This document shows positions 1-64,000 of a stretch of 64,000 nucleotides of DNA, one piece after another. Origin of the DNA: an uncultured Gemmatimonadota bacterium (lineage in GTDB: Bacteria; JAAXHH01). The first letter of the stretch is position 1. Each line of letters begins with the position of its first letter. The notes under the pieces were generated by a model. That model was not told the origin of the DNA. It searched no databases and was given only the letters and a program-made list of their open reading frames with translations. The stretch is taken from the NCBI GenBank assembly GCA_951812955.1, contig OX638340.1, positions 2,592,001 to 2,656,000 of the forward strand, read 5' to 3'. The position numbers and the translations under genes are program-made.

Positions 1-313
1 AGGAGGGCCAGGAAGATCACCGCACAACTGGCCAGCGTGTTTCCCACGTATCTGCGTGCGTCCGCCGCGTATTTCCCCGATATGAAGTAGAAGACGCTCT
101 CGATCAGCCCGGCGGCGAACAGGTACGCGAATCCGGCGGTCAGAATGCCGTACCTGTAAGGCGCCAGGTATTCCGGATCGAAGAAATGGGCGACGACGAT
201 CGACTGGAGTACCTGGAGCGCGCTCGCACCGAGCAGCGCGGTATAGAGTATGACCGCCGCGTTTCGTTTAGACATGGTCCCGTCAGGCGGTGGACCTGCA
301 CCGGCGGTAAGGC

Positions 314-1645
314 TCAGACCCCGTCCCTCAGTATCTCCGCGACGGCGGCGACGGCGCGGTCCGCCTCGTCGAGCGTGTTATAGATATGTGGGGAAAGCCG
401 GACGTTGGGCCCCATGCCCGCGCCGGCCACATGGTACGTGTCGTAGAGCTTTGCGAAGACCTTGCGCGGGTCGAGATCACCTGGTTTGAAGATGACCACG
501 CCGCCGGAGAGCGCGGGGTCCATGGACGTGGAGAGTGTCACGCCGGGCAGTTCGGTAAGGCCTTCCTTGATGGCCGTGGCCACCTGCCGCATGCGGGCCT
601 CCACGCGGTCCGGTCCGATCTTCTCGTGGAAATCGACCCCCCGGCCCGTGGCCGTCAGCGCGGCGTCGTCCCGCTGGCCGAGAACTTCGTACTTTCGGGC
701 GCTATCCACGTCGTCCCGCCATCCGGCGCTCACGATACTGGGCCAGACGGCGTCCTGGCTGTCTTTCCGGACGTACAGCACGCCGACTTCCTTAGGCCCC
801 ATGAACCACTTGTGGGCGCTTCCGGAGTACGCGTCGCAGCCCATGTCGGCGAGATCGATCTTCAGGGCCCCGAAACTCTGGGCGCCGTCGACGAGGGAAA
901 ACACGCCCCGTTCCCGCGCCGTCGCACAGAGCTGCCTGGCCGGCATGGAAAGTCCCGTCGTGTTGGACACGTGGGTGAAGGACATCACCTTCGTCGCCGG
1001 GGTGTACGCCCGTTCGAAGGCATCGATGATTTCGTCCTCGCCGCCTGGAATCAAGGGAACCGACACGTAGTTGATCTTAAATCCGTAACGTCTGGACTTG
1101 ACCTCCCACGCCGATTTGTTCGAGGGATGGTTCAGGTCGGACAGGAGCACCTCGTCACCCGTCTGGAGGTGGTAACCGGAACTGATGGCGTTGTTGGCTT
1201 CGCTCGTGTTCCGCACCAGTGCGATTTCATCGGGATGAGCACCCAGGAGCCGCGCCATCTTCTCGCGGGTATCCTCCCGGATCTGCCGGTATTTGATCCT
1301 GTTCTGGAAGGACGCGTCGTAATCCAGGTCGCGGGTATACTTGAAGACCGCTTCCATCACGGGAAAGGGTGACGGGCAAAGGTTGGCGGCGTTCATCAGG
1401 GCCAGGTTGTCCCGGAGGAGGAACTGGTTCCGGACCGCGTGCCAGTACCGTTCGTCGCCGGGGTCTGTGCCGGAGACGGCCGTGTCCAGGTCCTGTGGAG
1501 GCGAAGCGGCGGTGGAGGTGCCGTAACCGGCGACGAGGGCGCCGCCCGCGGCGATACCGCCGGCCAGCCGTTTCATGAACGATCGGCGGGATTCCTGCCA
1601 CGCCGACTCTGGAATACTCTCGATTTTCAATTCGTCCTGGATCAT
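314..1645 (-). CDS. Class-V aminotransferase (PLP-dependent; isopenicillin-N epimerase/cysteine desulfurase-like) with Tat signal peptide
   Basis: Long ORF with the PLP-lysine motif 'SGSAHKWFMGPKEVG'. The N-terminal twin-arginine motif 'SRRSFMKRLAGGIAAGGALVAG' fits the S-R-R-x-F-L-K consensus. Start placed at the ATG at 1645, which has a GGAGG Shine-Dalgarno 8 nt upstream. The ORF as called ran to 1696. Confidence 0.8.
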   Translation of the reverse strand: MIQDELKIESIPESAWQESRRSFMKRLAGGIAAGGALVAGYGTSTAASPPQDLDTAVSGTDPGDERYWHAVRNQFLLRDNLALMNAANLCPSPFPVMEAVFKYTRDLDYDASFQNRIKYRQIREDTREKMARLLGAHPDEIALVRNTSEANNAISSGYHLQTGDEVLLSDLNHPSNKSAWEVKSRRYGFKINYVSVPLIPGGEDEIIDAFERAYTPATKVMSFTHVSNTTGLSMPARQLCATARERGVFSLVDGAQSFGALKIDLADMGCDAYSGSAHKWFMGPKEVGVLYVRKDSQDAVWPSIVSAGWRDDVDSARKYEVLGQRDDAALTATGRGVDFHEKIGPDRVEARMRQVATAIKEGLTELPGVTLSTSMDPALSGGVVIFKPGDLDPRKVFAKLYDTYHVAGAGMGPNVRLSPHIYNTLDEADRAVAAVAEILRDGV

Positions 1646-1714
1646 CCTTAAGCCTCCGGATGTGAGGGATAGGGACGCCGCGGAGCGGGATCCCATCGCT
1701 AGAAATCCACTTGG

Positions 1715-2512
1715 CTAGAAATCCACCGCAATTCCGAGGTGGGCTGTAATGAGATCGGTGGTCGACTTGGTTATGTTGAGTTCGGCCGTACCCGACCTGC
1801 GGACGATGTCGCCCCGCTTCAGGTAGTCGGCCTCGGACCCGTCATGGTAGCGCATCCTGACATCCAGGGATACGGACCGCACGGTGCGGTTCTGCGACGT
1901 CCGGTCTTCGCCGGCTCCCCACACCTCGATCAGCACCCCGCCGCCCACACCCTTGGTAAATGCGAAATCATCGAGGTTCGTGGAACTGGCGATCTCCTCT
2001 CCGCTGAGACGGGGAAGGTTCTCGATCGCCGTACTCGTGAAAAGGTAGTGGAAGCCCACGACGCCTTCTACGTAGAAACGCAGTGGGGCGGTGGTACCGG
2101 TCATCAGACGAAGAAAGGCGTTCATCGAAAAGATGTTGTTCTCGGTGACCACGTCGACGAGGACGTCGGGGATGGTAAGGCTGAATTGCTCGGTGCGCCG
2201 CTCGTGGCCGTAGATCATGTAACCCAGGTCTAGGCCAATCACGGCCGGTGTACGGGGGATTATGTAGCCCACGAACCCGGACACGCCGATCCCCGGGTTC
2301 TTGACATTGTCGCCGAATTCGCCCGTCGGAAATCCGCCGAGGATGCCGATCCCGGTGATAACGACGGGGGGCACGTCCGCGGTTTCCCCTTCCTGCGCGT
2401 TGGCCGGCGCCGGACGCGCCAGGAGTACCAGTCCGACAAGGGCCGCTATGAACGTGGGATAGGTTGCGCGTCGAGTTATTCGGCTAAATATCCGGCGGAA
2501 AATGCGCTGCAT
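1715..2512 (-). CDS. Outer-membrane beta-barrel protein (OmpA/OmpW-like porin fold), signal peptide
   Basis: Signal peptide 'MQRIFRR...ALVGLVLLARPAPANAQ'. Alternating hydrophobic beta-strand pattern and a C-terminal aromatic residue (…GIAVDF). The start is ambiguous, with in-frame candidates at 2512, 2545 and 2572. Confidence 0.55.
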   Translation of the reverse strand: MQRIFRRIFSRITRRATYPTFIAALVGLVLLARPAPANAQEGETADVPPVVITGIGILGGFPTGEFGDNVKNPGIGVSGFVGYIIPRTPAVIGLDLGYMIYGHERRTEQFSLTIPDVLVDVVTENNIFSMNAFLRLMTGTTAPLRFYVEGVVGFHYLFTSTAIENLPRLSGEEIASSTNLDDFAFTKGVGGGVLIEVWGAGEDRTSQNRTVRSVSLDVRMRYHDGSEADYLKRGDIVRRSGTAELNITKSTTDLITAHLGIAVDF

Positions 2513-2585
2513 TGGGAAGGTGTGTATTCGAGGTTGTGATTTATGCATGGCAGTTCGGGCCTTCCTGATCAACCGCTTGTCGGAC

Positions 2586-3119
2586 TCAGGACGGTAGCTC
2601 TCCGATTTTGGCGAACACGGCGGACCACCGCGTTCGGTGACTGTCCTCTATAAAGTCGGGTACGAATCCCAGGCCGAGATAGGTCCTGATGGCCGGCACG
2701 CGAAAATCATCCGTACCCAGAAAGGCGGCCTGGTAACCATGATCACGCATATAATGAAGCACGGCCAGGGTTACGAGGCGCCCCAATCCCCGCCCCCGGT
2801 GGGCGGGTTTCGCGCATACCATGTGAACCTGCGCGGCGTTGACCCCTTCGGGTGGATTGTCGTAGGCGCAGGCCGTGGCCACGCCCTCCTCGGATTTCGT
2901 TACGAAGAAGCAGCCGTCCGGCAGAAACGGTTCCCGGCCGGTCACTTCCTCCCGGCACTTCTCGACGGTCCAGCCCGTGCCGATGCCCGTGTTCATGATC
3001 TCGCACCAGGCTGCTTCGTCGCCGGGCCGGTAGGTCCTCAGCGCATACCCCGCCGGCACGCCGATTCCCGGAAGGTTATTCAGGTCGGGGCGTACCATCC
3101 GAAGCTGACGTTCAGGCAT
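2586..3119 (-). CDS. GNAT family N-acetyltransferase
   Basis: Acetyl-CoA binding motif 'RGRGLGRLVTLAV' and GNAT-like length and layout. Confidence 0.75.
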   Translation of the reverse strand: MPERQLRMVRPDLNNLPGIGVPAGYALRTYRPGDEAAWCEIMNTGIGTGWTVEKCREEVTGREPFLPDGCFFVTKSEEGVATACAYDNPPEGVNAAQVHMVCAKPAHRGRGLGRLVTLAVLHYMRDHGYQAAFLGTDDFRVPAIRTYLGLGFVPDFIEDSHRTRWSAVFAKIGELPS

Positions 3120-3133
3120 GGACGCCCCGTCCT

Positions 3134-3901
3134 CTACACGTCACATCCGACGCTCCGCAGGTGCGCCACCGAATCCGCCACGCGCCGGCAGGTCTCGTCC
3201 TCGTCAAGCGATTCGCCTTCCACGCCTTCGATTTCCATGGTGAAAGGCCCATAGAACCCGTGGCCGTTCAACCGGTCGAAAACCGCCTTGAAATCGACGA
3301 TTCCCACGCCGAAGGTCGGGAAACACCAGGTCTTGTAACTGCCGTCCGTATCCTTGAGATGCATGCTGCCGATGTAGTCGATGACCTTAACCATCTCGTC
3401 GACGTGGTCCACGTCCCGGTTGTAGTAGTGGATGTTGGCCGTGTCGTAATTCACTCGGATGTTGGGGTGATCGACGCCGCGCATGGTCTCCACCGCGACA
3501 GCCGCGTTGGTGATCAGGTCGGGATGGGTTTCCATGCCGATGGTGATCCCGTACTCGGCGGCCTTTATCCCCGCGCGGTGCAACCGCTCGTAGACCACTT
3601 TCTTGTCCAGTTCCCCGGCCTGCACGCTCACGAAGAGCAATCCGGCGCCCAGGGCCGCGGCGGCATCCAGGTGCGGGGTCAGCCGCGCGTCCACGTCGTC
3701 GTGCTCGACTTCCACCGGACACTGCAGACTGCTGGCCGACAGACCGTGACGTTCGAGCCTGGCCTTGACCTCGTCTATCCGGTCCGGCGCGGGCGCGTCG
3801 ATTTCCACGTGATGAACACCGATCGTGGGCAGATGGGCATAGGCGGAATCGCTGAATTTTCCGTAGCTTGCCGTTCGGCACGCAAGCAGGTTGGCGGGCA
3901 T
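3134..3901 (-). CDS. Sugar phosphate isomerase/epimerase (xylose-isomerase-like TIM barrel)
   Basis: 255-aa ORF carrying the AP-endonuclease-2/xylose-isomerase-like TIM-barrel signatures 'GMETH' and 'HLKD'. Confidence 0.7.
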   Translation of the reverse strand: MPANLLACRTASYGKFSDSAYAHLPTIGVHHVEIDAPAPDRIDEVKARLERHGLSASSLQCPVEVEHDDVDARLTPHLDAAAALGAGLLFVSVQAGELDKKVVYERLHRAGIKAAEYGITIGMETHPDLITNAAVAVETMRGVDHPNIRVNYDTANIHYYNRDVDHVDEMVKVIDYIGSMHLKDTDGSYKTWCFPTFGVGIVDFKAVFDRLNGHGFYGPFTMEIEGVEGESLDEDETCRRVADSVAHLRSVGCDV

Positions 3902-3998
3902 AAGGATCCTTCTTTCGGGAAGCGTTACGTGTGCGGACGGGATGCGTACCTTTCAAAATATAACCGAAGGGTACGAGGGGGTCAAGATATCGTACCGG

Positions 3999-5474
3999 TC
4001 AGATGCCCCGATTTCCCGCTAACCATTTCATCAGGCCTTCAGCGGGCAATTCGGATTTCAGGATGGGCGTCCGTACGCCCTGGGTCCGCAGCAGGGCTTC
4101 GGCGCCCTGGTAACCGCTGCGCACCGCGCTTTCCATGGTAGCCGGCCAGCCCGTCTGTACCCAGTCGCCGGCGAGGAAGAAATTGGAAAGGGGACTGGAT
4201 GGACCGGGGCGCAGTGCGTCGCAACCGGGGTTGGGCGCGAACGTCGCCCTGCCCTCCTTGACGACGATGGCCTTGAGCAGTTCTGCCTGGCGTACGGCGG
4301 GCAGCAGGGACCTGAGATCTTCCATGGCCTGATCGATGATCATCTGTCGCGGCATTTTCATCCATTCATCGGAAGCACTGACTACGAGTCCGAGATAGGC
4401 TCCGTCGTTTTCCATGGCGTTGGTCCCGTCGTTTTCCACGGAGTTGGCTCCGGAGTGCCGATTGGACTGGTTGAATATCCACTGTATCCTCCTTCCGATC
4501 ACCGCGGCGTAGTCCAGTTCCGTCACGGGCCGGTCGAACCAGACGTGGACGGCCGTGATGGGAGAAACCGACAGCCCGGCAAGCATCGCGAAGTAGGGAT
4601 TCGAGGCTTGGCTTTGCGGCAGCAGCCGGCACAAAACATCGAATGGCAGGGCCGAAAGGTATGCCCCGGCCTCGACGGTCGAACCGTCCTGCAGCGAGAT
4701 GGAAGCCACCTTGCCGCCGTGGACGGCAATGCCGGTAACGCCCCGGTTGAACACGACGCGGCCGCCCCGCCGTTCGATGTAATCTATGCACGGCGCGTAC
4801 AGGTCTCCCAGCGGAACGGCGGGCAGCCCCACCTCGTACCCTCGGCGATTGATCAGAAAGGCCCGAACGGCCGTCCCGATTCCGTAATCGGCATCGATGT
4901 CGTCCAGTTCATCGTTGAGCGCACTGATTAGAAAGGGTTTCCAGAAGGCTTCGATGGCCCGCTTCGTTGCGCCGTGGGCTAGAAGCCAGGCAGACATGGA
5001 AACCGGAGACGGTGCTTCGGCGGCCTGATGTGTTTCCGGATAGCCGGTATTCCGTGATCTCATGACGTGGCGGACCATGCCGGCCACGGTGCGGACGATC
5101 GACAGCTTGTCCCGGATTCCCATCGTTTTAAGCCGGAGGAACGATGGAAGCAGGTGCAGGGGCGCGGGGAGACCCGAGGGCCCGATGACCGAAACGCGGT
5201 TGGACTCGTCGATGAATGGAATGGTCTCGTGAAAGTCGATATGGTTCGCGACGCCGAGACGGTCGTAGAAGTCCAGGAGGTTAACACAGCAGCCCAGGAG
5301 CACGTGCTGGCAGTTGTCCACCCGCTCGCCGCTTGACGGGTGTATGAAGGAGGTGGCGCGGCCGCCCAGGATTGGACGTCTTTCGTACAGTTCGACCTCG
5401 AAACCGGCATCGGCCAGCGCAACCGCGCCGGCCAGTCCAGCCAGCCCGCCACCGATTACGATTACCTGGCTCAT
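3999..5474 (-). CDS. hpnE: Hydroxysqualene dehydroxylase HpnE (FAD-dependent amine oxidase family)
   Basis: N-terminal Rossmann dinucleotide motif 'VIVIGGGLAGLAGAVALADAGFEVELYERR'. Amine-oxidase/phytoene-desaturase-like length. Its ATG overlaps the stop of the upstream HpnD gene in an ATGA arrangement, and it sits in hpnC-hpnD-hpnE order. Confidence 0.8.
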   Translation of the reverse strand: MSQVIVIGGGLAGLAGAVALADAGFEVELYERRPILGGRATSFIHPSSGERVDNCQHVLLGCCVNLLDFYDRLGVANHIDFHETIPFIDESNRVSVIGPSGLPAPLHLLPSFLRLKTMGIRDKLSIVRTVAGMVRHVMRSRNTGYPETHQAAEAPSPVSMSAWLLAHGATKRAIEAFWKPFLISALNDELDDIDADYGIGTAVRAFLINRRGYEVGLPAVPLGDLYAPCIDYIERRGGRVVFNRGVTGIAVHGGKVASISLQDGSTVEAGAYLSALPFDVLCRLLPQSQASNPYFAMLAGLSVSPITAVHVWFDRPVTELDYAAVIGRRIQWIFNQSNRHSGANSVENDGTNAMENDGAYLGLVVSASDEWMKMPRQMIIDQAMEDLRSLLPAVRQAELLKAIVVKEGRATFAPNPGCDALRPGPSSPLSNFFLAGDWVQTGWPATMESAVRSGYQGAEALLRTQGVRTPILKSELPAEGLMKWLAGNRGI

Positions 5475-6406
5475 ACGCGCTTTCGGATCAGCGCCCGGGC
5501 CGTGATGGAGATTTTCTTCCATGGGGACAGGCCGATGCGCTGGCTATACACGTCGTACTGGCGACGGGGGATTTCTTCAAGGCACGCCCGGTAGATGCCG
5601 ATCATGGCCGCCAGACACGCCCTGCTTGAGAACTGAACCTTCGGAAGGAGCGGCAGCGCTGCGTCGTAGTAGCTTCTGGCGCGTTCCACCTGGAATTCCA
5701 TCAGTCGCCGGAACGAATCGTCTAAAAGTCCGTTCCGCAGACGTTCCTCCGGGTACCCGAAGGCGTCAAGGTCCTCCTGCGGCAGGTAGATACGGCCCAT
5801 CCCCGCGTCCTCCCTCAGGTCGCGCAGTATATTTGTCAGCTGAAAGGCGATGCCACAGGACTCGGCGTGTTTTTTGGCTTCCGCGCCATTGAATCCGAAG
5901 ATGTGTATGCACACCAGTCCGACGGCGGAAGCCACGCGGTAGCAGTACTGGTAAAGTTCTTCGAAGGTGGCGTAACGCGTCACCGTAAGGTCCATTTGCG
6001 CGCCGTCGATAATGGCGTCGAAGTACGCTCTCGGGATGTCGTATCTCCCCACCGTGTCCCTGAATGCCGGCAACAGCCCGCGGACGTCGGGCGGTGTTTC
6101 GCCATAGGCGTCGGCCGGTGGTCCGTCATATGCGTCGGGCGGTGGTCCGTCATAGGCGCGGTCCAGGGACTCGCGGCAGGCGTTCAACCGGTTTTCCTTG
6201 TCCGCCTCCCCGGCCTCCTCGTCGACGATGTCGTCGCAGTAGCGCATGAAGGCGTACACGGCGCACATGGCCCGTCGCCGTTCAGCCGGCAGGACGATAA
6301 AGGAATAGTAGAAGTTCTTAGCCCTCGATTTCGCGATTTCGCGGCAGAAATCATAGGAGCGCTTCAACGATTCCGGATCGGCAGATTGTTTTTTCACAGG
6401 GTTCAT
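5471..6406 (-). CDS. hpnD: Presqualene diphosphate synthase HpnD (squalene/phytoene synthase family)
   Basis: 'NFYYSFIVLPAERRRAMCAVYAFMRYCDDIVDE' matches the HpnD/CrtB Asp-rich motif 1, and 'YLPQEDL' matches motif 2. The gene also contains an internal 24-bp tandem duplication encoding 'YDGPPPDAYDGPPADAY'. Confidence 0.85.
   Translation of the reverse strand: MNPVKKQSADPESLKRSYDFCREIAKSRAKNFYYSFIVLPAERRRAMCAVYAFMRYCDDIVDEEAGEADKENRLNACRESLDRAYDGPPPDAYDGPPADAYGETPPDVRGLLPAFRDTVGRYDIPRAYFDAIIDGAQMDLTVTRYATFEELYQYCYRVASAVGLVCIHIFGFNGAEAKKHAESCGIAFQLTNILRDLREDAGMGRIYLPQEDLDAFGYPEERLRNGLLDDSFRRLMEFQVERARSYYDAALPLLPKVQFSSRACLAAMIGIYRACLEEIPRRQYDVYSQRIGLSPWKKISITARALIRKRV
6103..6160. repeat. Intragenic 24-bp tandem duplication (about 2.3 copies) inside hpnD
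   Basis: 'cataggcgtcggccggtggtccgt' is followed by 'catatgcgtcgggcggtggtccgt', then by the partial 'cataggcgcggtcc'. Confidence 0.8.
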
Positions 6407-6475
6407 GACAACGGCGTTCCATCGTTACGTACAACGAGCACGGTTCGACGAGTACGGTTCGACGCGCACGACCCA

Positions 6476-7435
6476 CTAAGGGGTCGCGGACGGTCCGGTC
6501 CGGTTCCAGATCCGTTTCAGTGCGTATTTCACAAACAGGCTGGTCTTTCGGGCGGGCGACAGGGTGGGCCGACTGGACAGCACGTCGTAACGCCGTCTTT
6601 CGATCTGGTCGAGCAGGGCGGAGCCACAGCGGTTGAACAGTTCGATGTCCAGCCGGACCCGCCCGTCCAACATCCCGCACAACCCGAGCCCCTCATCGAA
6701 CAGCGCTCGCGTCCTGTTCACCTGGTACGCCATCAGTCTCCTGAAACGCTCGTCGACGACCCCGGCCTCGAGGTCCGCCTCGGTGTAATGGTACCGATCC
6801 AGGTCCTCCTGGGGCAAGTAGATCCTGCCTTTTTCCAGGTCCACCCTGACGTCCTGCCAGAAGTTGGCCAGCTGGAGCGCGGTACACGTAGCGTCGGAAA
6901 GGACCTGGCGTTCATTGTCCCGGTGGCCGCACAGGTAGAGCACGAGGTGGCCCACCGGATTGGCGGAGTACCGACAGTATTCGAGCACATCCGCGTAGGT
7001 CCTGTAACGCGTTACGACCTGGTCTTGCCGGAACGCGGTCAGCAAGTCTCGAAACGGGGTTATGGGTATCTCGAATCGGTCGATCGTCTCCCGGAGGGCG
7101 ATGAATACCGGATGCCGGGCGCTACCGTCGTAACAGGCCTGCAACTCGGCGTCCCACCAATCGAGCAGTTCCAGGGAAAGGCCGGTATCGCCGGTTTCGT
7201 CGGCGAGGTCGTCGGACCACCGGCAGTAGGCGTAGACATGGTAGAAGTGCTGCCGCAGCGCGGTGGGCAGGAACCGGGAAACGACAATGAAATTCTCGTA
7301 GTGCTGGCGTGCGAGGTGGCTGCAGTACCGGGTAGCGGACGCCAGGGAGGCGTCGCCGGCGCCGGGCAGCGCGTCGAGGGCGAGGTGATCGAACCGGCGC
7401 ATGGCTTCAGGCAGGTAGTCGGGTAGCTGGGACAT
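6476..7435 (-). CDS. hpnC: Hydroxysqualene synthase HpnC (squalene/phytoene synthase family)
   Basis: 'HYENFIVVSRFLP' matches the HpnC-type N-terminus. Asp-rich motifs 'YCRWSDDLADE' and 'YLPQEDL'. Placed first in the hpnCDE operon. Confidence 0.85.
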   Translation of the reverse strand: MSQLPDYLPEAMRRFDHLALDALPGAGDASLASATRYCSHLARQHYENFIVVSRFLPTALRQHFYHVYAYCRWSDDLADETGDTGLSLELLDWWDAELQACYDGSARHPVFIALRETIDRFEIPITPFRDLLTAFRQDQVVTRYRTYADVLEYCRYSANPVGHLVLYLCGHRDNERQVLSDATCTALQLANFWQDVRVDLEKGRIYLPQEDLDRYHYTEADLEAGVVDERFRRLMAYQVNRTRALFDEGLGLCGMLDGRVRLDIELFNRCGSALLDQIERRRYDVLSSRPTLSPARKTSLFVKYALKRIWNRTGPSATP

Positions 7436-7495
7436 GGCCGGTTCGCGTACCCCTCGTTCTCGTTCCGGCCATGGTTCAGCCGGGATTACGCCGCT

Positions 7496-8143
7496 CTATC
7501 CGCCGCTGCAGGCGAATTCCAGTACGAGTTCCTCTTCGAGACGGTATTCGATGAGGTCCTTGATTGTGGCGATCTTCAGATGATGCTCTTCGGCGATTTC
7601 GATCAACCGGGGAAGACGGGCCATGGAGCCGTCCACATCCAGCACCTCGCACAGGACGCCCGCGGGGTAAAGGCCGGCCAGCCTCATCAGGTCGACCGTG
7701 GCCTCGGTGTGTCCGTCCCTTTCCAGCACGCCTCCGTCCCGTGCCTGCAACGGGAAGAGATGTCCCGGCCGTTCGAAGTCTTCCGGCGCCGTATCCGGGC
7801 TCACGAACAACTGGGCGCTGATCGCCCTGTCATGGGCGGAAATGCCGGATGTCACGCCGTTTACGGCATCTACGGACACCGTGAAGGGCGTGTCCGCGAT
7901 CGACGTCTTTCCGTTGACCATGATCGGAATATCCAGCTCTTCAAGCCGCTGCTTCGTGGTGGGCAGACAGATCAGTCCCCGTCCATGCCTCGCCATGAAG
8001 TTGATGATTTCGGGCGTGACTCTCTCGGCGGATACCATGAAGTCGCCCTCGTTCTCGCGGTTTTCGTCGTCGATGACGATCAGTACACGTCCCGCCCTGA
8101 CTTCTTCCACGGCTTCGGGAATGGTACAGAAATGGGATAACAT
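7496..8143 (-). CDS. ribB: 3,4-dihydroxy-2-butanone 4-phosphate synthase
   Basis: 'VLIVIDDENRENEGDFMVSAE' is a canonical RibB motif. The 215-aa length indicates a monofunctional RibB. AGGAG Shine-Dalgarno upstream of the start. Confidence 0.9.
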   Translation of the reverse strand: MLSHFCTIPEAVEEVRAGRVLIVIDDENRENEGDFMVSAERVTPEIINFMARHGRGLICLPTTKQRLEELDIPIMVNGKTSIADTPFTVSVDAVNGVTSGISAHDRAISAQLFVSPDTAPEDFERPGHLFPLQARDGGVLERDGHTEATVDLMRLAGLYPAGVLCEVLDVDGSMARLPRLIEIAEEHHLKIATIKDLIEYRLEEELVLEFACSGG

Positions 8144-8350
8144 GCTCCTACCCCCCTTTTCTCGGGTTTAATAAAACATGAACGATACGGTCTCACAATC
8201 GGATTCGCAACCTGGTGGAAGATTAGACTTATGCTCATAGGGGGATTATATTCATTACTGGTATGGAATGCATGAGGTCCCAGTGAGTATTCTGTGAGCA
8301 ATGTGTGAATACTTCGATTTTCGCTACGAAATTCATCCACTGAGCCCCGA

Positions 8351-11104
8351 ATGACGCAACAGACCGCCGCCAAAGGCTTCCGATTCGACGACTTTGTGCT
8401 GGACGTCCAGAACCGCCAGGTTCGACGGAAAGATTCCGTGCTGCCCTTGAGTTCCAGGTATTTCGACGTATTGGTGCTGCTGGTATCCAATGCGGGGCAG
8501 TTGGTGGAGAAAAACCGCATCTTCGACGAAGTCTGGGAAGACGTGATCGTCAGCGATACGGCGCTGACCCAGTGTATCAAGTCGATCCGAAAACAGTTGA
8601 AGGACGACGCGTCGAACCCCAGATACGTCAAAACGGTGCCCAAACACGGATACGTCTTCATCGGCGACGCGGTGGAGATCCCCGAAGAACTTTCCGCGCC
8701 GTCCGTTCAAGGCAAGCCGCCCCGTCCGTACAAGTTCCTCGACTACTATACCGAAAACGACCAGGGCCTGTTCTTCGGCCGCGAGGAGGAGATCGAGAAC
8801 ATCTGCTCCCGCATCCTTGCCCGGCGCTCGTTTCTCCTCTACGGCCGTTCCGGTGTCGGTAAGAGTTCGATTCTACGAGCCGGCGTTATCCCCCGGTTGC
8901 ACGGCCAGGGACATAAAGCGTGTATCATCCGGAGTTTTACCGACCCGTTGCAGCACATGCAACGCATGGTCCGGCGGCTCGTCACCGGTAACGGCGAGGG
9001 CGACGTTGATCCGGACGGTGATGCTCTCGGGGACTTGCTTCACCGCCGATGGTCCGATTCATCGTCCCGGATCGTCGTCATGCTGGACCAGTTCGAAGAG
9101 TTTTTTCTCCTGCTCGATGACGGGGGCCGGCAGGCGTTTATCGATGAACTCGGTGCGATCATGGAGGACGACGAGCTGCCGTTGCAGTTCGTATTCGTGA
9201 TGCGTGAGGACATGCTGGCGGAGATGAGCCGACTCAAGCCGGTGGTACCGGAGATCTTCCACCATGAGTGCCGGCTCGGCCGACTGACGCCCGAACAGGC
9301 CGCCCGGGCCATAACGGGTCCTGCGTGGCGGGTAGGATGCCGGTTTGAAGACATGCTCGTCGACCGCCTGTTGGAGGATCTCTCCGACCAGGACTCTGTC
9401 GACCCGCCCCACCTGCAGATCGTGTGCGACACGCTGTACGATCAGCGCGATGAGAGAAACCTGATCACGGAATCGGCCTATGACCGTCTGGGCGGCGCTT
9501 CACAGATCCTGGCCGACTACCTCTCCCGGGTGCTCCGCCGGTTTTCAGCGGCCGACCTGTCCGTGGTGCAGCAGGTGCTTCTGGCGCTCATTTCCGCGGA
9601 CGAACGGCTCATCGTGGTGCGGGAGGCCGAATTGCTTTCGCGAATCCGGACCGGCGACCGGTACGACGACAATGCCCTAGAAAAACTGCTCGGCGAACTG
9701 GTTGACGCCCGTATCGTCAGGCGTCGAAACCAGGAAGGTGAAGGATGGCTTGAACTCGCCCACGAATGCTTGATTCCGGAGGTGTCCCGCTGGCTGACCA
9801 ATAGCGTTTACGAAGCAAAACAGGCCCGCAGCCTGCTCGAGCGGTCGGTGGAGAATTACCGTACCTACCAGCTCATCATGGACCGTGAAAGTCTGGATCT
9901 GCTTTCGCCCTACCTGGAAGAAATCGGGGTTTCCGGCCATGAAGCGTACCTGCTTTGCATCAGTCTGCTCAACAGGGACCGGCCGGTGCCGGGCTGGCTG
10001 GTTGAAAGGGTGCCGGACGCGCTGAACGTGATCCTGGATGCCACGTACAACGATCGCCAGGAAGTACGCCAGCGGGCGGTGGAGTCCTCCCGGCCCGTGC
10101 GCTGCGCGGCGCTGAACAACCGGCTGAGACACCTTGCGTTGCGGGATCACGAGCTGAAGGTACGCAGGGCGGCCAGCATCGAGCTGGCGGACTGGTTCGG
10201 CTCGGCCGTGGAATCGATTCTGACCCGTCCCACGGGCAACGAGTCCGTGAGCCGCCTGCAGCGCGCGGTCAGCCTGGCGTTTCTGAGGGAACAGAACCGT
10301 TCATTCAAACTTTCCCGGCTGTACCGCGTTATGGTGATGGTCGGTTTCATACTGATGCGCCTGCAACAGGGCGGGATCGACATCATGCAACAGGGGATCG
10401 GCGGAACATTCGGCGGCGCCGTGTCCGGCCTGCTTGGCGGGCTTCTCCTGGGAACCGCACTCGCCGCGGCCGGTTCCGGCCTGCCGTCGGAAGCCCTCTC
10501 ACCCATTTTCGTCCTGGCGGGCCTGGGCCTGTTCGGCGGCGTTTTCGGCGGCGCGGGCGTATCCTTCGGCATGGTCGCGCTGCGGCGCGTATCGAGGATT
10601 TACAGCCGATGGCTCGGCGTATTGGGCGGCGCGCTGGGCGGCGGCCTGGTAGGCGCCGCATTCAATCTCTTCAGTTCCGATACCCTGGAAACCCTGTTCG
10701 GCCGACATCCCGCGGGTCTTACCGGTGGCCTCGAAGGCGCCCTGATCGGGACGGGGGTAGCCCTTGGTCCGGTCGTCACGTATTACCTGGCCGGGCGGTC
10801 CGGGCAGTGGCGAAGCTTTCTCAACATCGTCTTCGGCGCACTGGGAGGCATGATCGCCAGTATCGTCCTGACCGTGATGGGAGGCAGCATGTTCACGGCC
10901 AGCCTGGAGACGCTGCGGCAGTCCTTCGATGCGTCGCAGATACGGCTCGAAACCATCGCGACGATCTTCGGAGAAGGCGAATTCGGCCGCACCACACAGG
11001 TCGCCCTGGGCGCCCTGGAGGGACTGCTCTTCGGTGGCGGCGTTTCGGCCGGCATCGAAACTTTCACCCGCTCGAGGGAGCGGGTCGAGAGACGGTACGA
11101 GTAA
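8351..11104 (+). CDS. Multidomain regulator: N-terminal OmpR/PhoB-type winged-helix DNA-binding domain, P-loop NTPase (STAND/AAA-like), HEAT-like repeats and C-terminal Gly-zipper hydrophobic (membrane) region
   Basis: Residues ~1-115 read 'FRFDDFVLDVQNRQV...YVKTVPKHGYVF', a CadC/OmpR trans_reg_C-like segment. A Walker A motif 'LYGRSGVGKSS' is preceded by 'FFGREEEIE', with a Walker-B-like 'IVVMLDQFEEFF'. HEAT/PBS-like repeats ('VRQRAVESSRPVRCAALNN..VRRAASIELADW'). The last ~260 aa are GxxxG-rich hydrophobic helices. Confidence 0.6.
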   Translation: MTQQTAAKGFRFDDFVLDVQNRQVRRKDSVLPLSSRYFDVLVLLVSNAGQLVEKNRIFDEVWEDVIVSDTALTQCIKSIRKQLKDDASNPRYVKTVPKHGYVFIGDAVEIPEELSAPSVQGKPPRPYKFLDYYTENDQGLFFGREEEIENICSRILARRSFLLYGRSGVGKSSILRAGVIPRLHGQGHKACIIRSFTDPLQHMQRMVRRLVTGNGEGDVDPDGDALGDLLHRRWSDSSSRIVVMLDQFEEFFLLLDDGGRQAFIDELGAIMEDDELPLQFVFVMREDMLAEMSRLKPVVPEIFHHECRLGRLTPEQAARAITGPAWRVGCRFEDMLVDRLLEDLSDQDSVDPPHLQIVCDTLYDQRDERNLITESAYDRLGGASQILADYLSRVLRRFSAADLSVVQQVLLALISADERLIVVREAELLSRIRTGDRYDDNALEKLLGELVDARIVRRRNQEGEGWLELAHECLIPEVSRWLTNSVYEAKQARSLLERSVENYRTYQLIMDRESLDLLSPYLEEIGVSGHEAYLLCISLLNRDRPVPGWLVERVPDALNVILDATYNDRQEVRQRAVESSRPVRCAALNNRLRHLALRDHELKVRRAASIELADWFGSAVESILTRPTGNESVSRLQRAVSLAFLREQNRSFKLSRLYRVMVMVGFILMRLQQGGIDIMQQGIGGTFGGAVSGLLGGLLLGTALAAAGSGLPSEALSPIFVLAGLGLFGGVFGGAGVSFGMVALRRVSRIYSRWLGVLGGALGGGLVGAAFNLFSSDTLETLFGRHPAGLTGGLEGALIGTGVALGPVVTYYLAGRSGQWRSFLNIVFGALGGMIASIVLTVMGGSMFTASLETLRQSFDASQIRLETIATIFGEGEFGRTTQVALGALEGLLFGGGVSAGIETFTRSRERVERRYE

Positions 11105-11186
11105 AGCGGATCGGCGGATGGTGGGTAGGAGGATGGCACCGTAAGAGACAGCTTCGAGGATTGTGCATGGATTCGCACGTCGCGCC

Positions 11187-11273
11187 CGCGCGAGAACGAA
11201 TGGATAAACCGTGAGACCTGGATACGTGCGTCACGGCCACGCGAAAAGGAATGGATGAACCGTGGAGAACCGG
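11187..11273. repeat. About 33-bp imperfect direct repeat x2 upstream of or overlapping the thiL start
   Basis: 'cgcgagaacgaatggataaaccgtgagacctgg' and 'cgcgaaaaggaatggatgaaccgtggagaaccgg' lie about 52 bp apart. Confidence 0.6.
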
Positions 11274-12305
11274 AAGGAAGGCAAGGGCCTTCCCACCGAA
11301 TTCGAGTTGATCCGCCGAATCGGGCATGCGCTGCCCGAGACGGATCCGAGCGTCATTTTAGGGATCGGCGATGACGCCGCGGCCGTAGAACCCGGACCCG
11401 GTATGACGACCCTGCTGACGACCGATACCTTCGTGGAAGGCGTGGATTTCGACGTTGCCTTCTCGTCCTGGCGGCAGATCGGATGGAAATGCATGGCCGC
11501 CAACTACAGCGATATCGCGGCCATGGGCGGCGTTCCCCGGCACGCGCTGACGACGCTCTGCCTTCCCGCTCATCGCACTGCGGAAGACGTGGAGGCGCTG
11601 TACGCGGGCATTCGCGACTTGACGCAACACACAGGCCAATCGGTGTCCATCGTCGGAGGCGATCTGAGTTCCACGGACGGACCGACCGTCGTCTCCATCA
11701 TGGTAAGGGGAGAAGCGGCAGAGGAACGCATCACGGCGCGCCGCGGCGCCCGTGTGGGAGATGTTCTCTGCGTCACCGGACACCTGGGCGGAAGCGAGGC
11801 CGGTCTTCGCCTGCTCAAATCGGCGCGGGCGCATCCGGAACCGGGGAGACTGGCGGACCGTTTCGAAGGCGCGCTGCGCCGACACCGCACGCCCGTTCCG
11901 CGTGTCCGAGAAGGCGGCATACTGGCATGCAGCGGTTGGGTACACGCCATGATCGACGTAAGCGACGGGCTCAGTTCGGATGCCCTGCACCTGGCTCGTA
12001 GCAGCGGAGTTGGTTTGAAACTGGATGGGAACGCACTGCCAGTCGCGGATGAGACCAGGCAGGTTATGGAGGAGCTTGGGATCGATCCCGTAGAGACTGC
12101 GCTGGAAAGCGGAGAGGAATTCGAACTGCTGTGCGCCGTTGCGCCGGAGAAGGTGGATCGCCTGGCAGCCGAACTCGGGGAACGTACCGGAACGCCCCTG
12201 ACCCCCATTGGCGAATGCGTGTCCGTGGATCGCGGATGCACCTTTTCGGACCACACCGGACCCCGGCCCCTGCGTCCGGGAGGGTACGAACATTTCAGAG
12301 ACTGA
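11262..12305 (+). CDS. thiL: Thiamine-monophosphate kinase
   Basis: 'EFELIRRI..LGIGDDAA' plus AIR-synthase-related (PurM-like) N- and C-domains. Probable GTG start at 11262. Confidence 0.85.
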   Translation: MENRKEGKGLPTEFELIRRIGHALPETDPSVILGIGDDAAAVEPGPGMTTLLTTDTFVEGVDFDVAFSSWRQIGWKCMAANYSDIAAMGGVPRHALTTLCLPAHRTAEDVEALYAGIRDLTQHTGQSVSIVGGDLSSTDGPTVVSIMVRGEAAEERITARRGARVGDVLCVTGHLGGSEAGLRLLKSARAHPEPGRLADRFEGALRRHRTPVPRVREGGILACSGWVHAMIDVSDGLSSDALHLARSSGVGLKLDGNALPVADETRQVMEELGIDPVETALESGEEFELLCAVAPEKVDRLAAELGERTGTPLTPIGECVSVDRGCTFSDHTGPRPLRPGGYEHFRD

Positions 12306-12308
12306 CGG

Positions 12309-12614
12309 CTAGACTTCTATTTCTACGGCATCGCCGGTCACCCGGACCGGGAAGCAGGTGAGATTCTCGTAGGCCGGCGGCGAAAGCACGTCACCCGTAG
12401 TCACGTCAAAAGACGCGCCGTGGAAGGGACACCAGAGATCGGTGCCGTCCAGTTCCCCTTCGCTCAGGGGCGCGCCCATGTGGGGGCAGAAATTATCGGC
12501 GGCATAGTACTTCCCATCCACATTGCACAGGACGATCTCTTTCCCATCGATCGAGACCATTTTCATCTTGCCCGGACTCAATTCATCCAGGTCCGCCGCC
12601 TTGACGTATCCCAT
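12309..12614 (-). CDS. Rieske [2Fe-2S] domain protein (oxygenase ferredoxin component-like)
   Basis: Rieske motifs 'CPHMGAPL' (CxH) and 'CPFHGASF' (CxxH). About 100 aa. Confidence 0.8.
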   Translation of the reverse strand: MGYVKAADLDELSPGKMKMVSIDGKEIVLCNVDGKYYAADNFCPHMGAPLSEGELDGTDLWCPFHGASFDVTTGDVLSPPAYENLTCFPVRVTGDAVEIEV

Positions 12615-12753
12615 GTAAGGATTCTCCTTTCTCGGAATTTCGATCTCCTGGTCCCGGGGTGCCGGACGGTCGCTACGGCCCTCGGTCAGCCTGGTATGAT
12701 GATCTGCCTGGAGTGATAATCGGCTTGGTTCATTGATTAGCCTGAAATCCTGG

Positions 12754-14496
12754 TCAGCCTGGTATGATGATTCGTTGGCCGATCCTCAACCGGTTGGCCT
12801 GTACATCGGGGTTCGCCCGCATAAGGGCCGCTACGGTAACCTTGAAGACCCGCGCGATACGTGATAGCGTATCCCCCGAGCGGATGTCGTAGGTCACCGG
12901 ACTGCCGACCGTTCCCCTTCCGCCGATCCCGTTCCCAGTAAGGCGAAGCACCTGGCCGGGGCGGATGATGTCTCCCCGCAACCCGTTCGACTGCTTTAGC
13001 GCGGTAACGGATGTCCCGTAATACCGGGCGATGCGGGTCAGTGTGTCGCCGCGCCGCACGGTATGCGAAGTAGCGTTCTTCGGTGTACCGTACGAAGGCC
13101 CCTGGCCTACCCATGTCTGGTTATTGTAGCTGCGCCCGGGCACGCGGAGCATCTGGCCAATGCGGATCAGGCTGCCCCGTATCCGGTTCATGCTCCGGAT
13201 TCTGCTGACCGACGTCCGGAATCTGCGGGCGATATGGCCGAGGGTATCGCCTCGCCGCACGCGGTACCTGCTTACCTCGGGAGGGGGTCTGAAATTCGAC
13301 TCCGGCAGCTCGTCGAGACTGCCGAGCAGGGTCGAGCCTGCGCCGAGGGGCACGCGCAGCGCGTAACCGGTGGGCGGCGTCACGCCGTAACGAATGTCGG
13401 TATTCAGGGCCTTGAGATCGTCCTGCGGCATGTCCAGCATTTCGGCGACGTGCTGCAGCGTGACCGACTTGTCGAGAAGCACCTCTTCGAAGAGGTGGGG
13501 ATGATGGGTCTCCGGCCATTCGACGCCGTATTTCTCGGCGTTCTCGATGATATGCACCACCGCGAGGAATTTGGGTATGTAGTTCCGGGTCTCCCTGGGC
13601 AGCCGCATTTTCCAGTAGTCCCGGTTCCCCGTCCGGTTGATCTCGCGGAGTACGCGATACTCGCCGCAGTTGTATGCCGCGAGGGCGAGAAACCAGTCGT
13701 CGAACATGCCGTACAGGTCCTCCAGGTAGGCGAGTGCGGCCGGTGTGGCCTTGTGGGGGTCAAAGCGGTCGTCTACCCAACCGGATCGGCGGAGTCCGTA
13801 CCGCTTGCCGGTATCGAAGATGAATTGCCACATGCCCGCCGCGGCCGCCCATGAGTACGCCCTGGGCTTGAAGCCGCTTTCGACGATCGGAAGCCACTGA
13901 AGCTCTCCAGGCATTCCGCGGGCGGCGAGCTCCTCACGGATCATGGGTGTGTATCGCCCGGACCGCTGGTACGCGGCCTTGAGTATGTCCAGGCTCCTGC
14001 CCTTGAGAAACTGATTGATTTGCAGGGTGACGCGGCGGTTGAGTTCTCTGGGAATCGAACCCCTGACTTCGGCGGCCGCGCGGTGTCTGTCCTGGATGCG
14101 GTCCACCAGCAGGCCGAGTTGCCTGAGCAGGTCGGCCTGCGCGGGAGTCGCGGCGTGTTTCTGGTCGTCGCTCAGGAGGATGAGCAGCCCGAGCACTTCG
14201 TCGACCGCGTCGCGCGCGGACGTGGTATCGGAACGCTCCAGCGCCGCGAGCGCCGCGTCATAGCGCAGCCTGGCATCGGCGAGAAGACGATCCGGATCCT
14301 GTGTCACCAGGGAGTCGGCCAGGGTGACGTGATCGAGGGTAAGATCCTGACCCGGCATTTGCTCCACCGCGACGGCCGTTCCGGTGGTGTCCGCCGTCTC
14401 GGGAGAGGCCGTGGCGCGCGAGCCCGGTTCAAGGGACCGGTGTCCGGCGCAGCCGGCGAGGATAACAAGGCCTATGAGCGGGAGGTATCTTATCAT
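12754..14496 (-). CDS. mltD: Membrane-bound lytic murein transglycosylase D-like lipoprotein (SLT domain + 3 LysM repeats)
   Basis: Lipobox 'LAGC'. SLT catalytic region 'ELQWLPIVESGFKPRAYSWAAAAGMWQF'. Three C-terminal LysM repeats: 'YRVRRGDTLGHIAR', 'HTVRRGDTLTRIAR' and 'YDIRSGDTLSRIAR'. Confidence 0.85.
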   Translation of the reverse strand: MIRYLPLIGLVILAGCAGHRSLEPGSRATASPETADTTGTAVAVEQMPGQDLTLDHVTLADSLVTQDPDRLLADARLRYDAALAALERSDTTSARDAVDEVLGLLILLSDDQKHAATPAQADLLRQLGLLVDRIQDRHRAAAEVRGSIPRELNRRVTLQINQFLKGRSLDILKAAYQRSGRYTPMIREELAARGMPGELQWLPIVESGFKPRAYSWAAAAGMWQFIFDTGKRYGLRRSGWVDDRFDPHKATPAALAYLEDLYGMFDDWFLALAAYNCGEYRVLREINRTGNRDYWKMRLPRETRNYIPKFLAVVHIIENAEKYGVEWPETHHPHLFEEVLLDKSVTLQHVAEMLDMPQDDLKALNTDIRYGVTPPTGYALRVPLGAGSTLLGSLDELPESNFRPPPEVSRYRVRRGDTLGHIARRFRTSVSRIRSMNRIRGSLIRIGQMLRVPGRSYNNQTWVGQGPSYGTPKNATSHTVRRGDTLTRIARYYGTSVTALKQSNGLRGDIIRPGQVLRLTGNGIGGRGTVGSPVTYDIRSGDTLSRIARVFKVTVAALMRANPDVQANRLRIGQRIIIPG

Positions 14497-14634
14497 AATC
14501 TGCGTTTAGCGAATCAGAAACCGATTCGGCTTCCGAACGTCGATCCATCGATCGGCACCGGTCACCGCAGCCGTCTGAAATATATCCTTAACCGTCGAGT
14601 AGGCAAGGGTTTTTAAAAAACCTCAGCCTGGTTC

Positions 14635-14691
14635 GTCGGCCATTCGTCGGGCAGTCGGCCATTCGTTAGGCAGTCGGCCATTGGTCGGGCA
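14635..14691. repeat. Intergenic 19-bp tandem repeat x3 (MltD promoter / queG 3' region)
   Basis: Three adjacent units: 'gtcggccattcgtcgggca', 'gtcggccattcgttaggca' and 'gtcggccattggtcgggca'. Confidence 0.8.
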
Positions 14692-14737
14692 AAGGTTCGG
14701 GCGCGGCACCGGCAGGTACGTATGAGTCAGCCATTCG

Positions 14738-15901
14738 TCACGACGCTTCGCATTCCGTGAGCGCCTGGTCTATTTCCTTGATTACCCACTGATCTACTTC
14801 GGATTTCTTCGCCTGCTCCAGTACCGCGAGCGCCCGGCCGCCGCCGACGTTCCCCAGCGCCCAGGCCGCATGCCCCCGGACCAGCGGCTCGTCGTCGACA
14901 AGCGAATCGGCGAGCGCGGGTATCGCCTCGGGGTCCTTCGTGTTGCCCAGGGCAACCGCGGCGTTCCGCAGCAGGCCCCGCCGCTTGGTCCGTTTTACGG
15001 GACTGCCCCGGAATCGCGTCCTGAATTCCTCCGGCGTCAACCCCAGCATTTCGATCAGGCCCGGCGCTTCGTTCCACGGACGGGAAACGAACGCCGAATG
15101 GCCGGTTTCCGGTGCGCGGCGGTTCCAGGGACAGACATCCTGGCAGTCGTCGCACCCGAACACGCGGTCTCCCATCGCCGCGCGGTACTCCAGGGGGATG
15201 GCGCCTTTCAGTTCGATGGTGTGGTAGGAAATGCAGCGACGCGAATCGATCACGTAGGGCTCGACGATGGCTTCCGTGGGACAGGCCTCGATGCACCTCG
15301 TGCACGTGCCGCAGTGGTCGGCGGCAGGCCGGTCCCCGTCCAGGTCGATGTCCAGGAGAATCTCCCCGATCAACAGCCACGAACCCACGCGCTTGTGTAT
15401 GAGATTGGTGTGCTTCCCGAACCACCCCAGGCCGGCGCGGACGGCGAACTCACGTTCCAGCACGGGCCCCGTGTCCACGTACACCCTGCCCTCCACGGGA
15501 CGTCCGGCCCTTTCCCGGATGAATCCGAGCAGTTCCTGCAGCTTCTCCTTCATTACGTCATGATAGTCGTCGCCCCGGGCGTACCGGGCGATCTTTCCGC
15601 GGTACGTGTCTCCAGGCGTTCCTCGTTGCGTGTCTCCAGGCACGCCGCTGGGGACGGGGTCCGGGTCCGGACACCGGTAGTTCATCGCGACTACGACGAG
15701 GGACCGCGCGTTCGGCAGGATCTGTCCCGGGTCCTGCCGTTTCTCGATCTGCCGGCCCAGGTAGGCCATCTCGCCGGCCATGCCCTGCTCGATCCATTTG
15801 GCGTAATATTCACCGTGACGAGGTGGCTCGGCAGTGGTTACGCCGGATAGATCGAAACCGAGATACGCGGCGTGCGCCTTGATTTCTTCGGTAAGAGACA
15901 C
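14738..15901 (-). CDS. queG: Epoxyqueuosine reductase (tRNA-Q34 biosynthesis)
   Basis: Two 4Fe-4S Cys clusters ('CGTCTRCIEACP', 'CDDCQDVCPWN'). QueG-type N-terminal region and C-terminal HEAT-like tail. Contains an internal 24-bp tandem duplication encoding 'GVPGDTQRGTPGDTYRG'. Confidence 0.9.
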   Translation of the reverse strand: MSLTEEIKAHAAYLGFDLSGVTTAEPPRHGEYYAKWIEQGMAGEMAYLGRQIEKRQDPGQILPNARSLVVVAMNYRCPDPDPVPSGVPGDTQRGTPGDTYRGKIARYARGDDYHDVMKEKLQELLGFIRERAGRPVEGRVYVDTGPVLEREFAVRAGLGWFGKHTNLIHKRVGSWLLIGEILLDIDLDGDRPAADHCGTCTRCIEACPTEAIVEPYVIDSRRCISYHTIELKGAIPLEYRAAMGDRVFGCDDCQDVCPWNRRAPETGHSAFVSRPWNEAPGLIEMLGLTPEEFRTRFRGSPVKRTKRRGLLRNAAVALGNTKDPEAIPALADSLVDDEPLVRGHAAWALGNVGGGRALAVLEQAKKSEVDQWVIKEIDQALTECEAS

Positions 15902-15923
15902 GGGTATCCACTACGCGGCGAAG

Positions 15924-17603
15924 CTATCCCGCCGCTTGTCCGCTGGGCGTCGGAGAATGACGCCGGTTCCGGTTTCGTCCGTACGACCTTCGACGTCCGC
16001 CCTGTTGCTGGTCGTCCCGCTTGTTGGTCATCCTGTGCGCGATTTTCTCCCGGATGACGGTCACCTTGATGTGCCCGGGATAGGTCAGATCGTTGCGGAT
16101 CTTCTGGGATATTTCGGAGGCCAGTAAGTGCGTCCGGTCGTCGTCTACCTGGTCCGGCCGGACCATGACCCGGATCTCACGGCCCGCGTTGATGGCGTAG
16201 GCGTCGGCCACCCCGTCGAACGCCCGGGCGAGTTCTTCAAGCTCCACCACCCTGCGGACATAGTCTTCAGGGTCATTCCTGCGGGCGCCGGGCCGGGCAC
16301 CCGAAATCGCGTCCGCCGCGGCGACAAGAAACGTGATCGGCGAGGTGATTTCCTCGTTCTCGTCGTTGTGATGGGCGATAATGGCGTTCTTGACTTCCTC
16401 GGGTTCGCCATACTTCTCCGCGAAGGCCAGTCCGATTTCAGGGTGGGATCCCTCCATCTCGTGGTCCAGGGCCTTGCCGACGTCGTGAAGGAGTCCGCAG
16501 CGCCGGGCGAGCAACTCGTCCAACCCGATCTCAACGGCCATCATACCGGTAAGGAACGCCACCTCCTTCGAGTGATCCAGGGCGTTCTGGCCGTAACTGG
16601 ACCGGAACCGCAGCCGGCCGACCAGTTTCATCATCTCGGGATGCATGGGTTTCAATTTAAGCTGGTTGACGGTCTGTTGCCCTTCCGATAGCAGACGGCT
16701 GTCGATCTGTTCCCGTGCCCGCGTGATGATTTCTTCTATTCGGCTCTGGGTGATCTTGCCGTTGGATACGAGATCGGCCATGGCCGTCCGTGCGATTTCC
16801 CTGCGGATGGGATCGAAACAGGAGATGACCACGGCTTCGGGTGTATCGTCCACCATCACCTTGACTTCGCTGGCCGCCTCGAAAGTCCGAATGTTACGGC
16901 CGTCTTTTCCGATTATACGGGCTTTGATCTGGTCGTTGGGCAGGGGAACCACCGCGACGCTCGTCTGCGTGGACTGATCCACCGCGCACCGGCTGATCGC
17001 CAGCGTGACGACATTTCTCGCTTCCCGGTTGGCATTGGTCTGCGCGGTTTTCAGTATGTCCCTTACCCTGTGCTCCGCTTCCTGCTTCACGTCGTGGATG
17101 AGCTCATCGTGAAGCTGTTGCTTGGCTTCTTCCGCGGTCAGCCGGGCCAGGGATTCCAACCGGTTGCGGTATTCAGAGGCCGCTTCCTTCAGCCGGACTT
17201 GCTGCGTGTTAAATTTCTCTTCCAGCTTTTCCAACTCTTCTTCCCTCAGGCCGGCCTGATCTTCCCGATCCTTCAGGCTGTCGAGTCGCTGTTCGCACTC
17301 TTTCTCCCGGACCATCATATCCTGCTCCTGGTTGTCCAGGGCAGACTGCCTGCTGTTGATTTCTACCTCCTGCGCCTCCCGCGCATCATGCCATTTTCTC
17401 TTTTCCTCGAGCAGTTCAGCCCGGCGCTGCACTTCCATTTCCTTGAAAAGGCGCTGCGCGCGTTTCTGAGCTTTTTCCTCCATTTCGCCGGCTTTGCTGC
17501 GCCGCCAGAGCATGCCGATTGCCAGCCCGACAAGACCGGAAATCACGGCCAGCGCGGCCAGAGGCAGCAATAAATCGTTCAGGTTTTCCAATGGGAATTC
17601 CAT
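15924..17603 (-). CDS. rny: Ribonuclease Y
   Basis: N-terminal transmembrane helix, coiled-coil region, KH domain and HD domain ('LLHDVGKALDHE'). There is an unusual Arg/Gly-rich C-terminal tail. Confidence 0.9.
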   Translation of the reverse strand: MEFPLENLNDLLLPLAALAVISGLVGLAIGMLWRRSKAGEMEEKAQKRAQRLFKEMEVQRRAELLEEKRKWHDAREAQEVEINSRQSALDNQEQDMMVREKECEQRLDSLKDREDQAGLREEELEKLEEKFNTQQVRLKEAASEYRNRLESLARLTAEEAKQQLHDELIHDVKQEAEHRVRDILKTAQTNANREARNVVTLAISRCAVDQSTQTSVAVVPLPNDQIKARIIGKDGRNIRTFEAASEVKVMVDDTPEAVVISCFDPIRREIARTAMADLVSNGKITQSRIEEIITRAREQIDSRLLSEGQQTVNQLKLKPMHPEMMKLVGRLRFRSSYGQNALDHSKEVAFLTGMMAVEIGLDELLARRCGLLHDVGKALDHEMEGSHPEIGLAFAEKYGEPEEVKNAIIAHHNDENEEITSPITFLVAAADAISGARPGARRNDPEDYVRRVVELEELARAFDGVADAYAINAGREIRVMVRPDQVDDDRTHLLASEISQKIRNDLTYPGHIKVTVIREKIAHRMTNKRDDQQQGGRRRSYGRNRNRRHSPTPSGQAAG

Positions 17604-18181
17604 AGAACACCCCCTGCTATGAAAACAGCTTATCCCTCAGTAGCGTCGAACCAGGGCTTGATTTCGATAAGCTGGCCGCTGCCGATCCGGAGCGTGGCCG
17701 GGTCGGCGTATGCCGGCAGGGGAGTGTTGCTTACGGGCGAGGAAGGTATGGCACCCGTGTTTTTCGAACCGTTCCGCCGCGGTGGTGTTTATGTGCGTGT
17801 TCCCGACGAGCTGCCGTCGAGCGTCTCCAGAGTTGTCCGCTCAGAAATACCTTAGACCTTTCAGCGTCGAGTAAATACATGCACGTTTCCGCGAATCTCA
17901 ATCTGTATTTGAACAGAACCGGATACCACCTGTTTGCCTGGAACGGAGTCGGCCATATGTTGTGCTTGCCATATTGTTTTCCAAGGCGCCCGGACTTCCT
18001 CGGGAGCGCCCCCACCCTGCCTATCGAGTTACTAAATCAGGTCGTACAGTTACCAAATCAGGTCATGCATTGTTAAAACACCGGTGCATGATCCGGGTTA
18101 GAGCGTTGCGACATTCGACGCGGATAATTCGACTGACCCTGATGGTTGTGGGTGCCGCGTCCATGATACACACATGGTCTT

Positions 18182-20191
18182 TCAAGCGATCGAATCCCGG
18201 GTCCCGGGCACTTGCGTGCGAGGTTCGCCACGCCCATCTCGAATGCCGGTTTTCCTTCCGAATCGATCCGGGAGCAAGAGGATAATCGTCCCCAGCATGA
18301 GCAGCGCCGTACCGATCCAGACCCAGTTTACTAATGGATTAATGTAGACCTTAAATGTAGCTACGTCAAGCGTTTCGTTCAGTTCGGCGAGGACCACGTA
18401 CAGGTCTTCATTCAGCGTCGACCAGATGGACACTTCCGATGTCACCTGGTCCTGAATGGGGTAGATACGTTTCTCCGGAGCCATCATGACGACGGGCTCG
18501 CCATCCACGGAAAGTCGAAGCAGGCCGGCGTAGGACACGTACTCGCCCATGTTGGTCTCGGTGAGGGAATCGAAGTCCAGCGTGTAGTTCTTGATCTGGA
18601 ACGACTCGCCCTCCCGGACCGCGAAGTTCTCTTCCCGGTCGAAGGCGGCCCCGGTAAATCCCACGAACAGAAGTACGATTGAGATATGAACGACGTAACC
18701 GCCGTACCGGCGCTTGTAGCCCATGACCAGGCGGTAGAAAGCCGCGGGGTAGGATTCATCGTTCGTCGAACGGCGTGCGCGGACGCCGCGGTAGAACTCC
18801 AGTCCGATGGCCCCTACGACGAAGGCGCACATGCTGAAGGAAAGCAGGGCGTAGACGTGCCGGATGCCGATAGCGAACAGGATGCCGGCCACGGCGAGGA
18901 AGCAGGCAACGGGTACGGTGAAGTGCCGTTTCAGGCTTTGCACGGACGTCTTGCGCCAGGCGAACAGGGGCCCCGCTCCAGTAAGGAAGAGGAGGAAGAT
19001 GCCCAGCGGTATGTTGATCTGGTTGAAGTACGGTGCGCTCACCGTAATCTTTTCGCCGCTGACCGCTTCGGAAAGCACGGGGAAGATCGTTCCCCAGAGG
19101 ATGGCGAAACATATGCCCACGAGCGCCAGGTTATTCAGCAGGAAGCTGCTTTCCCGCGAGACGAAAGAGTCGAGTTCGTTGCGGGCCTTCAAGGCGCGGC
19201 GCCGGCTGATCAGCAGGCCGAAGGACAGTACCATCGAGACGATGACGAAACCCATGAACATGGGTCCGATGCCCGAAGTGGTGAAGGAATGCACTGAGGA
19301 AACGACACCGCTTCGCGTGAGAAAGGTACCGAAGTAGACCAGGCCGAAGGTCAGGATGATCAGCGTGAAGTTCCAGATCTTCAGCATGCCCTTCTTCTCC
19401 TGGATCATCACGGAGTGGAGAAAGGCGGTGATGGTCAGCCAGGGCATGAGTGCCGCGTTCTCCACGGGATCCCAGGCCCAGTATCCGCCCCATCCCAGTT
19501 CAACGTAAGCCCACCGGCCGCCCAGTATCAGGCCGAACCCCAGGAAGAACCACGCGTAAAGGGTCCATCTGCGGATCGTCCGGATCCAGGTGTCCCCCAG
19601 TTCGCCGGTCATCAGCGCGGCCATGGCAAAGGCGAAGGGAACCACGGTCCCCACGTACCCCTGGTAGAGTATGGGCGGGTGAATGATCATCAGCGGCATC
19701 TGCAGCACCGGGTTCAGGCCACGGCCTTCGCTGGGCACGAAGGGCAGCAGCTCGAAGGGGTTGGCCACGAAAATGAGCAGGGCGATGAAGAACAGGACCA
19801 CCGACATCATCACCGCATGAACGTACGGGATCAGCGTCTGGTTGCGGTCCCGGTTGGTCAGGTGCACCAGCAGCGCGAAGAGGCCCAGGGTCCATACCCA
19901 CAGGAGCAGGGACCCACTCTGACCGGCCCACAGCGCGGTGATGCGGTAGAATTCGGGCAGGGTGCTGCTGGTGTAGGAGGCGACGTATTCCACCTGGAAG
20001 TTGCCGGTGTACAAATGGTACACCAGCACGACGGAAGCCAGCGTCAGCAGGCCGAAAGTGGCGATGACGCCGTGGGCGCCGCTGGCGATCATCTGCGGGT
20101 TCCGCGCCCGGGCGCCGACCACGCTGGTCACGCCGCCGTAGGTCGCCGTCATGAAGGCGAGCAGCAGGCTGAAGTATCCGATTTCGTTCAT
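18182..20191 (-). CDS. ccmF: Cytochrome c-type biogenesis heme lyase CcmF (or NrfE-like paralogue)
   Basis: 669 aa with about 15 transmembrane segments. WWD motif 'WAYVELGWGGYWAWDPVEN'. Confidence 0.85.
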   Translation of the reverse strand: MNEIGYFSLLLAFMTATYGGVTSVVGARARNPQMIASGAHGVIATFGLLTLASVVLVYHLYTGNFQVEYVASYTSSTLPEFYRITALWAGQSGSLLLWVWTLGLFALLVHLTNRDRNQTLIPYVHAVMMSVVLFFIALLIFVANPFELLPFVPSEGRGLNPVLQMPLMIIHPPILYQGYVGTVVPFAFAMAALMTGELGDTWIRTIRRWTLYAWFFLGFGLILGGRWAYVELGWGGYWAWDPVENAALMPWLTITAFLHSVMIQEKKGMLKIWNFTLIILTFGLVYFGTFLTRSGVVSSVHSFTTSGIGPMFMGFVIVSMVLSFGLLISRRRALKARNELDSFVSRESSFLLNNLALVGICFAILWGTIFPVLSEAVSGEKITVSAPYFNQINIPLGIFLLFLTGAGPLFAWRKTSVQSLKRHFTVPVACFLAVAGILFAIGIRHVYALLSFSMCAFVVGAIGLEFYRGVRARRSTNDESYPAAFYRLVMGYKRRYGGYVVHISIVLLFVGFTGAAFDREENFAVREGESFQIKNYTLDFDSLTETNMGEYVSYAGLLRLSVDGEPVVMMAPEKRIYPIQDQVTSEVSIWSTLNEDLYVVLAELNETLDVATFKVYINPLVNWVWIGTALLMLGTIILLLPDRFGRKTGIRDGRGEPRTQVPGTRDSIA

Positions 20192-20269
20192 TTTTGGACT
20201 CGGATCGTCTGTGTGTTCGGTCTCTTGCTATGCCGCGAACCGCGGCGTCCATTGGACTGAGGCGGCCGA

Positions 20270-20311
20270 CCATAGCCCCCCGGCGGCCATCCATAGCCCC
20301 CCGGCGGCCAT
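20270..20311. repeat. Perfect 21-bp tandem duplication between ccmF and rpiA
   Basis: 'ccatagccccccggcggccat' occurs twice in tandem, flanked by the related 'cattggactgagg' and 'cattggtctgagg'. Confidence 0.85.
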
Positions 20312-20339
20312 TGGTCTGAGGCGAATGGCCTTACCGACT

Positions 20340-21050
20340 TCAGCTCCTTCGATCCACTTCGATTCGTCCCTCGCCGGAGATGCTCCCGATCAGAACTTCG
20401 GTGGCCAGTCCGACGAAAAGACCGTTTTCCAGGATGCCGGGTATGTTGTTGAGCGTGCTTTCCATTCCGACGGGGTCGTCGATACCATCGAATCGGGCGT
20501 CTACGACCATGTTCCCCTGGTCCGTGATGACCGGTCCGTCCTTTTGAGCCGCCATGCGCAGCACGGGTTCCCCGCCCAGCGCTTCGACGGCCCGCAACAC
20601 GGGTCGTACGGCCATGGGAAGGACTTCCAGCGGCACGGGGCACTTCGATCCCAGCCGGTCGACCAGTTTCGATTCGTCCACGATGACGATGAACCGATCG
20701 GCCATGCCGTCCACGATCTTCTCGCGAAGATGGGCGGCCCCGCGGCCCTTTATCAGGTTCATATCGGGATCTACCTCGTCCGCGCCGTCCACGGCGATAT
20801 CGACCCGGTCCACATCGTCCGGCGTGAACGTGGGAATGGCGTTTTTTCGGGCCTGCACCGACGCGTCGAAGGAGGTGGGAATGCCCTGGATTCGAAGGTC
20901 CTCGTCCCGCACGCGCCGTCCCAGTTCCTCGATCATGAACACCGCCGTCGAGCCCGTGCCCAGTCCGACCACGTCCCCGTGCCGGACCATCCGGGCGGCC
21001 TCGACGCCAACGGTTTGCTTCATCTTACGGGTCAGTTCTTCGGATGGCAT
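20340..21050 (-). CDS. rpiA: Ribose-5-phosphate isomerase A
   Basis: 'MPSEELTRK...[10 protein letters not shown]' parallels E. coli RpiA 'MTQDELKK...VGVGTGSTA'. Start chosen at the ATG at 21050 rather than the longer ORF that runs to 21095. Confidence 0.9.
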
Positions 21051-21256
21051 GGCCTGGTTCCCGGGATTCGAGCCGCGTGAACGACAGCGTCCCAAGATAA
21101 GCGGGAACGCCGGGTAAAGTCAACTGATTCCCGTTCTCCTGGAGTCGAGTCCGAATGTCGGCTGGCAGGAATGCACGGGATGGGTCGGCTGGTGATACCC
21201 GGCTTTGCAGGAGCCCGTCCGTGATGCTGGACGGGAAACAGGGCGCGGCGCTTCAT

Positions 21257-21796
21257 TCAGTCGGAACTGCGTCGGAAGGCCATCTGGTTACCGCTGGGGA
21301 AGAAGATCGTGAGAAGGTCTTCTTCGATGGTAATGGTGCAGGGCTCGGAAGGCGCGTCCTCGGCGTCCTTCGGTCTCACCTTCATCGACAGGTCGCTGGC
21401 CTCGAAACCTTCGACCGCATGGCCGCCGGAGAGGTTGTACAGGTGCCGGAAGGTCAGTTTGTCGCCGTCCAGGGTGTAGGTTCCCCCTTCTCCCGAACCC
21501 CGCCGGGGTCCTTCGTCGGTGAAGATGAAGAAGAGGACCGACCAGTCCTTTTTGGTGAACGTGATCAGGCCGGTCAATTCGTGGACCGGTCCGGACTTGA
21601 GCCGGTACGTTTCCGGTTGCCAGGAGCCGCGGATATCAAGCGGTCCGGCCGCGGATTGTGCAGGCGTGTTCGCGGTAGCGTTCGTTTCGGCCGCGGATTG
21701 TGCAGGTGTGTTTGCGGCGGCGGTCGTTACGGCGGCGCCCAGTACCAGGAACGCGGCCAGGGAAATAAGTAGACTCCAGCGCATGGTTGTCCTCAC
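21257..21796 (-). CDS. Secreted hypothetical protein with signal peptide (possible lipocalin/DUF-like)
   Basis: Signal peptide 'MRWSLLISLAAFLVLGAAVTTAAA'. Contains a 42-bp tandem duplication encoding 'ANTPAQSAA' twice. Its ATG overlaps the stop of the upstream HIBADH-like gene in an ATGA arrangement. Confidence 0.5.
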   Translation of the reverse strand: MRTTMRWSLLISLAAFLVLGAAVTTAAANTPAQSAAETNATANTPAQSAAGPLDIRGSWQPETYRLKSGPVHELTGLITFTKKDWSVLFFIFTDEGPRRGSGEGGTYTLDGDKLTFRHLYNLSGGHAVEGFEASDLSMKVRPKDAEDAPSEPCTITIEEDLLTIFFPSGNQMAFRRSSD

Positions 21797-22680
21797 GATT
21801 TCCCGGCCAGGTCTATTCCCGACCGATTCAGATAGTCTTCGATGTACGCGAGAAGGTCCGCCTGGGCGTTTCCCTGGTCCTGGAAACGCCTGAGGATCTC
21901 CTCGACCACAGGGCCGAGTTCCAGCGGGACGTCGAGCGTCCTGGCCAGATCGACGCCCAGGTGCATGTCTTTCACGCCCAGGTCAACGGCCGAATACAAC
22001 GGTTTGCCGTCCAGGAACCGTTTCAGGCACCGTTCCATCATCCGGCTCTGGCCCATGCTGGGCCGGATGGCGTCGATCAACGCATGTGGATCGATGCCCG
22101 CCCGCGCGCCGATGGCCATCCCTTCGCACGCGCCGATGAAATTGATGAACATCATGAAATTGTTGACCAGCTTGGTCGCGACGCCGCTGCCGCTGCCTCC
22201 CATGCGGACCACCGTCTTGCCTACGCCGCGCAAGAGGGGTTCGTACCGGTCGAATACGGCCTGCTCGCCTCCGACGAACACGGTCAGGGTGGCGTCCCTG
22301 GCGCCGAAGACGCCGCCACTGATGGGTGCGTCGAGCACGTCGATCCCCCTCGCAGCGCCTTCCCTGGCGATCCGCCGGATGTGTGCCGGATCGCCGGTGC
22401 TCGTGTCGATGTAGACCGCACCGTGGGCAAGTCCTTCGAACACGCCGTCGCCGCCCATGACCACCTCCTCCACGGCGGACGGCCCGGGCAGCGAAGTGAC
22501 GACCGCGTCGGCGTCCGCGGCCGTCTCCCGGGGAGATGCAGCCCACGAAGCTCCGGCGTCCAGCAGGTTGGCGGCCTTATCCTCGCACAGGTCATGGACC
22601 TGCAGGTCGTGCCCTGCCCGCAGCAGGCTCGCGGCCATGGGATTGCCCATGTTGCCCAAGCCGATGAATCCCACGTTCAT
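21793..22680 (-). CDS. NAD(P)-dependent 3-hydroxyisobutyrate dehydrogenase family oxidoreductase (MmsB/GarR-like)
   Basis: Rossmann motif 'VGFIGLGNMGNPMA', consistent with beta-hydroxyacid dehydrogenase family length and layout. Confidence 0.85.
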   Translation of the reverse strand: MNVGFIGLGNMGNPMAASLLRAGHDLQVHDLCEDKAANLLDAGASWAASPRETAADADAVVTSLPGPSAVEEVVMGGDGVFEGLAHGAVYIDTSTGDPAHIRRIAREGAARGIDVLDAPISGGVFGARDATLTVFVGGEQAVFDRYEPLLRGVGKTVVRMGGSGSGVATKLVNNFMMFINFIGACEGMAIGARAGIDPHALIDAIRPSMGQSRMMERCLKRFLDGKPLYSAVDLGVKDMHLGVDLARTLDVPLELGPVVEEILRRFQDQGNAQADLLAYIEDYLNRSGIDLAGKS

Positions 22681-22688
22681 GGCCGGTC

Positions 22689-23075
22689 CTAACGTGTTTC
22701 GTCGATGGTGGGGAAATCACCCGGTATGGTGATTTCAATCACTTCAAAGTCGTCCGAGAATTCCATCAGTTCATGCTTGACGCCGGGCGCCTGGTACCAC
22801 GCGTCGCCCGCGTTCACCTCGATCTCGCCCACGTCCTCCAGATCGATGCGCGCCCAGCCTTTGAGCAGGTAGTTCATCTGGAATTCGAGTTCGTGGGAAT
22901 GATAGCCCATGGGACCGTCGCAGGACTGTGCCGCGCGGATGACGTGGGCCATGACCCTGCCTTCCGTCGCGGTCTTCATGCCCAGGTCGCGGTACACGAA
23001 ATAGGGCCGTAGTCCCTTGACCCATTCGGCGCCGTCGGACGGGGCCGCGAAGGATTTGGATGTTTTGTCAGCCAT
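22689..23075 (-). CDS. Cupin domain protein
   Basis: Cupin-like His/Glu-containing segments 'HSHELEFQMNYLLKG' and 'YQAPGVKHE'. Start likely at 'MADKTSK' (23075). The ORF as called extends to 23111. Confidence 0.6.
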   Translation of the reverse strand: MADKTSKSFAAPSDGAEWVKGLRPYFVYRDLGMKTATEGRVMAHVIRAAQSCDGPMGYHSHELEFQMNYLLKGWARIDLEDVGEIEVNAGDAWYQAPGVKHELMEFSDDFEVIEITIPGDFPTIDETR

Positions 23076-23182
23076 GGTGATGCTCCCTTCGATTGAGGAT
23101 TGCAGATTCATTCAGGTCCATTCGAGTTCATTTCGGGTTCATTGAGGTACATTTCTGGTTGTATGATTCGGAACAGGGATGT

Positions 23183-23971
23183 TCAAGGAATGCCCCTTCT
23201 CCCGCCGCCATCCATGTAGACCGCAGTACCGAAGACGTAAGAACAGGCTTCCGATACCAGGAAAGTCGCCACGTCGGCGATCTCTTCCGGTTCCGCGATG
23301 CGTCCGGCGGGAAGCCCTTCGCCGGCTTCGCGAAGCAGGGCCTCGACGTCGCGGCCCTGCCGGTCGGCCTCCGCCTGCTGCACGTCCCGGGCTCTCTGCG
23401 TGTTCGTCAGCCCGGGACAGATGGCGTTGACCAGGATGCCGTCTCCGGATACGGCGTCGGACAGGGCCCGGGTGCAGTTCAGGACGGCGATGTTGGCCAG
23501 GCTCAACGGGATGTTGACGCGGTCTGGACTCGTTCCCGCGCTGCCGGCGATATGGACGATGCGACCCCACCTGTTCTTCTGCATATACGGGATCACCAGT
23601 TGCGACATCCGCAGGTATCCGTGGGCCTTGAGCGCCATCCCGTCCTCGATCTGCTCAGTGGGCAGCGCCAGGATGTCTCCACCCCGGGCGGCCCCGGCGC
23701 TGTTGATGAGCATGTCGATACCGCCGAAGGTGTCAACAACCTCCTGGACCACCCTTAGGCAATCATCCGGCGAAGTCAGATCGGCCGCGACCGCAAAACC
23801 TTCGCCACCCGCCGCGTTTATGTCGCGGACCGCCTCGTCGAGCAAAGGACGGTTCCGGGCCGTGACGCATACGCGGGCGCCTTCCCGCGCCAGGGCCAGC
23901 GCGCAGCACCTCCCGATGCCCCGGCTTCCGCCGGTGACGATCGCCCTTTTTCCCTGGAGTTTGAGGTCCAT
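23183..23971 (-). CDS. SDR family short-chain dehydrogenase/reductase
   Basis: 'AIVTGGSRGIGR' (TGxxxGxG). A catalytic 'YxxxK' was not clearly identified, but 'NSAG' is present. Start placed at the ATG at 23971 ('MDLKLQGK'). Confidence 0.85.
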   Translation of the reverse strand: MDLKLQGKRAIVTGGSRGIGRCCALALAREGARVCVTARNRPLLDEAVRDINAAGGEGFAVAADLTSPDDCLRVVQEVVDTFGGIDMLINSAGAARGGDILALPTEQIEDGMALKAHGYLRMSQLVIPYMQKNRWGRIVHIAGSAGTSPDRVNIPLSLANIAVLNCTRALSDAVSGDGILVNAICPGLTNTQRARDVQQAEADRQGRDVEALLREAGEGLPAGRIAEPEEIADVATFLVSEACSYVFGTAVYMDGGGRRGIP

Positions 23972-24034
23972 GGTTTCAGCGTCCCGATTGATAGATACGC
24001 GTGGCCGCGGTCCGGTCACAGATATTCGGTTCGA

Positions 24035-25018
24035 TCAAAGTCCAAGCAGCCGGATCGCATTCCCCCCGAGTATGGCGGTCCGGTCGCTCTCCGACAGATC
24101 CATCGCGTTGATGCTCTCGATCATCTTCGGCATGCTCCCGATCTGGTGGGGATAGTCGCTCCCGGCGAGGATTCGGCCGGCGCCCGCGAAGCCCAGGGCG
24201 AAGTGCAGCGCGTCCACGTCGAAGTTCACCGTGTCGTAGTAGAACTGGCTCTTCAGGTAGTCGGTGGGATGGCGCTCCAGGTTGGCGCGGCACTGGGGAA
24301 AGGCCTCGTAGCACCGGTCGAAGCGTTCGGCGAGGTAAGGCACGGCGCCGCCCAGGTGACCCAGTACCCAGCGAATGTTCGGAAACCGCTCCACCACGCC
24401 GCTGAACAGCAGGCTCGCCGTGGCCAGGGTCGTATCCATCAGGAACCCGACCGCGGGCATGAGCATGTAGTCCTTCATGGCCTCCACGCCCAGGGGGAAG
24501 GTGGGATGGATGAAAACGACCATTTCGCGATCGTCCGCCACCTCGTACATGGGCCAGAACCTCGAATCGCTCAGGGCCACGCCGTTGGCGTTGCTGTACA
24601 CACAGGCCCCCTTCAGGCCCAGCGAGCCTACGGCCCGTTCGAGTTCGGCGGCGCAGGCTTTCGCATTGTTAAGCGGAAGGGTGGCCAGTGCGGGGAAACG
24701 GTCGGGATGTTCGCGCTGAATTTCGGCGAAGAGGTCGTTGACCTTGCCGCTCAGCTCGGCGGACCGTTCCGGCGTCTCGATGAGCGTGCCGGGCGCCGTG
24801 AAGGTGATGAGATGGGTGTCGACCCCGGCTTCCGCCATCACTTCCAGGCGCACGTCCATGAGCCGGTGACCAGGTACGAGGATGTTGTAGTCGCCGGGAG
24901 AATGCAGGACCGGATTGCCGTCCTCGTCGTCCGTCACCGTGTAAGCGCTCGGTCCATTCCGGATTTCCTCGACGTAGGCTGGTGGATAGACGTGGTTGTG
25001 AAAGTCTACGATGGGCAT
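24035..25018 (-). CDS. Amidohydrolase-2 family protein (ACMSD-like metal-dependent decarboxylase/hydrolase)
   Basis: 'MPIVDFHNHVYPP' is a typical Amidohydro_2 start. The longer ORF as called (to 25459) overlaps the upstream gene and lacks support. Start set at the ATG at 25018. Confidence 0.8.
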   Translation of the reverse strand: MPIVDFHNHVYPPAYVEEIRNGPSAYTVTDDEDGNPVLHSPGDYNILVPGHRLMDVRLEVMAEAGVDTHLITFTAPGTLIETPERSAELSGKVNDLFAEIQREHPDRFPALATLPLNNAKACAAELERAVGSLGLKGACVYSNANGVALSDSRFWPMYEVADDREMVVFIHPTFPLGVEAMKDYMLMPAVGFLMDTTLATASLLFSGVVERFPNIRWVLGHLGGAVPYLAERFDRCYEAFPQCRANLERHPTDYLKSQFYYDTVNFDVDALHFALGFAGAGRILAGSDYPHQIGSMPKMIESINAMDLSESDRTAILGGNAIRLLGL

Positions 25019-25047
25019 GGGGTGTTCTCCGGTCCGCGCACTCAAGA

Positions 25048-27594
25048 TCAGGCGCCGTACAGCGCGTTGAATAGCAGCTTGAAGGTGCCGTGGGTCTGGT
25101 TGCGGAAGTTTACCTGGAACCCGTAGAGCACGATCCGTCCCTCGCCGTGACGCACGCTGATCATGGCGGGCTTGCCGGCGATGTGTTCCTCGCCGATCAG
25201 CCACCCGCTCTCGAGCACGTCTTCTTCGGGATAGGCGGCGATCACTTCGTACAGGTCGTTGTAGTGTGACGGGTTGATCGAATATACGGGGCTGGTGCGG
25301 TGCATGGCCAGGGCCTGGTCCGGCATGCCGAATCCGAGGCGGTGGGAATTGTCGACGCGGATCCGCAGCATGGAACCGGGACAGAAGAATGCGCTTTCCG
25401 GCAGGCCGGCGGATACGTCCGTGATATGCAGGCCGAACTTCTCGATGGGTAGCCGGCACGCGCGGCCGACGGCCACGAGCGTCCCGCCCTTTTCCACGAG
25501 GTCCCCAATGGCTTCGATTTCCGGATCGCCCAGGGCGCTCCGGTACGCTTCGGGCTGGGACATGGTCTTCAGGCGACTTTCGATCTCCTGTTCCGTGCCG
25601 GCCATCATGTCCATCGTGTCGTCGGGCAGGATGAGCACGTCACAGAGGTCGCGAAGGCCGCCCCGGATATCGGCGTCCCGCACGCTGCGGTAGGGGAACC
25701 CCGCTTGTTCCAGCGTCATGCGGGTCCATCCCTCGGGCATGTTGCCGCCCCAGTACCGCTGATACATGGCTATGCGCGGCTTCGAGAGCGGTTCTCCTTC
25801 CACCTGCTCCTCGAGTCGATAGCCGATTGCGCCGGTATCGCGTATGATCTGCTCGGCCCGTTCCAGGTCGCCTTCCCTGACGATAAAAGCGCCGGCCGGC
25901 AGTTCGCGGTCGCCTACGGAAAGGGGTCCCGCGGTCCGGCCGATTTCAGCGCCGGTCTCCAGCAGTTCGTTGACCGCGGAGAAAGCGGCGTTGTGCCGGG
26001 GATCGACGGCCATTCCGTGCTCCCCGTCGCCGGTCACGGAGCCATTCACCGGCACAGACTCGATCACCGGATCGAGGTTCAGCGAGCCGATGTCCAGTGC
26101 GGTGTGGGGCACCTCCGAGGGTTCCGCCACGACGCCCATCATCTCCGCCAGCGTGTCCGTCGTCGTATCGAAGATCCGCGTGGGCGAGCCATCGGCCTTT
26201 CTTGCCCAGGCGTCGTCGGGCCAGATGGTCCGTTCAAGCAGCGTCTTGACCACGCCCCGTTTGGGCTGCGCGTTGGAAATGAACCAGGTGCCCGCGGGAT
26301 AAACCCGGGTTCCCACTGTAGCGCGTGTCCGGGTCCGCTGCACGTCGATCCCCTGTCGCACCAGGGCGTTTACCAGGCCGGCCGCGACGGGGGCGTCGTG
26401 CTGATCGGGACGTATGAAGAAACCCGCCGAATCGTCCTCCTGGCCCCTGCCGGTCTGGTGCAGGGCCTTCTGCGCGGCGTTCCGCAGCACGGTATCCCGG
26501 CACCGCGCCGCGATGTCCATGAGACCGATGGCCGCGACGCGCTGCTGGTCCACCATGTCGCGCAACCGCCACCATCCCCCAGGCCACGGGTTTGGAAAGT
26601 TCGTCTGGGGCTTGTAGTGGGGCAGCGTGTGGAGCGTGTCGCCGTCCTCCCCCCTGAGCTGATGGGGATGGACGTAAAGGGGACTGGCCAGTTTCGCCTG
26701 GGCAGTTTCAGTCAGCAGACTCGCTATGTTGTGGTAGTTGCCGAGCCAGTGGAAGCCCATGTGGTACCATGCCGGGAACATGGCGCCGCTGATCACGCCC
26801 TGTTTGCCCGCTTCCTCCAGCTTGTAGACCATGTGCGCCCCGTACCAGTTGATCTCGCGCCAAATGAGCGGATCGGCGTGGGGATGAATGGGTTCGCAGT
26901 ATGGGCAGACGAACAGCCGGGGCTGGTATCCGCCCATTTCGTGGTGGTCCTGGAAGACGTGGGGGTGCCAGTCATTGAACATGATTTTGGCCATGTACCG
27001 GGACTCTACAAGGTTCAACATGAAGGCGTCCCGGTTGTTGTCGTGTCCGCAATACTTGTGATACAGCCACGGTAGTTCGCATCCCTCGTATTCCGTGCCA
27101 AGGTGCTCGTTGTACCAGTCCGACACCATGATCTGGCCATCGGGATTGAAGCACGGAACCATCAGGAATATGACGTTCTCCAGGATATTCTTCGTGGTCT
27201 CGTCGTCGCCCGTGACCAGGTCGTAGGCGAACTGGGGCGCCATCTGGGTCGCGGCGATCTCGCTGGCGTGAAGACCCATGGACTGGCAGACGATGACCTT
27301 TCCCCTGCCGACAAGACCGTCGATTTCGTCGTCCGAAAGGCCCCGGGGATCGCAGATTCGCCGGTTGGTCTCCCGCAATTCTTCCAGGTCGGCCAGGTTT
27401 CCGGCCGAAGTGATAATGGCCAGCAGGAAGGGGTTGTTCTCCGTCGTGGGACCCAGATTAACCACGCGGATGTTTTCGCTCTGCTGGTTCAGCAGGTAGA
27501 AGTACTCCGAAATGCGGTCCCAGCGGGCCATTTTGCAGTCGTCGCCGAGCCGGAAGCCGAAGAAAGATTCCGGACGCTCAACGCGGTCGGTCAT
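25048..27594 (-). CDS. M14-family zinc carboxypeptidase-like protein (large, multidomain)
   Basis: 848 aa. Zinc-binding 'HASE' (HxxE) motif near the N-terminus, typical of M14 peptidases. The remainder has no recognised motifs. Confidence 0.7.
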   Translation of the reverse strand: MTDRVERPESFFGFRLGDDCKMARWDRISEYFYLLNQQSENIRVVNLGPTTENNPFLLAIITSAGNLADLEELRETNRRICDPRGLSDDEIDGLVGRGKVIVCQSMGLHASEIAATQMAPQFAYDLVTGDDETTKNILENVIFLMVPCFNPDGQIMVSDWYNEHLGTEYEGCELPWLYHKYCGHDNNRDAFMLNLVESRYMAKIMFNDWHPHVFQDHHEMGGYQPRLFVCPYCEPIHPHADPLIWREINWYGAHMVYKLEEAGKQGVISGAMFPAWYHMGFHWLGNYHNIASLLTETAQAKLASPLYVHPHQLRGEDGDTLHTLPHYKPQTNFPNPWPGGWWRLRDMVDQQRVAAIGLMDIAARCRDTVLRNAAQKALHQTGRGQEDDSAGFFIRPDQHDAPVAAGLVNALVRQGIDVQRTRTRATVGTRVYPAGTWFISNAQPKRGVVKTLLERTIWPDDAWARKADGSPTRIFDTTTDTLAEMMGVVAEPSEVPHTALDIGSLNLDPVIESVPVNGSVTGDGEHGMAVDPRHNAAFSAVNELLETGAEIGRTAGPLSVGDRELPAGAFIVREGDLERAEQIIRDTGAIGYRLEEQVEGEPLSKPRIAMYQRYWGGNMPEGWTRMTLEQAGFPYRSVRDADIRGGLRDLCDVLILPDDTMDMMAGTEQEIESRLKTMSQPEAYRSALGDPEIEAIGDLVEKGGTLVAVGRACRLPIEKFGLHITDVSAGLPESAFFCPGSMLRIRVDNSHRLGFGMPDQALAMHRTSPVYSINPSHYNDLYEVIAAYPEEDVLESGWLIGEEHIAGKPAMISVRHGEGRIVLYGFQVNFRNQTHGTFKLLFNALYGA

Positions 27595-27628
27595 GAAACG
27601 CTCCTGTCTGGGGATGGCCTGCGGGTTT

Positions 27629-28264
27629 TTACCTGGTTTTTCTCATCACGCTGGTAATCACGACCGGCGGTGTGAGACGCTGGTTTTCGCGGGGAGACTT
27701 CTGGATCTTCCGGATCACGTCCATGCCCCGGGTCACGCGGCCGAAAGCGGCGAATCCCTGTCCGTCCGGGTTGCGTTTGCCGCCGTAATCGAGCTCGGGC
27801 TGATCGCCTATGCAGAAGAAGAAACCCGAGGTCGCCGTGTCCGGTCCCATGCGGGCCATGGAAATGGCGCCGTCCACGTGCCTGATCTCGGTCGAGGTGG
27901 TCCGTTCCAGTGGAATCGGATCGAATCCGCTGTTTGGCGGATAACTGTCATCCCGGAAATCGGGGTTCACGGCGCCCTGTATCACCTCGATCTTCACGTC
28001 GTTGTTCGGCTGGTTGTCCATGGTCACCGTCCGGTGGAAGACTCCGCCGTTGTATTGCCCGGCGTCCACGTATCGCATGAAATTCGATACCGTAACCGGT
28101 GCCCGGACCGGGTCGAGCACGATTTCGATGACCCCCGCTTCCGTAGTCATTTCCAGGGTGATTTCTCTTTCCTGGGCCTGGCCCGGTCCGGCCGGCATGC
28201 CCAGGAGGCCGAAGAGCAGCAGGCCGGACAGGATGCGAATCATTTTCGTCGCCGGATTTCTCAT
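27629..28264 (-). CDS. Peptidyl-prolyl cis-trans isomerase, cyclophilin type, secreted
   Basis: Signal peptide 'MIRILSGLLLFGLLGMPAGPGQAQ'. Cyclophilin motifs 'FHRTV', 'GAISMARMGPDTATSGFFFC' and 'AAFGRVTRGMDV'. Start at 28264 or 28243. The long ORF as called (to 28567) is not supported. Confidence 0.85.
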   Translation of the reverse strand: MRNPATKMIRILSGLLLFGLLGMPAGPGQAQEREITLEMTTEAGVIEIVLDPVRAPVTVSNFMRYVDAGQYNGGVFHRTVTMDNQPNNDVKIEVIQGAVNPDFRDDSYPPNSGFDPIPLERTTSTEIRHVDGAISMARMGPDTATSGFFFCIGDQPELDYGGKRNPDGQGFAAFGRVTRGMDVIRKIQKSPRENQRLTPPVVITSVMRKTR

Positions 28265-28447
28265 GTGCATGCTCCCAGCGCAGTAATCGACGCGGTGGCT
28301 GCCGGTAGGGGCCGAATCGTATGACCCGCCCGACCACCAGGATCGGCCGCGACGCGAATGTATGGAAATAGAAGTGGATGGCCGGTTTGACCGGCATGCG
28401 GGACGAACCGCAAAACGTATGGCATGATGAAACCTGGGTAGTTCCCT

Positions 28448-28539
28448 GTCAAGCGTTTTATGGCTGCGCCGGACGGGGTCGCGGGACTTCTGCGTCAAGC
28501 GTTTTGTGGCTGCGCCGGATGAGGTTGCGAAGTCCCTGC
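28448..28539. repeat. 46-bp tandem direct repeat (2 copies) in the divergent cyclophilin/TonB intergenic region
   Basis: Copy 1 is 'gtcaagcgttttatggctgcgccggacggggtcgcgggacttctgc'. Copy 2 is 'gtcaagcgttttgtggctgcgccggatgaggttgcgaagtccctgc'. Confidence 0.8.
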
Positions 28540-28654
28540 GATACAGCCAAAGACCTTGACAGCACACCCCGCGCGGTGGAACTTATGACCATTGACAGCG
28601 ACGCAAGTTTCCTGCCGGACCGGCCTCCGTGACCGGTCTCCGAGTAGAACTACC

Positions 28655-29521
28655 ATGAACGGTGAATTCGGACAAATCGCGTACCGGGTCGGACGCTTCC
28701 TGGAAAGACTCGAAGCCGATGAACTGGTGCCCCACCCCCTTAAGAGATTCTCGCGTCGTTTTCTGGGCGCCGGAATCTGGTGCGCCGCCTTCGTGCATTT
28801 TTTCGTGGTCGGCGGGGTCTACCTCTACAACGAGATCGAATTCGAACCCATGGTGGAAATCGAGATCATGCCCTATCCCGATCACTTGATCGACCTCATC
28901 GATCCGAGCAGGCTGCTCACATCGGAGCGGGGCGGCGGCCGTCCCGGCCGGCTCGAGCCGCCGGAGGATCCCGGGGACGATATCATGAGCAAGGGCGTGC
29001 CCGTTCCCGTGGTCGTGGGGATACCCGAACCGATAGACGACAGCCTGATCGCCGAGGAGCACGAGATCGCTTCCCAGGAAGAGATGGAAAGTGCCGTGGC
29101 CGTCGCCATGGAAACCGAGGATGAAGTGGGAGACGAGGCAGGGATGGGAGGAGCGGGCTCGGAAGGCGGCGTCGAAGGGGGAAGCGGGACTGGTGGTACC
29201 GGCGGCCTGGGCGAGGGGGGCGATGGTACCTGGAAATACGACACGCCGCCCATTCCCCGGCGCCTCAACATGAGTATTTCCCGGAAGGAGATCCCGCGGA
29301 ATCTGCGCAAAGTAAAGGAGAGCATCGTCCGGTTCGAGTTGCTGATCGATGAACGGGGCAAGGTCGTGGATGCCGCCATGATCGAATCGACCGGATATGC
29401 CGAGATCGACGATCTGCTCCTTCGGAAGATATTCGCTTCCCTGTATCATCCCGCCACCTTGAAACAGCAGCCGGTCAAGGCGTGGATCGCCGTGGGCTAC
29501 GGCTACAAGGTAGGCAGATAG
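28655..29521 (+). CDS. TonB family energy transducer
   Basis: N-terminal transmembrane helix, Pro-rich spacer ('VPVPVVVGIPEP'), acidic/Gly-rich linker and a C-terminal TonB_C-like domain. Start at 'MNGEFGQ'. Confidence 0.7.
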   Translation: MNGEFGQIAYRVGRFLERLEADELVPHPLKRFSRRFLGAGIWCAAFVHFFVVGGVYLYNEIEFEPMVEIEIMPYPDHLIDLIDPSRLLTSERGGGRPGRLEPPEDPGDDIMSKGVPVPVVVGIPEPIDDSLIAEEHEIASQEEMESAVAVAMETEDEVGDEAGMGGAGSEGGVEGGSGTGGTGGLGEGGDGTWKYDTPPIPRRLNMSISRKEIPRNLRKVKESIVRFELLIDERGKVVDAAMIESTGYAEIDDLLLRKIFASLYHPATLKQQPVKAWIAVGYGYKVGR

Positions 29522-29575
29522 ACTCGCTTCCCGCCGGCGGCCAAGCCCCGGCAGGACCAGGCGGACCAGGATTCC

Positions 29576-30799
<1,224 letters not shown>

Positions 30800-30897
30800 G
30801 CCCGATAACCACGTGCCCCGAAAACTGCGCGGCAGGGCAACTGTGCGGCATATCAGGATTGCAACGAAAGGAACGGCGTCCGGGATCCGGAGGAGAC

Positions 30898-32277
30898 TCA
30901 GGCTTTCCGGAACCAGATCAGGTACACGACGGCGCCCAGCCCGAGGCATCCCAGTCCGGGCAGCGCCTGCAGGAAGTTCTGGGTGACAACCGTCACCACC
31001 ACCCACGCAACCACCACCAGGAACAGGATCGGTACGTAGGGGTAGCCAGGAACCTTATAGGGCCTCCGGGCGTCCGGGAACTTGCGCCGAAGCACGATGA
31101 GGGCGAGGACGTTGAGCCCGTAGTAGAGGTAGACGATGTAGACGAAGGCGTTGATGATAGACTGAAAGTCGCCCAGGAAGGTCCACACGAAACCCATGAC
31201 CGACATGGCAACGATGGCGCGGGATGGCGTCCGGTACCGTGGATGCACGTGGGTGAACCACTTGAAGAACAACCCCGCCCTCGCCATGGCGTAGGGGATC
31301 CGGGGCGTGATGATCATGGTGCCGTTCATGGTTCCGAAGGTCGAGATCATGACGGCCGCCGAAATCAGCGACGCCCCCACGGGACCGATCAGCCTGCTGG
31401 CCGCGTCGGCCGCCACGCGCTCGGAAGCCGCGATTTCGCCGATGCTCAGGACGTAGAGGTAGGACCAGTTGACCGCAAGATATACGAGGGTACAGAGTCC
31501 GAGACCGAAGAAGATCACCCGGGGCAGGATACGCTGCGGATCCTTCACTTCCCCCACGACCATGTTGGTGTTGACCCAGCCCTGATAGGCGAATAGCCCA
31601 CCGATCATCGCGGGCCCCAGCACTGTAAGGATGCTCGTGTCGAGATCCGGAGGAACCAGTGGTTCGAAATGGCTGACGTTCCCGCCGATCCAGGCTGCCA
31701 GCAGCGCCAGGCCGACCAGGGCGGTCACCTTGGCGAAGGTGGTCAGGTTCATTAGGAGGCCGCCGAAACGGACGCCCACATAGTTGACGAAACAGAGGAA
31801 CAGGATCAATGCCCAGACGGCGACCTGCTGGGAAGAGATGGCGAGGGGCCCCAGCGAAAATACGGTGATGTGAGACGAAATCTCCGGGATGAAATAGCCC
31901 ATGTAGCTGGTGCAGATGGCGCCGATGGCGGCCATGCCGGCGCTCTGCAGCAGGATGAACTCCACCCAACCGTAGAGGAAGGCCACGATCGGTGGAAAGG
32001 CTTCCTTGAGGTAGACGAACTGCCCGCCACTTCGGGGCATCATGGTACCGAGTTCGGCGAAGCACAGGGCCCCCGCGAAACCCAATGCCCCACCCAGAAT
32101 CCATACCAGCAGGAAAAGACCGGGGTTGCCGAGTTGCTGGGCGATGCCCGCCGGCGCGCCGAAGATTCCGGACCCGATGATGCCGCCGACGATAATGGTC
32201 GTGGCGGATACGACGCCCAGATCGCGCCTGAGTTCGGTTTCGAGTTGGAAGGGACTGGAAGTGTGACCGGTTTTCAC
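30898..32277 (-). CDS. APC superfamily amino-acid permease
   Basis: Twelve transmembrane helices. N-terminal 'GVVSATTIIVGGIIGSGIF' matches the amino-acid permease signature. Confidence 0.85.
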   Translation of the reverse strand: MKTGHTSSPFQLETELRRDLGVVSATTIIVGGIIGSGIFGAPAGIAQQLGNPGLFLLVWILGGALGFAGALCFAELGTMMPRSGGQFVYLKEAFPPIVAFLYGWVEFILLQSAGMAAIGAICTSYMGYFIPEISSHITVFSLGPLAISSQQVAVWALILFLCFVNYVGVRFGGLLMNLTTFAKVTALVGLALLAAWIGGNVSHFEPLVPPDLDTSILTVLGPAMIGGLFAYQGWVNTNMVVGEVKDPQRILPRVIFFGLGLCTLVYLAVNWSYLYVLSIGEIAASERVAADAASRLIGPVGASLISAAVMISTFGTMNGTMIITPRIPYAMARAGLFFKWFTHVHPRYRTPSRAIVAMSVMGFVWTFLGDFQSIINAFVYIVYLYYGLNVLALIVLRRKFPDARRPYKVPGYPYVPILFLVVVAWVVVTVVTQNFLQALPGLGCLGLGAVVYLIWFRKA

Positions 32278-32615
32278 TGGTGCGTATTCCGTGATGCGTC
32301 ATGCATCGTTCGAATCGTCAAAGTCCTCGCGTGCGTAACCGGGAGGCGGCAGCGTTGTAGGGTCCGGTGGTATACGAGCGGGTGCGTCCAGAGATAATAC
32401 CATGCAACGGGAGCGGCACGCCACCGTTTTATTCCCGGCGGTCACCGGGACCTGTTGTCGGGCGCACCCCAGGCAACGCTATCCGCAGGCATGAAATCAG
32501 GTCACCTTGGCGCTTGACAATCGTCCCGGCTGATATCTACCTTATGGCATGGCCGGCCGGGAGGATCACGGCTGTGCCGGACCGCCGATTTCCTACGGTC
32601 TATTCAGTCTCCGCA

Positions 32616-32641
32616 GGATACCCATACCGCGTATCCGGATA
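32616..32641. promoter_or_regulatory. Palindromic elements (GGATAC-N9-GTATCC overlapping the perfect 10-bp TATCCGGATA) in the divergent APC-permease/LacI-1 intergenic region
   Basis: Inverted repeats in a 500-bp divergent promoter region. A TTGACA -35-like hexamer lies about 100 bp upstream. Confidence 0.3.
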
Positions 32642-32779
32642 ACCAGACTTGACTTAGAGATTCCTTGCCATGAAACCCGCATATCGTAATCGGCCGGACT
32701 ACACACGTGTGCGCTTGAAGAAAAGGGCATTGATTCTTGCTGCCACCGCGAACCGCGCGCGGCCACAGGAGCCAGACCC

Positions 32780-33796
32780 GTGAGGAACCGGCCGGTCACC
32801 ATAAAGGACATCGCGCGGCACCTGGGCATTTCGTACTCCACGGTCTCCAGGGCGCTCTCTCCCCGCATGTCCCATCTAGTTAAAGAACAGACGCGCGTTC
32901 TTGTACGGCAGGCCGCGATAGACATGGATTATTCGCCCAATCTCATGGCTCAGGCTTTCGTGAAGGGTACAGAGGGAGTCCTGGGATTGTTGACCACCCG
33001 GCACGGGACGGAGTTCACCCGCAGGCAGATCAACCACCTGGTGCGGGCAGCCGCCGAATACGGTTACCAGGTGCTGATCGCGGCGGTTTCGGACCAAACA
33101 GCATCTTCTGTGGACAACGAACGGGTCGATCGGTTTATGCAACTGAAGTCCCGCGACGTGGACGGAATTCTGATCCAGGCGTTCGGCGAAGAGACCGGAT
33201 CGTCCCGGATCGTCCATGCCGCGGTCGGTGAACTGCCAGTGGCAACCGTAGGATACGCAGGGGACGGTATCGCAGGCGTTTCACTGAACCTGGCATCGGG
33301 CATGCAGGAGGTAACCGAGCATTTGATCGGACTCGGTCACGAACGGATTTGCTTTCTGGGTGAAGACTGGACTGGAGCGGACGGCCTGCGGTCGATTGGA
33401 AATGGATACCGCGACACGATGCGCAGGCATGGCCTGACGCCCCGTGTCACGCCCGTCGAATCCTCACGCGCCCGATCCGGTTACAACCTGGGCAAGGCAC
33501 TGCGCGACCGGTTTACGGCTTTCGCATGCTGCTGTGATTACACGGCCCTCGGCGTCTGCCGCGGACTGATCGAAACCGGTGTACGCGTTCCGGACGACGT
33601 CGCGGTAACGGGCTTCGGCGACTTCGAAGTGTCGGCTTACGTCAGCCCATCCCTGACAACGCTTACCATCCCCTACGAGGATGTGGCCGCCACGGCTGTA
33701 CGTGGCATCCTTCGACAACTCAAGGGCCACTCTGACTCCGGCCGAAGCATATTCAAACCCCGGCTTACCGTACGTGAATCCTGCGGCGCGGGATAA
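32780..33796 (+). CDS. LacI family transcriptional regulator (paralogue 1 of 3)
   Basis: HTH 'VTIKDIARHLGISYSTVSRALS' followed by a periplasmic-binding-protein-like sugar-binding fold. GTG start. Confidence 0.85.
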   Translation: MRNRPVTIKDIARHLGISYSTVSRALSPRMSHLVKEQTRVLVRQAAIDMDYSPNLMAQAFVKGTEGVLGLLTTRHGTEFTRRQINHLVRAAAEYGYQVLIAAVSDQTASSVDNERVDRFMQLKSRDVDGILIQAFGEETGSSRIVHAAVGELPVATVGYAGDGIAGVSLNLASGMQEVTEHLIGLGHERICFLGEDWTGADGLRSIGNGYRDTMRRHGLTPRVTPVESSRARSGYNLGKALRDRFTAFACCCDYTALGVCRGLIETGVRVPDDVAVTGFGDFEVSAYVSPSLTTLTIPYEDVAATAVRGILRQLKGHSDSGRSIFKPRLTVRESCGAG

Positions 33797-33965
33797 GATC
33801 ACACCGTTCCAAAAAAAGATTGACACGTGGCCCGCTCCGGGCCAAATTCGGTTTTGCAAACGTGTGTAATTACCCCATCAAACCAACTGAATGGGCGTCG
33901 GGTCCGGTCTGCTGGCGGAACGCGGGCCGCCTTGAACGCATTCGTGAGCCGGGGCGGAAGGAACG

Positions 33966-35006
33966 ATGAAAAAGAAGCGGGTGACCATCAAGGATCTTGC
34001 GAAAACGCTGGGAATCTCCCACTCCACGGTCTCTCGCGCCCTGTCCAGGAACAAGTCGCACATGGTAAGCGAGGAAACCCGCAGGCGGGTAGAACAGGTT
34101 GCCGAGGAGTTTTCCTACCGGCCCAACCTGCTGGCCAAGGGGTTTTCCACGGGAAGGACGGGAACACTGGGCCTGCTGGCCAGCGAGTGCCACGAGGAGC
34201 AGTCCGGCGCACAGATCGAGAGTTTTCTCAAGGCCGCGGACGAATGGAACTACCGGCTCCTGGTGGGCATATCCGCCGAATGGGATTCCTCGTCCCCGGA
34301 ATTCGGCCAGGCGGCGCAGATGGAGCAGTTCGTATCGAGGGGCATAGACGGGCTTCTGCTCCAGACCTTAGGCGACGAGGGAGAGTCGGAGCGCATCCGG
34401 AGCGTGGTCGACGGCCGGGTACCCGTGGTGACTCTAAACTATCCCGCCCCGGGCTTCCCGGGCGTGGTTCTGGATTTCGCGACGGGATTCTACCGGGCGA
34501 CCGAGCACCTGATCGCGCTGGGTCACGAACGCATAGGATTCCTCGGCGATACATGGGACGGGTCCGGTCAGGATGCTGCCCGGGGCAGGGGGTATTTCGA
34601 CGCCATGAATGAACACGGCCTCCACCCCGAAGGACTGCCCGTAGGCCGCCATCAGACGGAATCCGGCTATCGGCTGTCCAGGGAGATAAAAGACCGGTTC
34701 TCCGCCCTCCTTTGCTGCAGTGACTACACGGCCATCGGCGTATACCGCGGCCTGGCCGAATTGGGGATCCGCGTACCTGAAGACGTGGCCGTCGTGGGCA
34801 GTGGCGATTCGGACGTCTCGGCTTTCGTGACACCCGCGCTCACCACGCAGTCGACACCAACCAGAGGAATCGCAAATGCGGCGATGGAACTGATGAAGAA
34901 GATAATCGAAGGCCAGGAGGTGGCGTGCCAGGTCGTTCTTTCGTCCAACCTGATCGTAAGGGAATCCTGTGGATCGGCGTTCATGGACCGCTCCAGGATA
35001 CCGTAG
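33966..35006 (+). CDS. LacI family transcriptional regulator (paralogue 2 of 3)
   Basis: HTH 'VTIKDLAKTLGISHSTVSRALS'. Shares the same architecture, with clear sequence similarity to paralogues 1 and 3. Confidence 0.85.
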   Translation: MKKKRVTIKDLAKTLGISHSTVSRALSRNKSHMVSEETRRRVEQVAEEFSYRPNLLAKGFSTGRTGTLGLLASECHEEQSGAQIESFLKAADEWNYRLLVGISAEWDSSSPEFGQAAQMEQFVSRGIDGLLLQTLGDEGESERIRSVVDGRVPVVTLNYPAPGFPGVVLDFATGFYRATEHLIALGHERIGFLGDTWDGSGQDAARGRGYFDAMNEHGLHPEGLPVGRHQTESGYRLSREIKDRFSALLCCSDYTAIGVYRGLAELGIRVPEDVAVVGSGDSDVSAFVTPALTTQSTPTRGIANAAMELMKKIIEGQEVACQVVLSSNLIVRESCGSAFMDRSRIP

Positions 35007-35367
35007 CGAACCGCACCGAACCGCACCGAACCACGTGATTGGCATCCGGTTTACGTAGGCTTCTGAGTCCGTTTCGCGATTCACCGGCATGGTTCCGCGC
35101 GGGGTCCCCCGCCTTCCGCAACCGCCCTCGATCCGCGGTCTCAACTTCCTTGACACGAGACCGCCTCATTCTATCTTAAATGATGTTACAAATCTCTGCC
35201 GTCGTACTGATTCGAGAACGACGCCACAGGGTCCCAACCAGCGCGACTCACGTCCTGACTTGATTGTTCTGAACTCCTTCGGGATCAGGGATCGGTTCGA
35301 CCGGCCCCTTGCCGCGTTGGATAGCTGCCGATGTCATTTCGGCCCCACAGGTAGACCGGATCGGTCC

Positions 35368-36390
35368 ATGAGAGTCAAGCAGGTTACCATCAAAGACATC
35401 GCCCAGCGGCTGGGTATTTCCCATTCCACGGTTTCGCGGGCTCTATCCAACAGCGCGGCTTACCTCGTCAACGAGAAGACCCGGATGCTCGTGAAGCAGA
35501 CCGCGGACGAGATGCAATATACTCCCAATCTGATGGCGCAGGGATTCGTAACCGGCAAGACGGGTACGCTGGGTTTGCTCACCTACCAGATTTCACTTGA
35601 AACGTACGGAAACCAGACCGAACAGATTCTCAGAGCGGCGGAAAATCAGCATTATCAACTGCTGATGGGCATGGCCGTAAGCCGGACTTCCAGGTCTTCC
35701 CAGGACGACCAGCGTACGCAGATCAGGCAGTTGATTTCAAGGGGCGTGGATGGACTCCTGATCAACACGCGGGGCGACAGGGAGGAATCGGATCGGATTA
35801 TCGAAGCGGTGCGGGACCGCATTCCAGTGGTGACGTATCATTATCCAACGGATCACATCAGTGGCGTCGTGCTGGACCTCGAGTCGGATTTCTATCAGGC
35901 GACGAAACACCTGATCGAATTGGGACACCGCAGGATCGGTTTCATCGGCCGGGTCATGGACGCGGAAAGTCCGGTGTCGTCCAAAGGGAGAGGGTACTTC
36001 AGGGCGATGAGAGACCACGACATGCCCCACGAGATCATTCCACCCCTGGGTATCCGGGGCGAGGGCGGCTACATCCAGGGCCAGAACCTGCGAGACCGGT
36101 TCACCGCGCTGGTGTGCAGGGATGACTACACGGCCATCGGCGTATGCCGCGGCCTGCGCGATGCGGGACTTCTAATACCGGAAGACGTGGCCGTGGTGGG
36201 CTTTGGAGATATCGACGTATCGGCCTACCTGTCGCCCGCGCTGACCACGATGGCCGTCCCTTACGAGGAAATAGCCCGGTCGGCGATGGAGCTGTTGCTG
36301 CGAAAGATCGGCGGAGAAGACACGACAGATCGGGCAACGCTCCGCTCCCGCCTCATCATACGCGAGTCCTGCGGTGGATACAGGGAATAA
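35368..36390 (+). CDS. LacI family transcriptional regulator (paralogue 3 of 3)
   Basis: HTH 'VTIKDIAQRLGISHSTVSRALS'. Start set at the ATG at 35368. The ORF as called from 35089 has an unsupported N-terminal extension. Confidence 0.85.
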   Translation: MRVKQVTIKDIAQRLGISHSTVSRALSNSAAYLVNEKTRMLVKQTADEMQYTPNLMAQGFVTGKTGTLGLLTYQISLETYGNQTEQILRAAENQHYQLLMGMAVSRTSRSSQDDQRTQIRQLISRGVDGLLINTRGDREESDRIIEAVRDRIPVVTYHYPTDHISGVVLDLESDFYQATKHLIELGHRRIGFIGRVMDAESPVSSKGRGYFRAMRDHDMPHEIIPPLGIRGEGGYIQGQNLRDRFTALVCRDDYTAIGVCRGLRDAGLLIPEDVAVVGFGDIDVSAYLSPALTTMAVPYEEIARSAMELLLRKIGGEDTTDRATLRSRLIIRESCGGYRE

Positions 36391-36461
36391 GCCTTTTCCC
36401 ACCCTCTCGGAAACATCCCCTACAAAACAACCGCGATGGTCCGTGGCGCAATGCGGAAGGC

Positions 36462-37310
36462 CTATTCCCAGCGGTCCAGGCCCAGCAGCCGGCGTCCCAG
36501 GGCGGTGAGGCGCGCGGGACCGCTTCGTCGTTCGACGCCGCGCGGATCTCCCGGGAAAACTTCCGGATGCAAGCGGTTTCTCCAGAGCGAGATGCGGTGT
36601 TGCCGATGGTTTTCGTCATCTTCCTGGTTGGGCTTGGCGGAAATGTACTGGCACCAGCGCGGCCTGTCGGAAGTGTTGCGGCTGTTCCCGTGGGGCAGCA
36701 GACTGTGCCAGATGAGCAGGTCGCCGGCCTTTCCGGGAATCGCGGCAGGTTCCAGGCCCGTCATGTCCGGTCGCATGGGATCCCGGTCGGAAGGCTGGGT
36801 CTTCACCCATTCGAAAAACCGTTTGTGAAACCCCGGGACGCACTGGAAGCCGCCCTGGTTCTCCGCCGTATCGGTGAGGTACAGCACGCCCTGTACATTG
36901 AGCGCTTCGGGATGGGCCGTCGTGTCGATGTCCCAGTGTATCAGCGGCTCGTTGAAACCGTGCGGCCTGCTTTCCCGCTCCGGCGGCGTCATGTTGGTCC
37001 GGTCGATGCTCACCCACAGTTTCTCGTCGTCCCAAAGACGCTTGAAGGCCTCGTATACCCGGGGATACTGCCGGTTGTCCCACATCGCCTGGTGATGGTA
37101 CATTTCGACGAAACCGAGACGGCGCGGCGGACCTTCATACCATGTCTCCGGATCGCGTGGGTCCAGTTCCAGGAATGCGGCGATCGCCGATATCGTGGCC
37201 TCGAGATGCGATTCGGGTACAGCCCGGGGAATGATCACGTAGCCGTTTTCGTCCCAGCAGGTTTGCTGTTCATCGTTAAGCAACGCATTCCCCCGGTGTA
37301 ACGCATACAC
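36462..37310 (-). CDS. Phytanoyl-CoA dioxygenase (PhyH) family Fe(II)/2-oxoglutarate oxygenase
   Basis: PhyH-like His and Asp/Glu residues in a jelly-roll fold ('HWDID', 'IWHSLLPHGNSRN'). Confidence 0.7.
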   Translation of the reverse strand: MYALHRGNALLNDEQQTCWDENGYVIIPRAVPESHLEATISAIAAFLELDPRDPETWYEGPPRRLGFVEMYHHQAMWDNRQYPRVYEAFKRLWDDEKLWVSIDRTNMTPPERESRPHGFNEPLIHWDIDTTAHPEALNVQGVLYLTDTAENQGGFQCVPGFHKRFFEWVKTQPSDRDPMRPDMTGLEPAAIPGKAGDLLIWHSLLPHGNSRNTSDRPRWCQYISAKPNQEDDENHRQHRISLWRNRLHPEVFPGDPRGVERRSGPARLTALGRRLLGLDRWE

Positions 37311-37339
37311 ACTGGTGAATCGAATCGTCGTGCGGCCAT

Positions 37340-37438
37340 AGCGCTCAGATCAAGGGTTCGATGGGCATTTCGCACCGCGTTTCGGCCGGAGCGCTCAGAT
37401 CAAGGGTTCGATGGGCACTTCGCGGCCCGTTTCCGCGG
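37340..37438. repeat. About 49-bp direct duplication of the 3' end of the Gfo/Idh/MocA gene
   Basis: 'agcgctcagatcaagggttcgatgggca(t/c)ttcgc...' is present twice, 50 bp apart. The second copy encodes the C-terminus 'EPLI*' of the gene. Confidence 0.8.
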
Positions 37439-38444
37439 ATCGGTAAATGCCGTTCAGAATCTGTTGCACAAGAAGGCCGTGCTCGCCCGGCGCTTCGGAC
37501 GGTTTACGGGTCCTCACGCAATCGATGTAATGTTCCATCTTGTAGCGGAAACCATTCAAATCGGGAAGATAATCCGGCGTCATGTTGACCATGGTGCCGG
37601 ACTGGTCCTTGAATACCCGGGGCGGACTGAACTCGCCGCCGGCCTTCTCTCCCATGAGGGAGAAGGTCCATTCGCCCTTGCCGATATGGGCCGCGAAAGA
37701 CGCTTCCACAGAGAGCGTGGCGCCGTTGTCGAACCTGATCATTCCCACCGCCAGGTCCTCGACCGAGTAGGTTTCGTGATCCCATTCGGGCCACATGGAA
37801 ACCGTGTCGCTGGGCCGGTCTCCCAGGTAGGTGTAGGCGCTCCCGAAGGCGCTGACGGGTTGCGGCGATCCCATGAGATAGTGAGCCGCTTCAATCATGT
37901 GCACGCCGATATCGATCAACGCGCCCCCGCCCTGAAGGTCTTTGCGGCCGAATACGCCCCAGTTCGGAATTCCCCGGCGGCGCAGGGCAAGGCATCGTCC
38001 GTACAGGATCCTGCCGAATTCTCCACGGTCGATGAAGCGCTTGAGCATCTGCGCCTCGGGCGCGAACCGGTGTTGAAATCCGATCACCAGGATGCGGTCC
38101 GTATCCCGGCTCGCTTTAACCATTCCCGCGGCCTCTTCCGCCGTAATGGCCATGGGTTTTTCCACAAGGACGTCTTTACCGGCCCGGAGCGCGTCGATGG
38201 TCGGTTCGTAATGGGCGCTGTTCGGCGTGCCCACGGTGACCGCGTCGATCGAATCCATCTCCAGCAGTTCCCGGTAGTCCTTGAAACAGTGTGAGATGCC
38301 GTACATATCCCGGCAGGTTTCCAGGGCGGCATCGCTGATGTCGGCGACCGCCGCAAGCTCCACGTCTTCCAACTCGGACAGGTACTTCATATGCTCCCGG
38401 GCGATACCGCCCCCACCGATGAAACCCACCTTCGTTCTACGCAC
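37395..38444 (-). CDS. Gfo/Idh/MocA family NAD(P)-dependent oxidoreductase
   Basis: N-terminal Rossmann motif 'KVGFIGGGGIAREH'. 'VLVEKPMA' is a characteristic GFO_IDH_MocA segment. Confidence 0.85.
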   Translation of the reverse strand: MRRTKVGFIGGGGIAREHMKYLSELEDVELAAVADISDAALETCRDMYGISHCFKDYRELLEMDSIDAVTVGTPNSAHYEPTIDALRAGKDVLVEKPMAITAEEAAGMVKASRDTDRILVIGFQHRFAPEAQMLKRFIDRGEFGRILYGRCLALRRRGIPNWGVFGRKDLQGGGALIDIGVHMIEAAHYLMGSPQPVSAFGSAYTYLGDRPSDTVSMWPEWDHETYSVEDLAVGMIRFDNGATLSVEASFAAHIGKGEWTFSLMGEKAGGEFSPPRVFKDQSGTMVNMTPDYLPDLNGFRYKMEHYIDCVRTRKPSEAPGEHGLLVQQILNGIYRSAETGREVPIEPLI

Positions 38445-38791
38445 GCTCCCATCCTTTCTTCATCCCGCCTCCATCGTTTCGTATTTCCCGGCAGGCTCAT
38501 TTCGCCAACGATCGAATCGATAAGGGGAACTGATTCATATGGTTATGTATTCTATATATTAGACACGCATCATGCGCCGTGCCGCGCGGTCGAAGCGGTG
38601 ACCTCCCGTTCGCCGCCGTTCGGTCATTCCCGGGCGGTGCGGATGCAAATAATACTTTTGCCGGTCAACGATATGCAAATATATTGCTTGATAAATCCCG
38701 ACACAACTGTATCAACGCACCGTGGCAGGCTAATTCGATCTAGGTGCGCGCCGGCTATGCGGTGTGCCACCTTGCGCGCAGTGGAGGTTCG

Positions 38792-40123
38792 ATGTTCGGC
38801 GTTGCAGGTTGCATGAACATCCTTCTGGTGGCCGGGTTGCTTCTGGCGGTTCCGGCCGCACCGGCGGCGGCGGGTCCACCGGACCGCGGTCCCGATCAAC
38901 CGGCCAGAATCAACCCGGGTCTCGCCGTGGTGGATATCGTCACTTCACGCGGCGAGTCGGTCGACAGCACGCGCGTCGACTGCTACTACCGCCTTTCAAA
39001 CGAACTGTTCAATTTCGTCAAGGCCGGGGATCGCTTCGCCGCCCGTTTCGAGCTTTCGCTGATCGTGATCGACAATGACGATTACCAGGTGACCGCCGAG
39101 ACCATCCTGGATTCGGTCCTGGTGGAAACCGAAACCGAAACGCGCGTGATGGACCATTCCAGGGCGAAGCTGTATACCACCTACCTGCCGCCGGGCAAGT
39201 ACGACCTGGAGATCAAGCTTTACGAACAGGAAACCGGCAAACAGCATGATATGGCCAGGTCCTTCGAGGTGCCCGATTACTACAAGGACCGGCTCAGCAT
39301 AAGCGACATACAATTCGCCGGACTGGTCCTTGAAGAATCTTCCCAGATCGGCCTGGAACGCAGAGGCATCCGGATCGTGCCCAACCTTTCCCGCGCCTTC
39401 GGCGAGGATCATACCGACATGTACATCTACTACGAGGTGTACTCGGACGCGGCCGAGGAAGCACAACAGCCCCTTTCGGTGGTATACACAATCAAGTCGC
39501 CATCGGGCCGGGAGATGTTGAACCGGGAAGAACAATTGGAACGGCAGGGCAATATCGGCGCGTACAGCGGCCGATTCGACACCAGCGGCCTGTCCCAGGG
39601 GGTGTACACACTCGAAGTCGAAGTCGATGACCGGGCCGTGCGAAACCGCGCGAAATCCAAGTCGGAGTTCCATATCACCTGGCGGTTCCTGCTGCCCCTG
39701 TCGACGGCCAAGAACTTCAGGGAGATCACCGAACAGTTGAGATATATCGCCAAGAACGAAGAACTGGATACGCTGAAAAAATACCGGGACGCGCCGGCCG
39801 GGGAACAGAAAGTCGCCCTTGAAGCGTTCTGGAAACGCCGGGACCCCACGCCGGAGACGGACCGGAACGAGCATATGATCACCTACTACCGGCGGATAGC
39901 TTACGCGAACGAACATTTCGACGATGGACTCAGGAAAGGCTGGCGCAGCGACCAGGGCCGGATCTATATCGTCTATGGTCCCCCGGACGAATTAGAACGG
40001 CACACCTGGGACCGCGCCTACTCCCATCCGTACCAGGTATGGCACTACAACAACATAAGCCGAAGTTTCGTTTTCGTCGACTTCGATGGCTACGGTAGAT
40101 ATCAGCTATATCGGGTGTATTGA
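38792..40123 (+). CDS. GWxTD domain-containing secreted protein
   Basis: C-terminal 'GWRSDQGRIYIVYGPPDE' matches the GWxTD domain signature. Signal peptide 'MFGVAGCMNILLVAGLLLAVPAAPAAAG'. Confidence 0.7.
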   Translation: MFGVAGCMNILLVAGLLLAVPAAPAAAGPPDRGPDQPARINPGLAVVDIVTSRGESVDSTRVDCYYRLSNELFNFVKAGDRFAARFELSLIVIDNDDYQVTAETILDSVLVETETETRVMDHSRAKLYTTYLPPGKYDLEIKLYEQETGKQHDMARSFEVPDYYKDRLSISDIQFAGLVLEESSQIGLERRGIRIVPNLSRAFGEDHTDMYIYYEVYSDAAEEAQQPLSVVYTIKSPSGREMLNREEQLERQGNIGAYSGRFDTSGLSQGVYTLEVEVDDRAVRNRAKSKSEFHITWRFLLPLSTAKNFREITEQLRYIAKNEELDTLKKYRDAPAGEQKVALEAFWKRRDPTPETDRNEHMITYYRRIAYANEHFDDGLRKGWRSDQGRIYIVYGPPDELERHTWDRAYSHPYQVWHYNNISRSFVFVDFDGYGRYQLYRVY

Positions 40124-40140
40124 AACGGCGGTTACAGCCT

Positions 40141-42600
40141 ATGGCGGCTTCCGTCCGGTTTGCCGAAATAGCCCTCCCTCTTCCGGTCGACCAGGTATTC
40201 TCCTACAGCATTCCGGAAAATCTCCTCGACGCGGCGCTGCCGGGACGCAGGGTGTCCGTCGTCTTCACGAACCGCAGGATGACCGGCCTGATCACCGCGC
40301 TCTCGGACACCTGTCCCGTGGAACGGTACAGACCGTTGCTGGACGTCCTCGATCACGAGTCGGTCCTGGACGCCACGCTGCTCGAACTCACGGGGTGGAT
40401 TGGCCGTTACTACCTCTGCCCGTGGGGCGAAGCGATCAAGGCGGCCCTGCCCGCGGGCCTGTTGTCCGAAAGCGAACAGATCGTCAGCAGGGACGGTCCG
40501 TGTCCTCCCGAGTCCATGGACCGGCTCCGGCGTACCGCCCCGCGACAGGCCGAACTGCTCGCCCAGGTCCCCGAACAGGGCGCCGTAACCCTGTCCAGCC
40601 TACGGCGCCGGACCCGCATCCGGCAGCCCTTTGCGGCCCTCCGAGGTCTCGAAGCAAAGGGGCTGGTGTCGATAACAATCGGAGAGTCTGGCGGCGCTCC
40701 GGGCATCCGGTACGAGACCTGGGTCGAATTGATCCCTTCGAAGGAGGAAGCGGCGCGAATCGTGTCCAGGCTGATCCCCCGCGCGACGCGGCAGGCCAGC
40801 TGCATCAATCTCCTGGCGCGGCACGATGGACGGTTGACCACCGAACAGCTCCGCCATCTGGGCAAAATCGAACGGGACGTTGTCAGAAGACTCGAGAAAA
40901 AAGGCCTGGTGTCGCTCAACGAGGTCGAGTCGATACGCGATCCCTACCGGGACGCCGAACTGCCCGATCCAGCCGAGGTCGATCCGACGAGCGAGCAGGC
41001 CGAAGCGCTGCGCGAGATCCACGGCGCTATCGGCGACGGCGCGTTCAAGTCCCTGCTGCTCTACGGCGTCACCGGCAGCGGGAAGACGCACGTGTACGTC
41101 AAATCCATAGAAAAGACCCTGGAAGCGGGCAAGTCGGCCATCGTGCTCGTCCCGGAACTCGCCCTGACCCCGCAGGCCGTTCGGCAGTTCCGCGCCCACT
41201 TCGGCGATCTCGTGACCGTCCTGCACAGCGGCCTGTCCCCGGGAGAACGGTACGATTCCTGGCGAAGGACCCGCGCCGGGGATTACCGCATCGTCGTGGG
41301 CGCCCGATCCGCCGTGTTCGCGCCGCTGTCCAACCTCGGCCTGGTCGTCATCGACGAGGAACACGAGCCGTCCTACAAGCAGTTCGACGATCCCCCGCTC
41401 TACCACGCGCGGGACGTGGCGATCGTCCGGGCCCGCATGGTGAACGCGGTGACGGTCATGGGCAGCGCGACGCCTTCCCTGGAGACTTACGCCAATACGC
41501 GGAACGGCAAGTTCGCATGCTGCCGCCTGACCCGGCGGGTGGATCGGCGCCCGCTGCCGGGCGTGCGGATTGTCGACATGCGGGAAGAGCGCAGGCTCGG
41601 CCGCCTGTCGGTTTTCTCAAGCCCCCTGGCCAGCCGGATCAAGGACCGCCTGGACCGGAAGGAGCAGATCATCCTCTTTCTGAACCGGCGGGGATTCTCC
41701 CCCTTCGTACAGTGCTATGACTGCGGGCATTCCGTTTCTTGTCCCCACTGCAGCGTGACCATGACCTACCACGCCGACAGCCTGTTCATGCGGTGCCATT
41801 ACTGCGACCACCGGGACCAGGCGCCGGAGGTCTGCCCCAAGTGCCGTTCCGGTTCGATCGGATACCGCGGCGTGGGCACCCAGCGCGTCGAGGAGGAACT
41901 GAAGGACCGGTATCCGGAAGCCAGGATCGTCCGCATGGACATGGACACCACGTCTCGGAAAGGCGCCCACCAGGACATCTTCCACCGCGTGCTCAATCAC
42001 GAAGCGGATATCCTGCTCGGTACGCAGATGGTGGCCAAGGGGTTCGATTTTCCGAACGTGACGCTCGTAGGCGTCATCTCGGCCGACACCTCCCTCAACC
42101 TCCCCGACTTCCGGGCCAGCGAAAGAACCTTTCAATTGCTAACCCAGGTGGCCGGAAGGACCGGGCGGGGAAAACTGGGCGGCGAGGTGATTGTCCAGAC
42201 CTATTCACAGGGCCATCACAGCATAGCCAGCGCGCAGACGCATGACTACGAGTCCTTTTTCGCCCGGGAAATCGCCGACAGAAAGGCACTGAGCTATCCG
42301 CCCTTCGGACGCATGGTCGGCATGCTGTTCCAGGGCGAACAGGACGATTACGTGATGCGGGAGGCGCGCCGTTTCGCCGATCTGATGCGGAAGCAACCGG
42401 GCGCGCTGAACATACTCGGACCGGCGCCGCCGGTGATCGCCCGGGTGCGCAACCAGTACCGCTGGCAGATCGTCGCGCGGAGCAGCCATTCCGCGCGTCT
42501 GCGCGATGCCGTGCGTCGAGTCCGGCAACACTGGGAGCGCGCCGCCGACAACCGGCGCGTTCATCTGAAAGTCGACGTGGATCCCGTGGGGTTGATGTGA
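40141..42600 (+). CDS. priA: Primosomal protein N' (replication restart helicase)
   Basis: N-terminus 'FAEIALPLPVDQVFSYSIPE'. Walker A 'GVTGSGKT', DExH 'VVIDEEHE' and a zinc-binding Cys cluster ('CYDCGHSVSCPHC...CHYCDH...CPKC'). Confidence 0.9.
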   Translation: MAASVRFAEIALPLPVDQVFSYSIPENLLDAALPGRRVSVVFTNRRMTGLITALSDTCPVERYRPLLDVLDHESVLDATLLELTGWIGRYYLCPWGEAIKAALPAGLLSESEQIVSRDGPCPPESMDRLRRTAPRQAELLAQVPEQGAVTLSSLRRRTRIRQPFAALRGLEAKGLVSITIGESGGAPGIRYETWVELIPSKEEAARIVSRLIPRATRQASCINLLARHDGRLTTEQLRHLGKIERDVVRRLEKKGLVSLNEVESIRDPYRDAELPDPAEVDPTSEQAEALREIHGAIGDGAFKSLLLYGVTGSGKTHVYVKSIEKTLEAGKSAIVLVPELALTPQAVRQFRAHFGDLVTVLHSGLSPGERYDSWRRTRAGDYRIVVGARSAVFAPLSNLGLVVIDEEHEPSYKQFDDPPLYHARDVAIVRARMVNAVTVMGSATPSLETYANTRNGKFACCRLTRRVDRRPLPGVRIVDMREERRLGRLSVFSSPLASRIKDRLDRKEQIILFLNRRGFSPFVQCYDCGHSVSCPHCSVTMTYHADSLFMRCHYCDHRDQAPEVCPKCRSGSIGYRGVGTQRVEEELKDRYPEARIVRMDMDTTSRKGAHQDIFHRVLNHEADILLGTQMVAKGFDFPNVTLVGVISADTSLNLPDFRASERTFQLLTQVAGRTGRGKLGGEVIVQTYSQGHHSIASAQTHDYESFFAREIADRKALSYPPFGRMVGMLFQGEQDDYVMREARRFADLMRKQPGALNILGPAPPVIARVRNQYRWQIVARSSHSARLRDAVRRVRQHWERAADNRRVHLKVDVDPVGLM

Positions 42601-42682
42601 CCATAACAGGTCGGATGACCCGGCCGCCCAGTGAGGTTCCGGCCGGATGGGATGACCCGGCCGCGCGGGACTGGAAGCAGAT

Positions 42683-43510
42683 ATGGCTACGAGCGTACGT
42701 GAAATTACCTGCAAGACGATCCTGACCCGCACGGGCGGGTTTCTGGAAGGCTATACCCACACCCTTCAGCCCTACGTCGGCTGCGTGTACCGGTGCCCCT
42801 ACTGCTACGTGCAGGCCCTGCCCGTCCACCTCTATCACGGCGGGACGTGGGGAGACTACGTCGACGTTAAGATCAATGCGCCTGAACGGCTCGAGGCCGA
42901 GATGGCCCGTTTGAAGAAGCGGGACCGGGCGGTACGGGTGTTCCTGAGTTCCGCCACCGACCCCTACCAGGGCGCCGAGGCGAAGTACCGGATCACCCGG
43001 CAGTGCCTGGAGGTGTTTGCCGGCATGCAGCCGGACCGGCTCGTCGTGCAGACGCGCAGCCCCATGATCCGGCGGGACTTCGACGTACTGAAGCGCATCG
43101 ACCGGGTCGAGCTGAACCTGACGCTCGAAACCCACGACGAGGCCGTCCGCCGCAATCTAACGCCCCATGCCCCGTCCGTTGCCTCGCGGCTCAAGACGCT
43201 CGACGCCGCCATGGAAACCGGCCTTCCGGTCAGGGTCACCATCAGCCCCATGCTGCCCAACGATCCGGCGACGTTCGTGGAAACGCTCCGGGACCGCTGT
43301 CACTCCGTAGTCGTGGATACGTACTTCGACGGAGACGGGTCGGGTGGCATGCGGACTGAGCGCCTCCAGGTAAGGGAGATGTACGAGCGGTTCGGATACG
43401 GGGAATGGTACCGGATCGGCGCCCATCACGCCCTGGTGGACGCGCTGAAGGCCAGCCTGGGTGGCGAGCGTGTCGCGTACAGCAAAGAAGGGTTCAATCA
43501 GTCCGCGTAG
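42683..43510 (+). CDS. Radical SAM protein, SplB-like (spore-photoproduct-lyase/DNA-repair family)
   Basis: CxxxCxxC motif 'CVYRCPYC'. About 275 aa. Confidence 0.7.
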   Translation: MATSVREITCKTILTRTGGFLEGYTHTLQPYVGCVYRCPYCYVQALPVHLYHGGTWGDYVDVKINAPERLEAEMARLKKRDRAVRVFLSSATDPYQGAEAKYRITRQCLEVFAGMQPDRLVVQTRSPMIRRDFDVLKRIDRVELNLTLETHDEAVRRNLTPHAPSVASRLKTLDAAMETGLPVRVTISPMLPNDPATFVETLRDRCHSVVVDTYFDGDGSGGMRTERLQVREMYERFGYGEWYRIGAHHALVDALKASLGGERVAYSKEGFNQSA

Positions 43511-43696
43511 GCCGCCCGCCCGGACTGCCTGGGACCGCTCAGGCAGGCGGGTACCACCCAGCCAGGCGGGACCGCTCAGGGCGACCGCCGGGGCCATATA
43601 GTGATGGACACGCGACGGTGTTTGGGTTATCATCCGTCGAGCGTTTTCGCCCCGACCATGTTCCACAGGATGCCTTAAACCAACACCACCACTTCA

Positions 43697-44119
43697 ATGC
43701 CCAAGGTAACCGTCGAAGAACTGCAGGATTTCGTAGATCGCGTGCCCTACGTCCACGACCTCGGTCTGCAGATCGTGGAAGTGGAAGAGGGCGTCTGCCG
43801 TGCCCGACTGCCCTACCAGCCCCGCTTCGCCCAATACTACAACCTGGTCCACGGCGGGGTCACCGCGTCCCTGGCCGATACGATGCTGTACATGGCCCAC
43901 GCCACGCTTAACGGCATCACCACGGACACGGTTACCACCAACCTGTCGGTCACCTACCTCAACGCTGCGAGCGAGGAAGCCCTGAACGCCGAGGCCCGCG
44001 TCATCAAAAACGGCAGGAAGATGATCTTCGGCGAAGTACGGATCACCAACGACGCCGGGACGCTGACCGCCCATGCCACGGTGACCTATCTCAGGCTGAA
44101 CTACGAGCTTCGCGGGTAG
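43697..44119 (+). CDS. PaaI/4HBT family hot-dog thioesterase
   Basis: 140 aa. 'NLVHGGVTASLADT' is typical of PaaI-type thioesterases. Confidence 0.75.
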   Translation: MPKVTVEELQDFVDRVPYVHDLGLQIVEVEEGVCRARLPYQPRFAQYYNLVHGGVTASLADTMLYMAHATLNGITTDTVTTNLSVTYLNAASEEALNAEARVIKNGRKMIFGEVRITNDAGTLTAHATVTYLRLNYELRG

Positions 44120-44315
44120 GTGCTGCCTGTTCGCGGGTAGGCGCTGTCTGCAGGACCCCCCGTATTCATCCGCCACCGTATATACATTGCGTGACAAAGT
44201 ACAGTCTGTCTGACTCCACACGTATGTCCGCTGGTATGTTTTGCGCGATCAGGCGCAAAAAATGCGTCGGCAGGCGCTTCATCCAGACGGGCCGGATTCC
44301 ATTCGCTATGTGGAT

Positions 44316-45458
44316 CTAAGAACTAAGCCTGGTCAGTCCGTGCAGGGCGATGTCGTGCGGGGTTTCCCCCGTGGTGGCGAGGTCGGCCATGATTTCCCCG
44401 ATGACGCTGCAGAACTTGAATCCGTGGCCGGAGCACGGAGAAGCGACGTAGACGTTCGCATGCTCCGGATGTGCGTCCAGGATGAAATGGCCGTCGCCGG
44501 TGTTGGTGAAGGCGCAGACCTGCATGCTCATGGTAGGACCCGAGCCATCCGGGAAGTAGCGTTCGGCGAATTCCCGGAGCACGGCCTCGTCGCGGGGATG
44601 GGTGGACCGGTCGATGCCGTCCATGTCCACCCTTTCTTCCAGGTGATGGTAACGGCCGATCTTGAATCCCGGCACGCCATGGACCGGTAGTCCGTAGTAC
44701 CGGCCCTCTGCCACCTGCAGGTTGAATACCGGGAACCGGTCCGGCAGGAACAGATCGAGCCGCTGGGGCTGAAACCAGCCCAGGACCTGGCGTTCAGTCT
44801 GCACCATCCGGTCCAGCCGTTTTACCACCTTGCCGATCCAGCCGCCCGCGGTAATCACCAGCCGGTCCGCCGTGTAGGTCGATTTCGAAGTATCTACCGT
44901 GACGCCGTGCCCGTTGGAGGTCCAGCCCAGCACCGGTTCGCATGCGTGGATCTCGGCGCCATGCTCCTGTGCCGTCTCGACGTGGGCGACAATGCAGCGC
45001 TCCGGCAGGAGATAGCCCCCGTCCGTTTGAAAGACCGCCATGAGGTCGTCCGGCAGCCGGTATCCGGGAAACCGCCGGTTCACTTCCACGCCGGTGAGGA
45101 TCTCGTGTGCGAGGCCGTGTTCTTCGCAGGACGCCTTCGAGCCCTGGAAGACCCAGTCGTCTGCGGGACCGGCGTCCAGGGCCCCCGTGATGTGCAGCAG
45201 ACGCTCGCCCGCACGTTCCTCGATTTCGCGCCACAGGGCGTACGCACTGCGAAGAAGGGGTACGTACGACGGATGTTCCGAGTAGGCCAAGCGGATGATG
45301 CGCGTCTGACCGTGGGACGATCCCAGGTCGTGGGGGATGTTGAACTGCTCGAGTCCAAGTACGCGGCACCCGCGCCGGGCGAGATGCCAGGCCGTGGCGC
45401 TGCCCATGCCGCCCACACCGATCACGATGACGTCGTATGAGGAGGATGGCCGGTTCAT
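44316..45458 (-). CDS. FAD-dependent N-methyltryptophan/sarcosine oxidase family protein (monomeric MSOX/MTOX-like)
   Basis: FAD motif 'YDVIVIGVGGMGSATAWHLARRG'. C-terminal 'CSGHGFKF' is a candidate covalent-FAD Cys region, consistent with monomeric sarcosine oxidase family length. Confidence 0.8.
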   Translation of the reverse strand: MNRPSSSYDVIVIGVGGMGSATAWHLARRGCRVLGLEQFNIPHDLGSSHGQTRIIRLAYSEHPSYVPLLRSAYALWREIEERAGERLLHITGALDAGPADDWVFQGSKASCEEHGLAHEILTGVEVNRRFPGYRLPDDLMAVFQTDGGYLLPERCIVAHVETAQEHGAEIHACEPVLGWTSNGHGVTVDTSKSTYTADRLVITAGGWIGKVVKRLDRMVQTERQVLGWFQPQRLDLFLPDRFPVFNLQVAEGRYYGLPVHGVPGFKIGRYHHLEERVDMDGIDRSTHPRDEAVLREFAERYFPDGSGPTMSMQVCAFTNTGDGHFILDAHPEHANVYVASPCSGHGFKFCSVIGEIMADLATTGETPHDIALHGLTRLSS

Positions 45459-45851
45459 GGTTCAGAAGTTTCAGGAAGCATAGCTAGGCCGTTCAATTTA
45501 AACCGCGCGTCTATTAAACTTCGCGCCTTTCGTAATGTCGCAGCCGGTCGAAAGAGGGCGCTCTAAGATCTACCGCAGCCGGACGGAAGAGTGCGCTCGC
45601 TTGGCTATGTTAAAGGTGGGCTGAATATAGTGTGTTGGCGCGCGCCGAATCAAGCACATCATCGTTCCCTGAATTCCCTTTCATCATGACATGTAAGAAA
45701 GAAACTTGCCGATTCCCATGGTCGAAGGGTATACTGAATCCGCAGTTGCGCTACATGGCCGGTTAGGGTCGGGAAGGACCCGCCGATCCGTGGGAATCTG
45801 CTGGTCTGCGTGAATACGAACTTACGGTTTTGAAGAAAATCGAGGCGACTC

Positions 45852-47216
45852 ATGTCCCTGCGTACAATATCCCCACTGGACGGCCGCTACGGCGATCGGC
45901 TAAAGAACCTGTCCTCCTACTTCTCCGAATGGGCGCTGATCAAGTACCGGGTGCACGTGGAGATCGAGTGGCTGATCACCATGGCGGAGCGGCCCGAGAT
46001 CGAGCACGTACGTCTGTTTACGAAAGAAGAGACCGATTTCCTCCGGTCGCTGGTCATCGAGTTCGGCGACACCCAGGCCCTTCGGATCAAGGAGATCGAG
46101 CAGGAAACCCGTCACGACGTCAAGGCGGTTGAGTATTACGTACGGGAAGCCATCGCGGGAACATCCCTGCGGGACGTCACCGAGTCGGTCCATTTCTGTT
46201 GTACCTCCGAAGACATCAACAACCTCGCCTACGCCCTTATGCTCAAGGACGGGATCCAGGAGGAATGGCTGCCGAACGCCCAGGAGCTGATCTCCGCCGC
46301 GGCCGCCCTCGCAGCCGAAACGGCGGACATCCCGATGCTGAGCCGTACCCACGGCCAGTCCGCCACGCCCACCACCGTCGGCAAGGAGCTGGCCGTGTTC
46401 GTTTTACGCTGGCAGCGCCAGATCGACCAGGTCGCCGACAGCGAGTATCTCGGCAAGTTCAACGGGGCGGTGGGAAACTACAACGCACATCTCGTCGTCT
46501 ATCCCGACGTGCCGTGGGAAGCCGCGGCGCGCCATTTCGTGGAAGGCCGTCTCGGGCTAACCTTCAATCCCCTCACCACCCAGATCGAGTCCCACGACTA
46601 CATGGCCGAACTATTCCACCGGATGATGCGCTTCAATGCGGTGCTGCTCGATTTCGACCGGGACATGTGGTCGTACATCTCCCTCGGCTATTTTCGTCAG
46701 AAGGTCGTCGGCGCCGAGACGGGGTCGTCCGTCATGCCCCACAAGGTGAACCCCATCGATTTCGAGAACTCCGAGGCCAACGTGGGTATCAGCAACGCGC
46801 TGCTGGATCACCTGGCCGGAAAACTGCAGGTCTCGCGGCAGCAACGCGACCTGAGCGACTCCTCCGCCCTCCGGAACGTGGGCGTGGCCATCGGCCACTC
46901 GCTACTGGCGATCCACTCCGCCATCCAGGGTCTGAGCCGGGTCGAAGTGGACCGCGACGCGCTACGCGCCGATCTCGACGGCGCCTGGGAGGTGCTGGCG
47001 GAAGCGGTGCAGATGGTCATGCGCAAGGCCGGTCTGGAGAACCCCTACGAGCAGGTCAAGGCGCTGACCCGGGGGCAGGCCATCACGCAGGAGACCATGG
47101 AAGACCTGATCCGCAACCTGGATCTGCCGGACGAAGACAAGCTGCGCCTGCTCGCCCTGACCCCCTCGGATTACGTCGGACTCGCATCCGAACTGGTCCG
47201 GCACATCGACCGATAA
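45852..47216 (+). CDS. purB: Adenylosuccinate lyase
   Basis: 'ISPLDGRYGDRL' start, fumarate-lyase signature region and PurB-like length. Confidence 0.9.
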   Translation: MSLRTISPLDGRYGDRLKNLSSYFSEWALIKYRVHVEIEWLITMAERPEIEHVRLFTKEETDFLRSLVIEFGDTQALRIKEIEQETRHDVKAVEYYVREAIAGTSLRDVTESVHFCCTSEDINNLAYALMLKDGIQEEWLPNAQELISAAAALAAETADIPMLSRTHGQSATPTTVGKELAVFVLRWQRQIDQVADSEYLGKFNGAVGNYNAHLVVYPDVPWEAAARHFVEGRLGLTFNPLTTQIESHDYMAELFHRMMRFNAVLLDFDRDMWSYISLGYFRQKVVGAETGSSVMPHKVNPIDFENSEANVGISNALLDHLAGKLQVSRQQRDLSDSSALRNVGVAIGHSLLAIHSAIQGLSRVEVDRDALRADLDGAWEVLAEAVQMVMRKAGLENPYEQVKALTRGQAITQETMEDLIRNLDLPDEDKLRLLALTPSDYVGLASELVRHIDR

Positions 47217-48740
47217 ATGCCGTCTCTCCCGACAAATTTCGGAACCCTGGACTGGCTGATCGTCGCCGTATACATGGCAGCCACGGTGGGCGTAGGCCTG
47301 TACATGAACCGGTACATCCGGGACATGGGAGACTATATCGTGGCGGGCAGGTCGCTCAAGTCCCGCCTGGCCGTGGCGACCATGATCGGGAGCGAATTGG
47401 GCCTGGTGACGGTCATGTATTCGGCGCAGAAGGGCTTCACCGGCGGGTTTGCCGCCTTCCACATCGCGGTCATCGCCGGCGTGGTCACCTTCATCGTCGG
47501 CATGACCGGCTTCATCGTCGTGCCCCTACGCCGATTGGGCGTAATGACGATCCCGGAGTTCTACGAGAAGCGCTTCAGCCGGGGCGTGCGGATATTCGGC
47601 GGCCTGCTCCTCGCCTTTGCCGGCATCCTGAACATGGGGCTCTTCCTCAAAGCCGGCGCCCTGTTCGTGACGGGCCTCACGGGCCTGACCGATCCCAATG
47701 CCGTCGCCGTGGTGATGTCCGTCATGCTGGCGCTGGTCATCGCCTACACCATCATGGGCGGCATGGTGTCGGTGGTGATCACCGATTACATCCAGTTCGT
47801 GGTCCTCTCCTTCGGCATGATCCTGACCTGCGGTATGGCCGTCTACGCACTCGGCTGGCCGACCATCGTGGAAACCGTGGCGGCCGTCCACGGCGAGTCC
47901 GGGTTCAATCCCCTGATCGAGGGCAGTGGCTTCGGACCCTCCTATATCATGTGGATGATCTTCACGGCGGGACTCGTGTCCTGCGCCGTGTGGCAGACCT
48001 CGGTCATGCGCGCCTGCGCCGCCGAAAGCGTAGAAGTGGTGCGCAGGTTGTACAAGTGGTCCTCCATCGGCTTCCTGATCCGGTTCATGATCCCCCAGTT
48101 CCTCGGCATCTGCGCGCTCACGTATTTCTTCAACGAACCCGGGTTCCGTGCCTTCTTCTTCGATGAAAACGGATCACCCACCGCTGACACCACCATGACG
48201 CTGCAGGCCATGCCGCTCTTCCTGTCCCAGATCCTGCCCACCGGTATCATCGGCCTCGTCGGTGCGGGACTCCTCGCCGCCTTCATGTCGACCCACGACA
48301 GCTACCTGCTCTGCTGGGCGTCGGTGCTGACTCACGACGTCGTGGCGCCGGCCACCAATGAGCGATTGACCACCCGGTGGCGTCTGATGCTGTCGCGCAT
48401 CTTCATCCTGATAATCGGTCTGTTTCTGCTCGTATGGGGACTCTGGTACGACCTGGGGCAGGACCTGTGGGACTACATGGCCGTGAGCGGCGCCATCTAC
48501 TTCACCGGTGCCTTCACGCTGCTGCTGGCGGGACTGTACTGGAAGCGCGCGAGTACCGTGGGCGCCTACCTGGCGCTCATCGCGGGCATCGGCGCCGTGA
48601 CGGGCCTGGGACCCGTAAACAAGGCGCTGGGCCTGGGCATGTACAGGAGCGACGAGATTGGGCTGTCCGTAACCGCGCTGGCCCTGGTCCTCATGTTCGC
48701 CGGATCGCTGCTGTTCCCGGACCGGAAGGAGGAAGTGTGA
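47217..48740 (+). CDS. Sodium:solute symporter (SSS) family transporter
   Basis: About 13 transmembrane helices. Follows purB with no gap. Confidence 0.85.
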   Translation: MPSLPTNFGTLDWLIVAVYMAATVGVGLYMNRYIRDMGDYIVAGRSLKSRLAVATMIGSELGLVTVMYSAQKGFTGGFAAFHIAVIAGVVTFIVGMTGFIVVPLRRLGVMTIPEFYEKRFSRGVRIFGGLLLAFAGILNMGLFLKAGALFVTGLTGLTDPNAVAVVMSVMLALVIAYTIMGGMVSVVITDYIQFVVLSFGMILTCGMAVYALGWPTIVETVAAVHGESGFNPLIEGSGFGPSYIMWMIFTAGLVSCAVWQTSVMRACAAESVEVVRRLYKWSSIGFLIRFMIPQFLGICALTYFFNEPGFRAFFFDENGSPTADTTMTLQAMPLFLSQILPTGIIGLVGAGLLAAFMSTHDSYLLCWASVLTHDVVAPATNERLTTRWRLMLSRIFILIIGLFLLVWGLWYDLGQDLWDYMAVSGAIYFTGAFTLLLAGLYWKRASTVGAYLALIAGIGAVTGLGPVNKALGLGMYRSDEIGLSVTALALVLMFAGSLLFPDRKEEV

Positions 48741-48885
48741 TGGAATTCTGGAGCACGCTCTGGACCGTGGTCTTCGTCCTGTGCCTGTTGATTTTTGCCG
48801 GCGTAGCTGTCTACGTCGGTGTAGGAGCGATCGGCGATATCAGGGCGTTGTTTAAGAGGATGGAGAGGCGGGGACCGAATTAATG
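48739..48885 (+). CDS. Small single-TM membrane protein, translationally coupled to the SSS transporter (candidate accessory subunit)
   Basis: Its ATG overlaps the SSS stop in a TGATG arrangement. 48 aa: 'MEFWSTLWTVVFVLCLLIFAGVAVYVGVGAIG...'. Confidence 0.4.
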
Positions 48886-48893
48886 GTAGTGTA

Positions 48894-49115
48894 TCAGTTT
48901 GAATCCGGCAGGGTCTTCCCTCTGTAGATGGCCAACCATTTGGCGTGAATAGCCTCCCAGTATTCGATGTCCCTGTCGATCTCGTCATCGACTGTTGTTC
49001 CCGTCCAGGGCGTTTCTCTGAGCGGCCTCAGCTTGTGCCATTCAATAAGAAACATCTGGTGTCTGGCATTCATCTTTGACGCCCAGTTAATGCGTCGTGT
49101 ATCTTGCACAGACAT
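48894..49115 (-). CDS. Hypothetical small protein (island-borne)
   Basis: 73-aa ORF at the island's left edge with no recognisable motif. Confidence 0.3.
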   Translation of the reverse strand: MSVQDTRRINWASKMNARHQMFLIEWHKLRPLRETPWTGTTVDDEIDRDIEYWEAIHAKWLAIYRGKTLPDSN

Positions 49116-49319
49116 AACCTTCTCCTTTTCGTGGGAGATCAGTGTTCGGCGGGCGCAAACGCCGTAGATGTACGAATGCCCTTACCCTGTTGCCGAAGGA
49201 CCTCGTTTCAAACTTCTGAGTACAAGAAAACCCTGTCGGCCTTACTGGTCAATCGGGTTTTTGTTTCATTGCATCTCTTAAGTTGAGTCACCTTAGTCTG
49301 ACGGATCTGCCATCGCCAC

Positions 49320-49529
49320 CTAAAATCGTGTTAGAGTGTCTCCAATTCCTCTAGCAATTTCTCTTGCCTCATCATCGTCAAATTCAATCCTGAAATCTTC
49401 AAGGCCTCTATTCGTTTTCTCGATGAGCTTGTCGCGTAGATCTTTTTCATGGAAATACCCTTTTAACAGTTGAGTTAAAAGGTGTTCGATGAACAGGAAT
49501 CTTTTGTAGAATGCCCTTACATCAGTCAA
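49320..49529 (-). CDS. Hypothetical small protein (island-borne)
   Basis: 69-aa ORF with a charged C-terminal half. Lies 49 bp downstream of the 119-aa ORF on the same strand. Confidence 0.3.
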   Translation of the reverse strand: MTDVRAFYKRFLFIEHLLTQLLKGYFHEKDLRDKLIEKTNRGLEDFRIEFDDDEAREIARGIGDTLTRF

Positions 49530-49578
49530 TGGGGTGAATCAGGTTGAAACAATTTCATCTTTTTTACTCCTTCTACGT

Positions 49579-49938
49579 TCACGATCCCTCTCGGCGCAGG
49601 GTTTCGTAATCCCTGGCCCTGTCGCCTATCTCTAACTCGGCCAGCGTGTCGTCGATTCCCGCCTGGTAGGCCTCTCCTACCTGCGAATTGAGCGACTTGA
49701 CCTCCGCTTCCAACTCATCGACTCTGTTTTGTAGTTTCTTTGACGGATCAGGTGTGTACTCTTCCCCAAACAGACGGCTGATAACCTCTTCGAAAGGACT
49801 GGTTGCCGGTTGAGTGACTGCAGGCGGAACATATCCTAAAGCAGCTCGTAATGCGCCCCCGCCTTGGATACCACCGCTGATTCGCTTTAATTTTCTTCTT
49901 GAATCATCAGCTGGTTGATTTTGTTTATTCAAAGGCAT
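49579..49938 (-). CDS. Hypothetical protein, coiled-coil (island-borne)
   Basis: 119-aa ORF with a predicted coiled-coil in the C-terminal half ('VDELEAEVKSLNSQVGEAYQ'). Confidence 0.35.
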   Translation of the reverse strand: MPLNKQNQPADDSRRKLKRISGGIQGGGALRAALGYVPPAVTQPATSPFEEVISRLFGEEYTPDPSKKLQNRVDELEAEVKSLNSQVGEAYQAGIDDTLAELEIGDRARDYETLRREGS

Positions 49939-50120
49939 GGCCTTTCTCCTTTCTAGGTGATGCCATTAACAGTTCGGCCGTTGCCACCGCCGGATGAAAT
50001 ACAAAGAGACCCATACAGATCTCCCACTCTGAGGTCTTGCTGAAAGCCTTCTTTCAAGTTAGCCCGGTCGACTTATGCGGTCATCCGGGTTTCCTGTATT
50101 GCCTGTCCTACCGATCAGTT

Positions 50121-50357
50121 CTAGGCGAAGATGATTTCTCTCACTACTCTCTCCGCGATAGCGTACGACAGACGCGATTCAACGTAGATAAAGAACCAAC
50201 CCTCATTGAAAACGATACGATCTACTTTCCGTTCCTCCCCTTCTTCAGCATGGATATCTCCCACGCTGACACTACGCCGGGCGGTAAGGAGTCCTATTCG
50301 AGATTGATCTGCCGACGGGTCTAATTCCAACTTCAAAGACGCGATGTTTCCTAGCAT
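50121..50357 (-). CDS. Hypothetical small protein (uncertain strand; overlaps the + ORF at 50037..50324)
   Basis: 78-aa ORF in an AT-rich region. It competes with an overlapping ORF on the plus strand and neither has motifs. Confidence 0.2.
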   Translation of the reverse strand: MLGNIASLKLELDPSADQSRIGLLTARRSVSVGDIHAEEGEERKVDRIVFNEGWFFIYVESRLSYAIAERVVREIIFA

Positions 50358-50386
50358 ACCATCCTCCGAAAAGCATGAGTTGACCG

Positions 50387-50408
50387 GCCCCGCCGCGCGG
50401 CGGGGCCG
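50387..50408. promoter_or_regulatory. Perfect 22-bp GC palindrome (strong hairpin) inside AT-rich island non-coding stretch
   Basis: 'ggccccgccgcgcggcggggcc' is identical to its own reverse complement. Confidence 0.5.
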
Positions 50409-51069
50409 TGATATACGGACCGTCTATCTGACTCGGATCCGTCGTGTACGAATCGTGGTCCTTACCGTGCAGGTACGGGTGACCTTTACACGGACCGGGA
50501 CGCGTCTCGTACGTACAGGACTCCTTCGAATCCTGGGCATAGTACGACCCTCCATTTTAAACAGGGCCACTTTTTTGTTGATTTCCACACGAGGGAGGGT
50601 TATAATACGGAGCGACCCTCAGAAAGCGCGCCCTGTTGGTCAATCACCTGTGGCCCGGAGTTCCCTATACTTCGGGCCACTTCTTTATAACGGTGTAATA
50701 TACCTTACGCGGCTTCGTTCGTCAACCTGTTTTGCGCATCATATTCTATCGTTTTCTTCCTGCTCCGCCGATCACCGCAACATGTTGTGTGCTACACATT
50801 TATTGACCTAATAACGGGTGTTTAGTACGTCGATAACATGCTCTTGCCGGAATCGGCTTTCTGGAGAACCTGGAGCTTGAACTCACGGAAGAACTGACGG
50901 CGTTTCAGGGACATGGGGTGTCTCCTCGTTCAGAAGGAAGCTTAACTCTGTGTCCCGTTCAACGGTGCAGTACATCATTCCTACCTAACCCCGCTTTGTT
51001 GTGACGTATACTACCGTGTACAAGCTCCGCAAAATTTGTTATGTACGTCGTGTGTAGGAGATTTCAACT

Positions 51070-51483
51070 ATGGAACAAATCGTTCCCCTATTTCTGAAAT
51101 ACGAATGGTGGCAAATAGTTGCGATTTTCCTCGCCTTGAGTGCGCCGGTCGCTGTTTACTGTATTTTTAAAAACTTCAACCTAACAGAATGGCGCAAAGC
51201 TCGAGACGAAAGGCACAGGGAACGAATGCAGTCCTGCTGTCCCCACGCTGAACGTGTATTGCAAGAAAACGGTGTAGTTTATTTCAAACCACTTATAAAC
51301 TCGTCCGTAAAAACTCGCGAAGGAGTCTGTTCCGAATGTGGAAAATCCTTTCTCCACGGCAGAACTGCCGTACTTGACACTGCAGTCCATTACGAAATGC
51401 ATATCGAAACATATCAAGAACGCGCAAAGGAATACAACACACTCGCCAAAAAATACGGTAAACGACTCCTGAACGTTAAGTAA
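51070..51483 (+). CDS. Hypothetical membrane-anchored protein with Cys4 zinc-ribbon-like motif
   Basis: N-terminal transmembrane helix. Cys pairs 'CCPH' and 'CSEC' are spaced as a possible zinc ribbon. Lies immediately upstream of hsdM. Confidence 0.45.
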   Translation: MEQIVPLFLKYEWWQIVAIFLALSAPVAVYCIFKNFNLTEWRKARDERHRERMQSCCPHAERVLQENGVVYFKPLINSSVKTREGVCSECGKSFLHGRTAVLDTAVHYEMHIETYQERAKEYNTLAKKYGKRLLNVK

Positions 51484-51740
51484 ACCTGGCCTCTGTTTTG
51501 TCCCACATTCGACAATGTCTACCCTTTTCACTTTACATTCCAAAAAAGCGCCTGACCGATAACAGTAAAGTGTGTATACTTTCCGCAGACATTCCAATCG
51601 ACTTACTTACATTAACCTTATAGATTTATATATAGTTATGTGACGTAATTCGGAACAGTTAAGCAGGTATATACAAACTTGCTTTTTAAACTGCCCGAAG
51701 ATTCTACAAGTCGTTAGACGGAATTCAAAGTAAAGGTATC

Positions 51741-54422
51741 ATGAGTCAAGACAAAATCACATTGGCCCAACTAGAGTCCTTCCTATTTAAAGCAGCCGAC
51801 ATCCTGCGCGGGAAGATGGATGCATCCGAATTTAAGGAGTTCATTTTCGGCATGCTGTTCCTGAAACGGCTCTCCGATGAGTTTGATCAAACGCGCGAAC
51901 AGTTACGCGAAAGGGTCTACGCCCACCTAGAACCCGATACAAAGGCAGGAGTGCTTGAGGATAAAACGTCCTATGGAGAGACATTTTACGTACCCGTTCG
52001 TGCACGTTGGCATGAGGAGTGGAAGGATGAGAATGGCGACTTAGTTCCAGCACTCAAGGATCTTAAGAGCGACATTGGCAATATGTTGAATAAAGCTATT
52101 GCTGCGGTCGAGGATGAGAACGACTCACTAGCAGGGGTGCTGAAGAACAACATTGACTTTAATGCTGTTAAGGGTAAGACGAAGATATCTGATCAAAGGT
52201 GGAAGGACTTACTCGATCATTTCAACCAACCTCAGTTTGTCCTGGTTAACGACAATTTTGAGTTCCCCGATCTACTCGGTGCAGCTTATGAATACCTGAT
52301 CAAGTATTTCGCGGACAGCGCAGGTAAAAAGGGAGGCGAGTTTTACACCCCCGCGGAGGTAGTGCGTCTGTTGGTTCAGCTAACCAAACCAACTGCCGGG
52401 AATGAAATCTATGACCCAGCTGTTGGTTCTGGTGGCTTTCTGATTCAGGCACACCAGTATGTCGAAGAGCAGGGTGAGGATCCCAACAATCTGGCCCTAT
52501 ATGGTCAGGATTCCAACGGCACCACCTGGTCGATCTGTAACATGAACATGATTCTTCACAACATCACGCGTTTCACGATTGAGAACGACGACACTTTGGA
52601 AAATCCTCTGATATTGCAGAATGGTCAGGTTCGAAAGTTCGACCGCGTGCTGGCCAATCCCCCATTTTCGCAGAACTACACCCGCGCCAACGTGAAATTT
52701 ACCAATCGTTTCCGAGAGTGGTGCCCAGAGACAGGCAAGAAAGCTGATCTAATGTTCGTCCAGCACATGTTGGCAAGTCTCAAAGGCGACGGCCACATGG
52801 CTACCATTATGCCTCACGGTGTCCTCTTTCGCGGAGGCAAGGAGAAGCTGATTCGGGAACTGTTGATAGACGACGATGTTATCGAGGCAATCATCAGTTT
52901 GCCTCCAGGGTTATTTTACGGGACTGGCATACCGGCTTGCGTGCTCGTTTGCGATAAGAACAAGCCCGACGAGTTGCGCGACAAAGTCTTATTCATCAAC
53001 GCAGACCGCGAGTATGCCGAAGGAAAGAATCAAAACAAGCTGCGGCCGGAGGATGTGGAGAAAATCGACTTTGTGTTCTCCAACAAACTCGAGATCCCCC
53101 AATATAGCCGGCTCGTACATAAATCAGAGATCGCCGACAAGCACGACTACAATCTGAACATTCGACGCTATGTAGATAATACCCCTAAGCCAGAGCCGGA
53201 GGACGTGCAAGCCCATCTAATCGGCGGCATCCCTGAATCTGAAGTTGCAGCGAAAGAAGATAGTTTCTCTAAGTTTGGCTTTCAGGCCAAAACGCTATTC
53301 TGCCCTGATCGACCAGGCTACCTCGCATTCAGAGAGTCGATTACAGGCAGATCGGTCATCAAAGAGATCATTGAAGGGGATCCATCGATCGTGCAGACGT
53401 TGAAAATACATCGCAATGCACTCAAGCAATGGTGGAACGTAGCCCGTGATGAATTCGCCGAGCTTGAGCATGGCAATCACAGCGGTCGAAAGATGCCCAA
53501 AGTGCGTCATGAGCTTATGAAGACACTCAAGGGTAAGCTCGTTCCGCTATGTGTACTCGACGAGTTCAAGAGTGCGGGCGTTTTCGTCAACTGGTGGCAG
53601 CAAATTCGCTATGACCTGAAGACCATTGTTTCAACAGGATGGCATCATACACTCATCCCAAAAGAATATCTGACCGCCGCGTTTTTCCAGAGTGATGCAG
53701 ATGCTATTGAGGAACTGGAGACCCGTATAGGTGAACTACAGGCAGAATTTGCTGAAGCCGTGGAAACTGCTCAAGAGGTCGCCGCGTATGAGCCGGAAGA
53801 AGATAAAACGGTAACGGCATCGGCCATTAAGACAGCTCTAACGGACCTCATTAATGACCTAAAGGATAGCACTGGCGAGTCGGCCAAGCGAGAGCTTAAC
53901 ATACTCAAGGCACAGGATGTTGCTATAAAGGACATAGAAAAGAAGATCAGGAGCAGCAAAATTTCATTAAAGAATAAGACCATGGAATTGGAAGACAAAC
54001 TCCAACTCAAGCGACTCGGAGGAGATGGATTCAAGAGCGAAAATCAGAGACTCATAGAGGAAGACGAAAGCCAGATTGCATTACTGAATCCAAGCAACAA
54101 AACTGAAAATACAAAGATCAATGCGTTAAATAAAGATATCGCTGTACTTGAGGAACGTATCGCCAAGACCCACGCGGTACTGGAGGCACTCGGTGGTTCA
54201 CTAACCGATGACGAAGCCAAGCATCTCATCCTCAAGAAGCTCTACGACATCGTGAGCACTGAATTCGAACGCTACCTCAATGCAGAGATACGTCACCTAA
54301 TTTCAGGTGTCGAAAAACTGTGGAGTAAATACGCCAGCAGCAGCCAGAAGATAGAAAGCGACCGAGAAATCACGCTCGGCCAGCTCAATGCATTTCTAAG
54401 TAGATTGGGATATATGGGATGA
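51741..54422 (+). CDS. hsdM: Type I restriction-modification system methyltransferase subunit (N6-adenine), with long coiled-coil C-terminal extension
   Basis: HsdM N-terminal domain ('[10 protein letters not shown]'-like '[17 protein letters not shown]'). AdoMet motif I '[12 protein letters not shown]'. Catalytic motif IV 'NPPFS'. At 893 aa it is longer than the ~500-800 aa typical of HsdM. Confidence 0.9.
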
Positions 54423-55618
54423 GTAAGAAATTTGAAACGCTATCGAAAATCGGTCTTCTTCGAATGGGAGAAACGATTATCGCAAAGGACTGTTCTGGAG
54501 ATGGTTTGCCAATCTATTCCGCAAATAAAGGGAACAAGCCATGGGCGCATTCCGACCACTTTAGATGCAAAAATGAAAGAGGCTGTATTGTCATAGGGGC
54601 AAGAGGAACTATTGGCTATCCACGTCTTCCGAAAGATGAACTGTTTGGCGCAACTCAAACCACAATCGTATTTTCTCCTGACAAAGATCATTTTATCCCG
54701 GAATTCCTGCACTACAGCCTGCAACAAGTTGATTTTGAGAGTCTCGGAGCACAGCAGGCAATTCCTATGCTCACTGTTTCCAATTTAGAGAACCTAACGA
54801 TTCGTTCGTTCAAAAAACCTGAACAATCTAAGATCGCCAAGATTCTTACAACGGTCGATCAGGCGATTGAACAGACCGAAGCGTTGATAGCAAAACAGCA
54901 ACGCACCAAGACCGGTCTGATGCAAGACCTGCTCACACGCGGTATCGACGAAGATGGAAACCTTCGCTCCGAAGACACCCATGAATTTAAAGATTCACCG
55001 TTTGGGCGTATTCCGGTGGAGTGGGTAGTGAAAGAACTAAGTGATTTTTGCGACGTAACATCCAGTAAACGCATATACTTACATGATTACAATACAGAAG
55101 GTATTCCGTTCTATCGTTCAAAAGAAATCATCGAACTGGTAAGGGAAGGAAAAACTCTTGGTGGATTATATATCACGAAAAGTAAGTATCTTGCAATAAA
55201 GCGCATCTTTGGAACTCCTAATAAGGGCGACGTACTCATTAGCTCAGTAGGAACTCTTGGAATTTGCTATTTGGTCAGGGACAACGATCGATTCTATTTT
55301 AAAGATGGAAATCTCATCTGGCTCCGTCGATTTCAAAAACATATGAATCGGATATTTTTAATAGAATTACTACCAAGGATGATCAATACCCAATTTGATG
55401 ATCTTGTGATTGGGACAAGTCAAAAGGCATTCACGATTGAGAAGCTTAAGCGTCTCAAGCTTTATTTCCCATCGACCGAGGAGCAGAATAGACTAGCGGT
55501 TTCTGTTCAACAGTTCCAAGCTAAAATCGATTGCGAGATACAAAGTCTGCAAAAACTCCGATTCCTCAAGACCGCTTTAATGCATGACCTCCTCACTGGC
55601 AAGGTTTCTGTCAGGTAG
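54419..55618 (+). CDS. hsdS: Type I restriction-modification specificity subunit
   Basis: Two target-recognition domains separated by conserved central and C-terminal helical repeats. The central conserved motif reads '[28 protein letters not shown]' and the C-terminal one '[20 protein letters not shown]'. Its ATG overlaps the hsdM stop in an ATGA arrangement. Confidence 0.85.
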
Positions 55619-55644
55619 TTAATCACAGAAGCGGAGAGCAGTAT

Positions 55645-58600
55645 ATGAGTAAAAACGAGTCTCCAGCGCACATTAAACTCGACGAAAGGAATCACGTTGA
55701 GAAGCCAATTCTTGATCAGCTTGAGGGTATGGGCTGGGAGATTATCGACCTCGACAGTCAGCAACTCCCTGTAGATACTCACCGCGAGACTTTATTGGAA
55801 GTTGTCATGTTCCCAGTGTTGCGTGAGCAACTCAAGGTCATCAATCCCTGGATAGAGAACGATCAGGTTGAAGAGGTCGTCAAGCAACTTTCTGCGAGTT
55901 TCCCAGGCACGGGGCTGACTGAGAGTAACAAGCATGTGCTTCATCTGCTGCTCGGAAACACAATCGTCAGTGAAAATCGGCAATCCGGTGAGAATAGCCC
56001 GACTGTGCGCTATATCGACTTCAAGAACCTGGACAACAACCGATTCATTGCAGTTTGCCAATTCAAAGTCCGCATCTTGGGCACGGAGAAACACATCATC
56101 CCGGATATCGTGTTATTCGTAAATGGTCTACCGGTGGTTGTAGTCGAGTGCAAGTCCCCTAAAGTAAAGGATGCCATCCCAGAGGCCATCGACCAGATAC
56201 TACGCTACAGCGAGCAGCGGGGTGACAAAGGCGAGGGAAGTGCTCCACTCTTTTATTACAACCAGTTTGTAGTCGCCACATGTCGCCAGGAGGCCAAGTT
56301 TGGGACGATAACCACGCATATTGAAAAACATTTTTTTCGTTGGGCTGATCCTTATCCAAAAACGCTCAATGATCTCGAGCATGGCTCTGGTACTCCAAAC
56401 GATCAGCAGCGCCTGGTCGCTGGGATGATGGCTAAAGATAACCTGCTCGATCTCATTCGCACCTTCACTCTGTTTTCAACCAACGATAAAGGTCAGACCA
56501 TTAAGATCGTCGGACGATATCAGCAGTACCGCGCGGTCAAAATCGCTGTTAAGCGTCTCATGGAAGGCGCGACCCCACGGGAACGCAGCGGCATCATCTG
56601 GCACACTCAGGGATCCGGTAAATCGCTGACCATGATGTTTATGGTGCGTGAGATGTACCAACAACCGAAACTGGCAAGCTGGAAAGTGGTATTCGTCACT
56701 GATCGGACACAACTCGAAAATCAGTTGAGCGAGACCAGCCAAAGCATTGGGTTCACAGTGAAGACGGCGAACAAGATCAGCGAGTTGAAGGAACTCCTGA
56801 GCACTGATACGTCGGATTTGGTCATGGGTATGATCCACAAATTTCAAGAAGACGATCTTGAAGAGACCTTCCCACAGCTAAACGACAGCCCCAATATACT
56901 GGTCATGACTGATGAAGCTCACCGTTCTCAATACAAGCTACTTGGTGCGAATCTTGACAGAGCTATACCCAATGCTGCAAAAATCGGCTATACAGGCACT
57001 CCGATTGATAAGACAGAGCAAGTCTTTGGCGACTACATCGACAAATATACCATGCGGCAGTCCATAGACGATGGTGTGACTTTGGAGATAGTCTATGAAG
57101 GTCGCACTCACAACGCGGAAGTCTCTGACCAGGAAGGTATGGATGAGGCGTTCACTGATGTGTTCAGCGATTACAACATTGAGGAAAGACTTGCAATCCT
57201 TGGCTACGGTACCCGAAGAGCCTATCTGGAAGCAGAAACAACGATTGAAGCCAAAGCCAAGGATATGATTAATCACTACCTGAAGCATGTATATCCGAAT
57301 GGCTACAAGGCACAGATTGTAGCCACTTCTCGGGAGGCTGCTGTCCGCTACAAGAAGCACGTAGACAATACCCTTGAAGCTTCAATTGCTGATCTGGAAA
57401 AATCAAATCCAAATGGTCTTGATTTGGATCTGTTAAAGTCTATTGAGACAGATGTAGTGATTTCTGGGGAAGGAAACGATTTAAGTCATCTAAAAACATA
57501 CTCAAACCCGACCAAGCACGAGAGTAGCATCAAAAGTTTCAAGATGGATTTCGGTGGTGAAGTTGACGGTCTTCATGGAAACATGGGAATACTTATTGTC
57601 AATAACATGCTTATCACGGGATTCGACGCCCCTGTAGAACAGGTTATGTATTTGGACAAAGTCATTTTTGGCCACAACTTGTTGCAGGCCATCGCAAGGG
57701 TAAATCGTGTTGCAGGTGAGGCCAAGGGTAAAGGCTTTGTAATCGATTATGTTGGGATTGGTCATAACCTAAAGAGGGCAATTGATCTTTATGATAAGAA
57801 AGAAAAGAACGAAATCATCGATACACTTGTTTTTCCTGAAGAAGCATTGCGTGAATTGGAGGATAGCCATGCCGAGATCTTAGCTTTTCGGGAAGCGAAC
57901 GGCTTAGAGGAATTGGCAGACTTGGATGCATATTACGATGTGTTTTATGATGAGGCACTACGTTTTGAATACATGCAGTCTTTCAAGAAGTTCACTAGGA
58001 ATCTGAATTCAGTGTTCCCAGCTAGGCAGGCTTTGGAATACATGGACGAATATAATGTATACGCTGAAATCAACACACTTGCTGGAAAGCATTTTAGAGA
58101 TGAACGATTAAGTATGAAGGGAATCCCACCGAAGCTCCTCGCAATCACAGACAAGTACTTGGTGTCAGAAGGTATACATCAGCAGGTCAAACCAGTCTCA
58201 ATTTTGGACGATTCATTCCAAGAATCTGTTAACAGCCATACACGTACAAAGACAAAAGCAGCTGAAATCGAGCATGCTATTCGACACCACCTAGATGTAG
58301 AATTGAATGACGATCCAGATTTGCAGGCATCCTTTGCAGAAGCGCTTGCTAAAATACTGCAAGAGTTCAAGGACAATTGGAGCAAGGTTTACGAGGAATT
58401 GGAGAAGTTACGACAGCGTATCATCAACGTTAGTAAAGAGCCCACATATGGGCTTAGTCGAAAAAAACAGATGCCATTCTTTCGATGTTACAAAAGGGAG
58501 ATGTTTGGCGAAAATGAGCTTAATGAAGATGAGATTTCACTTCTTGTCGACTTAACTAAGCAGGTATTTTCTGTGATAGAACTTGAGCTGAAGTTGATTG

Positions 58601-58773
58601 GTTTTTGGGAAAGCATTTCTGCACGCAACAAACTAAGGGCTGAAATTCAGAAAAAACTGCTTGGATCTACTTACGCGGCATTACCACACATAGTAGAGAA
58701 AAAAGACAGCATTATCAGCCGCACGATGGAGATCGCGGAGAAGAACAACGATATCATACTTTATGCGGAATAA
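55645..58773 (+). CDS. hsdR: Type I restriction enzyme endonuclease/helicase subunit
   Basis: HsdR N-terminal nuclease domain ('VVECK'). SF2 helicase motifs: Walker A 'HTQGSGKS' and DEAH-box 'MTDEAHRS'. 1042 aa. Confidence 0.9.
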   Translation: MSKNESPAHIKLDERNHVEKPILDQLEGMGWEIIDLDSQQLPVDTHRETLLEVVMFPVLREQLKVINPWIENDQVEEVVKQLSASFPGTGLTESNKHVLHLLLGNTIVSENRQSGENSPTVRYIDFKNLDNNRFIAVCQFKVRILGTEKHIIPDIVLFVNGLPVVVVECKSPKVKDAIPEAIDQILRYSEQRGDKGEGSAPLFYYNQFVVATCRQEAKFGTITTHIEKHFFRWADPYPKTLNDLEHGSGTPNDQQRLVAGMMAKDNLLDLIRTFTLFSTNDKGQTIKIVGRYQQYRAVKIAVKRLMEGATPRERSGIIWHTQGSGKSLTMMFMVREMYQQPKLASWKVVFVTDRTQLENQLSETSQSIGFTVKTANKISELKELLSTDTSDLVMGMIHKFQEDDLEETFPQLNDSPNILVMTDEAHRSQYKLLGANLDRAIPNAAKIGYTGTPIDKTEQVFGDYIDKYTMRQSIDDGVTLEIVYEGRTHNAEVSDQEGMDEAFTDVFSDYNIEERLAILGYGTRRAYLEAETTIEAKAKDMINHYLKHVYPNGYKAQIVATSREAAVRYKKHVDNTLEASIADLEKSNPNGLDLDLLKSIETDVVISGEGNDLSHLKTYSNPTKHESSIKSFKMDFGGEVDGLHGNMGILIVNNMLITGFDAPVEQVMYLDKVIFGHNLLQAIARVNRVAGEAKGKGFVIDYVGIGHNLKRAIDLYDKKEKNEIIDTLVFPEEALRELEDSHAEILAFREANGLEELADLDAYYDVFYDEALRFEYMQSFKKFTRNLNSVFPARQALEYMDEYNVYAEINTLAGKHFRDERLSMKGIPPKLLAITDKYLVSEGIHQQVKPVSILDDSFQESVNSHTRTKTKAAEIEHAIRHHLDVELNDDPDLQASFAEALAKILQEFKDNWSKVYEELEKLRQRIINVSKEPTYGLSRKKQMPFFRCYKREMFGENELNEDEISLLVDLTKQVFSVIELELKLIGFWESISARNKLRAEIQKKLLGSTYAALPHIVEKKDSIISRTMEIAEKNNDIILYAE

Positions 58774-58776
58774 CTG

Positions 58777-59460
58777 ATGAACGTGGACTATACAGTAAAG
58801 CGATCGCATAAGCGAAAGAAGCTGACAATTACAGTTGAGCGTGACCGGCAGGTTGTGATCTCCGCTCCCGAGTCAACTTCTGAGGAGGCAATTAGAAGAT
58901 ACATCGAATCGAAACGCCAGTGGATTTACGAGAAGTTGAATCACCTGCAGAAATACGAAACTCAACCTCATCCGCCTGGTAAGGAATTAGTAAATGGTGA
59001 ATCTACGCTTTATCTTGGCTCCGAGTATCAGATCCAGATTATCACTAGCAGTACGACTGAGATACGATTAGAGCAACGTTTTCTAGTTCCGAATTCTTTG
59101 GCGGGAGAAAGAAGGAAGGTATTTCAAAAATGGTATGTCGACCGGGCTAAAGAGAACATATTACCAAAAGTAAAATCGTTCGCCAGTATGCTCGGAGTGG
59201 AGTTTGCCAATGCGAAGATCATGGATAGTCGCTACCGTTGGGGCTCTTGTACAATCAAAGACAACATCAACTTAAACTGGCGTTTAATTAAAGCACCTAT
59301 GTTCGTAATCGACTATGTAGTAGTTCACGAACTCGCACATCTGATGGAGGCAAACCACACCTCTCGATTCTGGAATATCGTTAGGACGCACGCACCATTG
59401 ATGGAAAAGGCTCAAAGATGGCTTAAAGAAAATGGCCAGATACTCGAACAGGATATCTAG
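58777..59460 (+). CDS. DUF45/YgjP-like (WLM/M48-like) zinc metallopeptidase, often found with Type I RM loci
   Basis: HExxH motif 'VVHELAHLME'. Starts 3 nt after the hsdR stop. Confidence 0.75.
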   Translation: MNVDYTVKRSHKRKKLTITVERDRQVVISAPESTSEEAIRRYIESKRQWIYEKLNHLQKYETQPHPPGKELVNGESTLYLGSEYQIQIITSSTTEIRLEQRFLVPNSLAGERRKVFQKWYVDRAKENILPKVKSFASMLGVEFANAKIMDSRYRWGSCTIKDNINLNWRLIKAPMFVIDYVVVHELAHLMEANHTSRFWNIVRTHAPLMEKAQRWLKENGQILEQDI

Positions 59461-59525
59461 CGCGCAGTTCGAATAAACCAGTATCAGGTATTAACTGAAT
59501 CGTCGATTCATCCGCTTTTTTTAGA

Positions 59526-59921
59526 TTATCCGCATCCGCACACCAGCGCCTTACCCTCGGTGGCCTGCAGCCCCTCGGTTTCGTAGCCGTCCCGCATCCA
59601 CCAGTCCAGCCCGCCAATTAGTTCCTTTACGTTGAAACCCAACCTCGCCATGTTGAGCGCGCCCTTGGTCGACGCGTTGCAACCGATCCCATCGCAATAG
59701 GTTACGTACAGTGATTTTTTGTTCAGGTCGGCCGTGGAATCGGGATCCATGGTCCGGTGGGGAATGTTAACGGAGCCGGGGATATGCCGTTCGGTGTACG
59801 CTTCGGCGGACCGCGTGTCCACTACGACGATGTCATTGCCCAGGGTGATGGATTCCCACAGGTCGTAGGCATCGATCTCGTATTTCAGCTTACTCTCGTA
59901 GTGGGTAATCTGGTCTTTCAT
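59526..59921 (-). CDS. Rhodanese-like single-domain sulfurtransferase
   Basis: Active-site loop 'YCDGIGCNAS'. Start at 'MKDQ' (59921). The ORF as called runs to 59966. GC is intermediate (~55%). Confidence 0.7.
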   Translation of the reverse strand: MKDQITHYESKLKYEIDAYDLWESITLGNDIVVVDTRSAEAYTERHIPGSVNIPHRTMDPDSTADLNKKSLYVTYCDGIGCNASTKGALNMARLGFNVKELIGGLDWWMRDGYETEGLQATEGKALVCGCG

Positions 59922-60271
59922 TGTGCCTCTAACTGGTATGAGCCAAAGTGGGTGGTTCTGCGACACATCTATCTTAGGGAATACAAGAAGCTACCCAGCT
60001 CATTTCTAGTATAACAAATTAGCGTGCTGGATAGTGTATTCGTCTCAATTCTTCTTTAGGTTTATAACGCGGTTGGAATTTCTATACACGGCCATCAAGC
60101 CGAAAAATCCAGTTTATATTAGGAGTTGTGTCTGAAACTTCGGACCTATGGCGGGCATTACTCGCGAGGATTTGTAAATCTTTATATAAAACTAAACTCA
60201 AGTTACTCGCCCAATCTATCGATTAATGGTTTCATCTTAGCAGTTGATGTTTAATCTGAAATGAATGGATA

Positions 60272-61018
60272 TCAATGGACAAGAGCTTGAAACTCTTTCC
60301 CATTCATAGGCTTGTGTTTCGTCCAGCTTCCGCTCATTTCAACCAGGATTCGCTGCATCCATGAGTATGAATCAGAGGTGTAGATTTTCAGCACTCTAGC
60401 TTTGTATTCGGGATGTTCTTTCATAGCTTTAGTTAAATCATAAACCAAGTAACGAGGTGACCAACCAATCATGTGATAATCTAAAGTCTGGATTTGAACT
60501 GCCACCTTTGATACAGGATTGGTTAGTTCCAAGGTTACATACAACGGTTCATCTTCCTCTAATTTACTTAATCGGTTCTTTGCCGGTTTATTGATATGTC
60601 GAGTTCCGTGAAGAAAAAACCGGCACGTAAAGCTACCATCCGCTTCCTTGCGGATTTTCGGAAACACCTCATATGAATCAGTTACACGATTACCTCCATT
60701 AATGGATAGGATCTCAATTGGATCTGCTTCGTCACAGAGATCAAACCCCTTAAGGTAGTCCTCAAATTCTGGCCTCGATCGATTCAGAATTCGATTCTTA
60801 AATAACGGAAACAACTCCTTTGATGTATATTCATGGTCGAAACTAGGGAATTCAACCAGTGGAGCGAATCGTGCTTTTTCCATTGCCCGTTTTGCGCCGT
60901 AGATATAACGAAACTTAAAGAAAGGTTCGTTGATATCGGCATCAAGTCGACCTACGGGATACCATTCTCGGGTTGTTACCTGATCTTGCCAAGCAAGAAA
61001 AAGTGTTCTGAAGTTCAC
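60272..61018 (-). CDS. Hypothetical 248-aa protein, translationally coupled partner of the HipA-like kinase
   Basis: GTG start overlapping the kinase stop in a GTGA arrangement. No recognisable motif. AT-rich codon usage like the rest of the island. Confidence 0.5.
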   Translation of the reverse strand: MNFRTLFLAWQDQVTTREWYPVGRLDADINEPFFKFRYIYGAKRAMEKARFAPLVEFPSFDHEYTSKELFPLFKNRILNRSRPEFEDYLKGFDLCDEADPIEILSINGGNRVTDSYEVFPKIRKEADGSFTCRFFLHGTRHINKPAKNRLSKLEEDEPLYVTLELTNPVSKVAVQIQTLDYHMIGWSPRYLVYDLTKAMKEHPEYKARVLKIYTSDSYSWMQRILVEMSGSWTKHKPMNGKEFQALVH

Positions 61019-61905
61019 GAATCTATCTCCAATAGTTTTTGACGGTTATATAACATTAAATTCATTGCGAATTGTCGGGCGTGTATGCTCATCCAATCAT
61101 CTGGAATACGATTAACGATTTCCTCAAGGCTGCTTATGTCAAGTTGGTAGAGTCTTTGCAAAACGGAACTAAAAGACTCCGGTAGTTCATTGAATGTAGT
61201 GCGCACGACGCCAAGGGGGCTTAGCCCTCTAGTGTCTTCGCTAGACCTGTAAATCGGGCTTCGACCTTTTTCGGCATATTGTCCAACTCTATCCTCATCT
61301 AACAATCGAATACGCCTGTCATCATCGATTTCTCTTCCCAGAGACGATGCGTGGTCATATGACGGTGCCATAGTTTTCGACACCATAGAAAAATCCATCA
61401 AAACTCCCCAGTTTTCGTGATGTCGATCAGTGTTTCCAATAAACGCATCTAAGATTATGTATTCACAGAAAGTTTGTTTTGCACTATCGGCTTTTTCTTG
61501 TTCAAATACTGTCTCAAGAACGCTCCAGATATTAAAGATGGTATGGTCTGATTGCTTTTGTGTCTTTTCTGGCTCATATTCATTAAATATAAAACTCAGA
61601 AGTTGGTTACCATGAATCAGTTCATGGTAACGATCGGTAAATGACTTGGTAGCTGTTCCTTTGGTTTGCCTGAAAACGGCTAATTCGACGATTGCATGTG
61701 GGATATTGAGTAATTCTGCAACTTCAGATGCAACCTTTTCAGCCCAATGTTCGCCCCTACTCTCTCGATGGTATTTAAAAAGCCATAGTTCATCTTCAGA
61801 TTCGGATCGATTGAACCAGAATTTAGGTTTGCTTCCCATTTCTTCCTGAAGATACTGGTCTTCCTTAATTTCCTCGATCTGATAGTCATTCAACTTCCGC
61901 CCCAT
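61015..61905 (-). CDS. HipA-family (HipA_C-like) Ser/Thr kinase, short form lacking the HipA N-terminal subdomain
   Basis: 'GSKPKFWF' resembles the Gly-rich ATP-binding loop of HipA. The catalytic motif 'ILDAFIGNTDRHHENWG' matches the HipA/CtkA 'GNxDxHxxN' pattern, and 'APSYDHAS' matches HipA 'xPxYDxxS'. Confidence 0.6.
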   Translation of the reverse strand: MGRKLNDYQIEEIKEDQYLQEEMGSKPKFWFNRSESEDELWLFKYHRESRGEHWAEKVASEVAELLNIPHAIVELAVFRQTKGTATKSFTDRYHELIHGNQLLSFIFNEYEPEKTQKQSDHTIFNIWSVLETVFEQEKADSAKQTFCEYIILDAFIGNTDRHHENWGVLMDFSMVSKTMAPSYDHASSLGREIDDDRRIRLLDEDRVGQYAEKGRSPIYRSSEDTRGLSPLGVVRTTFNELPESFSSVLQRLYQLDISSLEEIVNRIPDDWMSIHARQFAMNLMLYNRQKLLEIDS

Positions 61906-62439
61906 TTTTCTCGGTCTATGTCATTGGGCCTTAACATCCTGTTTTGCAATATCCAATGCGATGTTTGTTTTTTACGGTCCATCCCCAGTCACTAATGCGT
62001 CCACTTATGGCCTTTGGACAGATAAATTGCATGTCCTCGGTTTCCTCGGCTCGGTAGGAATCCTGCCGACTTGGACCACACGTCATTTCACGTCTGAGTG
62101 GCGGTTTTCACGACATGGCCCTCCAGTATGTGTCATTTCCTTATTTAACGCTATTAAACCAAAAAGTACCAGATGAACTGCAGGTGCTCCTCCAACTTGT
62201 CTGAGCACGTTCAATAGATCTCGATCATAATTTCGACTAAGTCTACGACAGTCATCCGTATTTCGCAATCCTTTCTCAAGCCGTAGAGCGGTGAAGTTAC
62301 GATCAGTTTTGAAACTGTCGTCTGGGAAAATTGCTATATATGTAAAATGTCTTCGTAGACTAGGTTTAGCGAAAAACTAATTACATCACGACTAGACTTG
62401 TCTGTGGATTTGCCATCATAGTCTGGCAATTTTCACCAA

Positions 62440-62457
62440 TGTCTACCCAGGTAGACA
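62440..62457. promoter_or_regulatory. 18-bp inverted repeat, candidate operator upstream of the HipA-like operon
   Basis: 'tgtctacc ca ggtagaca' has perfect 8-bp arms. It lies about 535 bp upstream of the kinase start on the minus strand, in an AT-rich leader. Confidence 0.3.
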
Positions 62458-62839
62458 CATACTCTGGGTGACTCCTTTCGGGATGAAGGCGGACAGGTCC
62501 GCCCTGTCCGACCGAACATAAATCTTTGTTCGGTATTGCAATTATACGGTTTTCCGGGGGCCATAGCAATACTAAATTGAACAGGTACTATTCAGATGCG
62601 ATTTCTAATTGATACACATCCGCGTGTTGATCAGTACAGGTCAATATACTGGTCAATACCGTCTTGCTGTCTTGACCGTACAGCACTTCTTTTTCTAAGC
62701 ATTCCCACGCTTACTATAGAAAGTGTTTCAGTTTCTTTGGCGAACCATTTCCGTCAAATCGGTGATAATTCACCTCCATCGACAACAGGGGTAATCTCAC
62801 ATTTCTGCTAATTACCTAAGCCTTAAAACCACCATCCAG

Positions 62840-64000
62840 TGGATCGGCCTGATCGCCGGTCCAGTCGTGGCGATCCTGCTCTACAGCCAGTTGCCCCATG
62901 CGTACATGAGCGGCACGGGCGAGGTGGTGGCGTTCTCGAACGCCGGCCGTGCGACATTGGCCCTGGCGGTGTGGATGGCGATCTGGTGGATGACAGAGGC
63001 CGTCGAGCTTTACGCCACGGCATTGTTGCCCCTGGTCGCCCTTCCGTTGGCCGGTGCGTCACCGGTGCGGGAAGCGGCCGCTCCCTACGCACACGAGTTG
63101 ATCTTCCTCTTCATGGGCGGTTTTCTCATCGCCCTGGCCATGCAGCGATGGGGGCTCCACCGACGCATGGCGTTCAAGGCCCTGCGTGCGGCCGGCGACC
63201 ACCCGGCGGGCATCGTGGCGTGCTTCATGGGCGTGACGGCCTTTTTCAGCATGTGGGTGTCCAACACGGCCACCGCGGTCATGATGCTCCCCATTGCCCT
63301 CAGCATCATCGCCTTGGTGGAGCAGGTGGAACCCGGTAGCGTGGCAGGCGGCGCTGGAAACGGCAGCACAGATAACAATGGTGCAGGAAGCGGAAATTCT
63401 GCCGCCGGAAACGGTGGCCCCGGAAGCGGCGTAGCAGTAGACGGTGACACGGGCAACGGCGGCCCCGGAAACAAAGGGCCTGAAACAAAGACGCGGCCCC
63501 ATTTCGCCCTGTGCCTGCTTCTGGGCATCGCCTACGCCGCATCCATCGGCGGGATCGGTACGATCATCGGCACGCCGCCCAACGTATTCCTCGCGTCCTT
63601 CATCCAGTCCAACCTGGGCCAGGAGATCAGCTTCGTCCGGTGGATGGGCGTGGGACTTCCCCTGGTGGCCGTTTTCCTGCCGCTGACGTGGCTGATGCTG
63701 ACCCGAGTCCTTTATCCCCTTCGGGCCGTGCGCATCGAGGGAAGCCGGGAGGTGACGGATAAGGCCTACCGGGAACTGGGCTCCATGTCGCGGGGGGAGA
63801 GGGTCGTGCTGGCGGTGTTCCTCCTCGCCGCCGTATCCTGGATTGCCCGTCCGTTGCTGGTCCAGGTCCAGATAGGTGACCTGACCCCGCTGGCCGGTCT
63901 GTCCGATCCGGTCATCGCCATGGTTGCGGCGCTGGCCCTCTTCGTCGTGCCGGTGGACGTAAAACGGCGAATCTTCGTGATGAACTGGGAAACGGCCGTG
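62840..64000 (+). CDS. SLC13/DASS family anion:Na+ symporter (partial; runs off window end; no canonical start codon at its 5' end)
   Basis: Frame is open from 62795 to the window end. Return to ~67% GC. Hydrophobic transmembrane segments and Gly-rich loop 'GAGNGSTDNNGAGSGN'. Internal ATG at 62906 and TTG at 62891. Confidence 0.55.

What the first reader, a model, noticed from the sequence alone, without database searches (positions are those of the whole stretch)
48890..62822. About 14-kb AT-rich island inserted in a high-GC chromosome: a defence island without a visible mobility gene
GC falls from ~65-68% to ~40-45% at about 48.9 kb and returns abruptly at 62.82 kb. The island carries hsdM-hsdS-hsdR-DUF45, a rhodanese, a HipA-like kinase pair and several orphan small ORFs. 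This is the typical signature of horizontally acquired defence cargo. No integrase, recombinase, tRNA or obvious flanking direct repeats are visible in the window. The right edge lands exactly at the 5' end of a permease ORF that lacks a start codon, suggesting insertion into or next to that gene.
Basis: seen in the sequence. Interest (0 to 1): 0.7.

Follow-up and report, generated by a model that had tools for sequence, protein, structure and literature searches.

The report
Integrase-free defence-gene hotspot, two slots
The AT-rich 14-kb block is real, but it is at least three foreign modules (a type I restriction system, a HipA-like kinase toxin-antitoxin pair, orphan genes with a transposon scar) in two slots either side of a native rhodanese gene, at a locus that holds different cargo or none in about twenty related genomes: a known kind of mobility-gene-free defence hotspot.

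Summary
The GC drop is real. Flanks are 61.6 ± 2.5 % GC and the block is about 45.7 %. Tetranucleotide distance from the host is 0.52-0.70, against 0.13 ± 0.01 for host chunks.

It is not a single island. Relatives (marine-invertebrate-associated Latescibacterota/Gemmatimonadota MAGs) keep the order SSF symporter, 47-aa peptide, rhodanese(-), DASS permease. The rhodanese (59526-59921) is therefore native (GC3 0.76, 82-88 % nt identity to relatives).

Foreign DNA fills two slots:
- Slot 1 (48884-59525) holds orphan ORFs, a 131-bp IS3 scar (50844-50974), and o137-hsdM-hsdS-hsdR-YgjP.
- Slot 2 (about 59960-62620) holds a hipI kinase plus hipN (HIRAN) pair, which matches hipIN and PADLOC candidate PDC-M03.

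The closest genomes (94-96 % nt in the flanks) are empty (L001) or carry an LRR protein plus a degraded IS3 (L002). Others carry Mrr, a Dcm/Z1 cluster, Doc toxins or unknown genes. One genome at about 87 % identity has the same R-M and hipIN modules.

The permease is not disrupted. Native sequence runs at least 160 nt upstream of it, and relatives without any insertion also lack a canonical start codon.

The window holds no integrase, tRNA or flanking repeats. The best analogues are the E. coli immigration control region and the P. aeruginosa core defence hotspots. Turnover by homologous recombination and IS activity is inferred, not shown. This is a new member of a known kind, of moderate interest.

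The parts
47217..48883 (+). Left anchor, native core genes: the SSF sodium:solute symporter (47217-48740) and a 47-aa membrane peptide (48740-48883).
   Evidence: Pfam SSF, E 1e-31. Both are syntenic in 20 related genomes, at 90-99 % aa identity for SSF. Nucleotide homology to the relatives ends at 48864-48877.
48884..50843 (-). Module 1a: about 2 kb of orphan small ORFs. These are o73 (48894-49115), o69 (49320-49529), o119 (49579-49938) and o78 (50121-50357), followed by about 0.5 kb with no convincing ORF.
   Evidence: None hits Pfam, NCBIfam or PADLOC above threshold (o119 has only a sub-threshold Trimer_CC match, 16 bits against a cut-off of 27). In PHROGs, o119 has one marginal hit (E 0.003, unknown function) and the others none. 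o119 has 5 relatives among 1.84 billion representative proteins. The module is absent from L085, which otherwise shares the island. tblastx found no match in any of the 169 fetched loci. GC is about 0.48.
50844..50974 (-). IS3-family scar: the left terminal inverted repeat (terminus TGTACTGCACC...), the leader, and the first 23 or so codons of orfA (MSLKRRQFFREFKLQVLQKADSGKS...), followed by an early stop.
   Evidence: 88 % nt identity to L002 8616-8746. There the element continues into HTH_Tnp_1 and frameshifted rve ORFs. The window, L002 and L012 share the same terminus in three different contexts. It lies 5-15 nt from where homology to L085 and L088 begins.
50975..59525 (+). Module 1b, a type I R-M cassette: orphan o137 (51070-51483), hsdM (51741-54422, 893 aa), hsdS (54419-55618), hsdR (55645-58773) and a YgjP/DUF45 metallopeptidase (58777-59460).
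   Evidence: Pfam, PADLOC and NCBIfam hits. Motifs are visible in the translations: NPPF, GSGGF, ECK, GSGKS and DEAH. The module is colinear in L085, L081, L087 and L088 at 79-91 % nt per gene. The hsdM-to-ygjP core also occurs in an unrelated context, L082.
59526..59921 (-). Native rhodanese gene (131 aa), the anchor that separates the two slots.
   Evidence: Pfam Rhodanese. It is present at this position in 13 relatives at 82-86 % nt identity, with fragments in 3 more. GC is 0.57 and GC3 0.76. Its tetranucleotide distance lies within the host range for its size.
59922..62620 (-). Module 2: hipN (60272-61018; a HIRAN C-terminal domain, N-terminal half unassigned) and hipI (61015-61905; a short HipA-like kinase), plus flanking non-coding DNA that includes a hairpin-rich stretch at 62440-62550. 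The slot edges are approximate, at about 59960 and about 62620.
   Evidence: PADLOC PDC-M03A E 3e-87 and PDC-M03B E 3e-72. Pfam HipA_C E 9e-13 and HIRAN E 8e-5. The pair is shared with L083 (hipN 91.7 % nt) and L084 but not with L081. GC is 0.418. Fold z-scores are -4.3 and -5.1.
62621..64000 (+). Right anchor, native: the DASS/SLC13 permease with its promoter and 5' region. The conserved TCTTGAC box is at about 62660, the probable ATT start at 62801 and the conserved N-terminus starts at 62822. The gene runs off the window.
   Evidence: Homology to L021 starts at 62661 and to L008 at 62795. The upstream region was aligned across relatives. N-termini were compared. L083's orthologue carries Pfam Na_sulph_symp.

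Best explanation
The region is a hypervariable hotspot with no integrase. It lies between conserved core genes of a roughly 62 % GC bacterium, probably sponge- or coral-associated, whose nearest public genomes are labelled Latescibacterota or Gemmatimonadota. The ancestral layout is SSF symporter, 47-aa peptide, rhodanese (opposite strand), DASS permease. Foreign AT-rich DNA accumulates in two slots: between the converging 3' ends of the peptide and rhodanese genes, and between the rhodanese start and the permease promoter.

In this genome slot 1 holds:
- (a) about 2 kb of orphan ORFs, ending in the scar of an IS3-family element;
- (b) an intact-looking type I R-M operon (HsdM2S methylates a bipartite site; HsdR translocates and cuts unmodified DNA), with a co-transcribed YgjP-like metallopeptidase and a lineage-restricted upstream ORF.

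Slot 2 holds a hipIN-type module: a short HipA-like Ser/Thr kinase toxin, followed by a partner with a DNA-end-binding HIRAN domain. This is the PADLOC candidate defence system PDC-M03. It presumably works by abortive infection through phosphorylation of a translation factor.

Shown: the anatomy, the foreign composition, the native status of the rhodanese, the variable and empty states in relatives, and the modular distribution.

Inferred: cargo is gained, swapped and lost mainly by homologous recombination through the conserved flanks and within the cassettes, with IS3 elements contributing rearrangements and deletions often clipping the rhodanese. Also inferred: both systems are active in defence.
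For: Anchors and slots:
- tblastn and blastn against 22 related loci show the conserved gene order and where homology stops and resumes.
- Empty slot 1 is only 4-10 nt in L006, L008, L015 and L021.
- Five genomes have both slots empty and an intact rhodanese.
- Nine carry other cargo: L007 has Mrr_cat plus Dcm, HATPase_c_3, Z1 and DUF4420. L003 and L014 have a Pfam-confirmed Fic/Doc toxin, and L030 has a homologous insert seen in the sequence. L013 has a PDC-M19A-like gene. L002 and L014 have LRR/Big_2-type proteins. L012, L017 and L018 have unknown genes.
- Eight have the rhodanese truncated or missing.

Foreign composition.

Modularity:
- L085 has 1b and 2 but not 1a or the IS scar.
- L081 shares the hsdR-ygjP-rhodanese junction in one 4.36-kb alignment at 88.7 %, but its slot 2 holds DUF6575 and a 125-aa gene.
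- L084 has hipIN.

Patchy phylogenetic distribution:
- The window's nearest genomes, L001 and L002 (94-96 % nt), lack the island.
- L083's nearest genomes, L007, L008 and L018 (92-93 %), lack it too.

Hints of recombination:
- Window versus L001: SSF 95.0 %, but the rhodanese remnant 85.6 % and the DASS 5' 500 nt 90.4 %, returning to 94.4 % further on. The intergenic regions cannot be aligned.
- hipN is 91.7 % identical to L085, against 82.8 % for the adjacent rhodanese and 86-88 % for the core.
- hsdM is 86.4 % identical to a cassette in an unrelated context, L082, as close as to its own relatives at 79-89 %.
- TRD shuffling in HsdS.
- HsdR is 73-90 % identical to proteins labelled Gammaproteobacteria, Chloroflexota, Paenibacillus and Desulfogranum.

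IS3 remnants occur at this locus in three genomes.

Literature:
- hipIN architecture and its proposed abortive-infection role: PMC8262856.
- Integrase-free hotspots with a proposed homologous-recombination route: PMC10250203 and PMC12707154.
Against: - No recombination event is demonstrated directly.
- The window-to-L085 divergence of the R-M module (85-87 %) matches the core divergence (86-88 %). That fits old vertical inheritance with repeated loss as well as it fits exchange.
- The excess divergence near the junctions against L001 rests on short segments (118-500 nt). It partly reflects faster-evolving sequence: small47 and the rhodanese also diverge faster than SSF among all relatives.
- The cargo is not exclusively defensive. 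LRR/Big_2 proteins and several unknowns occupy the same slots.
- Activity of the R-M system and of hipIN is untested.
- The HipS-like N-terminal domain expected in HipN could not be detected here.
- All genomes are MAGs or metagenome contigs.
Confidence: 0.75

Rival explanations
1. The AT-rich block was already present in the common ancestor of this clade. It has been inherited vertically and only deleted or overwritten in most descendants. There has been no ongoing exchange among relatives.
For: - Window versus L085: the island genes are 84-87 % identical, similar to the core flanks at 86-88 %.
- The hsdR-ygjP-rhodanese junction is identical in the window, L081 and L085.
- Partial rhodanese remnants in L001, L004 and L019 look like deletion scars.
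Against: - L001's state cannot come from the window's by deletion alone. Its rhodanese remnant is only 85.6 % identical where the flanks are 95 %, and its rhodanese-DASS spacer is a different, unalignable allele.
- hipN is 91.7 % identical, against 82.8 % for the neighbouring rhodanese.
- hsdM is as close to an unrelated-context cassette (L082) as to those of relatives.
- At least nine different cargos sit in the same slots.
- The block's composition has not drifted toward the host's.
Confidence: 0.17
2. This is a single 14-kb genomic island, inserted once by a site-specific recombinase or as part of a larger mobile element. The integrase and att repeats have since decayed.
For: - The block is compositionally distinct along its whole length.
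- A related R-M cassette lies next to a tyrosine recombinase in another genome, L082.
- An IS3 scar shows past mobile-element activity.
Against: - A native rhodanese gene lies inside the block.
- The three modules occur independently in relatives.
- There is no integrase, tRNA or repeats.
- None appears within 10 kb of either flank in the syntenic genome L083/L085.
Confidence: 0.04
3. This is an assembly or binning artefact: a chimeric contig joining AT-rich DNA of another organism to a high-GC genome.
For: The source is evidently a metagenome-derived genome, since all relatives are MAGs. The GC steps are abrupt.
Against: - The same junctions recur in independent assemblies: the NCBI MAG VXMB01000014.1 (L083/L085), a Logan assembly of SRR9841447 (L086), and ENA long-read contigs (L081, L088).
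- Native sequence lies on both sides and in the middle.
- Gene boundaries are respected at every junction.
Confidence: 0.02

Closest known systems
Enterobacterial immigration control region (ICR; the variable locus between yjiA and yjiN holding hsdRMS, mcrBC, mrr or gmrSD)
   Same: - A variable segment of about 10-15 kb sits between conserved anchor genes.
- It is dominated by type I R-M and other restriction genes.
- An 'empty site' exists in a relative (E. coli C there, L001 and L006 here).
- Cassettes are replaced with no integrase or att sites.
- Source: review PMC12707154.
   Different: - The phylum and the anchors differ (SSF symporter, rhodanese, DASS permease).
- Here there are two separate slots around a small native gene that is itself often clipped.
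- The cargo also includes a hipIN kinase module, Doc toxins and eukaryote-like LRR proteins.
- The evidence is from MAGs only.
Core defence hotspots cDHS1/cDHS2 of Pseudomonas aeruginosa (Johnson et al. 2023, PMC10250203)
   Same: - They are defined by consistent flanking core genes.
[quoted passage not shown]
- Their GC is atypical and their content is very diverse between strains.
- Transfer by transduction plus homologous recombination through the conserved flanks has been proposed.
   Different: - The hotspot here is much smaller (0-14 kb against 1-224 kb).
- Comparisons here are between species of about 80-95 % identity, not strains of one species.
- The fraction of recognisable defence systems is lower.
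hipIN toxin-antitoxin modules (Gerdes, Baerentsen and Brodersen 2021, PMC8262856), equivalent to PADLOC candidate PDC-M03
   Same: - A short kinase of 296 aa lacks HipA N-subdomain 1 and retains the catalytic motifs.
- A downstream overlapping gene carries a C-terminal HIRAN domain.
- Both proteins give full-length hits to PDC-M03A and PDC-M03B.
   Different: - No member has been characterised experimentally: Table 1 of the paper lists 'None' for clade XI.
- The HipS-like N-domain was not verifiable here.
- The host lineage was not sampled in that study.
Classical tRNA-linked, integrase-borne genomic or defence island
   Same: Atypical GC, defence cargo and variable presence among relatives.
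   Different: No integrase, no tRNA or tmRNA target, no direct repeats, and not a single contiguous unit.

Membership tests
Type I restriction-modification system | HsdM: HsdM_N plus an N6-adenine methyltransferase domain with AdoMet-binding and NPPF motifs | tested here: met
   Pfam N6_Mtase E 9e-104 and HsdM_N E 2e-29. TIGR00497 scores 257 bits against a cut-off of 243. PADLOC MTase_I E 5e-282. DPAVGSGGF and LANPPFS are present in the translation.
Type I restriction-modification system | HsdS with two target-recognition domains | tested here: met
   Pfam Methylase_S matches two stretches. PADLOC Specificity_I E 6e-53. TRDs are swapped between otherwise homologous cassettes.
Type I restriction-modification system | HsdR: N-terminal PD-(D/E)xK nuclease, SF2 motor and C-terminal domain | tested here: met
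   Pfam HSDR_N, SWI2_SNF2, ResIII, T1R_D3-like and T1RH-like_C. PADLOC REase_I E 9e-126 over residues 9-1018. VVECK, GSGKS and DEAH are present in the translation.
Type I restriction-modification system | Sequence-specific m6A methylation and ATP-dependent restriction | not testable with these tools
   Needs methylome or biochemical data.
hipIN TA module / PADLOC PDC-M03 | Short HipA-like kinase (279-321 aa) lacking N-subdomain 1, with core kinase motifs | tested here: met
   296 aa. Pfam HipA_C E 9e-13 starting at residue 24. PDC-M03A E 3e-87 over residues 7-294. GNTDRHHENW and APSYD are in the translation. The closest solved structure is CtkA, E 1e-6. The size criterion comes from PMC8262856.
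hipIN TA module / PADLOC PDC-M03 | Downstream partner with a C-terminal HIRAN domain | tested here: met
   PDC-M03B E 3e-72 over residues 3-246. Pfam HIRAN matches residues 130-226 at E 8e-5, but 22.8 bits is just under the 24.7-bit gathering cut-off. The two genes overlap by 4 nt.
hipIN TA module / PADLOC PDC-M03 | HipS-like N-terminal domain in HipN | tested here: inconclusive
   Residues 1-125 gave no Pfam or PDB sequence hit even at E 10. The single-sequence AlphaFold model was unusable, at pLDDT 37.6.
hipIN TA module / PADLOC PDC-M03 | Kinase toxicity neutralised by the partner; protection against phage | not testable with these tools
   No experimental report was found in the library.
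Integrase-free defence hotspot between core genes (ICR / cDHS type) | Same conserved anchor genes on both sides in related genomes | tested here: met
   up3, SSF, small47 and DASS are syntenic in 20 of 22 close loci; the other two are contig-limited.
Integrase-free defence hotspot between core genes (ICR / cDHS type) | Content differs between relatives, including empty sites | tested here: met
   Inserts range from 0 to 10.6 kb. At least nine distinct cargos were seen, and five genomes are fully empty.
Integrase-free defence hotspot between core genes (ICR / cDHS type) | Cargo enriched in defence systems | tested here: met
   Defence-type cargo: type I R-M, PDC-M03, Mrr_cat, the Dcm/Z1/DUF4420 cluster, Doc toxins and a PDC-M19A-like gene. 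The cargo is not exclusively defensive: LRR/Big_2 proteins and unknowns are also present.
Integrase-free defence hotspot between core genes (ICR / cDHS type) | No hallmark genes of a self-mobile element | tested here: met
   No integrase, recombinase or transposase domain in any window ORF tested. Only a 131-bp IS3 scar remains.
Integrase-free defence hotspot between core genes (ICR / cDHS type) | Exchange by homologous recombination through the flanks | tested here: inconclusive
   Identity drops near the junctions against L001. There are discordant per-gene identities and mosaic cassettes. No formal recombination test was possible.
Classical integrase/tRNA genomic island | Integrase, tRNA or tmRNA target, flanking direct repeats, one contiguous unit | tested here: not met
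   No tRNA. No integrase. Only 7-mers are shared at the junctions, with P about 0.4 by shuffling. A native rhodanese gene lies inside the block.
IS3-family insertion sequence | orfA (HTH_Tnp_1) plus orfB (rve) between terminal inverted repeats that begin with TG | tested here: not met
   The window keeps only one terminus and about 23 orfA codons. The homologous element in L002 has HTH_Tnp_1 and rve, both frameshifted.

The most novel reading that the evidence does not exclude
The two slots may form a dedicated cassette-exchange site. AT-rich defence modules would circulate through it among co-resident symbionts of different phyla. The adjacent systems might also be functionally coupled: the HIRAN domain of HipN would sense DNA ends produced when the neighbouring type I enzyme (or a phage) cuts DNA, and would release the HipI kinase as a second, abortive layer. 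Support is weak: hsdM is 86 % nt identical to a cassette in an unrelated genome from the same kind of sample, and HsdR has 73-90 % aa relatives under the names of several phyla. The hairpin-rich leader (62440-62550), which has its own promoter-like site upstream of hipI, could be part of that control.
Probability: 0.08. Interest if true: 0.6.

Novelty: new member of a known kind. Interest (0 to 1): 0.35.

Why it matters
It shows that mobility-gene-free defence hotspots are not confined to well-studied Proteobacteria. They also occur in an uncultivated lineage of marine-invertebrate symbionts. These communities are reported to be enriched in R-M systems and eukaryote-like repeat proteins that move laterally (PMC8163846).

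The roughly twenty comparable genomes, each with a different state at one small locus, make a compact natural dataset. It could be used to ask how such hotspots turn over without integrases.

It also gives a genomic context for the untested hipIN/PDC-M03 candidate system. For annotation, it warns that one GC trough can hide native genes and several independent insertions.

Tried and rejected
- Exact-sequence look-ups of the SSF protein and of the 100 % identical o137 record (P0241) found no stored contig, so the source genome could not be named. Cluster data say only that it is a 3.81-Mb contig in NCBI/ENA.
- Rfam at E ≤ 1 over 47-64 kb gave one spurious miRNA hit.
- The direct and inverted repeat searches at the junctions gave only chance-level 7-mers.
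- The single metagenome scan, using the rhodanese as query, returned only distant homologues (at most 69 % identity) and no new hotspot copies.
- The viral-contig scans gave a 26 % hipI relative and nothing for o119. There is therefore no evidence that the cargo is phage-borne, although both hipIN proteins match PHROG families.
- The single-sequence AlphaFold model of HipN was too poor to use (pLDDT 37.6), so no fold search was run.
- The HipS-like domain was not detectable by Pfam or PDB sequence search.
- I considered that the permease had lost its start codon to the insertion. I rejected this because relatives without an insertion share the trait.
- I considered 'type A/type B' alleles of the rhodanese-DASS spacer as proof of import from a specific donor clade. 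I dropped it as over-interpretation, because L083's spacer does not match L008's either.

Full report
**Observation**

The compositional trough is real and far beyond chance.
- One-kb windows outside 48.9-62.8 kb average 0.616 GC (sd 0.025, minimum 0.547). Windows inside average 0.457 (maximum 0.502), a z of about -6.5.
- At 200-nt resolution the fall lies at 48.7-49.2 kb and the rise at 62.8-62.9 kb.
- Tetranucleotide L1 distance from the rest of the window is 0.52, 0.63 and 0.70 for the three foreign segments. Host 5-kb chunks give 0.130 ± 0.013.
- GC3 is 0.37-0.64 in the block's genes and 0.73-0.88 in the neighbours.
- ARAGORN finds no tRNA or tmRNA anywhere in the window.

**Gene content**

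- hsdM (51741-54422, 893 aa), hsdS (54419-55618), hsdR (55645-58773) and a YgjP-like/DUF45 metallopeptidase (58777-59460) form a tight plus-strand operon. All four give strong hits, and the catalytic motifs are visible in the translations.
- On the minus strand lie a rhodanese (59526-59921) and an overlapping gene pair. One is a 296-aa HipA_C kinase (61015-61905). The other is a 248-aa protein with a C-terminal HIRAN-like domain (60272-61018).
- This pair is not two kinases. It matches the PADLOC candidate system PDC-M03 over the full length of both proteins (E 3e-87 and 3e-72).
- It has the architecture that Gerdes et al. named hipIN: a short kinase lacking HipA N-subdomain 1, followed by HipN (HipS-like plus HIRAN), proposed to sense DNA ends and trigger abortive infection. 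No member has been tested (PMC8262856).
- The ORFs from 48894 to 51483 have no significant family hits in any library. o119 has five relatives among 1.84 billion representative proteins. o137 has four among 5.8 billion, and each of the three whose context could be retrieved sits directly upstream of this same hsdM cassette.

**Comparative evidence**

This changes the picture. A scan of one genome per species using the permease fragment returned about twenty close relatives. All are MAGs labelled Latescibacterota, Gemmatimonadota or simply 'bacterium'. Several have names that I recognise from sponge and coral studies; that recognition is my own inference.

tblastn and blastn show a conserved order: adenylosuccinate-lyase-like gene, SSF symporter, 47-aa peptide, rhodanese (minus strand), DASS permease.

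The rhodanese is therefore native.
- It sits at this position in 13 relatives at 82-86 % nt identity, with fragments in three more.
- Its GC (0.57), GC3 (0.76) and tetranucleotide profile are host-like.

Homology to relatives stops at 48864-48877. It reappears only for 59526-59921/59940, and resumes at 62661 (L021), 62795 (L008) or about 62810-62822 (others).

The block is thus two insertion slots: slot 1 at 48884-59525 (10.6 kb, GC 0.462) and slot 2 at about 59960-62620 (2.7 kb, GC 0.418).

**The locus is a hotspot**
- Five relatives have both slots empty. In L006, L008, L015 and L021 the two convergent stop codons are 4-10 nt apart.
- Other relatives carry different AT-rich cargo of 0.7-6.9 kb:
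  - an Mrr-type nuclease plus a Dcm/HATPase_c_3/Z1/DUF4420 cluster (L007);
  - Doc/Fic toxins (L003 and L014 by Pfam; L030 has a homologous insert);
  - a four-gene unknown set with a PDC-M19A-like protein (L013);
  - single unknown genes (L012, L017, L018);
  - large LRR/Big_2 proteins (L002, L014).
- Eight genomes have a truncated or missing rhodanese, which looks like collateral damage from deletions.
- The window's nearest genomes, L001 and L002, are 94-96 % identical in the flanks. L001 is empty apart from a 118-bp rhodanese remnant. L002 holds an LRR protein plus a degraded IS3.

**Modularity of the window's cargo**
- A Gemmatimonadetes MAG (GCA_009841265.1; loci L083 and L085) has core flanks 86-88 % identical to the window. 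It carries SSF, peptide, o137, hsdMSR, ygjP, rhodanese, hipN, hipI and DASS in the same order and with the same GC step.
- It lacks the window's left 2 kb (module 1a) and the IS scar.
- Its own closest relatives, L007, L008 and L018 (92-93 %), lack the island.
- ENA contig L081 shares hsdR, ygjP and the rhodanese in a single 4.36-kb alignment at 88.7 %, junction included. Its slot 2 holds a DUF6575 gene and a 125-aa gene instead of hipIN.
- L084 has hipIN.
- The hsdM-to-ygjP core also occurs in a quite different context of about 50 % GC, next to a tyrosine recombinase (L082). Homology runs exactly from the hsdM start to the ygjP stop.
- Per-gene identities disagree with one another. Against L085, hipN is 91.7 % while the adjacent rhodanese is 82.8 %. 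hsdM is 86.4 % identical to L082, against 79-89 % to relatives.
- HsdS shares one TRD with L085 and none with the others.
- HsdR has 73-90 % aa relatives under the names of several phyla.

**Mobility traces**

No ORF in the block has an integrase, recombinase or transposase domain. The junctions share only chance-level 7-mers.

Window 50844-50974 is 88 % identical to part of L002. There it forms the end of an IS3-family element: HTH_Tnp_1 orfA and a frameshifted rve orfB. The window keeps the terminal repeat (TGTACTGCACC...), the leader and about 23 orfA codons.

The same terminus bounds homology in the window, L002 and L012, in three different contexts. The scar abuts the left edge of the R-M module: homology to L088 and L085 begins 5-15 nt away. 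IS3 elements have therefore hit this hotspot at least three times. One probably mediated the junction between modules 1a and 1b. That last point is inference.

**The permease**

- About 160-200 nt upstream of 62822 are homologous to the permease upstream region of L021, L008, L083 and L084. This stretch includes a TCTTGAC box conserved in nearly all relatives.
- In this frame, no ATG, GTG or TTG lies between the stop at 62792 and the conserved LKTTIQWIGLIAGP block. The same holds for L008, as read from its residues, and L021, L010 and L001 have no Met there either. All four have no insertion next to the permease.
- A conserved Ile codon (ATT at 62801) lies 9 nt downstream of a G-rich, Shine-Dalgarno-like box. 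It is a plausible non-canonical start. This is inference.

**Mechanism**

Function of the cargo follows from family knowledge.
- The type I enzyme methylates or cuts according to the HsdS-specified bipartite site.
- The YgjP-like peptidase is a frequent but unexplained companion of hsdR. This is my recollection of COG1451 in the defence-island literature. Here it travels with the cassette even into unrelated genomes.
- HipI is presumably a growth-arresting kinase held in check by HipN.

How the DNA arrived is inferred.
- The best fit is replacement of the whole inter-anchor segment, or of sub-modules, by homologous recombination through the conserved flanks and within conserved cassette genes. 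IS3 activity and deletions would add to this.
- This route has been proposed for the P. aeruginosa core defence hotspots (PMC10250203). The enterobacterial ICR shows the same anchor-plus-variable-cassette pattern (PMC12707154).
- Supporting hints versus L001: SSF 95.0 %, small47 84 %, rhodanese remnant 85.6 %, DASS 5' 90.4 %, DASS 3' 94.4 %, and an unalignable spacer.
- These segments are short and partly fast-evolving, so I rate the recombination step as likely but unproven.
- The main rival is ancient vertical presence with repeated loss. It fits the equal divergence of the R-M module and the core genome against L085. It does not explain the discordant identities or L001's foreign-looking remnant.

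**Verdict**

- The feature is an ordinary but nicely resolved example of an integrase-free defence and accessory-gene hotspot, in a lineage where this has not been described to my knowledge.
- It is a new member of a known kind and of moderate interest (0.35).
- The most novel reading still open is functional coupling of the R-M system with the HIRAN-sensing hipIN module, together with cross-phylum cassette circulation. I give it about 8 %.

Noticed in passing
window 62792-62830; L008, L021, L010 and L001 around 9970-10000: The DASS permease has no canonical start codon upstream of its conserved N-terminus, either in the window or in several relatives without insertions. A conserved Ile codon (ATT/ATC/ATA) sits 7-9 nt after a G-rich Shine-Dalgarno-like box (AGGxGG in relatives, GGGG in the window). 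This suggests a non-canonical start in this clade.
   Followed up: partly
window 62440-62569: Three or four consecutive hairpins occupy 62440-62550 (MFE about -44 kcal/mol; z -4.3 on the plus strand, -5.1 on the minus strand). A minus-strand TTGCTA-17-TATAAT promoter-like site lies just upstream, about 530 nt before hipI. The stretch is conserved in L083, absent in L084, and has no Rfam match. It may be a leader or a small RNA.
   Followed up: partly
window 51070-51483 (o137): This is an orphan 137-aa ORF with an N-terminal hydrophobic stretch and Cys/His-containing motifs. Only four homologues exist among 5.8 billion proteins. Each of the three whose context could be retrieved lies directly upstream of this hsdM cassette in this lineage. 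It may be a lineage-specific accessory or regulator of the R-M system.
   Followed up: partly
window 63270-63500: A Gly/Asn/Ser-rich low-complexity insert in the DASS permease contains imperfect 26-nt direct repeats. It is hypervariable among relatives: identity falls to 27-79 % here, against about 95 % further downstream.
   Followed up: no
L002 2672-7564; L014 5401-6636 and 6332-9886: In two relatives the same hotspot carries large proteins instead of defence genes. L002 has a 1630-aa protein with LRR, Big_2 and M66-peptidase domains by Pfam. L014 has a 411-aa protein that looks LRR/Ig-like by eye (not scanned) and a 1184-aa protein with no Pfam hit. These are the eukaryote-like repeat proteins typical of sponge symbionts. 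The hotspot is therefore not defence-specific.
   Followed up: partly
window 54419-55618 versus L085, L081/L088, L087 and L082: HsdS target-recognition domains are shuffled between otherwise homologous cassettes. The window and L085 share TRD1 only (55 % aa overall). All other pairs are about 33 %. This implies at least four specificities among five cassettes.
   Followed up: yes
L001 9599-9714; L004 9687-9766; L019 9551-9699: Rhodanese pseudogene fragments remain in genomes whose slots are empty. L001 keeps the 5' part; L004 and L019 keep the 3' part. This suggests that cargo loss happens through deletions that overrun the anchor gene.
   Followed up: partly
window 8001-9000, 17001-19000, 35001-36000, 38001-40000: There are milder GC dips (0.55-0.59) elsewhere in the window. 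They were not examined and could be further small accessory inserts.
   Followed up: no

Follow-up and report, generated by a model that had tools for sequence, protein, structure and literature searches.

A predicted structured non-coding region in a type I R-M island reads best as a mosaic of an mRNA leader with a small ORF, an IS3-family stump and a gene upstream region

Results

The stretch studied here (positions 50358–51069, 712 bp) lies in a 14-kb defence island within a 64,000-nucleotide piece of DNA from an uncultured Gemmatimonadota bacterium, hereafter referred to as the window. It is made up of three adjoining pieces. The leftmost 482 bp (50358–50839, minus strand) form the upstream end of a small-gene cassette, the next 135 bp (50840–50974, minus strand) are the left end of an IS3-family element, and the last 95 bp (50975–51069, plus strand) run from the IS end to the ATG of a 137-aa ORF and include its Shine-Dalgarno sequence AGGAGA. 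The 137-aa gene precedes a type I R-M operon, and its upstream region is part of an 11.8-kb R-M / PDC-M03 segment. The GC content over the 712 bp is 0.45–0.55, which is merely below the 0.60–0.65 of the backbone and does not amount to the AT-rich DNA described in the original prediction. That prediction had also called the whole stretch structured. The folding excess is local, with 50551–50700 standing out (z = -3.9, rank 8 of 954 150-nt windows) and the remaining parts folding like shuffled sequence in windows of the same size. The only long ORF, a 155-aa plus-strand frame that had been judged spurious, is indeed broken in the homologue described below, and a Pfam search with all six frames of the stretch returned nothing. 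As a side observation, 6 of the island's 10 copies of the pentamer GTACG fall in this stretch (Bonferroni 0.002 among 5-mers, against the island background only); against the local composition, by our own estimate, the enrichment is probably not significant.

The middle piece is a dead left-end stump of an IS3-family element. Its IS150-like terminal repeat starts with TGTACTGCACC at 50974 (minus strand), the first 11 nt being those of the IS150 left terminal repeat. The start codon of OrfA lies 60 nt inside the IS end, at 50914 (minus strand), and the N-terminus reads MSLKRRQF.REFKLQVLQ; the 30-codon ORF that it opens (50914–50822, minus strand) consists of the 25 first OrfA codons and 5 foreign codons. 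Using a 45-aa read-through query, two proteins (P0001 and P0002) were matched at 92% identity over 26 aa. At the DNA level, five contigs match 131–132 bp of the stump at 87–89% identity and end exactly at 50974. The contigs of P0001 and P0002 have only 50843/4–50974 in common with the window, with the homology stopping at the TG of TGTACTGCACC. The flanks beyond 50974 differ across three contexts, and on the other side the sequences diverge past ~50840. The longer relative, P0002, scores 23.4 bits (E = 7e-5) against PF01527 (HTH_Tnp_1), for which the cut-off is 24.1, and the window's own 25 OrfA codons give no Pfam match. One further copy (L082) runs on into HTH_21 (4e-11) and rve (1.7e-15) as pseudogene remains, and another locus (L085) holds an rve pseudogene (5e-8). 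As both OrfB (the rve/DDE integrase core) and the right inverted repeat are missing from the window, where the similarity ends at ~50840, the 135-bp piece is a stump and not an element. An intact copy of the IS was not found, exact patterns of the IS end gave 0 matches in genome, metagenome and viral collections, and a tblastn search of plasmids with the 30-aa peptide was empty. The original prediction had named a degraded gene remnant as the finding that would speak against an RNA element; such a remnant, a transposase gene with its terminal repeat, makes up 135 bp of the stretch.

The left piece is the head of a cassette of ~1.95 kb (48885–50839, minus strand) that comprises, in order, a promoter, a leader and ORFs of 38, 78, 119, 69 and 73 aa. 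An unrelated metagenomic contig with a different defence island (L087) matches window positions 48878–50832 at 84.7% identity over 1964 bp in blastn, and a close relative (L089) matches 49040–50974 at 97.6%. The left boundary of the cassette, GGTAGTGTATCAG, is identical across three contexts. L087 is the only informative homologue, L089 being 98% identical and derived from a 2x long-read contig, and therefore every substitution test reported here rests on 8–20 events. The substitutions relative to L087 fall at codon position 3 in 18 of 25 cases for the 73-aa ORF, 25 of 46 for the 119-aa ORF and 11 of 20 for the 78-aa ORF. The L087 versions of several cassette ORFs contain a stop or 1-nt indels; the indels may be long-read assembly errors. 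The 78-aa ORF (50121–50357, minus strand), which lies just outside the 712 bp and has the Shine-Dalgarno sequence GGAGG at 50367–50363, is 88% identical to its L087 copy, P0003 (E = 1.9e-26), and its AlphaFold2 model is uninformative (pLDDT 48). Apart from P0003, nothing was matched for the four larger cassette ORFs, for which Pfam and NCBIfam gave no family. Searches with the small ORFs in Pfam, NCBIfam, PHROGs and PADLOC were all empty, and DNA searches of plasmids and phages left both 50100–51100 and the whole cassette unmatched. Exact patterns of the 5' hairpin (P1, below), the GC palindrome and a conserved 26-mer gave 0 matches in genome, metagenome and viral collections. An exact look-up of five window proteins found no record, with three of them being present in a clustered collection.

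The cassette adjoins hsd genes in both the window and L087, and its 73-aa end module adjoins hsd genes in two more loci (L088 and L091). In L089 the segment 50975–62823 is absent, and 1.2 kb of different DNA lie beyond the cassette and IS stump. The locus is a hotspot that relatives fill in three different ways. Among 80 loci around HsdM relatives, homology begins exactly at the hsdM ATG and the upstream sequences have nothing in common. A 578-aa protein of L087 and a 570-aa protein of L084 were tested for kinship and are not related.

Upstream of the cassette ORFs, a sigma-70-type promoter, TTGACG-17-TATATT (50725–50697, minus strand), matches the consensus at 10 of 12 positions and has a predicted start near 50690; the sigma-70-type consensus used for scoring may not be the promoter type of the host. 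Only 3 sites this good occur in the 14-kb island. Compared with L087, the -35 hexamer has 0/6 substitutions and the -10 hexamer 1/6 (TATATT to TACATT), which gives 1/12 for the two hexamers together versus 9/17 (53%) in the 17-nt spacer. Located ~10 nt from the predicted mRNA 5' end is hairpin P1 (50680–50650, minus strand), a 12-bp stem in which 50650–50661 pair with 50669–50680. The GGCCCG-N15-CGGGCC hairpin noted in the original prediction is real and is part of this stem, which includes one G.U pair on the plus strand. Relative to L087, the P1 stem carries 2 substitutions in 24 positions, its loop 3 in 7 and the following 20 nt 8, and both stem substitutions fall at one position that is already mismatched on the minus strand. 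A second, long-range helix, P2 (50560–50641, minus strand), pairs ACAGGGCG... with ...GUGGCCCUGU and was predicted separately from the window and from L087; several one-sided changes in L087 keep its pairing via G.U on the minus strand. Over the 150-nt leader, the L087 substitutions break fewer minus-strand pairs than position-shuffled substitutions do (p = 0.026 and 0.0008, with either sequence as the reference). The same test on the plus strand is inconsistent (p = 0.79 and 0.008).

P2 holds the first copy of the motif GGGCCACTT, which occurs exactly twice, at 50564 and 50674, as had been reported. Shuffling the window 100 times gave at least two copies in 9 cases, and the repeat alone is therefore not significant. 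An alternative-pairing switch acting through the two copies was considered and dropped, as it found no support.

The same DNA can also be read on the plus strand, as a free-standing sRNA of ~75 nt that would start near 50613, reach to 50688 and possibly act as an antisense regulator of the minus-strand leader. P1 (50650–50680) followed by TTCTTTAT is the stronger of only two strict terminator-like sites in the 64 kb, and 44 nt upstream of it is a promoter-like site with a 10/12 match, TTGATT-17-TATAAT (50578–50606, plus strand); 150 nt would contain such a site by chance with a probability of ~0.016. The 79-nt segment folds with z = -4.6, and the G.U pair of the stem exists in the window on this strand only. 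In L087, however, these features are degraded: the promoter hexamers are hit at key positions (TTGGTT and TGTAAT, with the invariant A2 lost), the T-run TTCTTTAT becomes TTCCATGT, the G.U pair turns into A.A, and 7 of 8 changed plus-strand pairs are broken when the window is the reference. There is also no Rfam match. The sRNA had been the leading hypothesis and was demoted on account of the degraded promoter and T-run; we now regard it as unlikely, and the plus-strand promoter-like site as probably not functional. The suggestion of an ncRNA or regulatory element thus comes out roughly right as to regulation, with both hairpin stems conserved, whereas for an independent ncRNA the evidence favours a minus-strand mRNA leader instead.

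The original prediction saw no convincing ORF in the stretch. Downstream of the leader lies a 38-codon ORF, MPRIRRSPVRTRRVPVRVKVTRTCTVRTTIRTRRIRVR (50540–50424, minus strand), with the Shine-Dalgarno sequence GGAGG (50553–50549) 8 nt upstream, and its substitution pattern is that of coding sequence. Its 38-aa peptide contains 14 Arg residues, for which all six Arg codons are used, and is highly basic (GRAVY -0.79). Eight substitutions separate it from L087, 7 of which are at codon position 3 and all synonymous; the sole amino-acid change is V to I. The start, the stop and the Shine-Dalgarno sequence are kept in L087, where two 1-nt indels lie just outside the ORF, and the divergence is 6.8% within the ORF versus 13–19% in the flanks. 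The synonymous changes are spread over many codon types and therefore fit constraint at the protein level. Judged from 8 substitutions to one diverged homologue, the ORF appears to be protein-coding and under purifying selection. The chance of an ORF this long with a Shine-Dalgarno sequence in the stretch is ~0.14 by our rough estimate, and the ORF has no homologue in Pfam or PDB.

One caveat concerns the strand, as the small ORF and the plus-strand 155-aa frame share their third codon positions, and the latter frame also looks conserved in 50424–50540, with just 2 amino-acid changes. A remnant or short version of that frame could in principle be the coding sequence of 50358–50540, and the phase bias does reach into 50358–50423 (7 of 11 substitutions). 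This frame, however, has no Shine-Dalgarno sequence, its ATG at 50344 overlaps the start of the 78-aa gene, 1-nt deletions in L087 at 50368 and 50548 break it, and an in-frame TTG at 50380 is lost. The minus strand was chosen because of its Shine-Dalgarno sequence, its start and stop codons, the positions of the indels and the lack of phase bias past 50540, and plus-strand coding is considered very improbable.

A GC hairpin (50408–50385, minus strand) follows the stop of the small ORF at a distance of 15 nt and is separated by 17 nt from the Shine-Dalgarno sequence of the 78-aa ORF downstream. It corresponds to the perfect palindrome of the original prediction, which is real and measures 24 nt (50385–50408) rather than 22, the reported 22-mer being 50386–50407. 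It is made of G and C only, is unique and exceeds all other perfect palindromes of the 64-kb window in length, with an RNA fold of ~ -25 kcal/mol. In L087 the outer pair has changed from C-G to U-A, which is compensatory, and one C-G pair has become U.G on the minus strand (A.C on the plus strand), so that pairing survives all three stem substitutions on the minus strand only; the loop has changed from GCGC to GGGA (TCCC on the plus strand). The comparison with L087, at 11–15% divergence, thus shows both stems kept, the GC hairpin having one change that is compensatory and one that is compatible with wobble pairing. The hairpin is not a canonical terminator, because neither strand has an adjoining U-tract.

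The two inverted repeats could alternatively be DNA operators bound by a repressor, possibly a small cassette protein. GTGGCCCG-N15-CGGGCCAC occupies +10 to +40 relative to the minus-strand promoter and the GC palindrome precedes the 78-aa gene; repressor sites are typically found in such positions with respect to a promoter. Both inverted repeats retain the sequence of their outer arms, and two small palindromes upstream of the promoter, CAACATGTTG and TGTGT-GCT-ACACA, are perfectly conserved. On the other hand, in L087 the GC palindrome has an asymmetric centre (TCCC), one of the stem changes can be accommodated only through U.G pairing in minus-strand RNA, and a DNA-binding domain was found in no cassette protein. 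The operator reading is considered improbable, and it is most likely as RNA that the hairpins act.

The uneven divergence across the stretch also bears on the possibility that it is decaying junk at a recombination hotspot, containing relic terminators, a chance ORF and similarity that stems from recent descent alone. The three different fillings in relatives and the IS stump agree with such decay, as do the 1-nt indels or stop in several L087 cassette ORFs and the failure to find a family in Pfam or NCBIfam (four larger ORFs) or in Pfam or PDB (38-codon ORF), apart from the L087 copy P0003. However, divergence ranges from 6.8% in the small ORF to 53% in the promoter spacer and spares the stems, the substitutions in the small, 73-aa and 119-aa ORFs cluster at codon position 3, and the L087 indels may originate from long-read assembly. 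Decay of the whole stretch is thus thought unlikely.

The stretch was also compared with known RNA systems. A search of Rfam gave 0 matches at gathering thresholds; the best permissive matches (E = 0.15–10) are far under threshold, so the proposed Rfam/Infernal scan points to no known ncRNA family. A search for tRNA and tmRNA found none. The Pfam domains among island ORFs of at least 120 aa are HsdM/S/R, YgjP-like, rhodanese, HIRAN and HipA-like only. As had been stated, no reverse transcriptase is found among these ORFs, and a retron was rejected on this ground. A type III toxin-antitoxin system (ToxI-like, with ~36-nt tandem repeats) was likewise rejected, as 48800–51800 contains no tandem repeats even at a minimum score of 30.

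Discussion

The 712 bp are best read as a mosaic, with an mRNA leader and a small ORF at its core, and as neither one non-coding element nor a free-standing ncRNA. We place a probability of about 0.6 on 50358–51069 being the junction of three pieces, namely the cassette head with its minus-strand promoter, leader, 38-codon ORF and GC hairpin, the IS3 stump and the upstream region of the 137-aa gene. Homology, the boundaries of the pieces, the identity of the IS end, the substitution patterns and the predicted stems carry this reading, and from them we infer transcription, translation of the small ORF and roles for the hairpins. The minus-strand promoter would start an mRNA near 50690, of which the first ~150 nt would fold into a 5'-proximal hairpin and a long-range helix, with the helix masking the Shine-Dalgarno sequence in part. 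The 5' stem-loop would either make the mRNA more stable or act as a gate on translation. After the leader comes the 38-codon ORF for the very basic, Arg-rich peptide. The GC hairpin between this ORF and the 78-aa ORF would then serve as a 3'-end protector or a partial transcription stop, and in this way would set the ratio of small-ORF to downstream expression.

A bolder and unlikely extension would unite the leader, the 38-codon ORF and the GC hairpin in a novel module complete in itself, either a toxic cationic peptide or a ribosome- or tRNA-trapping mini-ORF gated by the leader, which heads an undescribed small-protein cassette moving between type I R-M islands. As this locus illustrates, DNA with the look of a structured ncRNA may instead combine the scar of an insertion sequence with an mRNA leader that carries an unannotated mini-gene. 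Provided that the peptide and the folded leader are expressed, they would add a family of small proteins and a candidate cis-regulatory leader, which neither standard gene callers nor Rfam pick up. The locus also documents a recombination hotspot, in which the cassette and the R-M / PDC-M03 segment are stacked on either side of the IS3 stump.

Several known systems resemble parts of this arrangement. The stump shares with the IS150 group (E. coli IS150, insJ/insK) the left repeat start TGTACTGCACC, an OrfA of the HTH_Tnp_1 type and relatives with remains of an OrfB with HTH_21 and rve. Unlike IS150, it is only 135 bp long and has no OrfB, right end or frameshift site, and its OrfA sequence differs from InsJ. 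CreT of the CreTA system is a small RNA toxin with an Arg-codon mini-ORF. Our ORF resembles it in having a strong Shine-Dalgarno sequence, a short reading frame loaded with Arg codons that include the rare AGA, AGG, CGA and CGG, a hairpin close behind and a defence-island setting. It differs from CreT and from type I toxin-antitoxin systems in its synonymous substitutions and in the absence of a CRISPR-like antitoxin, and a type I system was rejected given that the 38-aa peptide is not hydrophobic and the antisense promoter is not conserved in L087.

The order of elements, i.e. a promoter, a structured leader, a short ORF with a Shine-Dalgarno sequence, a strong GC hairpin and the first larger gene, is that of leader-peptide attenuators such as trpL and hisL and of erm-type translational attenuation. 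In contrast to these, the hairpin here has no U-tract and leaves the next Shine-Dalgarno sequence uncovered, and no clear alternative fold or antiterminator pairing is seen. The ORF is also long (38 codons) and is conserved as a protein and not as a run of one regulatory codon, and arginine is not known to be connected with the downstream genes. Stem-loops that stabilise segments of bacterial mRNA are represented by the ompA 5' hairpin and the REP hairpins of malEFG. The GC hairpin does not belong to a repeated REP family, because it exists in one copy and does not recur within the window or the 91 loci examined. The arrangement seen here is similar to that of these stem-loops, with one stable hairpin ~10 nt from the predicted 5' end and a very stable one right past the first cistron.

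A flagged stretch filling the gap between two ORFs of a low-GC island

The backbone of the window has a GC content of 60–65%, and a low-GC island (40–51% GC) lies at about 48,885–62,822. Among its genes are a type I R-M operon of hsdM (51741–54422), hsdS (54419–55618) and hsdR (55645–58773), a YgjP-like gene and one for a rhodanese. It also holds minus-strand genes for a HIRAN-domain protein (60272–61018) and a HipA-like kinase (61015–61905), which match components B (E = 3e-72) and A (E = 3e-87) of the PADLOC candidate system PDC-M03. The stretch at 50358–51069, flagged in the original prediction as a possible structured ncRNA or regulatory element, is exactly the gap between a minus-strand 78-aa ORF on its left (start 50357, Shine-Dalgarno GGAGG) and a plus-strand 137-aa ORF on its right (51070–51483), just upstream of hsdM. 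The 137-aa product is hydrophobic in a segment at its N-terminus and contains CxxC-type cysteines; it gave no family match, and the exact protein occurs in the public collection from the source contig only. The R-M module (51741–59460; hsdM (893 aa)-hsdS-hsdR-ygjP) has relatives at 58–80% protein identity in 80 genomes of many phyla, including Binatia, Nitrospirae, Acidobacteria, Verrucomicrobia, cyanobacteria and one archaeon. Across the 80 loci compared, the hsdM ATG is the exact point from which the DNA is homologous, and therefore nothing upstream travels with the module.

The predicted GC palindrome is real and, at 24 nt (50385–50408), slightly longer than the 22 bp first reported; no other perfect palindrome in the 64-kb window is as long, and it is present in a single copy. 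The second hairpin is likewise real, with a 12-bp stem (50650–50661 paired with 50669–50680). The GGGCCACTT repeat does occur twice, at 50564 and 50674, but such a repeat alone arises in 9 of 100 shuffles. The whole stretch folds better than its shuffles, with z = −5.5 on the plus strand and −2.7 on the minus strand (20 shuffles each). Among its 150-nt windows, 50551–50700 is the sole outlier (z = −3.9, 8th of 954) and the remainder are ordinary. An Rfam scan, suggested as a check, returned no matches at curated thresholds and noise alone below them, and searches of the stretch for tRNAs and tandem repeats found none. In line with the original statement that none is nearby, no reverse transcriptase was found among the scanned island ORFs of at least 120 aa. 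The strongest folding z-scores in 40–64 kb (down to −5.2) belong to 150-nt windows in 62401–62900, part of 925 bp of gene-poor DNA where the island ends on the right, and in 51551–51750, between the 137-aa ORF and hsdM. GTACG has 6 copies in 50446–51043 of the 10 in the entire 14-kb island, four of them inside a 38-codon ORF at a spacing of 27–36 nt, an enrichment significant only against island-wide composition.

An IS3-family remnant in the right part

A 30-codon ORF with a good Shine-Dalgarno site lies on the minus strand at 50914–50822. Its N-terminus, MSLKRRQFFREFKLQVLQK, is what we take to be the usual start of an IS3-family OrfA, and TGTACTGCACC is found 60 nt upstream of its start. The 30-aa piece had no match in the profile libraries. 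A 45-aa read-through query recovered two short proteins at 92% identity over 26 aa, whose contigs have only 50843/4–50974 in common with the window, at 87–89% identity. In a three-way alignment, similarity starts exactly at the TG of TGTACTGCACC, the DNA outside is unrelated in all three contexts, and the window parts from the other two sequences after about 50840. The longer of the two relatives gives a hit to PF01527, a transposase helix-turn-helix (E = 7e-5). The copies on two related contigs run on into HTH_21 (4e-11), rve (1.7e-15) and rve_2 (L082) and into an rve pseudogene (5e-8; L085). Over its first 11 nt the element matches the left end of E. coli IS150 (K-12 record) without a difference. 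The shared end, the OrfA relatives, their HTH and rve domains and the IS150-identical terminus together identify 50840–50974 as what is left of an IS3-family element, a 135-bp stump from its left end. Part of the stretch is thus a degraded transposase remnant, an outcome that the original prediction had named as counting against its own reading.

The left part as the upstream end of a small-gene cassette

Two long chimeric protein queries, both of which stopped at a ceiling of about 8000 candidates, found no relative of the left-hand 482 bp. Searched exhaustively by itself, the 78-aa ORF gave an 88%-identical protein on the metagenomic contig L087; long concatenated queries to a word-indexed protein search had missed it, so that such negatives are unreliable. 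An alignment of 1964 bp between this contig and window 48878–50832 has 84.7% identity. The surroundings in L087 are those of a separate defence island, which holds a different type I R-M system as well as PIN and AlbA_2/Fic-like genes. Three contexts share the left boundary, GGTAGTGTATCAG (48885/6). The 73-aa ORF at this end (48885–49115, minus strand) recurs in L088 (1911–2132), L091 (2253–2432), L087 (10921–11122) and L090 (10001–10168), and stands alone beside hsd genes in L088 and L091. Together, the alignment, the constant boundary and the separately recurring end module show 50358–50839 to be the upstream part of a discrete cassette with all genes on the minus strand. The cassette is rare: two other contigs carry it, and a further three (L088, L090 and L091) have the 73-aa module by itself. 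Both the window copy and the L087 copy lie in defence islands. Third-position bias is seen in the 73-aa and 119-aa ORFs, with 18 of 25 substitutions against L087 at codon position 3 in the former. In L088 a HicB-like antitoxin gene directly follows the 73-aa module, suggesting that the 73-aa ORF may encode a toxin-like partner. L082 (7844–9090), L087, L088 and L089 (the contig of a close relative) are among low-coverage long-read assemblies (names ending _2x_l, _6x_l, _7x_l), and their 1-nt indels, like the apparent frameshifts in ORFs of the IS and the cassette, may stem from faulty assembly rather than real pseudogenisation.

Judged by comparison of related contigs, the locus is a hotspot. 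L084–L086 share the backbone of the window, at 96% identity up to 48872 and at 87% on the side of the Na-sulphate symporter; the interval between holds a degenerate IS3 element of almost full length along with other genes. L089 has the cassette and the IS stump followed by 1.2 kb of other DNA, without the 11.8-kb R-M/PDC-M03 segment. The hotspot (window 48872–62822) is bounded by an SSF symporter and a 49-aa ORF on one side and the Na-sulphate symporter gene on the other; counting the cassette, stump and 11.8-kb segment, three different fillings are seen in close relatives.

A conserved small ORF and putative leader on the minus strand

All conservation evidence comes from one diverged homologue, L087, L089 being 98% identical and a 2x long-read contig. 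Divergence from L087 is very uneven along the compared stretch. A promoter-like site, TTGACG-17-TATATT (50725–50697, minus strand), has an intact −35 hexamer and one change in the −10 hexamer (TACATT), whereas 9 of the 17 spacer positions differ. The P1 hairpin (50680–50650, minus strand), some 10 nt downstream of the predicted start site, has 2 substitutions in the 24 stem positions against 3 of 7 in the loop and 8 in the next 20 bases; both stem substitutions fall at a position already mismatched on the minus strand.

P1 could also be read as the terminator of a free-standing plus-strand sRNA. Judged from the window by itself, this reading looked good. A strict terminator scan of the 64 kb (stem of at least 8 bp, at least 5 GC pairs, T-run) gives only two sites, both in the island, of which P1 with TTCTTTAT is the stronger, and no canonical intrinsic terminator in the 49-kb backbone (1–48800); a promoter-like TTGATT-17-TATAAT site lies 44 nt upstream of the hairpin (chance about 0.016). 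However, L087 has TTGGTT and TGTAAT as hexamers, its T-run reads TTCCATGT, and a plus-strand G.U stem pair becomes A.A. We rank this sRNA low because of these alterations.

Between P1 and the 38-codon ORF, the same long-range helix is predicted from the window and from L087, and several L087 changes retain pairs through G.U on the minus strand. When one sequence was folded and the pairs broken by the other's substitutions were counted against position-shuffled substitutions, the minus strand gave p = 0.026 (window as reference) and 0.0008 (L087 as reference), and the plus strand 0.79 and 0.008, respectively. The Shine-Dalgarno site of the small ORF has a predicted unpaired probability of 0.34–0.41 in both sequences.

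The small ORF itself (50540–50424, minus strand) has a Shine-Dalgarno GGAGG 8 nt upstream and encodes MPRIRRSPVRTRRVPVRVKVTRTCTVRTTIRTRRIRVR, with 14 Arg that use all six Arg codons. L087 retains its start, stop and Shine-Dalgarno site, and seven of the 8 base differences are synonymous changes at codon position 3, the sole amino-acid change being V to I. Divergence is 6.8% here against 13–19% around it, and two nearby 1-nt L087 indels fall just outside. Its third codon positions coincide with those of an overlapping plus-strand 155-aa frame, which also has few amino-acid changes inside 50424–50540. The minus strand is preferred as coding because it offers a Shine-Dalgarno site with a start and a stop codon, the indels break the plus frame, L087 loses that frame's possible TTG start, and the phase bias ends at 50540. 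The Arg-rich peptide had no match in Pfam or PDB; speculatively, its alternating hydrophobic/basic pattern would suit nucleic-acid or membrane binding.

The GC hairpin (50408–50385) begins 15 nt after the stop codon. Its three stem substitutions in L087 comprise a compensatory pair change (C-G to U-A) and a C-G to U.G change in which pairing is kept on the minus strand alone, and there are two loop changes; thus the perfect palindrome is specific to the window and L089, and the stem is conserved.

A putative mRNA leader

On the minus strand, the conserved promoter-like site, two conserved stems and the conserved small frame with its Shine-Dalgarno site lie ahead of the 78-, 119-, 69- and 73-aa ORFs. 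An mRNA would start near 50690; the 5' hairpin and the long-range helix would add to its stability and make the Shine-Dalgarno site less accessible. Behind the small ORF, the GC hairpin might shield a short transcript at its 3' end or cause a partial stop of transcription, partial because there is no U-tract. In summary, the original observation was largely right. A free-standing ncRNA is not supported, the comparison with L087 favouring a minus-strand mRNA leader; 'regulatory element' applies in that sense. The IS stump itself is ordinary, the leader with its small ORF is uncharacterised and of a familiar kind, and there is a small chance that the cassette represents a new small-protein module.

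Follow-up and report, generated by a model that had tools for sequence, protein, structure and literature searches.

A Type I restriction-modification operon with a long HsdM and an hsdR-linked DUF45 gene in an uncultured Gemmatimonadota bacterium

The operon described here raises the question of whether a Type I restriction-modification (R-M) system is set apart by the size of its methyltransferase subunit and by the genes that accompany it. It lies on a contig of an uncultured Gemmatimonadota bacterium, in a stretch of 64,000 nucleotides (the window, to which all positions refer), and joins hsdM, hsdS and hsdR to a gene encoding a YgjP-like/DUF45 protein. The initial annotation regarded the 893-aa HsdM as exceptional, and saw in the linkage of DUF45 to hsdR a hint of proteolytic control. 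Here, we ask whether this HsdM departs from its family, how its C-terminal part is built, and what that part and DUF45 may do for the enzyme.

Direct reading of the open reading frames and their junctions shows that hsdM, hsdS, hsdR and the DUF45 gene form a single, tightly packed four-gene operon (Table 1). The hsdM and hsdS genes share an ATGA overlap at 54419-54422 (GGG-ATGA-GT), a 26-nt spacer containing a GGAGAG Shine-Dalgarno sequence lies 5' of hsdR, and 3 nt separate hsdR from the DUF45 gene (TAA-ctg-ATG), so that the packing first described is borne out to the base. No subunit is disrupted: all four reading frames are free of frameshifts and internal stops, and every catalytic motif is present. 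A consensus scan of the leader found two weak σ70-like matches (51552-51580 and 51715-51742, 9/12 each); such sites are fewer than in shuffled sequence, which makes this weak evidence for a promoter. No strong terminator was found on the + strand between 51741 and 59460. The operon sits in a defence island of 45% GC within a chromosome of 62% GC. At the island borders, scans revealed neither a tRNA nor an integrase nor flanking repeats of a convincing kind, and none of the remaining ORFs in the island has a relative in the homologous loci retrieved for comparison. A symporter flanking the island groups with Gemmatimonadota proteins. A test for the methylation-associated defence system (MADS) gave scores below the equivalog cut-offs, with 63.6 bits against 720 for MAD2 and 28.8 against 400 for MAD5.

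Table 1. Positions of the operon features in the window (aa, amino acids).
Feature	Position	Strand	Length or residues	Remarks
AT-rich leader	51552-51742	+		putative operon promoter region 5' of hsdM
hsdM	51741-54422	+	893 aa	
hsdM canonical core	51741-53213	+	aa 1-491	HsdM_N and N6-adenine methyltransferase domains
Extension, N-terminal conserved base	53214-53660	+	aa 492-640	predicted small beta element and helices
Extension, predicted antiparallel coiled-coil stalk	53661-54230	+	aa ~641-830	less conserved; helices reach 69 residues
Extension, C-terminal conserved helices	54231-54422	+	aa ~831-893	candidate HsdS-binding element
hsdS	54419-55618	+	399 aa	
hsdR	55645-58773	+	1042 aa	
YgjP-like/DUF45 gene	58777-59460	+	227 aa	

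Each of the three R-M subunits carries the domains and motifs of its class. HsdM combines an HsdM_N domain (PF12161, 1.8e-29) with a gamma-class N6-adenine methyltransferase domain (N6_Mtase, PF02384, 9.4e-104), contains the AdoMet-binding motif DPAVGSGGF225 and the catalytic motif NPPF306, as expected of a Type I M subunit, and scores 257 bits against the NCBIfam model TIGR00497 hsdM (cut-off 242.75). HsdS matches Methylase_S (PF01420, 3.1e-26) in two stretches and the PADLOC Specificity_I models over residues 50-398, and possesses the two target-recognition domains (TRDs) and two conserved helical regions of an S subunit. HsdR pairs an N-terminal PD-(D/E)xK nuclease (HSDR_N, PF04313, 2.4e-38), with residues D154, E168 and K170 intact, with an SF2 DEAD/H motor (SWI2_SNF2, PF18766, 5.2e-72) in which the GSGKS323 and DEAH423 motifs are intact; it also comprises T1R domain 3 and a helical C-terminal domain, and scores 501 bits against TIGR00348 hsdR (3.9e-150, cut-off 284.55). 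On these Pfam and NCBIfam families and catalytic motifs, the operon is apparently a complete, functional Type I R-M system, in agreement with its first description.

The length of HsdM, by contrast with what had been supposed, is the norm of its family. The 120 closest database relatives, 75-100% identical, are 857-912 aa long with one exception at 763 aa, and some long relatives are already named 'type I restriction-modification system subunit M'. The PADLOC Type I methyltransferase model PDLC03031, with 834 positions, covers residues 4-756 at 5.4e-282. HsdM proteins of ordinary annotation and equal length, which would make the present chain unexceptional, are thus in effect found both among the database relatives and in the PADLOC model. 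The hsdM gene of KpnBI is also reportedly ~2.6 kb, encoding a similarly long M subunit and overlapping hsdS. KpnBI (CAAAN6RTCA) is the prototype that defines the Type IE family (reviews). A search of 5,426 E. coli genomes for a DNA-level match found none. A long M subunit with N- and C-portions has been described by Wu et al. 2020 in the Ssp6803V system (PMC7296061). HsdM shares with such proteins a Slr6096-like module of ~350-430 aa placed, fused or as a separate gene, directly after the methyltransferase core, and by this trait the system belongs to a large, widespread and routinely annotated long-HsdM family of Type I enzymes.

Ssp6803V, encoded by slr6095, slr6096, slr6097 and slr6102 on plasmid pSYSX of Synechocystis sp. 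PCC 6803, is a characterised member of the same family. Its M protein is 42% identical to HsdM over residues 5-892, and its hsdR is likewise followed by a DUF45 gene. The two systems also differ. In Ssp6803V two genes, divided at about residue 512, encode the M subunit, which here is one 893-aa chain, and Fic and HigB genes lie between hsdS and hsdR on pSYSX, whereas the present operon is compact. Two cyanobacterial plasmids carry an HNH gene 5' of hsdM; the window has no such gene. Ssp6803V methylates the bipartite m6A target GGAN7TTGG, and mutation of slr6095, slr6096 or slr6097 abolishes GGm6AN7TTGG methylation (PMC7296061, PMC6105098), although the slr6096::Km phenotype may be polar on hsdS, as its authors note (PMC7296061). 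The central and C-terminal conserved helices of HsdS align with those of S.Ssp6803V. The TRDs are divergent, and the target sequences therefore differ; for a prediction of HsdS specificity, the TRDs are too divergent from this single characterised relative.

The split in Ssp6803V reveals the modular nature of the extension. Residues 36-401 of the extension align end-to-end with residues 3-373 of Slr6096 (E 2e-23), the alignment starting at HsdM aa 527, and the cyanobacterial gene split corresponds to HsdM aa about 515-527, with an identical split point in pSYSX and Oscillatoria. We found 156 standalone Slr6096-like proteins of ~354-380 aa across cyanobacteria, finished genomes included. Because in cyanobacteria the extension is a separate, translationally coupled gene with a TAATG junction, it is an integral but detachable module of the M subunit. 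The extension family comprises 691 clusters at 50% identity, and the module always occurs either at ~480-900 of an HsdM of 820-960 aa or as a standalone protein. Standalone 'extension-only' proteins of 435 and 451 aa were rejected as independent genes, since they derive from long-read metagenome contigs in which hsdM and hsdR are frameshifted too.

Structural comparison places the whole extension outside known HsdM folds. The HsdM_N and catalytic domains align over residues ~5-509 with EcoR124I (7bst), EcoKI (2y7c), 7vru and 3lkd (E 2e-85 to 3e-23), and all solved HsdM chains in the PDB align to residues up to 509 only. Canonical chains continue for 16-52 residues past the aligned core, whereas HsdM continues for about 400 (residues ~492-893) that are without counterpart in solved structures. 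PDB fold searches with the extension returned generic coiled coils only and no solved structural relative. The ~250 aa initially assigned to the coiled coil beyond the core fits the stalk alone, which is preceded by a conserved non-coiled region of ~150 aa. An AF2 model of the extension (pLDDT 89, pTM 0.77) predicts a base from which an antiparallel coiled-coil stalk projects. The base, formed by the N-terminal block together with the C-terminal helices, is conserved and of fixed length in the family alignment, while the stalk varies in length. In an AF2 run with full-length HsdM the methyltransferase core was poorly modelled (pLDDT 30-70). In the N-terminal base W564, W565, R589 and W618 are invariant and W619 nearly so, and conservation is highest at aa 602-631. 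In the C-terminal helices W861 and Y864 are invariant, and K863, R844, Y845 and the C-terminal LGY nearly so. The C-terminal base segment measures 47 aa in 81/83 sequences, and the anchor-to-anchor segment that includes the stalk (aa 619-844) ranges across the family from 213 to 285 aa.

The family assignment of the fourth gene is likewise strong. Its product matches YgjP-like PF01863 over the entire profile (1-207 of 207) at 8.1e-58, with 196.3 bits against a gathering score of 26. The HExxH zinc site with its downstream ligand (HELAH184-188, E191 and H194) is invariant in six orthologues, as is RWGSC154-158. The nearest solved sequences in profile comparison are the minigluzincins proabylysin (4jiu, E 0.0011) and projannalysin (4jix, E 0.009). 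Like DUF45, these and the M48-type peptidases carry HExxH and a downstream ligand on a minimal scaffold, to which DUF45 adds an N-terminal half of ~120 aa. NCBI names DUF45 homologues 'SprT family zinc-dependent metalloprotease', a product name that profile scores do not support, since the SprT-like and WLM matches (16.7 and 16.9 bits, E 0.007) fall below their cut-offs of 25.6 and 26; Wss1 (5jig) is matched at E 0.32. E. coli YgjP has been assigned nucleotide pyrophosphatase activity rather than peptidase activity.

Conservation of DUF45 directly downstream of hsdR, which the initial annotation had assumed, is confirmed by the 35 evaluable loci with DUF45 at least 40% identical, drawn from many bacterial phyla and an archaeon: in 31 of them the DUF45 start lies -4 to +12 nt from the end of hsdR. 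Furthermore, DUF45 and HsdR co-diverge, their identities being correlated with a Spearman rho of 0.94 (n=41). The gene order M-S-(inserts)-R-DUF45 found here recurs in Runella, PCC 7502, pSYSX, Oscillatoria and two metagenome loci. A long M is present in 26 of the 28-29 DUF45-anchored loci where M is visible, a co-occurrence that can be explained by shared operon ancestry; in two Halanaerobium loci (L054 and L057) DUF45 accompanies a short HsdM. Members of DUF45 at greater distance lie next to genes unrelated to R-M, among them TyrRS, MreB and an EamA transporter. The present protein is basic (pI 9.6), a property rejected as a hint of DNA binding in that unlinked DUF45 proteins are equally basic. 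Because unlinked members are as basic and stand beside unrelated genes, the fold is not specific to R-M. The literature searched for DUF45, YgjP or COG1451 together with Type I R-M held nothing relevant, consistent with the earlier view that its role is poorly characterised, and a search for peptidase activity or a defined substrate of DUF45 found no experimental data.

The reading that we favour, with moderate confidence, is that of an intact Type I R-M system in which the extension mediates M-S assembly and DUF45 acts on the enzyme. By homology, two HsdM and one HsdS would form a methyltransferase that modifies adenines at N6 within a bipartite target, whose sequence the two recognition domains of HsdS determine. 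Addition of HsdR would in turn yield an ATP-driven, translocating endonuclease active on DNA that lacks the modification; the M2S1/R2M2S1 logic of canonical Type I methyltransferases is expected to apply. In canonical HsdM, short C-terminal helices bind the coiled coil of HsdS; the extension would replace these helices, so that its function is probably M-S assembly, perhaps with M-M or M-R contacts as well. Since the HsdS helices are of normal length and the stalk is roughly 100 Å long, as estimated from a 69-residue helix, S binding alone would not explain the stalk. DUF45, co-expressed with hsdR, may be a minimal gluzincin-type zinc peptidase whose target is the restriction enzyme, HsdR being the most plausible subunit. 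The operon would then carry its own equivalent of the restriction alleviation established for Type IA and IB systems, in which HsdR proteolysis by ClpXP protects unmodified host DNA (PMC12707154). Unlike ClpXP, an AAA+ serine protease with housekeeping duties whose genes lie elsewhere, DUF45 has a small, ATP-independent zinc-peptidase fold and is encoded inside the operon. A zinc-protease fold is also tied to hsdRMS biology in the metalloprotease domain of ArdC, a plasmid anti-restriction protein whose protease activity is dispensable for its effect. Control of HsdR is thus a possible function of DUF45, and its proteolytic form a reasonable idea.

Other readings assign different roles to DUF45 and the stalk. 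DUF45 could act apart from the restriction enzyme, as a small-molecule or nucleotide hydrolase, as a hitch-hiking independent defence gene, or as a protease of the DNA-protein-crosslink type that removes Type I complexes trapped on DNA. Type I enzymes remain DNA-bound after cutting, and the distant members beside housekeeping genes point to general functions of the fold; the weak SprT-like and WLM matches, the NCBI names and the basic charge also speak for such roles. We nevertheless consider them fairly unlikely: the SprT and WLM scores lie under the Pfam cut-offs, no PADLOC defence model matches DUF45, and the close coupling and co-divergence with HsdR argue against a passenger gene and for a function tied to HsdR. 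It is unlikely, in our estimate, that the stalk is a functional arm rather than an assembly element, that is, a sensor, decoy or docking platform adding a second layer of defence or regulation. Such an arm might sense anti-restriction proteins or complexes that have stalled, or it might serve to recruit DUF45 or defence proteins embedded in the operon. A further reading is a self-regulating Type I variant in which the stalk docks or senses and the co-translated DUF45 cleaves HsdR or the stalk, in response to engagement of unmodified self DNA or to attack by an anti-restriction protein; we hold this to be distinctly doubtful.

Finally, the operon could be a remnant that is decaying or retains methylation alone; restriction would then be inactive, and the long M would persist as a neutral legacy. 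The segregation of M mutants led Hagemann et al. to suspect that restriction is inactive on pSYSX (PMC6105098), and many metagenomic relatives are broken. Wu et al. pointed out that Type I systems tolerate the loss of M or S irrespective of whether R is active (PMC7296061), and the broken reading frames of the relatives are due to frameshifts in long-read assemblies. Together with the four intact reading frames, their complete catalytic motifs and strong purifying selection across phyla, these observations make a remnant highly improbable.

As we read it, this operon is intact and standard for its Type I family, which is very common, and the oddity for which it was flagged is that family's norm. 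What the family presents are two puzzles: the role of a conserved, detachable 400-residue coiled-coil module when the EcoKI and EcoR124I methyltransferases work without one, and the reason why hsdR is coupled to a gene with a zinc-peptidase fold in many bacterial phyla and in at least one archaeon. If DUF45 were a dedicated protease for restriction alleviation, Type I enzymes would be controlled on a principle that is new for them; a self-regulating variant, if real, would alleviate restriction without ClpXP or provide a switch within the operon. On Synechocystis pSYSX a separate gene already encodes the module, and this plasmid offers a ready genetic system for both puzzles.

The hsdM, hsdS and hsdR genes and the YgjP-like DUF45 gene (PF01863, zinc-peptidase fold) lie exactly where the initial annotation placed them and comprise a complete Type I restriction-modification operon, as it had proposed. 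All three restriction-modification subunits are recognised by PADLOC, Pfam and NCBIfam matches to the operon proteins are unambiguous, and the catalytic motifs are all present: the AdoMet motif DPAVGSGGF225 and NPPF306 in HsdM, D154/E168/K170, GSGKS323 and DEAH423 in HsdR, and HELAH184 in the DUF45 protein. No interruption was found in any of the four open reading frames, and no frameshift or stop codon disrupts a subunit. Direct reading of the sequence confirmed the claimed tight packing, with an ATGA overlap of the hsdM stop and hsdS start, a 26-nt spacer bearing a GGAGAG ribosome-binding site 5' of hsdR, and a 3-nt gap (TAA-ctg-ATG) between hsdR and the DUF45 gene. Because no strong same-strand terminator was found within the hsdM-DUF45 block, it reads as a single operon.

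Features of the window and of fetched comparison loci (L numbers)
Feature	Sequence	Position	Strand	Length or remark
hsdM	window	51741-54422	+	893 aa
hsdS	window	54419-55618	+	399 aa
hsdR	window	55645-58773	+	1042 aa
YgjP/DUF45 gene	window	58777-59460	+	227 aa
Rhodanese gene	window	59526-59966	-	within low-GC island
PDC-M03 pair: HipA_C-like kinase (295 aa) and HIRAN-domain protein (247 aa)	window	60272-61018 and 61015-61905	-	PADLOC PDC-M03A/B, E 3e-87 and 4e-72
ORF upstream of hsdM	window	49579-49938	-	
ORF upstream of hsdM	window	50344-50811	+	
ORF upstream of hsdM	window	51070-51483	+	
Terminator-like hairpin	window	50650-50680		12-bp stem
HNH endonuclease gene	L001, Dolichospermum plasmid	8137-8433		directly upstream of hsdM
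HNH endonuclease gene	L004, Synechocystis pSYSX	8659-8982		directly upstream of hsdM
hsdS-hsdR insert	L002	12073-16874		
hsdS-hsdR insert	L004	12832-15265		
hsdS-hsdR insert	L007, Oscillatoria plasmid	12938-14119		
Multiubiquitin/E2/ThiF(E1)/DUF6527 cluster	L007	5606-8229		

HsdM had been singled out as extra-long, and it is unusual against textbook enzymes: no solved HsdM aligns beyond residue 509 of the window protein, those chains stopping 16-52 residues further, and no Pfam family covers residues 492-893. Within its own family, however, the length is ordinary. A full-length search gave at least 8000 candidates at E<1e-30, the best 120 of which (75-100% identical; several named 'type I restriction-modification system subunit M') are 857-912 aa long, bar one 763-aa entry. 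The PADLOC Type I methylase model PDLC03031 (834 positions) matches residues 4-756 at 5e-282, and three more long models (810-1001 positions) match beyond residue 630. Full-length relatives are carried on plasmids of Dolichospermum (68%), Synechococcus PCC 7502 (67%), Runella (47%), and Oscillatoria and Synechocystis (42%). The initial interpretation is supported in part: the operon adds one member to a Type I family that is already known, common and characterised in part, and in which the long HsdM is the norm.

With the extension (residues ~492-893, beyond the methylase core) as sole query, an exhaustive search returned 691 clusters at 50% identity, 368 of them at E<=1e-10. In all complete proteins the module either occupies ~480-900 of an HsdM 820-960 aa long or is a protein by itself, and no fusion partner other than HsdM was found in this search. 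AlphaFold2, given an 83-sequence alignment, confidently modelled the extension (mean pLDDT 89, pTM 0.77) as a small beta element plus helices (aa ~497-640) followed by very long helices at 713-781 (69 residues), 787-817 and 823-888. Conservation peaks in two fixed-length blocks, aa 602-631 and aa 842-866 (ERYLNAE...W.KY), separated by a less conserved segment of 213 to 285 residues; W564, W565, R589, W618, W861 and Y864 are invariant. We read the extension as a probable conserved base bearing an antiparallel coiled-coil stalk, the packing being inferred from secondary-structure order and the conservation pattern; judging from the 69-residue helix, the stalk would be ~100 A long. The ~250-aa coiled-coil tail described initially fits this stalk, but the total addition to HsdM is ~400 aa. 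No solved structural relative of the extension was found by Foldseek against the PDB (best E 0.035, TM <0.25), and its sequence profile has no matches other than to keratin, myosin and designed coiled coils, each of them inside the stalk.

The extension is detachable: the M genes of pSYSX and Oscillatoria PCC 7112 share one split point (512/513 aa, then 373/355 aa), and the Oscillatoria junction is TAATG, a one-base overlap of the type typical of translational coupling. A search with Slr6096, the second pSYSX part, gave 156 relatives, most of them 354-380 aa long, lacking a methylase domain and 45-75% identical to Slr6096; the hosts of the standalone relatives include Nostoc, Tolypothrix, Microcoleus, Geminocystis, Richelia and others, with finished genomes among them. 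Standalone extension copies in the first homologue search were rejected as frameshift artefacts of long-read assemblies. Since fused forms occur across many phyla and in other cyanobacteria, the split is most simply a lineage-specific fission, an event also assumed by Wu et al. (PMC7296061).

The pSYSX system, Ssp6803V, is the characterised relative. Methylation of GGm6AN7TTGG/CCAm6AN7TCC in Synechocystis requires slr6095 (Hagemann et al. 2018, PMC6105098). The assignment of subunits is that of Wu et al. 2020 (PMC7296061), who took slr6095 to encode the N-portion and slr6096 the C-portion of a long M, identified S with slr6097 and R with slr6102, and aligned these subunits with long methylases of other bacteria. 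In their study insertion mutants of slr6095, slr6096 and slr6097 each lack bipartite methylation, and they point out that the insertions in slr6095 and slr6096 may be polar. Slr6096 aligns end to end with the window extension (extension residues 36-401 to 3-373, E 2e-23). S.Ssp6803V and the window HsdS, 30% identical overall, have conserved helical regions in common, whereas both recognition domains differ. The two systems belong to one family and differ in specificity.

The zinc site of the DUF45 protein (H184, E185, H188, E191, H194) and its RWGSC motif are invariant in 6 orthologues. Among solved sequences, the minigluzincins proabylysin (E 0.0011) and projannalysin (E 0.009) are nearest; SprT-like and WLM matches fell under Pfam cut-offs. 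A DUF45 alignment was scanned against one genome per species, and 80 loci were kept. Conservation of the gene downstream of hsdR, suggested by the initial annotation, was borne out: of the 38 loci with a DUF45 identity of 40% or more, 35 have usable upstream sequence, and in 31 of these 35 the end of a family HsdR lies -4 to +12 nt upstream of the start of DUF45, the others being one locus with a 168-nt gap and three disrupted long-read MAG loci. Hosts of this group include Acidobacteriota, Desulfobacterota, Bacillota, Pseudomonadota, Verrucomicrobiota, Planctomycetota, Cyanobacteriota, Bacteroidota, Actinomycetota and an Altiarchaeales archaeon. At 30-39% identity hsdR lies upstream in only 12 of 42 loci, the rest adjoining unrelated genes (for example TyrRS, MreB, EamA transporter, HD-domain protein, IS200/IS605 transposases). 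DUF45 is thus a general family with one clade dedicated to hsdR. DUF45 and HsdR identities correlate closely (Spearman 0.94, n=41), which shows that the two genes are inherited together as one unit.

The extension is present in 26 of the 28-29 DUF45 loci in which hsdM can be seen. Outside this pattern are Microcoleus L058, whose sole methyltransferase match is weak (30% identical) and downstream of the DUF45 gene, and two Halanaerobium loci (L054 and L057; hsdR-DUF45 spacing 1.2 kb and 54 nt) with a short HsdM lacking the long extension; the latter show that the peptidase gene can accompany hsdR without a long M. Common descent can explain the co-occurrence of long M and DUF45, which is thus no evidence of a functional link between stalk and peptidase.

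The operon lies inside a ~13-kb stretch (~49-62 kb) of 0.41-0.49 GC, against ~0.62 elsewhere; a flanking sodium:solute symporter clusters at 90% or more with Gemmatimonadota MAG proteins, which makes a Gemmatimonadota host probable. Some 800 nt downstream, on the opposite strand, are the overlapping genes of PDC-M03, a candidate defence system in PADLOC, neither of which has an NCBIfam name. Given this pair, the low-GC region, which also holds the rhodanese gene, is a small defence island; a tRNA, an integrase and convincing flanking repeats were looked for and not found there. Three open reading frames upstream of hsdM have no Pfam, NCBIfam or PADLOC match and no relatives in any fetched locus; one of them (50344-50811) may be spurious, as it contains a strong terminator-like hairpin.

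The window operon is compact compared with L002, L004 and L007, which carry inserts between hsdS and hsdR. Genes at this place in related operons encode toxin-antitoxin, Fic, PIN, nucleotidyltransferase/DUF86 or an unknown protein, and at least 6 kb separates hsdR from hsdS/hsdM in several genome loci (e.g. L014, L021, L038). The small HNH gene of two cyanobacterial plasmids has no counterpart within the window. The Oscillatoria multiubiquitin cluster, immediately upstream of the split-M system, is another defence-type module beside a Type I system.

The core restriction-modification mechanism would follow from homology and from Ssp6803V. For the extension, the best-supported role would be as a structural element in methyltransferase assembly: it would take the place of the short C-terminal helices with which canonical HsdM binds the HsdS coiled coil (EcoKI and EcoR124I structures), conservation within it is greatest in fixed-length blocks at both ends, it is found only with HsdM, and disruption of slr6096, with a possible polar effect, abolishes methylation. 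The long stalk, which evolves faster than the core (mean identity 41% versus 67%), is not accounted for by HsdS binding and could therefore have a role in sensing or docking. DUF45 is tightly coupled to hsdR and co-diverges with it, which argues that DUF45 may act on or with HsdR. The ClpXP degradation of translocating HsdR that alleviates restriction by Type IA and IB enzymes (PMC12707154) is the precedent for such action; on the anti-restriction side, ArdC has a zinc-protease fold whose protease activity is dispensable (PMC7213743). Both proposed roles, that of the coiled coil and that of the peptidase coupled to hsdR, concern the whole family and not this locus in particular.

Follow-up and report, generated by a model that had tools for sequence, protein, structure and literature searches.

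A hipIN-type kinase and HIRAN-domain gene pair beside a type I restriction-modification operon in an uncultured Gemmatimonadota bacterium

Introduction

What kind of system is formed by two overlapping genes, one for a short HipA-family kinase and one for a 248-aa protein of no obvious relationship, when they lie next to a restriction-modification (R-M) operon in DNA of atypical composition? The question is raised by a locus of an uncultured Gemmatimonadota bacterium (GenBank assembly GCA_951812955.1), found in a window of 64,000 nucleotides (contig OX638340.1, positions 2,592,001 to 2,656,000) which is the whole stretch of DNA analysed here and to which all coordinates refer (Table 1). An earlier reading made from the letters of this DNA (the sequence-only reading) had considered the pair a candidate novel module with a toxin-antitoxin (TA) or abortive-infection role. 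The identity of both proteins, the systems to which they are related, the conservation and surroundings of the pair, and the mechanism that these would fit are treated below.

Table 1. Gene pair, sequence motifs, domains and neighbouring genes in the window
Feature	Coordinates	Strand	Description
hipI-like gene	61905..61015	-	ATG start, 296 aa; short HipA/CtkA-fold Ser/Thr kinase, core only, without N-subdomain-1
hipN-like gene	61018..60272	-	GTG start, 248 aa; two-domain partner, putative antitoxin and sensor
GTGA stop/start overlap	61015..61018	-	+ strand reads tcac; kinase TGA and partner GTG share 4 nt
GGAG	61030..61027	-	8 nt upstream of partner GTG
Gly-rich (P-) loop MGSKPKFW	61816..61839	-	kinase residues 23-30; adjacent Ser25 a possible autophosphorylation site
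Catalytic motif GNTDRHHENWG	61405..61437	-	kinase residues 157-167; Asp160 the putative catalytic base; Asn165
Mg2+-binding motif PSYDHAS	61345..61365	-	kinase residues 181-187; Asp184
HipS-like / HipA N-subdomain-1-like domain	60659..61018	-	partner N-terminus, about residues 1-120
HIRAN domain	60341..60631	-	partner C-terminus, Pfam match at residues 130-226
hsdM	51741-54422		type I R-M
hsdS	54419-55618		type I R-M
hsdR	55645-58773		type I R-M
YgjP-like metallopeptidase	58777-59460		after hsdR
Rhodanese ORF	59526-59966	-	after YgjP-like gene

The kinase

The product of the first gene was recognised by the Pfam profile HipA_C (PF07804) over residues 24-188 with 48.9 bits (cut-off 30.5; E 8.6e-13) and over its full length, residues 7-294, by the PADLOC profile PDC-M03A (E 2.9e-87). 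These scores indicate that the kinase motifs are not chance matches, and the assignment to the HipA family, which the sequence-only reading had staked on such a profile search, was upheld. The three peptides named in that reading are all present, GSKPKFWF at residues 24-31 and the other two at the residues listed in Table 1. HipA's N-terminal subdomain is missing, as had been proposed: the HipA_C match begins only at residue 24 and no Pfam match to Couple_hipA was obtained in the kinase. NCBIfam gave no match for either the kinase or its partner.

The residues expected of an active enzyme are conserved among relatives. In the Gly-rich loop, G24, K26, K28, F29 and W30 are invariant across 33 homologues, with S25 conserved to at least 90%. 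The alignments of 29 and 33 homologues show N158, D160, R161, H162, E164, N165 and W166 of the catalytic motif to be invariant, as are D184 and H185 of the Mg2+-binding motif, with A186 and S187 invariant or nearly so; the set G24, K28, K44, D160, N165 and D184 is invariant in 29-33 kinase homologues. The structure model has the HipA/CtkA kinase fold, with CtkA, HipT and HipA as its nearest relatives. CtkA of H. pylori (JHP0940; PDB 3akj) is the closest solved structure, nearer than HipA or HipT, and the earlier suggestion of a CtkA relationship was thus a good lead. CtkA is described as a kinase with pro-inflammatory action on cells of the host, and the alignment places its GNFDRHNGNWG against GNTDRHHENWG and its APIFDCGS against PSYDHAS. 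Judged from these motifs, the protein is a core-only HipA/CtkA-fold Ser/Thr enzyme with every catalytic motif intact and with predicted kinase activity.

The partner protein

The stop codon of the kinase gene does overlap the GTG start of the partner gene by 4 nt, and the proposed translational coupling of the two genes stands. On the other hand, the statement that the partner has no recognisable domain has to be abandoned. The PADLOC profile PDC-M03B covers residues 3-246 (E 2.7e-72), the Pfam HIRAN model scores 22.8 bits, just below its cut-off of 24.7, and the corresponding domain (PF08797) is present in many homologues of the partner. The structure model, for which comparison with the HipA N-domain and HipS had been recommended, matches the folds of HipA N-subdomain-1 and HipS as well as that of HIRAN, and its N-terminal domain superposes on N-subdomain-1 of HipA. 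The sequence-only reading had named a metabolic enzyme as an example of a partner that would speak against its proposal; the 248-aa protein is no such enzyme.

At the sequence level HipS and Couple_hipA gave no Pfam match to the partner at E <= 1, and searches of the PDB with the single sequence or with a profile returned no match, so that the link to HipS comes from fold comparison only. The HIRAN domain of HLTF binds 3' DNA ends; a profile alignment of the partner's HIRAN domain with the DNA-binding motifs of HLTF, made with an approximate HLTF template sequence, was not significant (E 0.56) and counts at most as a lead. As modelled, the partner is the protein that supplies in trans the N-subdomain absent from the kinase, and it carries this subdomain fused to a HIRAN domain.

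Relation to known Hip modules

A two-gene arrangement with the kinase first and without HipB is unlike hipBA and hipBST, as had been noted from the sequence. The novelty claimed for the module did not hold up, since this architecture has already been described as hipIN (PMC8262856), is catalogued as PADLOC PDC-M03 and is found among pairs annotated in RefSeq. The pair is a new example of hipIN / PADLOC PDC-M03. Gerdes, Baerentsen and Brodersen (2021) described hipIN as a HipI kinase of 279-321 aa together with HipN, in which a HipS-like domain is fused to HIRAN, and assigned it to clade XI in their tree of Hip kinases; 14 of their 1,239 modules were of this kind, from Actinobacteria, Firmicutes, Proteobacteria and Cyanobacteria (PMC8262856). 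Compared by architecture only, the pair analysed here resembles hipIN in its core kinase of 296 aa, which falls within that size range and lacks N-subdomain-1, in the N-terminal Gly-rich loop with an adjacent Ser, in the kinase-first order, in the absence of HipB and in the C-terminal HIRAN domain of the partner. It differs in its distribution: the copy here is most similar to one in a Gemmatimonadetes metagenome-assembled genome (MAG), and its subfamily spans Latescibacterota, Binatia, Acidobacteriota, Nitrospirales and other phyla. In PADLOC-DB v2, PDC-M03 (a 'phage defence candidate') consists of a HipA-like component A and a HIRAN component B; both profiles matched full length, on adjacent genes, and no difference from PDC-M03 was detected. 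Published PADLOC annotation likewise describes PDC-M03 as HipA and HIRAN domain proteins (PMC13245101), and HIRAN-HipA operons adjoin diDNase genes in Gram-positive bacteria, where their function was called unexplored (2025 NAR; PMC11706625). No experimental test or defence assay of hipIN, hipL or PDC-M03 was found in the literature.

Several other systems share parts of this design. HipL is a single-chain kinase-HipS-like-HIRAN fusion (PMC8262856), whose three domains and their order agree with those found here; it is one monocistronic polypeptide, whereas the chain here is split after the kinase at the 4-nt overlap. HipBST of E. coli O127 and Legionella also combines a kinase without N-subdomain-1 with a lid fold on a separate protein. 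However, it is a tricistronic hipB-hipS-hipT system in which a standalone HipS of ~100 aa is encoded upstream of the kinase, an organisation absent from this locus, where a 248-aa protein encoded downstream of the kinase has the HipS-like fold as its N-domain. HipBA (E. coli K-12, S. oneidensis), whose kinase HipA targets GltX, belongs to the same kinase superfamily and has the same catalytic motifs, but HipA is ~440 aa long, carries its lid in cis and is preceded by the HTH antitoxin HipB, and the canonical hipBA organisation is not found here. In HipBST, HipS neutralises HipT with its Trp65 inserted beside the HipT Gly-rich loop (PMC10627512).

Conservation, spread and kinase decay

The two genes belong to a large and widely distributed family. 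With the single partner protein as query a scan of a 185,579-species set returned nothing, and an alignment was needed as query; the alignment-based scan found 452 partner loci of the close subfamily in the 185,579 species genomes, to which a metagenome scan added 71. The best 80 of the 452 show 54-62% identity; their MAGs belong to many phyla, among them Latescibacterota, Binatia, Acidobacteriota, Gemmatimonadota, Nitrospirales and Gammaproteobacteria. On a broader scale, the homologues of the partner form 1475 clusters at 90% identity, the partner family has 1598 representatives at 50% identity (the best 150 of these are all standalone proteins of at most 339 aa, most of about 250 aa), and the kinase search gave 4,581 clusters.

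Conservation as neighbours, on which the original proposal depended, was assessed at 127 loci that had been selected through the partner and had enough upstream sequence. An intact full-length kinase abuts the partner at 72 of them; at 30 it is cut short, interrupted or has an internal deletion, and at 25 it is absent, which leaves 55 loci (43%) with the kinase broken or lost and the partner kept. The partners of such loci retain ~96-98% of the family-invariant residues, in both domains, and stops were found in only three of 47. The reverse sample, taken from the kinase side, is small (n = 6), and each of its six loci has an intact partner of 248-249 aa downstream. A full-length kinase match is present at 80 loci, and the overlap of the two genes there is 4 nt in 69 (ATGA in 61, GTGA in seven, TTGA in one) and 1 nt in nine. 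The pair is therefore conserved in other genomes, in most intact cases with the same overlap as in the window. The frequent decay of the kinase alone, with the partner retained, provides comparative evidence that the kinase may be the costly or toxic component.

This pattern bears on a different view of the complex, in which the pair would be a split HipA holoenzyme: the partner would be an obligatory lid, the complex the active form, and HIRAN would recruit it to DNA ends, with DNA-bound host or phage proteins as substrates. If a kinase without its partner did no harm, its frequent specific inactivation, found at 30 of the 127 loci, would be under little selective pressure. Additionally, HipS is the antitoxin in both characterised split systems, the HipBST of E. 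coli and of Legionella (PMC10627512, PMC9325769). The holoenzyme is thus considered very unlikely.

The loci without a kinase suggested yet another explanation, namely that the partner works as a sensor which can be combined with different effectors (kinase, NYN RNase, TIR, DUF7002, DUF4276), the kinase being one output among several. The gene that abuts the partner at kinase-less loci encodes an NYN protein in two cases (L028 and L070, with a 1-nt gap) and elsewhere a DUF7002 (L031), ThsB-like TIR (L072), DUF4276 (L122) or PIN (L029) protein. However, each alternative pairing occurs at one or two loci only, and three of these neighbours belong to other catalogued systems or candidates, namely Thoeris ThsB (TIR), HEC-01B (DUF4276) and PDC-M19B. 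At locus L155 the order is NYN, kinase, partner, so that the NYN-partner arrangement of L028 and L070 looks like a clean deletion of the kinase, and no fusion of partner and effector occurs among the best 150 of the 1598 representatives. On these three grounds (the other catalogued systems, the L155 order and the lack of fusions among those 150) the idea of swappable effectors was rejected; it is largely refuted, with next to no probability left.

The family is also found on mobile elements. An identical kinase protein is not recorded in the assembly index. At 91% identity, the kinase's closest relative comes from the Gemmatimonadetes MAG GCA_009841265.1, on a contig with the same island layout: hsdM, hsdS, hsdR, YgjP, rhodanese, hipN and hipI. 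Both the kinase and the partner have PHROG families. The pair is present on a Nostoc plasmid, with a 4-nt overlap and the RefSeq annotations 'HipA-like protein' and 'HIRAN domain-containing protein', and, in 14-kb Vibrio Vinavirales elements, next to the integrase. The IMG/VR viral contigs contained no relative of the close subfamily; distant members occur in PHROGs and in GenBank phages.

Genomic setting

The position in a foreign island and next to type I R-M genes, part of the original proposal, was borne out by the presence of hsdM, hsdS and hsdR and by a stretch of low GC content (~0.38-0.55 between about 49000 and 63000, compared with 0.60-0.65 to either side). In this window the module stands next to the R-M operon, convergent with it and not embedded in it. 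As for the boundaries of the island, there is no tRNA within the window and there are no convincing flanking direct repeats; Rfam gave no match in 59400-63000.

Elsewhere the association is closer. At around 23 of 151 related loci the module is flanked on its own strand by hsdM/S upstream and/or by hsdR downstream, as counted by clustering and Pfam, tblastn with the window's own Hsd proteins being too insensitive. At one of them (L093) the order is hsdM-hsdS-kinase-partner, with 6 nt from hsdS to the kinase. The hipIN module is often nested in type I R-M operons, and other defence genes also neighbour related loci. A comparable arrangement is that of PrrC, a suicide-type anticodon nuclease nested in the EcoprrI type I R-M locus. 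The likeness lies in an effector placed inside a type I R-M operon, as at the hsd-flanked hipIN loci; PrrC is unrelated in sequence to hipI, and the module here is adjacent to the R-M genes rather than embedded. If hipIN were a kinase-based abortive-infection system triggered by DNA ends and functionally linked to type I restriction, its frequent nesting between hsdS and hsdR, like that of PrrC in EcoprrI, would be accounted for. The HIRAN domain would then sense 3' ends or replication intermediates arising from phage replication or from restriction cuts, and the CtkA-like kinase would be released as a second line of defence. Such a link, in this specific form, is unlikely.

Within the 1 kb upstream of the kinase, none of the small ORFs shows an HTH or any other Pfam domain, in agreement with the earlier remark that no HipB-like HTH gene is visible there. 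A DNA-binding antitoxin is part of most Hip modules (criterion iii in PMC8262856), and the lack of a HipB/HTH gene would fit a plain addiction-type (type II TA) stabiliser of the island, in which HIRAN stands in for the HTH of HipB and autoregulates the operon, with no phage sensing. The mobile settings (island, plasmids and prophage-like elements) agree with this, and decay of a toxin with its antitoxin kept is classic TA behaviour. However, the characterised HIRAN domains bind DNA ends or ssDNA and not specific operators (PMC8262856), no conserved operator-like repeat was seen by the kinase start, and the module, being strongly associated with R-M and with further defence genes, fits a role in defence better than one in simple maintenance. 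Pure addiction is regarded as unlikely.

A separate observation concerns the sequence further upstream. On the kinase strand, within ~530-640 nt upstream of the kinase, a sigma-70-like promoter was noted at 62569-62541, followed by a 105-nt element of three hairpins (MFE -45.2 kcal/mol, z -5.0). The promoter and hairpin block, at 62430-62571, is the best-conserved intergenic part shared with the Gemmatimonadetes relative GCA_009841265.1; it had no Rfam match and is absent at the other related loci.

Proposed mechanism and concluding remarks

The preferred reading, to which a probability of about 0.6 is given, is that of a hipIN-type toxic kinase module in a horizontally acquired defence island, with the partner as inhibitor and its HIRAN domain as a DNA sensor. 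By analogy with HipBST, the free kinase would be toxic and would probably phosphorylate an essential translation factor, for example an aminoacyl-tRNA synthetase; since CtkA is a nearer relative than HipA or HipT, such a synthetase as target is only a guess. The HipS-like domain of the partner would dock by the Gly-rich loop of the kinase and hold it inactive, so that the partner would act as the antitoxin. Its invariant residues W10, W19, F57, F70 and F73 are candidates for a hydrophobic residue inserted there in the manner of HipS. The HIRAN domain might sense phage DNA ends, 3' ends or ssDNA, replication intermediates or damaged DNA, or might instead serve as a tether. Binding to DNA could then free the kinase, leading to growth arrest and abortive infection. 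A similar proposal was made for hipIN by its authors: neutralisation of the kinase by the HipS-like domain, and possible recognition of phage DNA ends by HIRAN as the trigger of abortive infection (PMC8262856). A TA or abortive-infection role of the pair, as first suggested for this locus, is plausible by this analogy.

Regarding the family as a whole, hipIN is far larger and more widespread than first reported, with ~1,600 partner representatives compared with 14 modules in 2021. A role in defence is supported by its recurrent nesting in type I R-M operons and by its occurrence on plasmids and prophage-like elements, and hipIN is a reasonable target for a first experimental test of a HIRAN-regulated kinase.

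Kinase Loss and Partner Retention

The two genes of the hipIN module do not appear to decay alike. Among the 151 related loci retrieved through the partner, the kinase gene could be assessed in 127; in 30 of these it carries a truncation, an internal deletion or an interruption, and another 25 lack it altogether. The partners at the kinase-damaged or kinase-less loci are intact and keep approximately 96–98% of the invariant residues, with stop codons in only 3 of 47 partner genes. This pattern of kinase loss is toxin-like decay with retention of an orphan antitoxin-like gene, the asymmetry being drawn from a partner-first sample (loci picked through the partner and not through the kinase).

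Other genes lie in or near the kinase slot. In Latescibacterota-type loci, a gene for a 208-aa NYN-domain protein is located 5' of the module; it precedes an intact kinase in one further related locus (L155), and in two loci (L028 and L070), which show a clean loss of the kinase, 1 nt separates the NYN stop codon from the partner start. In another locus (L031) the kinase's slot is occupied by a DUF7002 gene (PF22531, E = 7e-68) that gave no match in PADLOC, the order being a 540-aa ORF, the DUF7002 gene, the partner and hsdR.

Genomic Context

Both in the window and among the related loci, the module is recurrently found inside or beside type I R-M operons. hsdM/hsdS lie 5' of the module on the same strand in approximately 14 of the related loci, and hsdR follows immediately 3' on the same strand in approximately 11. 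Such placement is similar to that in EcoprrI, where prrC is nested in a type I R-M system. In the window, the module adjoins the R-M operon in convergent orientation. The HsdM of this operon is unusually long (893 aa; 895 aa in L152, a Gemmatimonadetes relative): its HsdM_N and N6_Mtase domains stop at about residue 481 and Pfam detected no domain in the approximately 400 C-terminal residues. The order YgjP-like gene, rhodanese ORF and hipIN pair is also kept in L152, and the rhodanese ORF falls within a 500-nt stretch with a GC content of 0.55, higher than the rest of the island.

Upstream of the kinase, a predicted sigma-70-like promoter is followed by a 105-nt stretch with three predicted hairpins (MFE -45.2 kcal/mol, z = -5.0). 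Within the 1-kb intergenic region common to the window and L152, conservation is highest in this hairpin element, where the changes between the two are located in loops or preserve pairing. The element had no Rfam match and was absent from the other 156 loci. Possible identities are a leader, an sRNA and an island-end element.

Features of the hipIN loci
Feature	Locus	Position	Remarks
Promoter + hairpin element (predicted)	window	62430-62571	minus
Promoter TTGCTA-17-TATAAT (predicted)	window	62569-62541	minus
hsdM	window	51741-54422	
YgjP-like metallopeptidase gene	window	58777-59460	start 4 nt past hsdR stop
Rhodanese ORF	window	59526-59966	minus; between YgjP-like gene and hipIN pair
Module + R-M	window	51741-61905	
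Module + R-M	L093	32-4747	
Module + R-M	L034	1796-9465	
Module + R-M	L063, L069	4114-9279	
Module + R-M	L031	2677-9656	
DUF7002 gene	L031	4296-4967	
Damaged kinase	L002	4510-4995	
Damaged kinase	L003	4876-4995	
Damaged kinase	L013	4582-4995	
Damaged kinase	L037	4718-4975	
NYN-domain gene	L028, L070	4373-4999	
NYN-domain gene	L155	3067-3693	
Distant pair	L159, Vibrio phage 10N.286.55.A12_PE001	10953-12646 (record)	adjoins integrase of 14-kb Vinavirales elements
Distant pair	L158, Nostoc plasmid pn5 (mobilizable)	217-1922	

Spread and Mobile Carriage

Distant hipIN pairs (28–34% identity) are carried by Vibrio elements and a Nostoc plasmid, again with a 4-nt gene overlap, and PHROG families exist for both proteins (phrog_8728 and phrog_8026). 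Closer to the window, partners with 54–62% identity come from MAGs of at least 10 phyla (among the best 80 of 452 matches), many of these MAGs sharing sequencing projects; this distribution implies that the close subfamily has been extensively transferred horizontally within a shared habitat.
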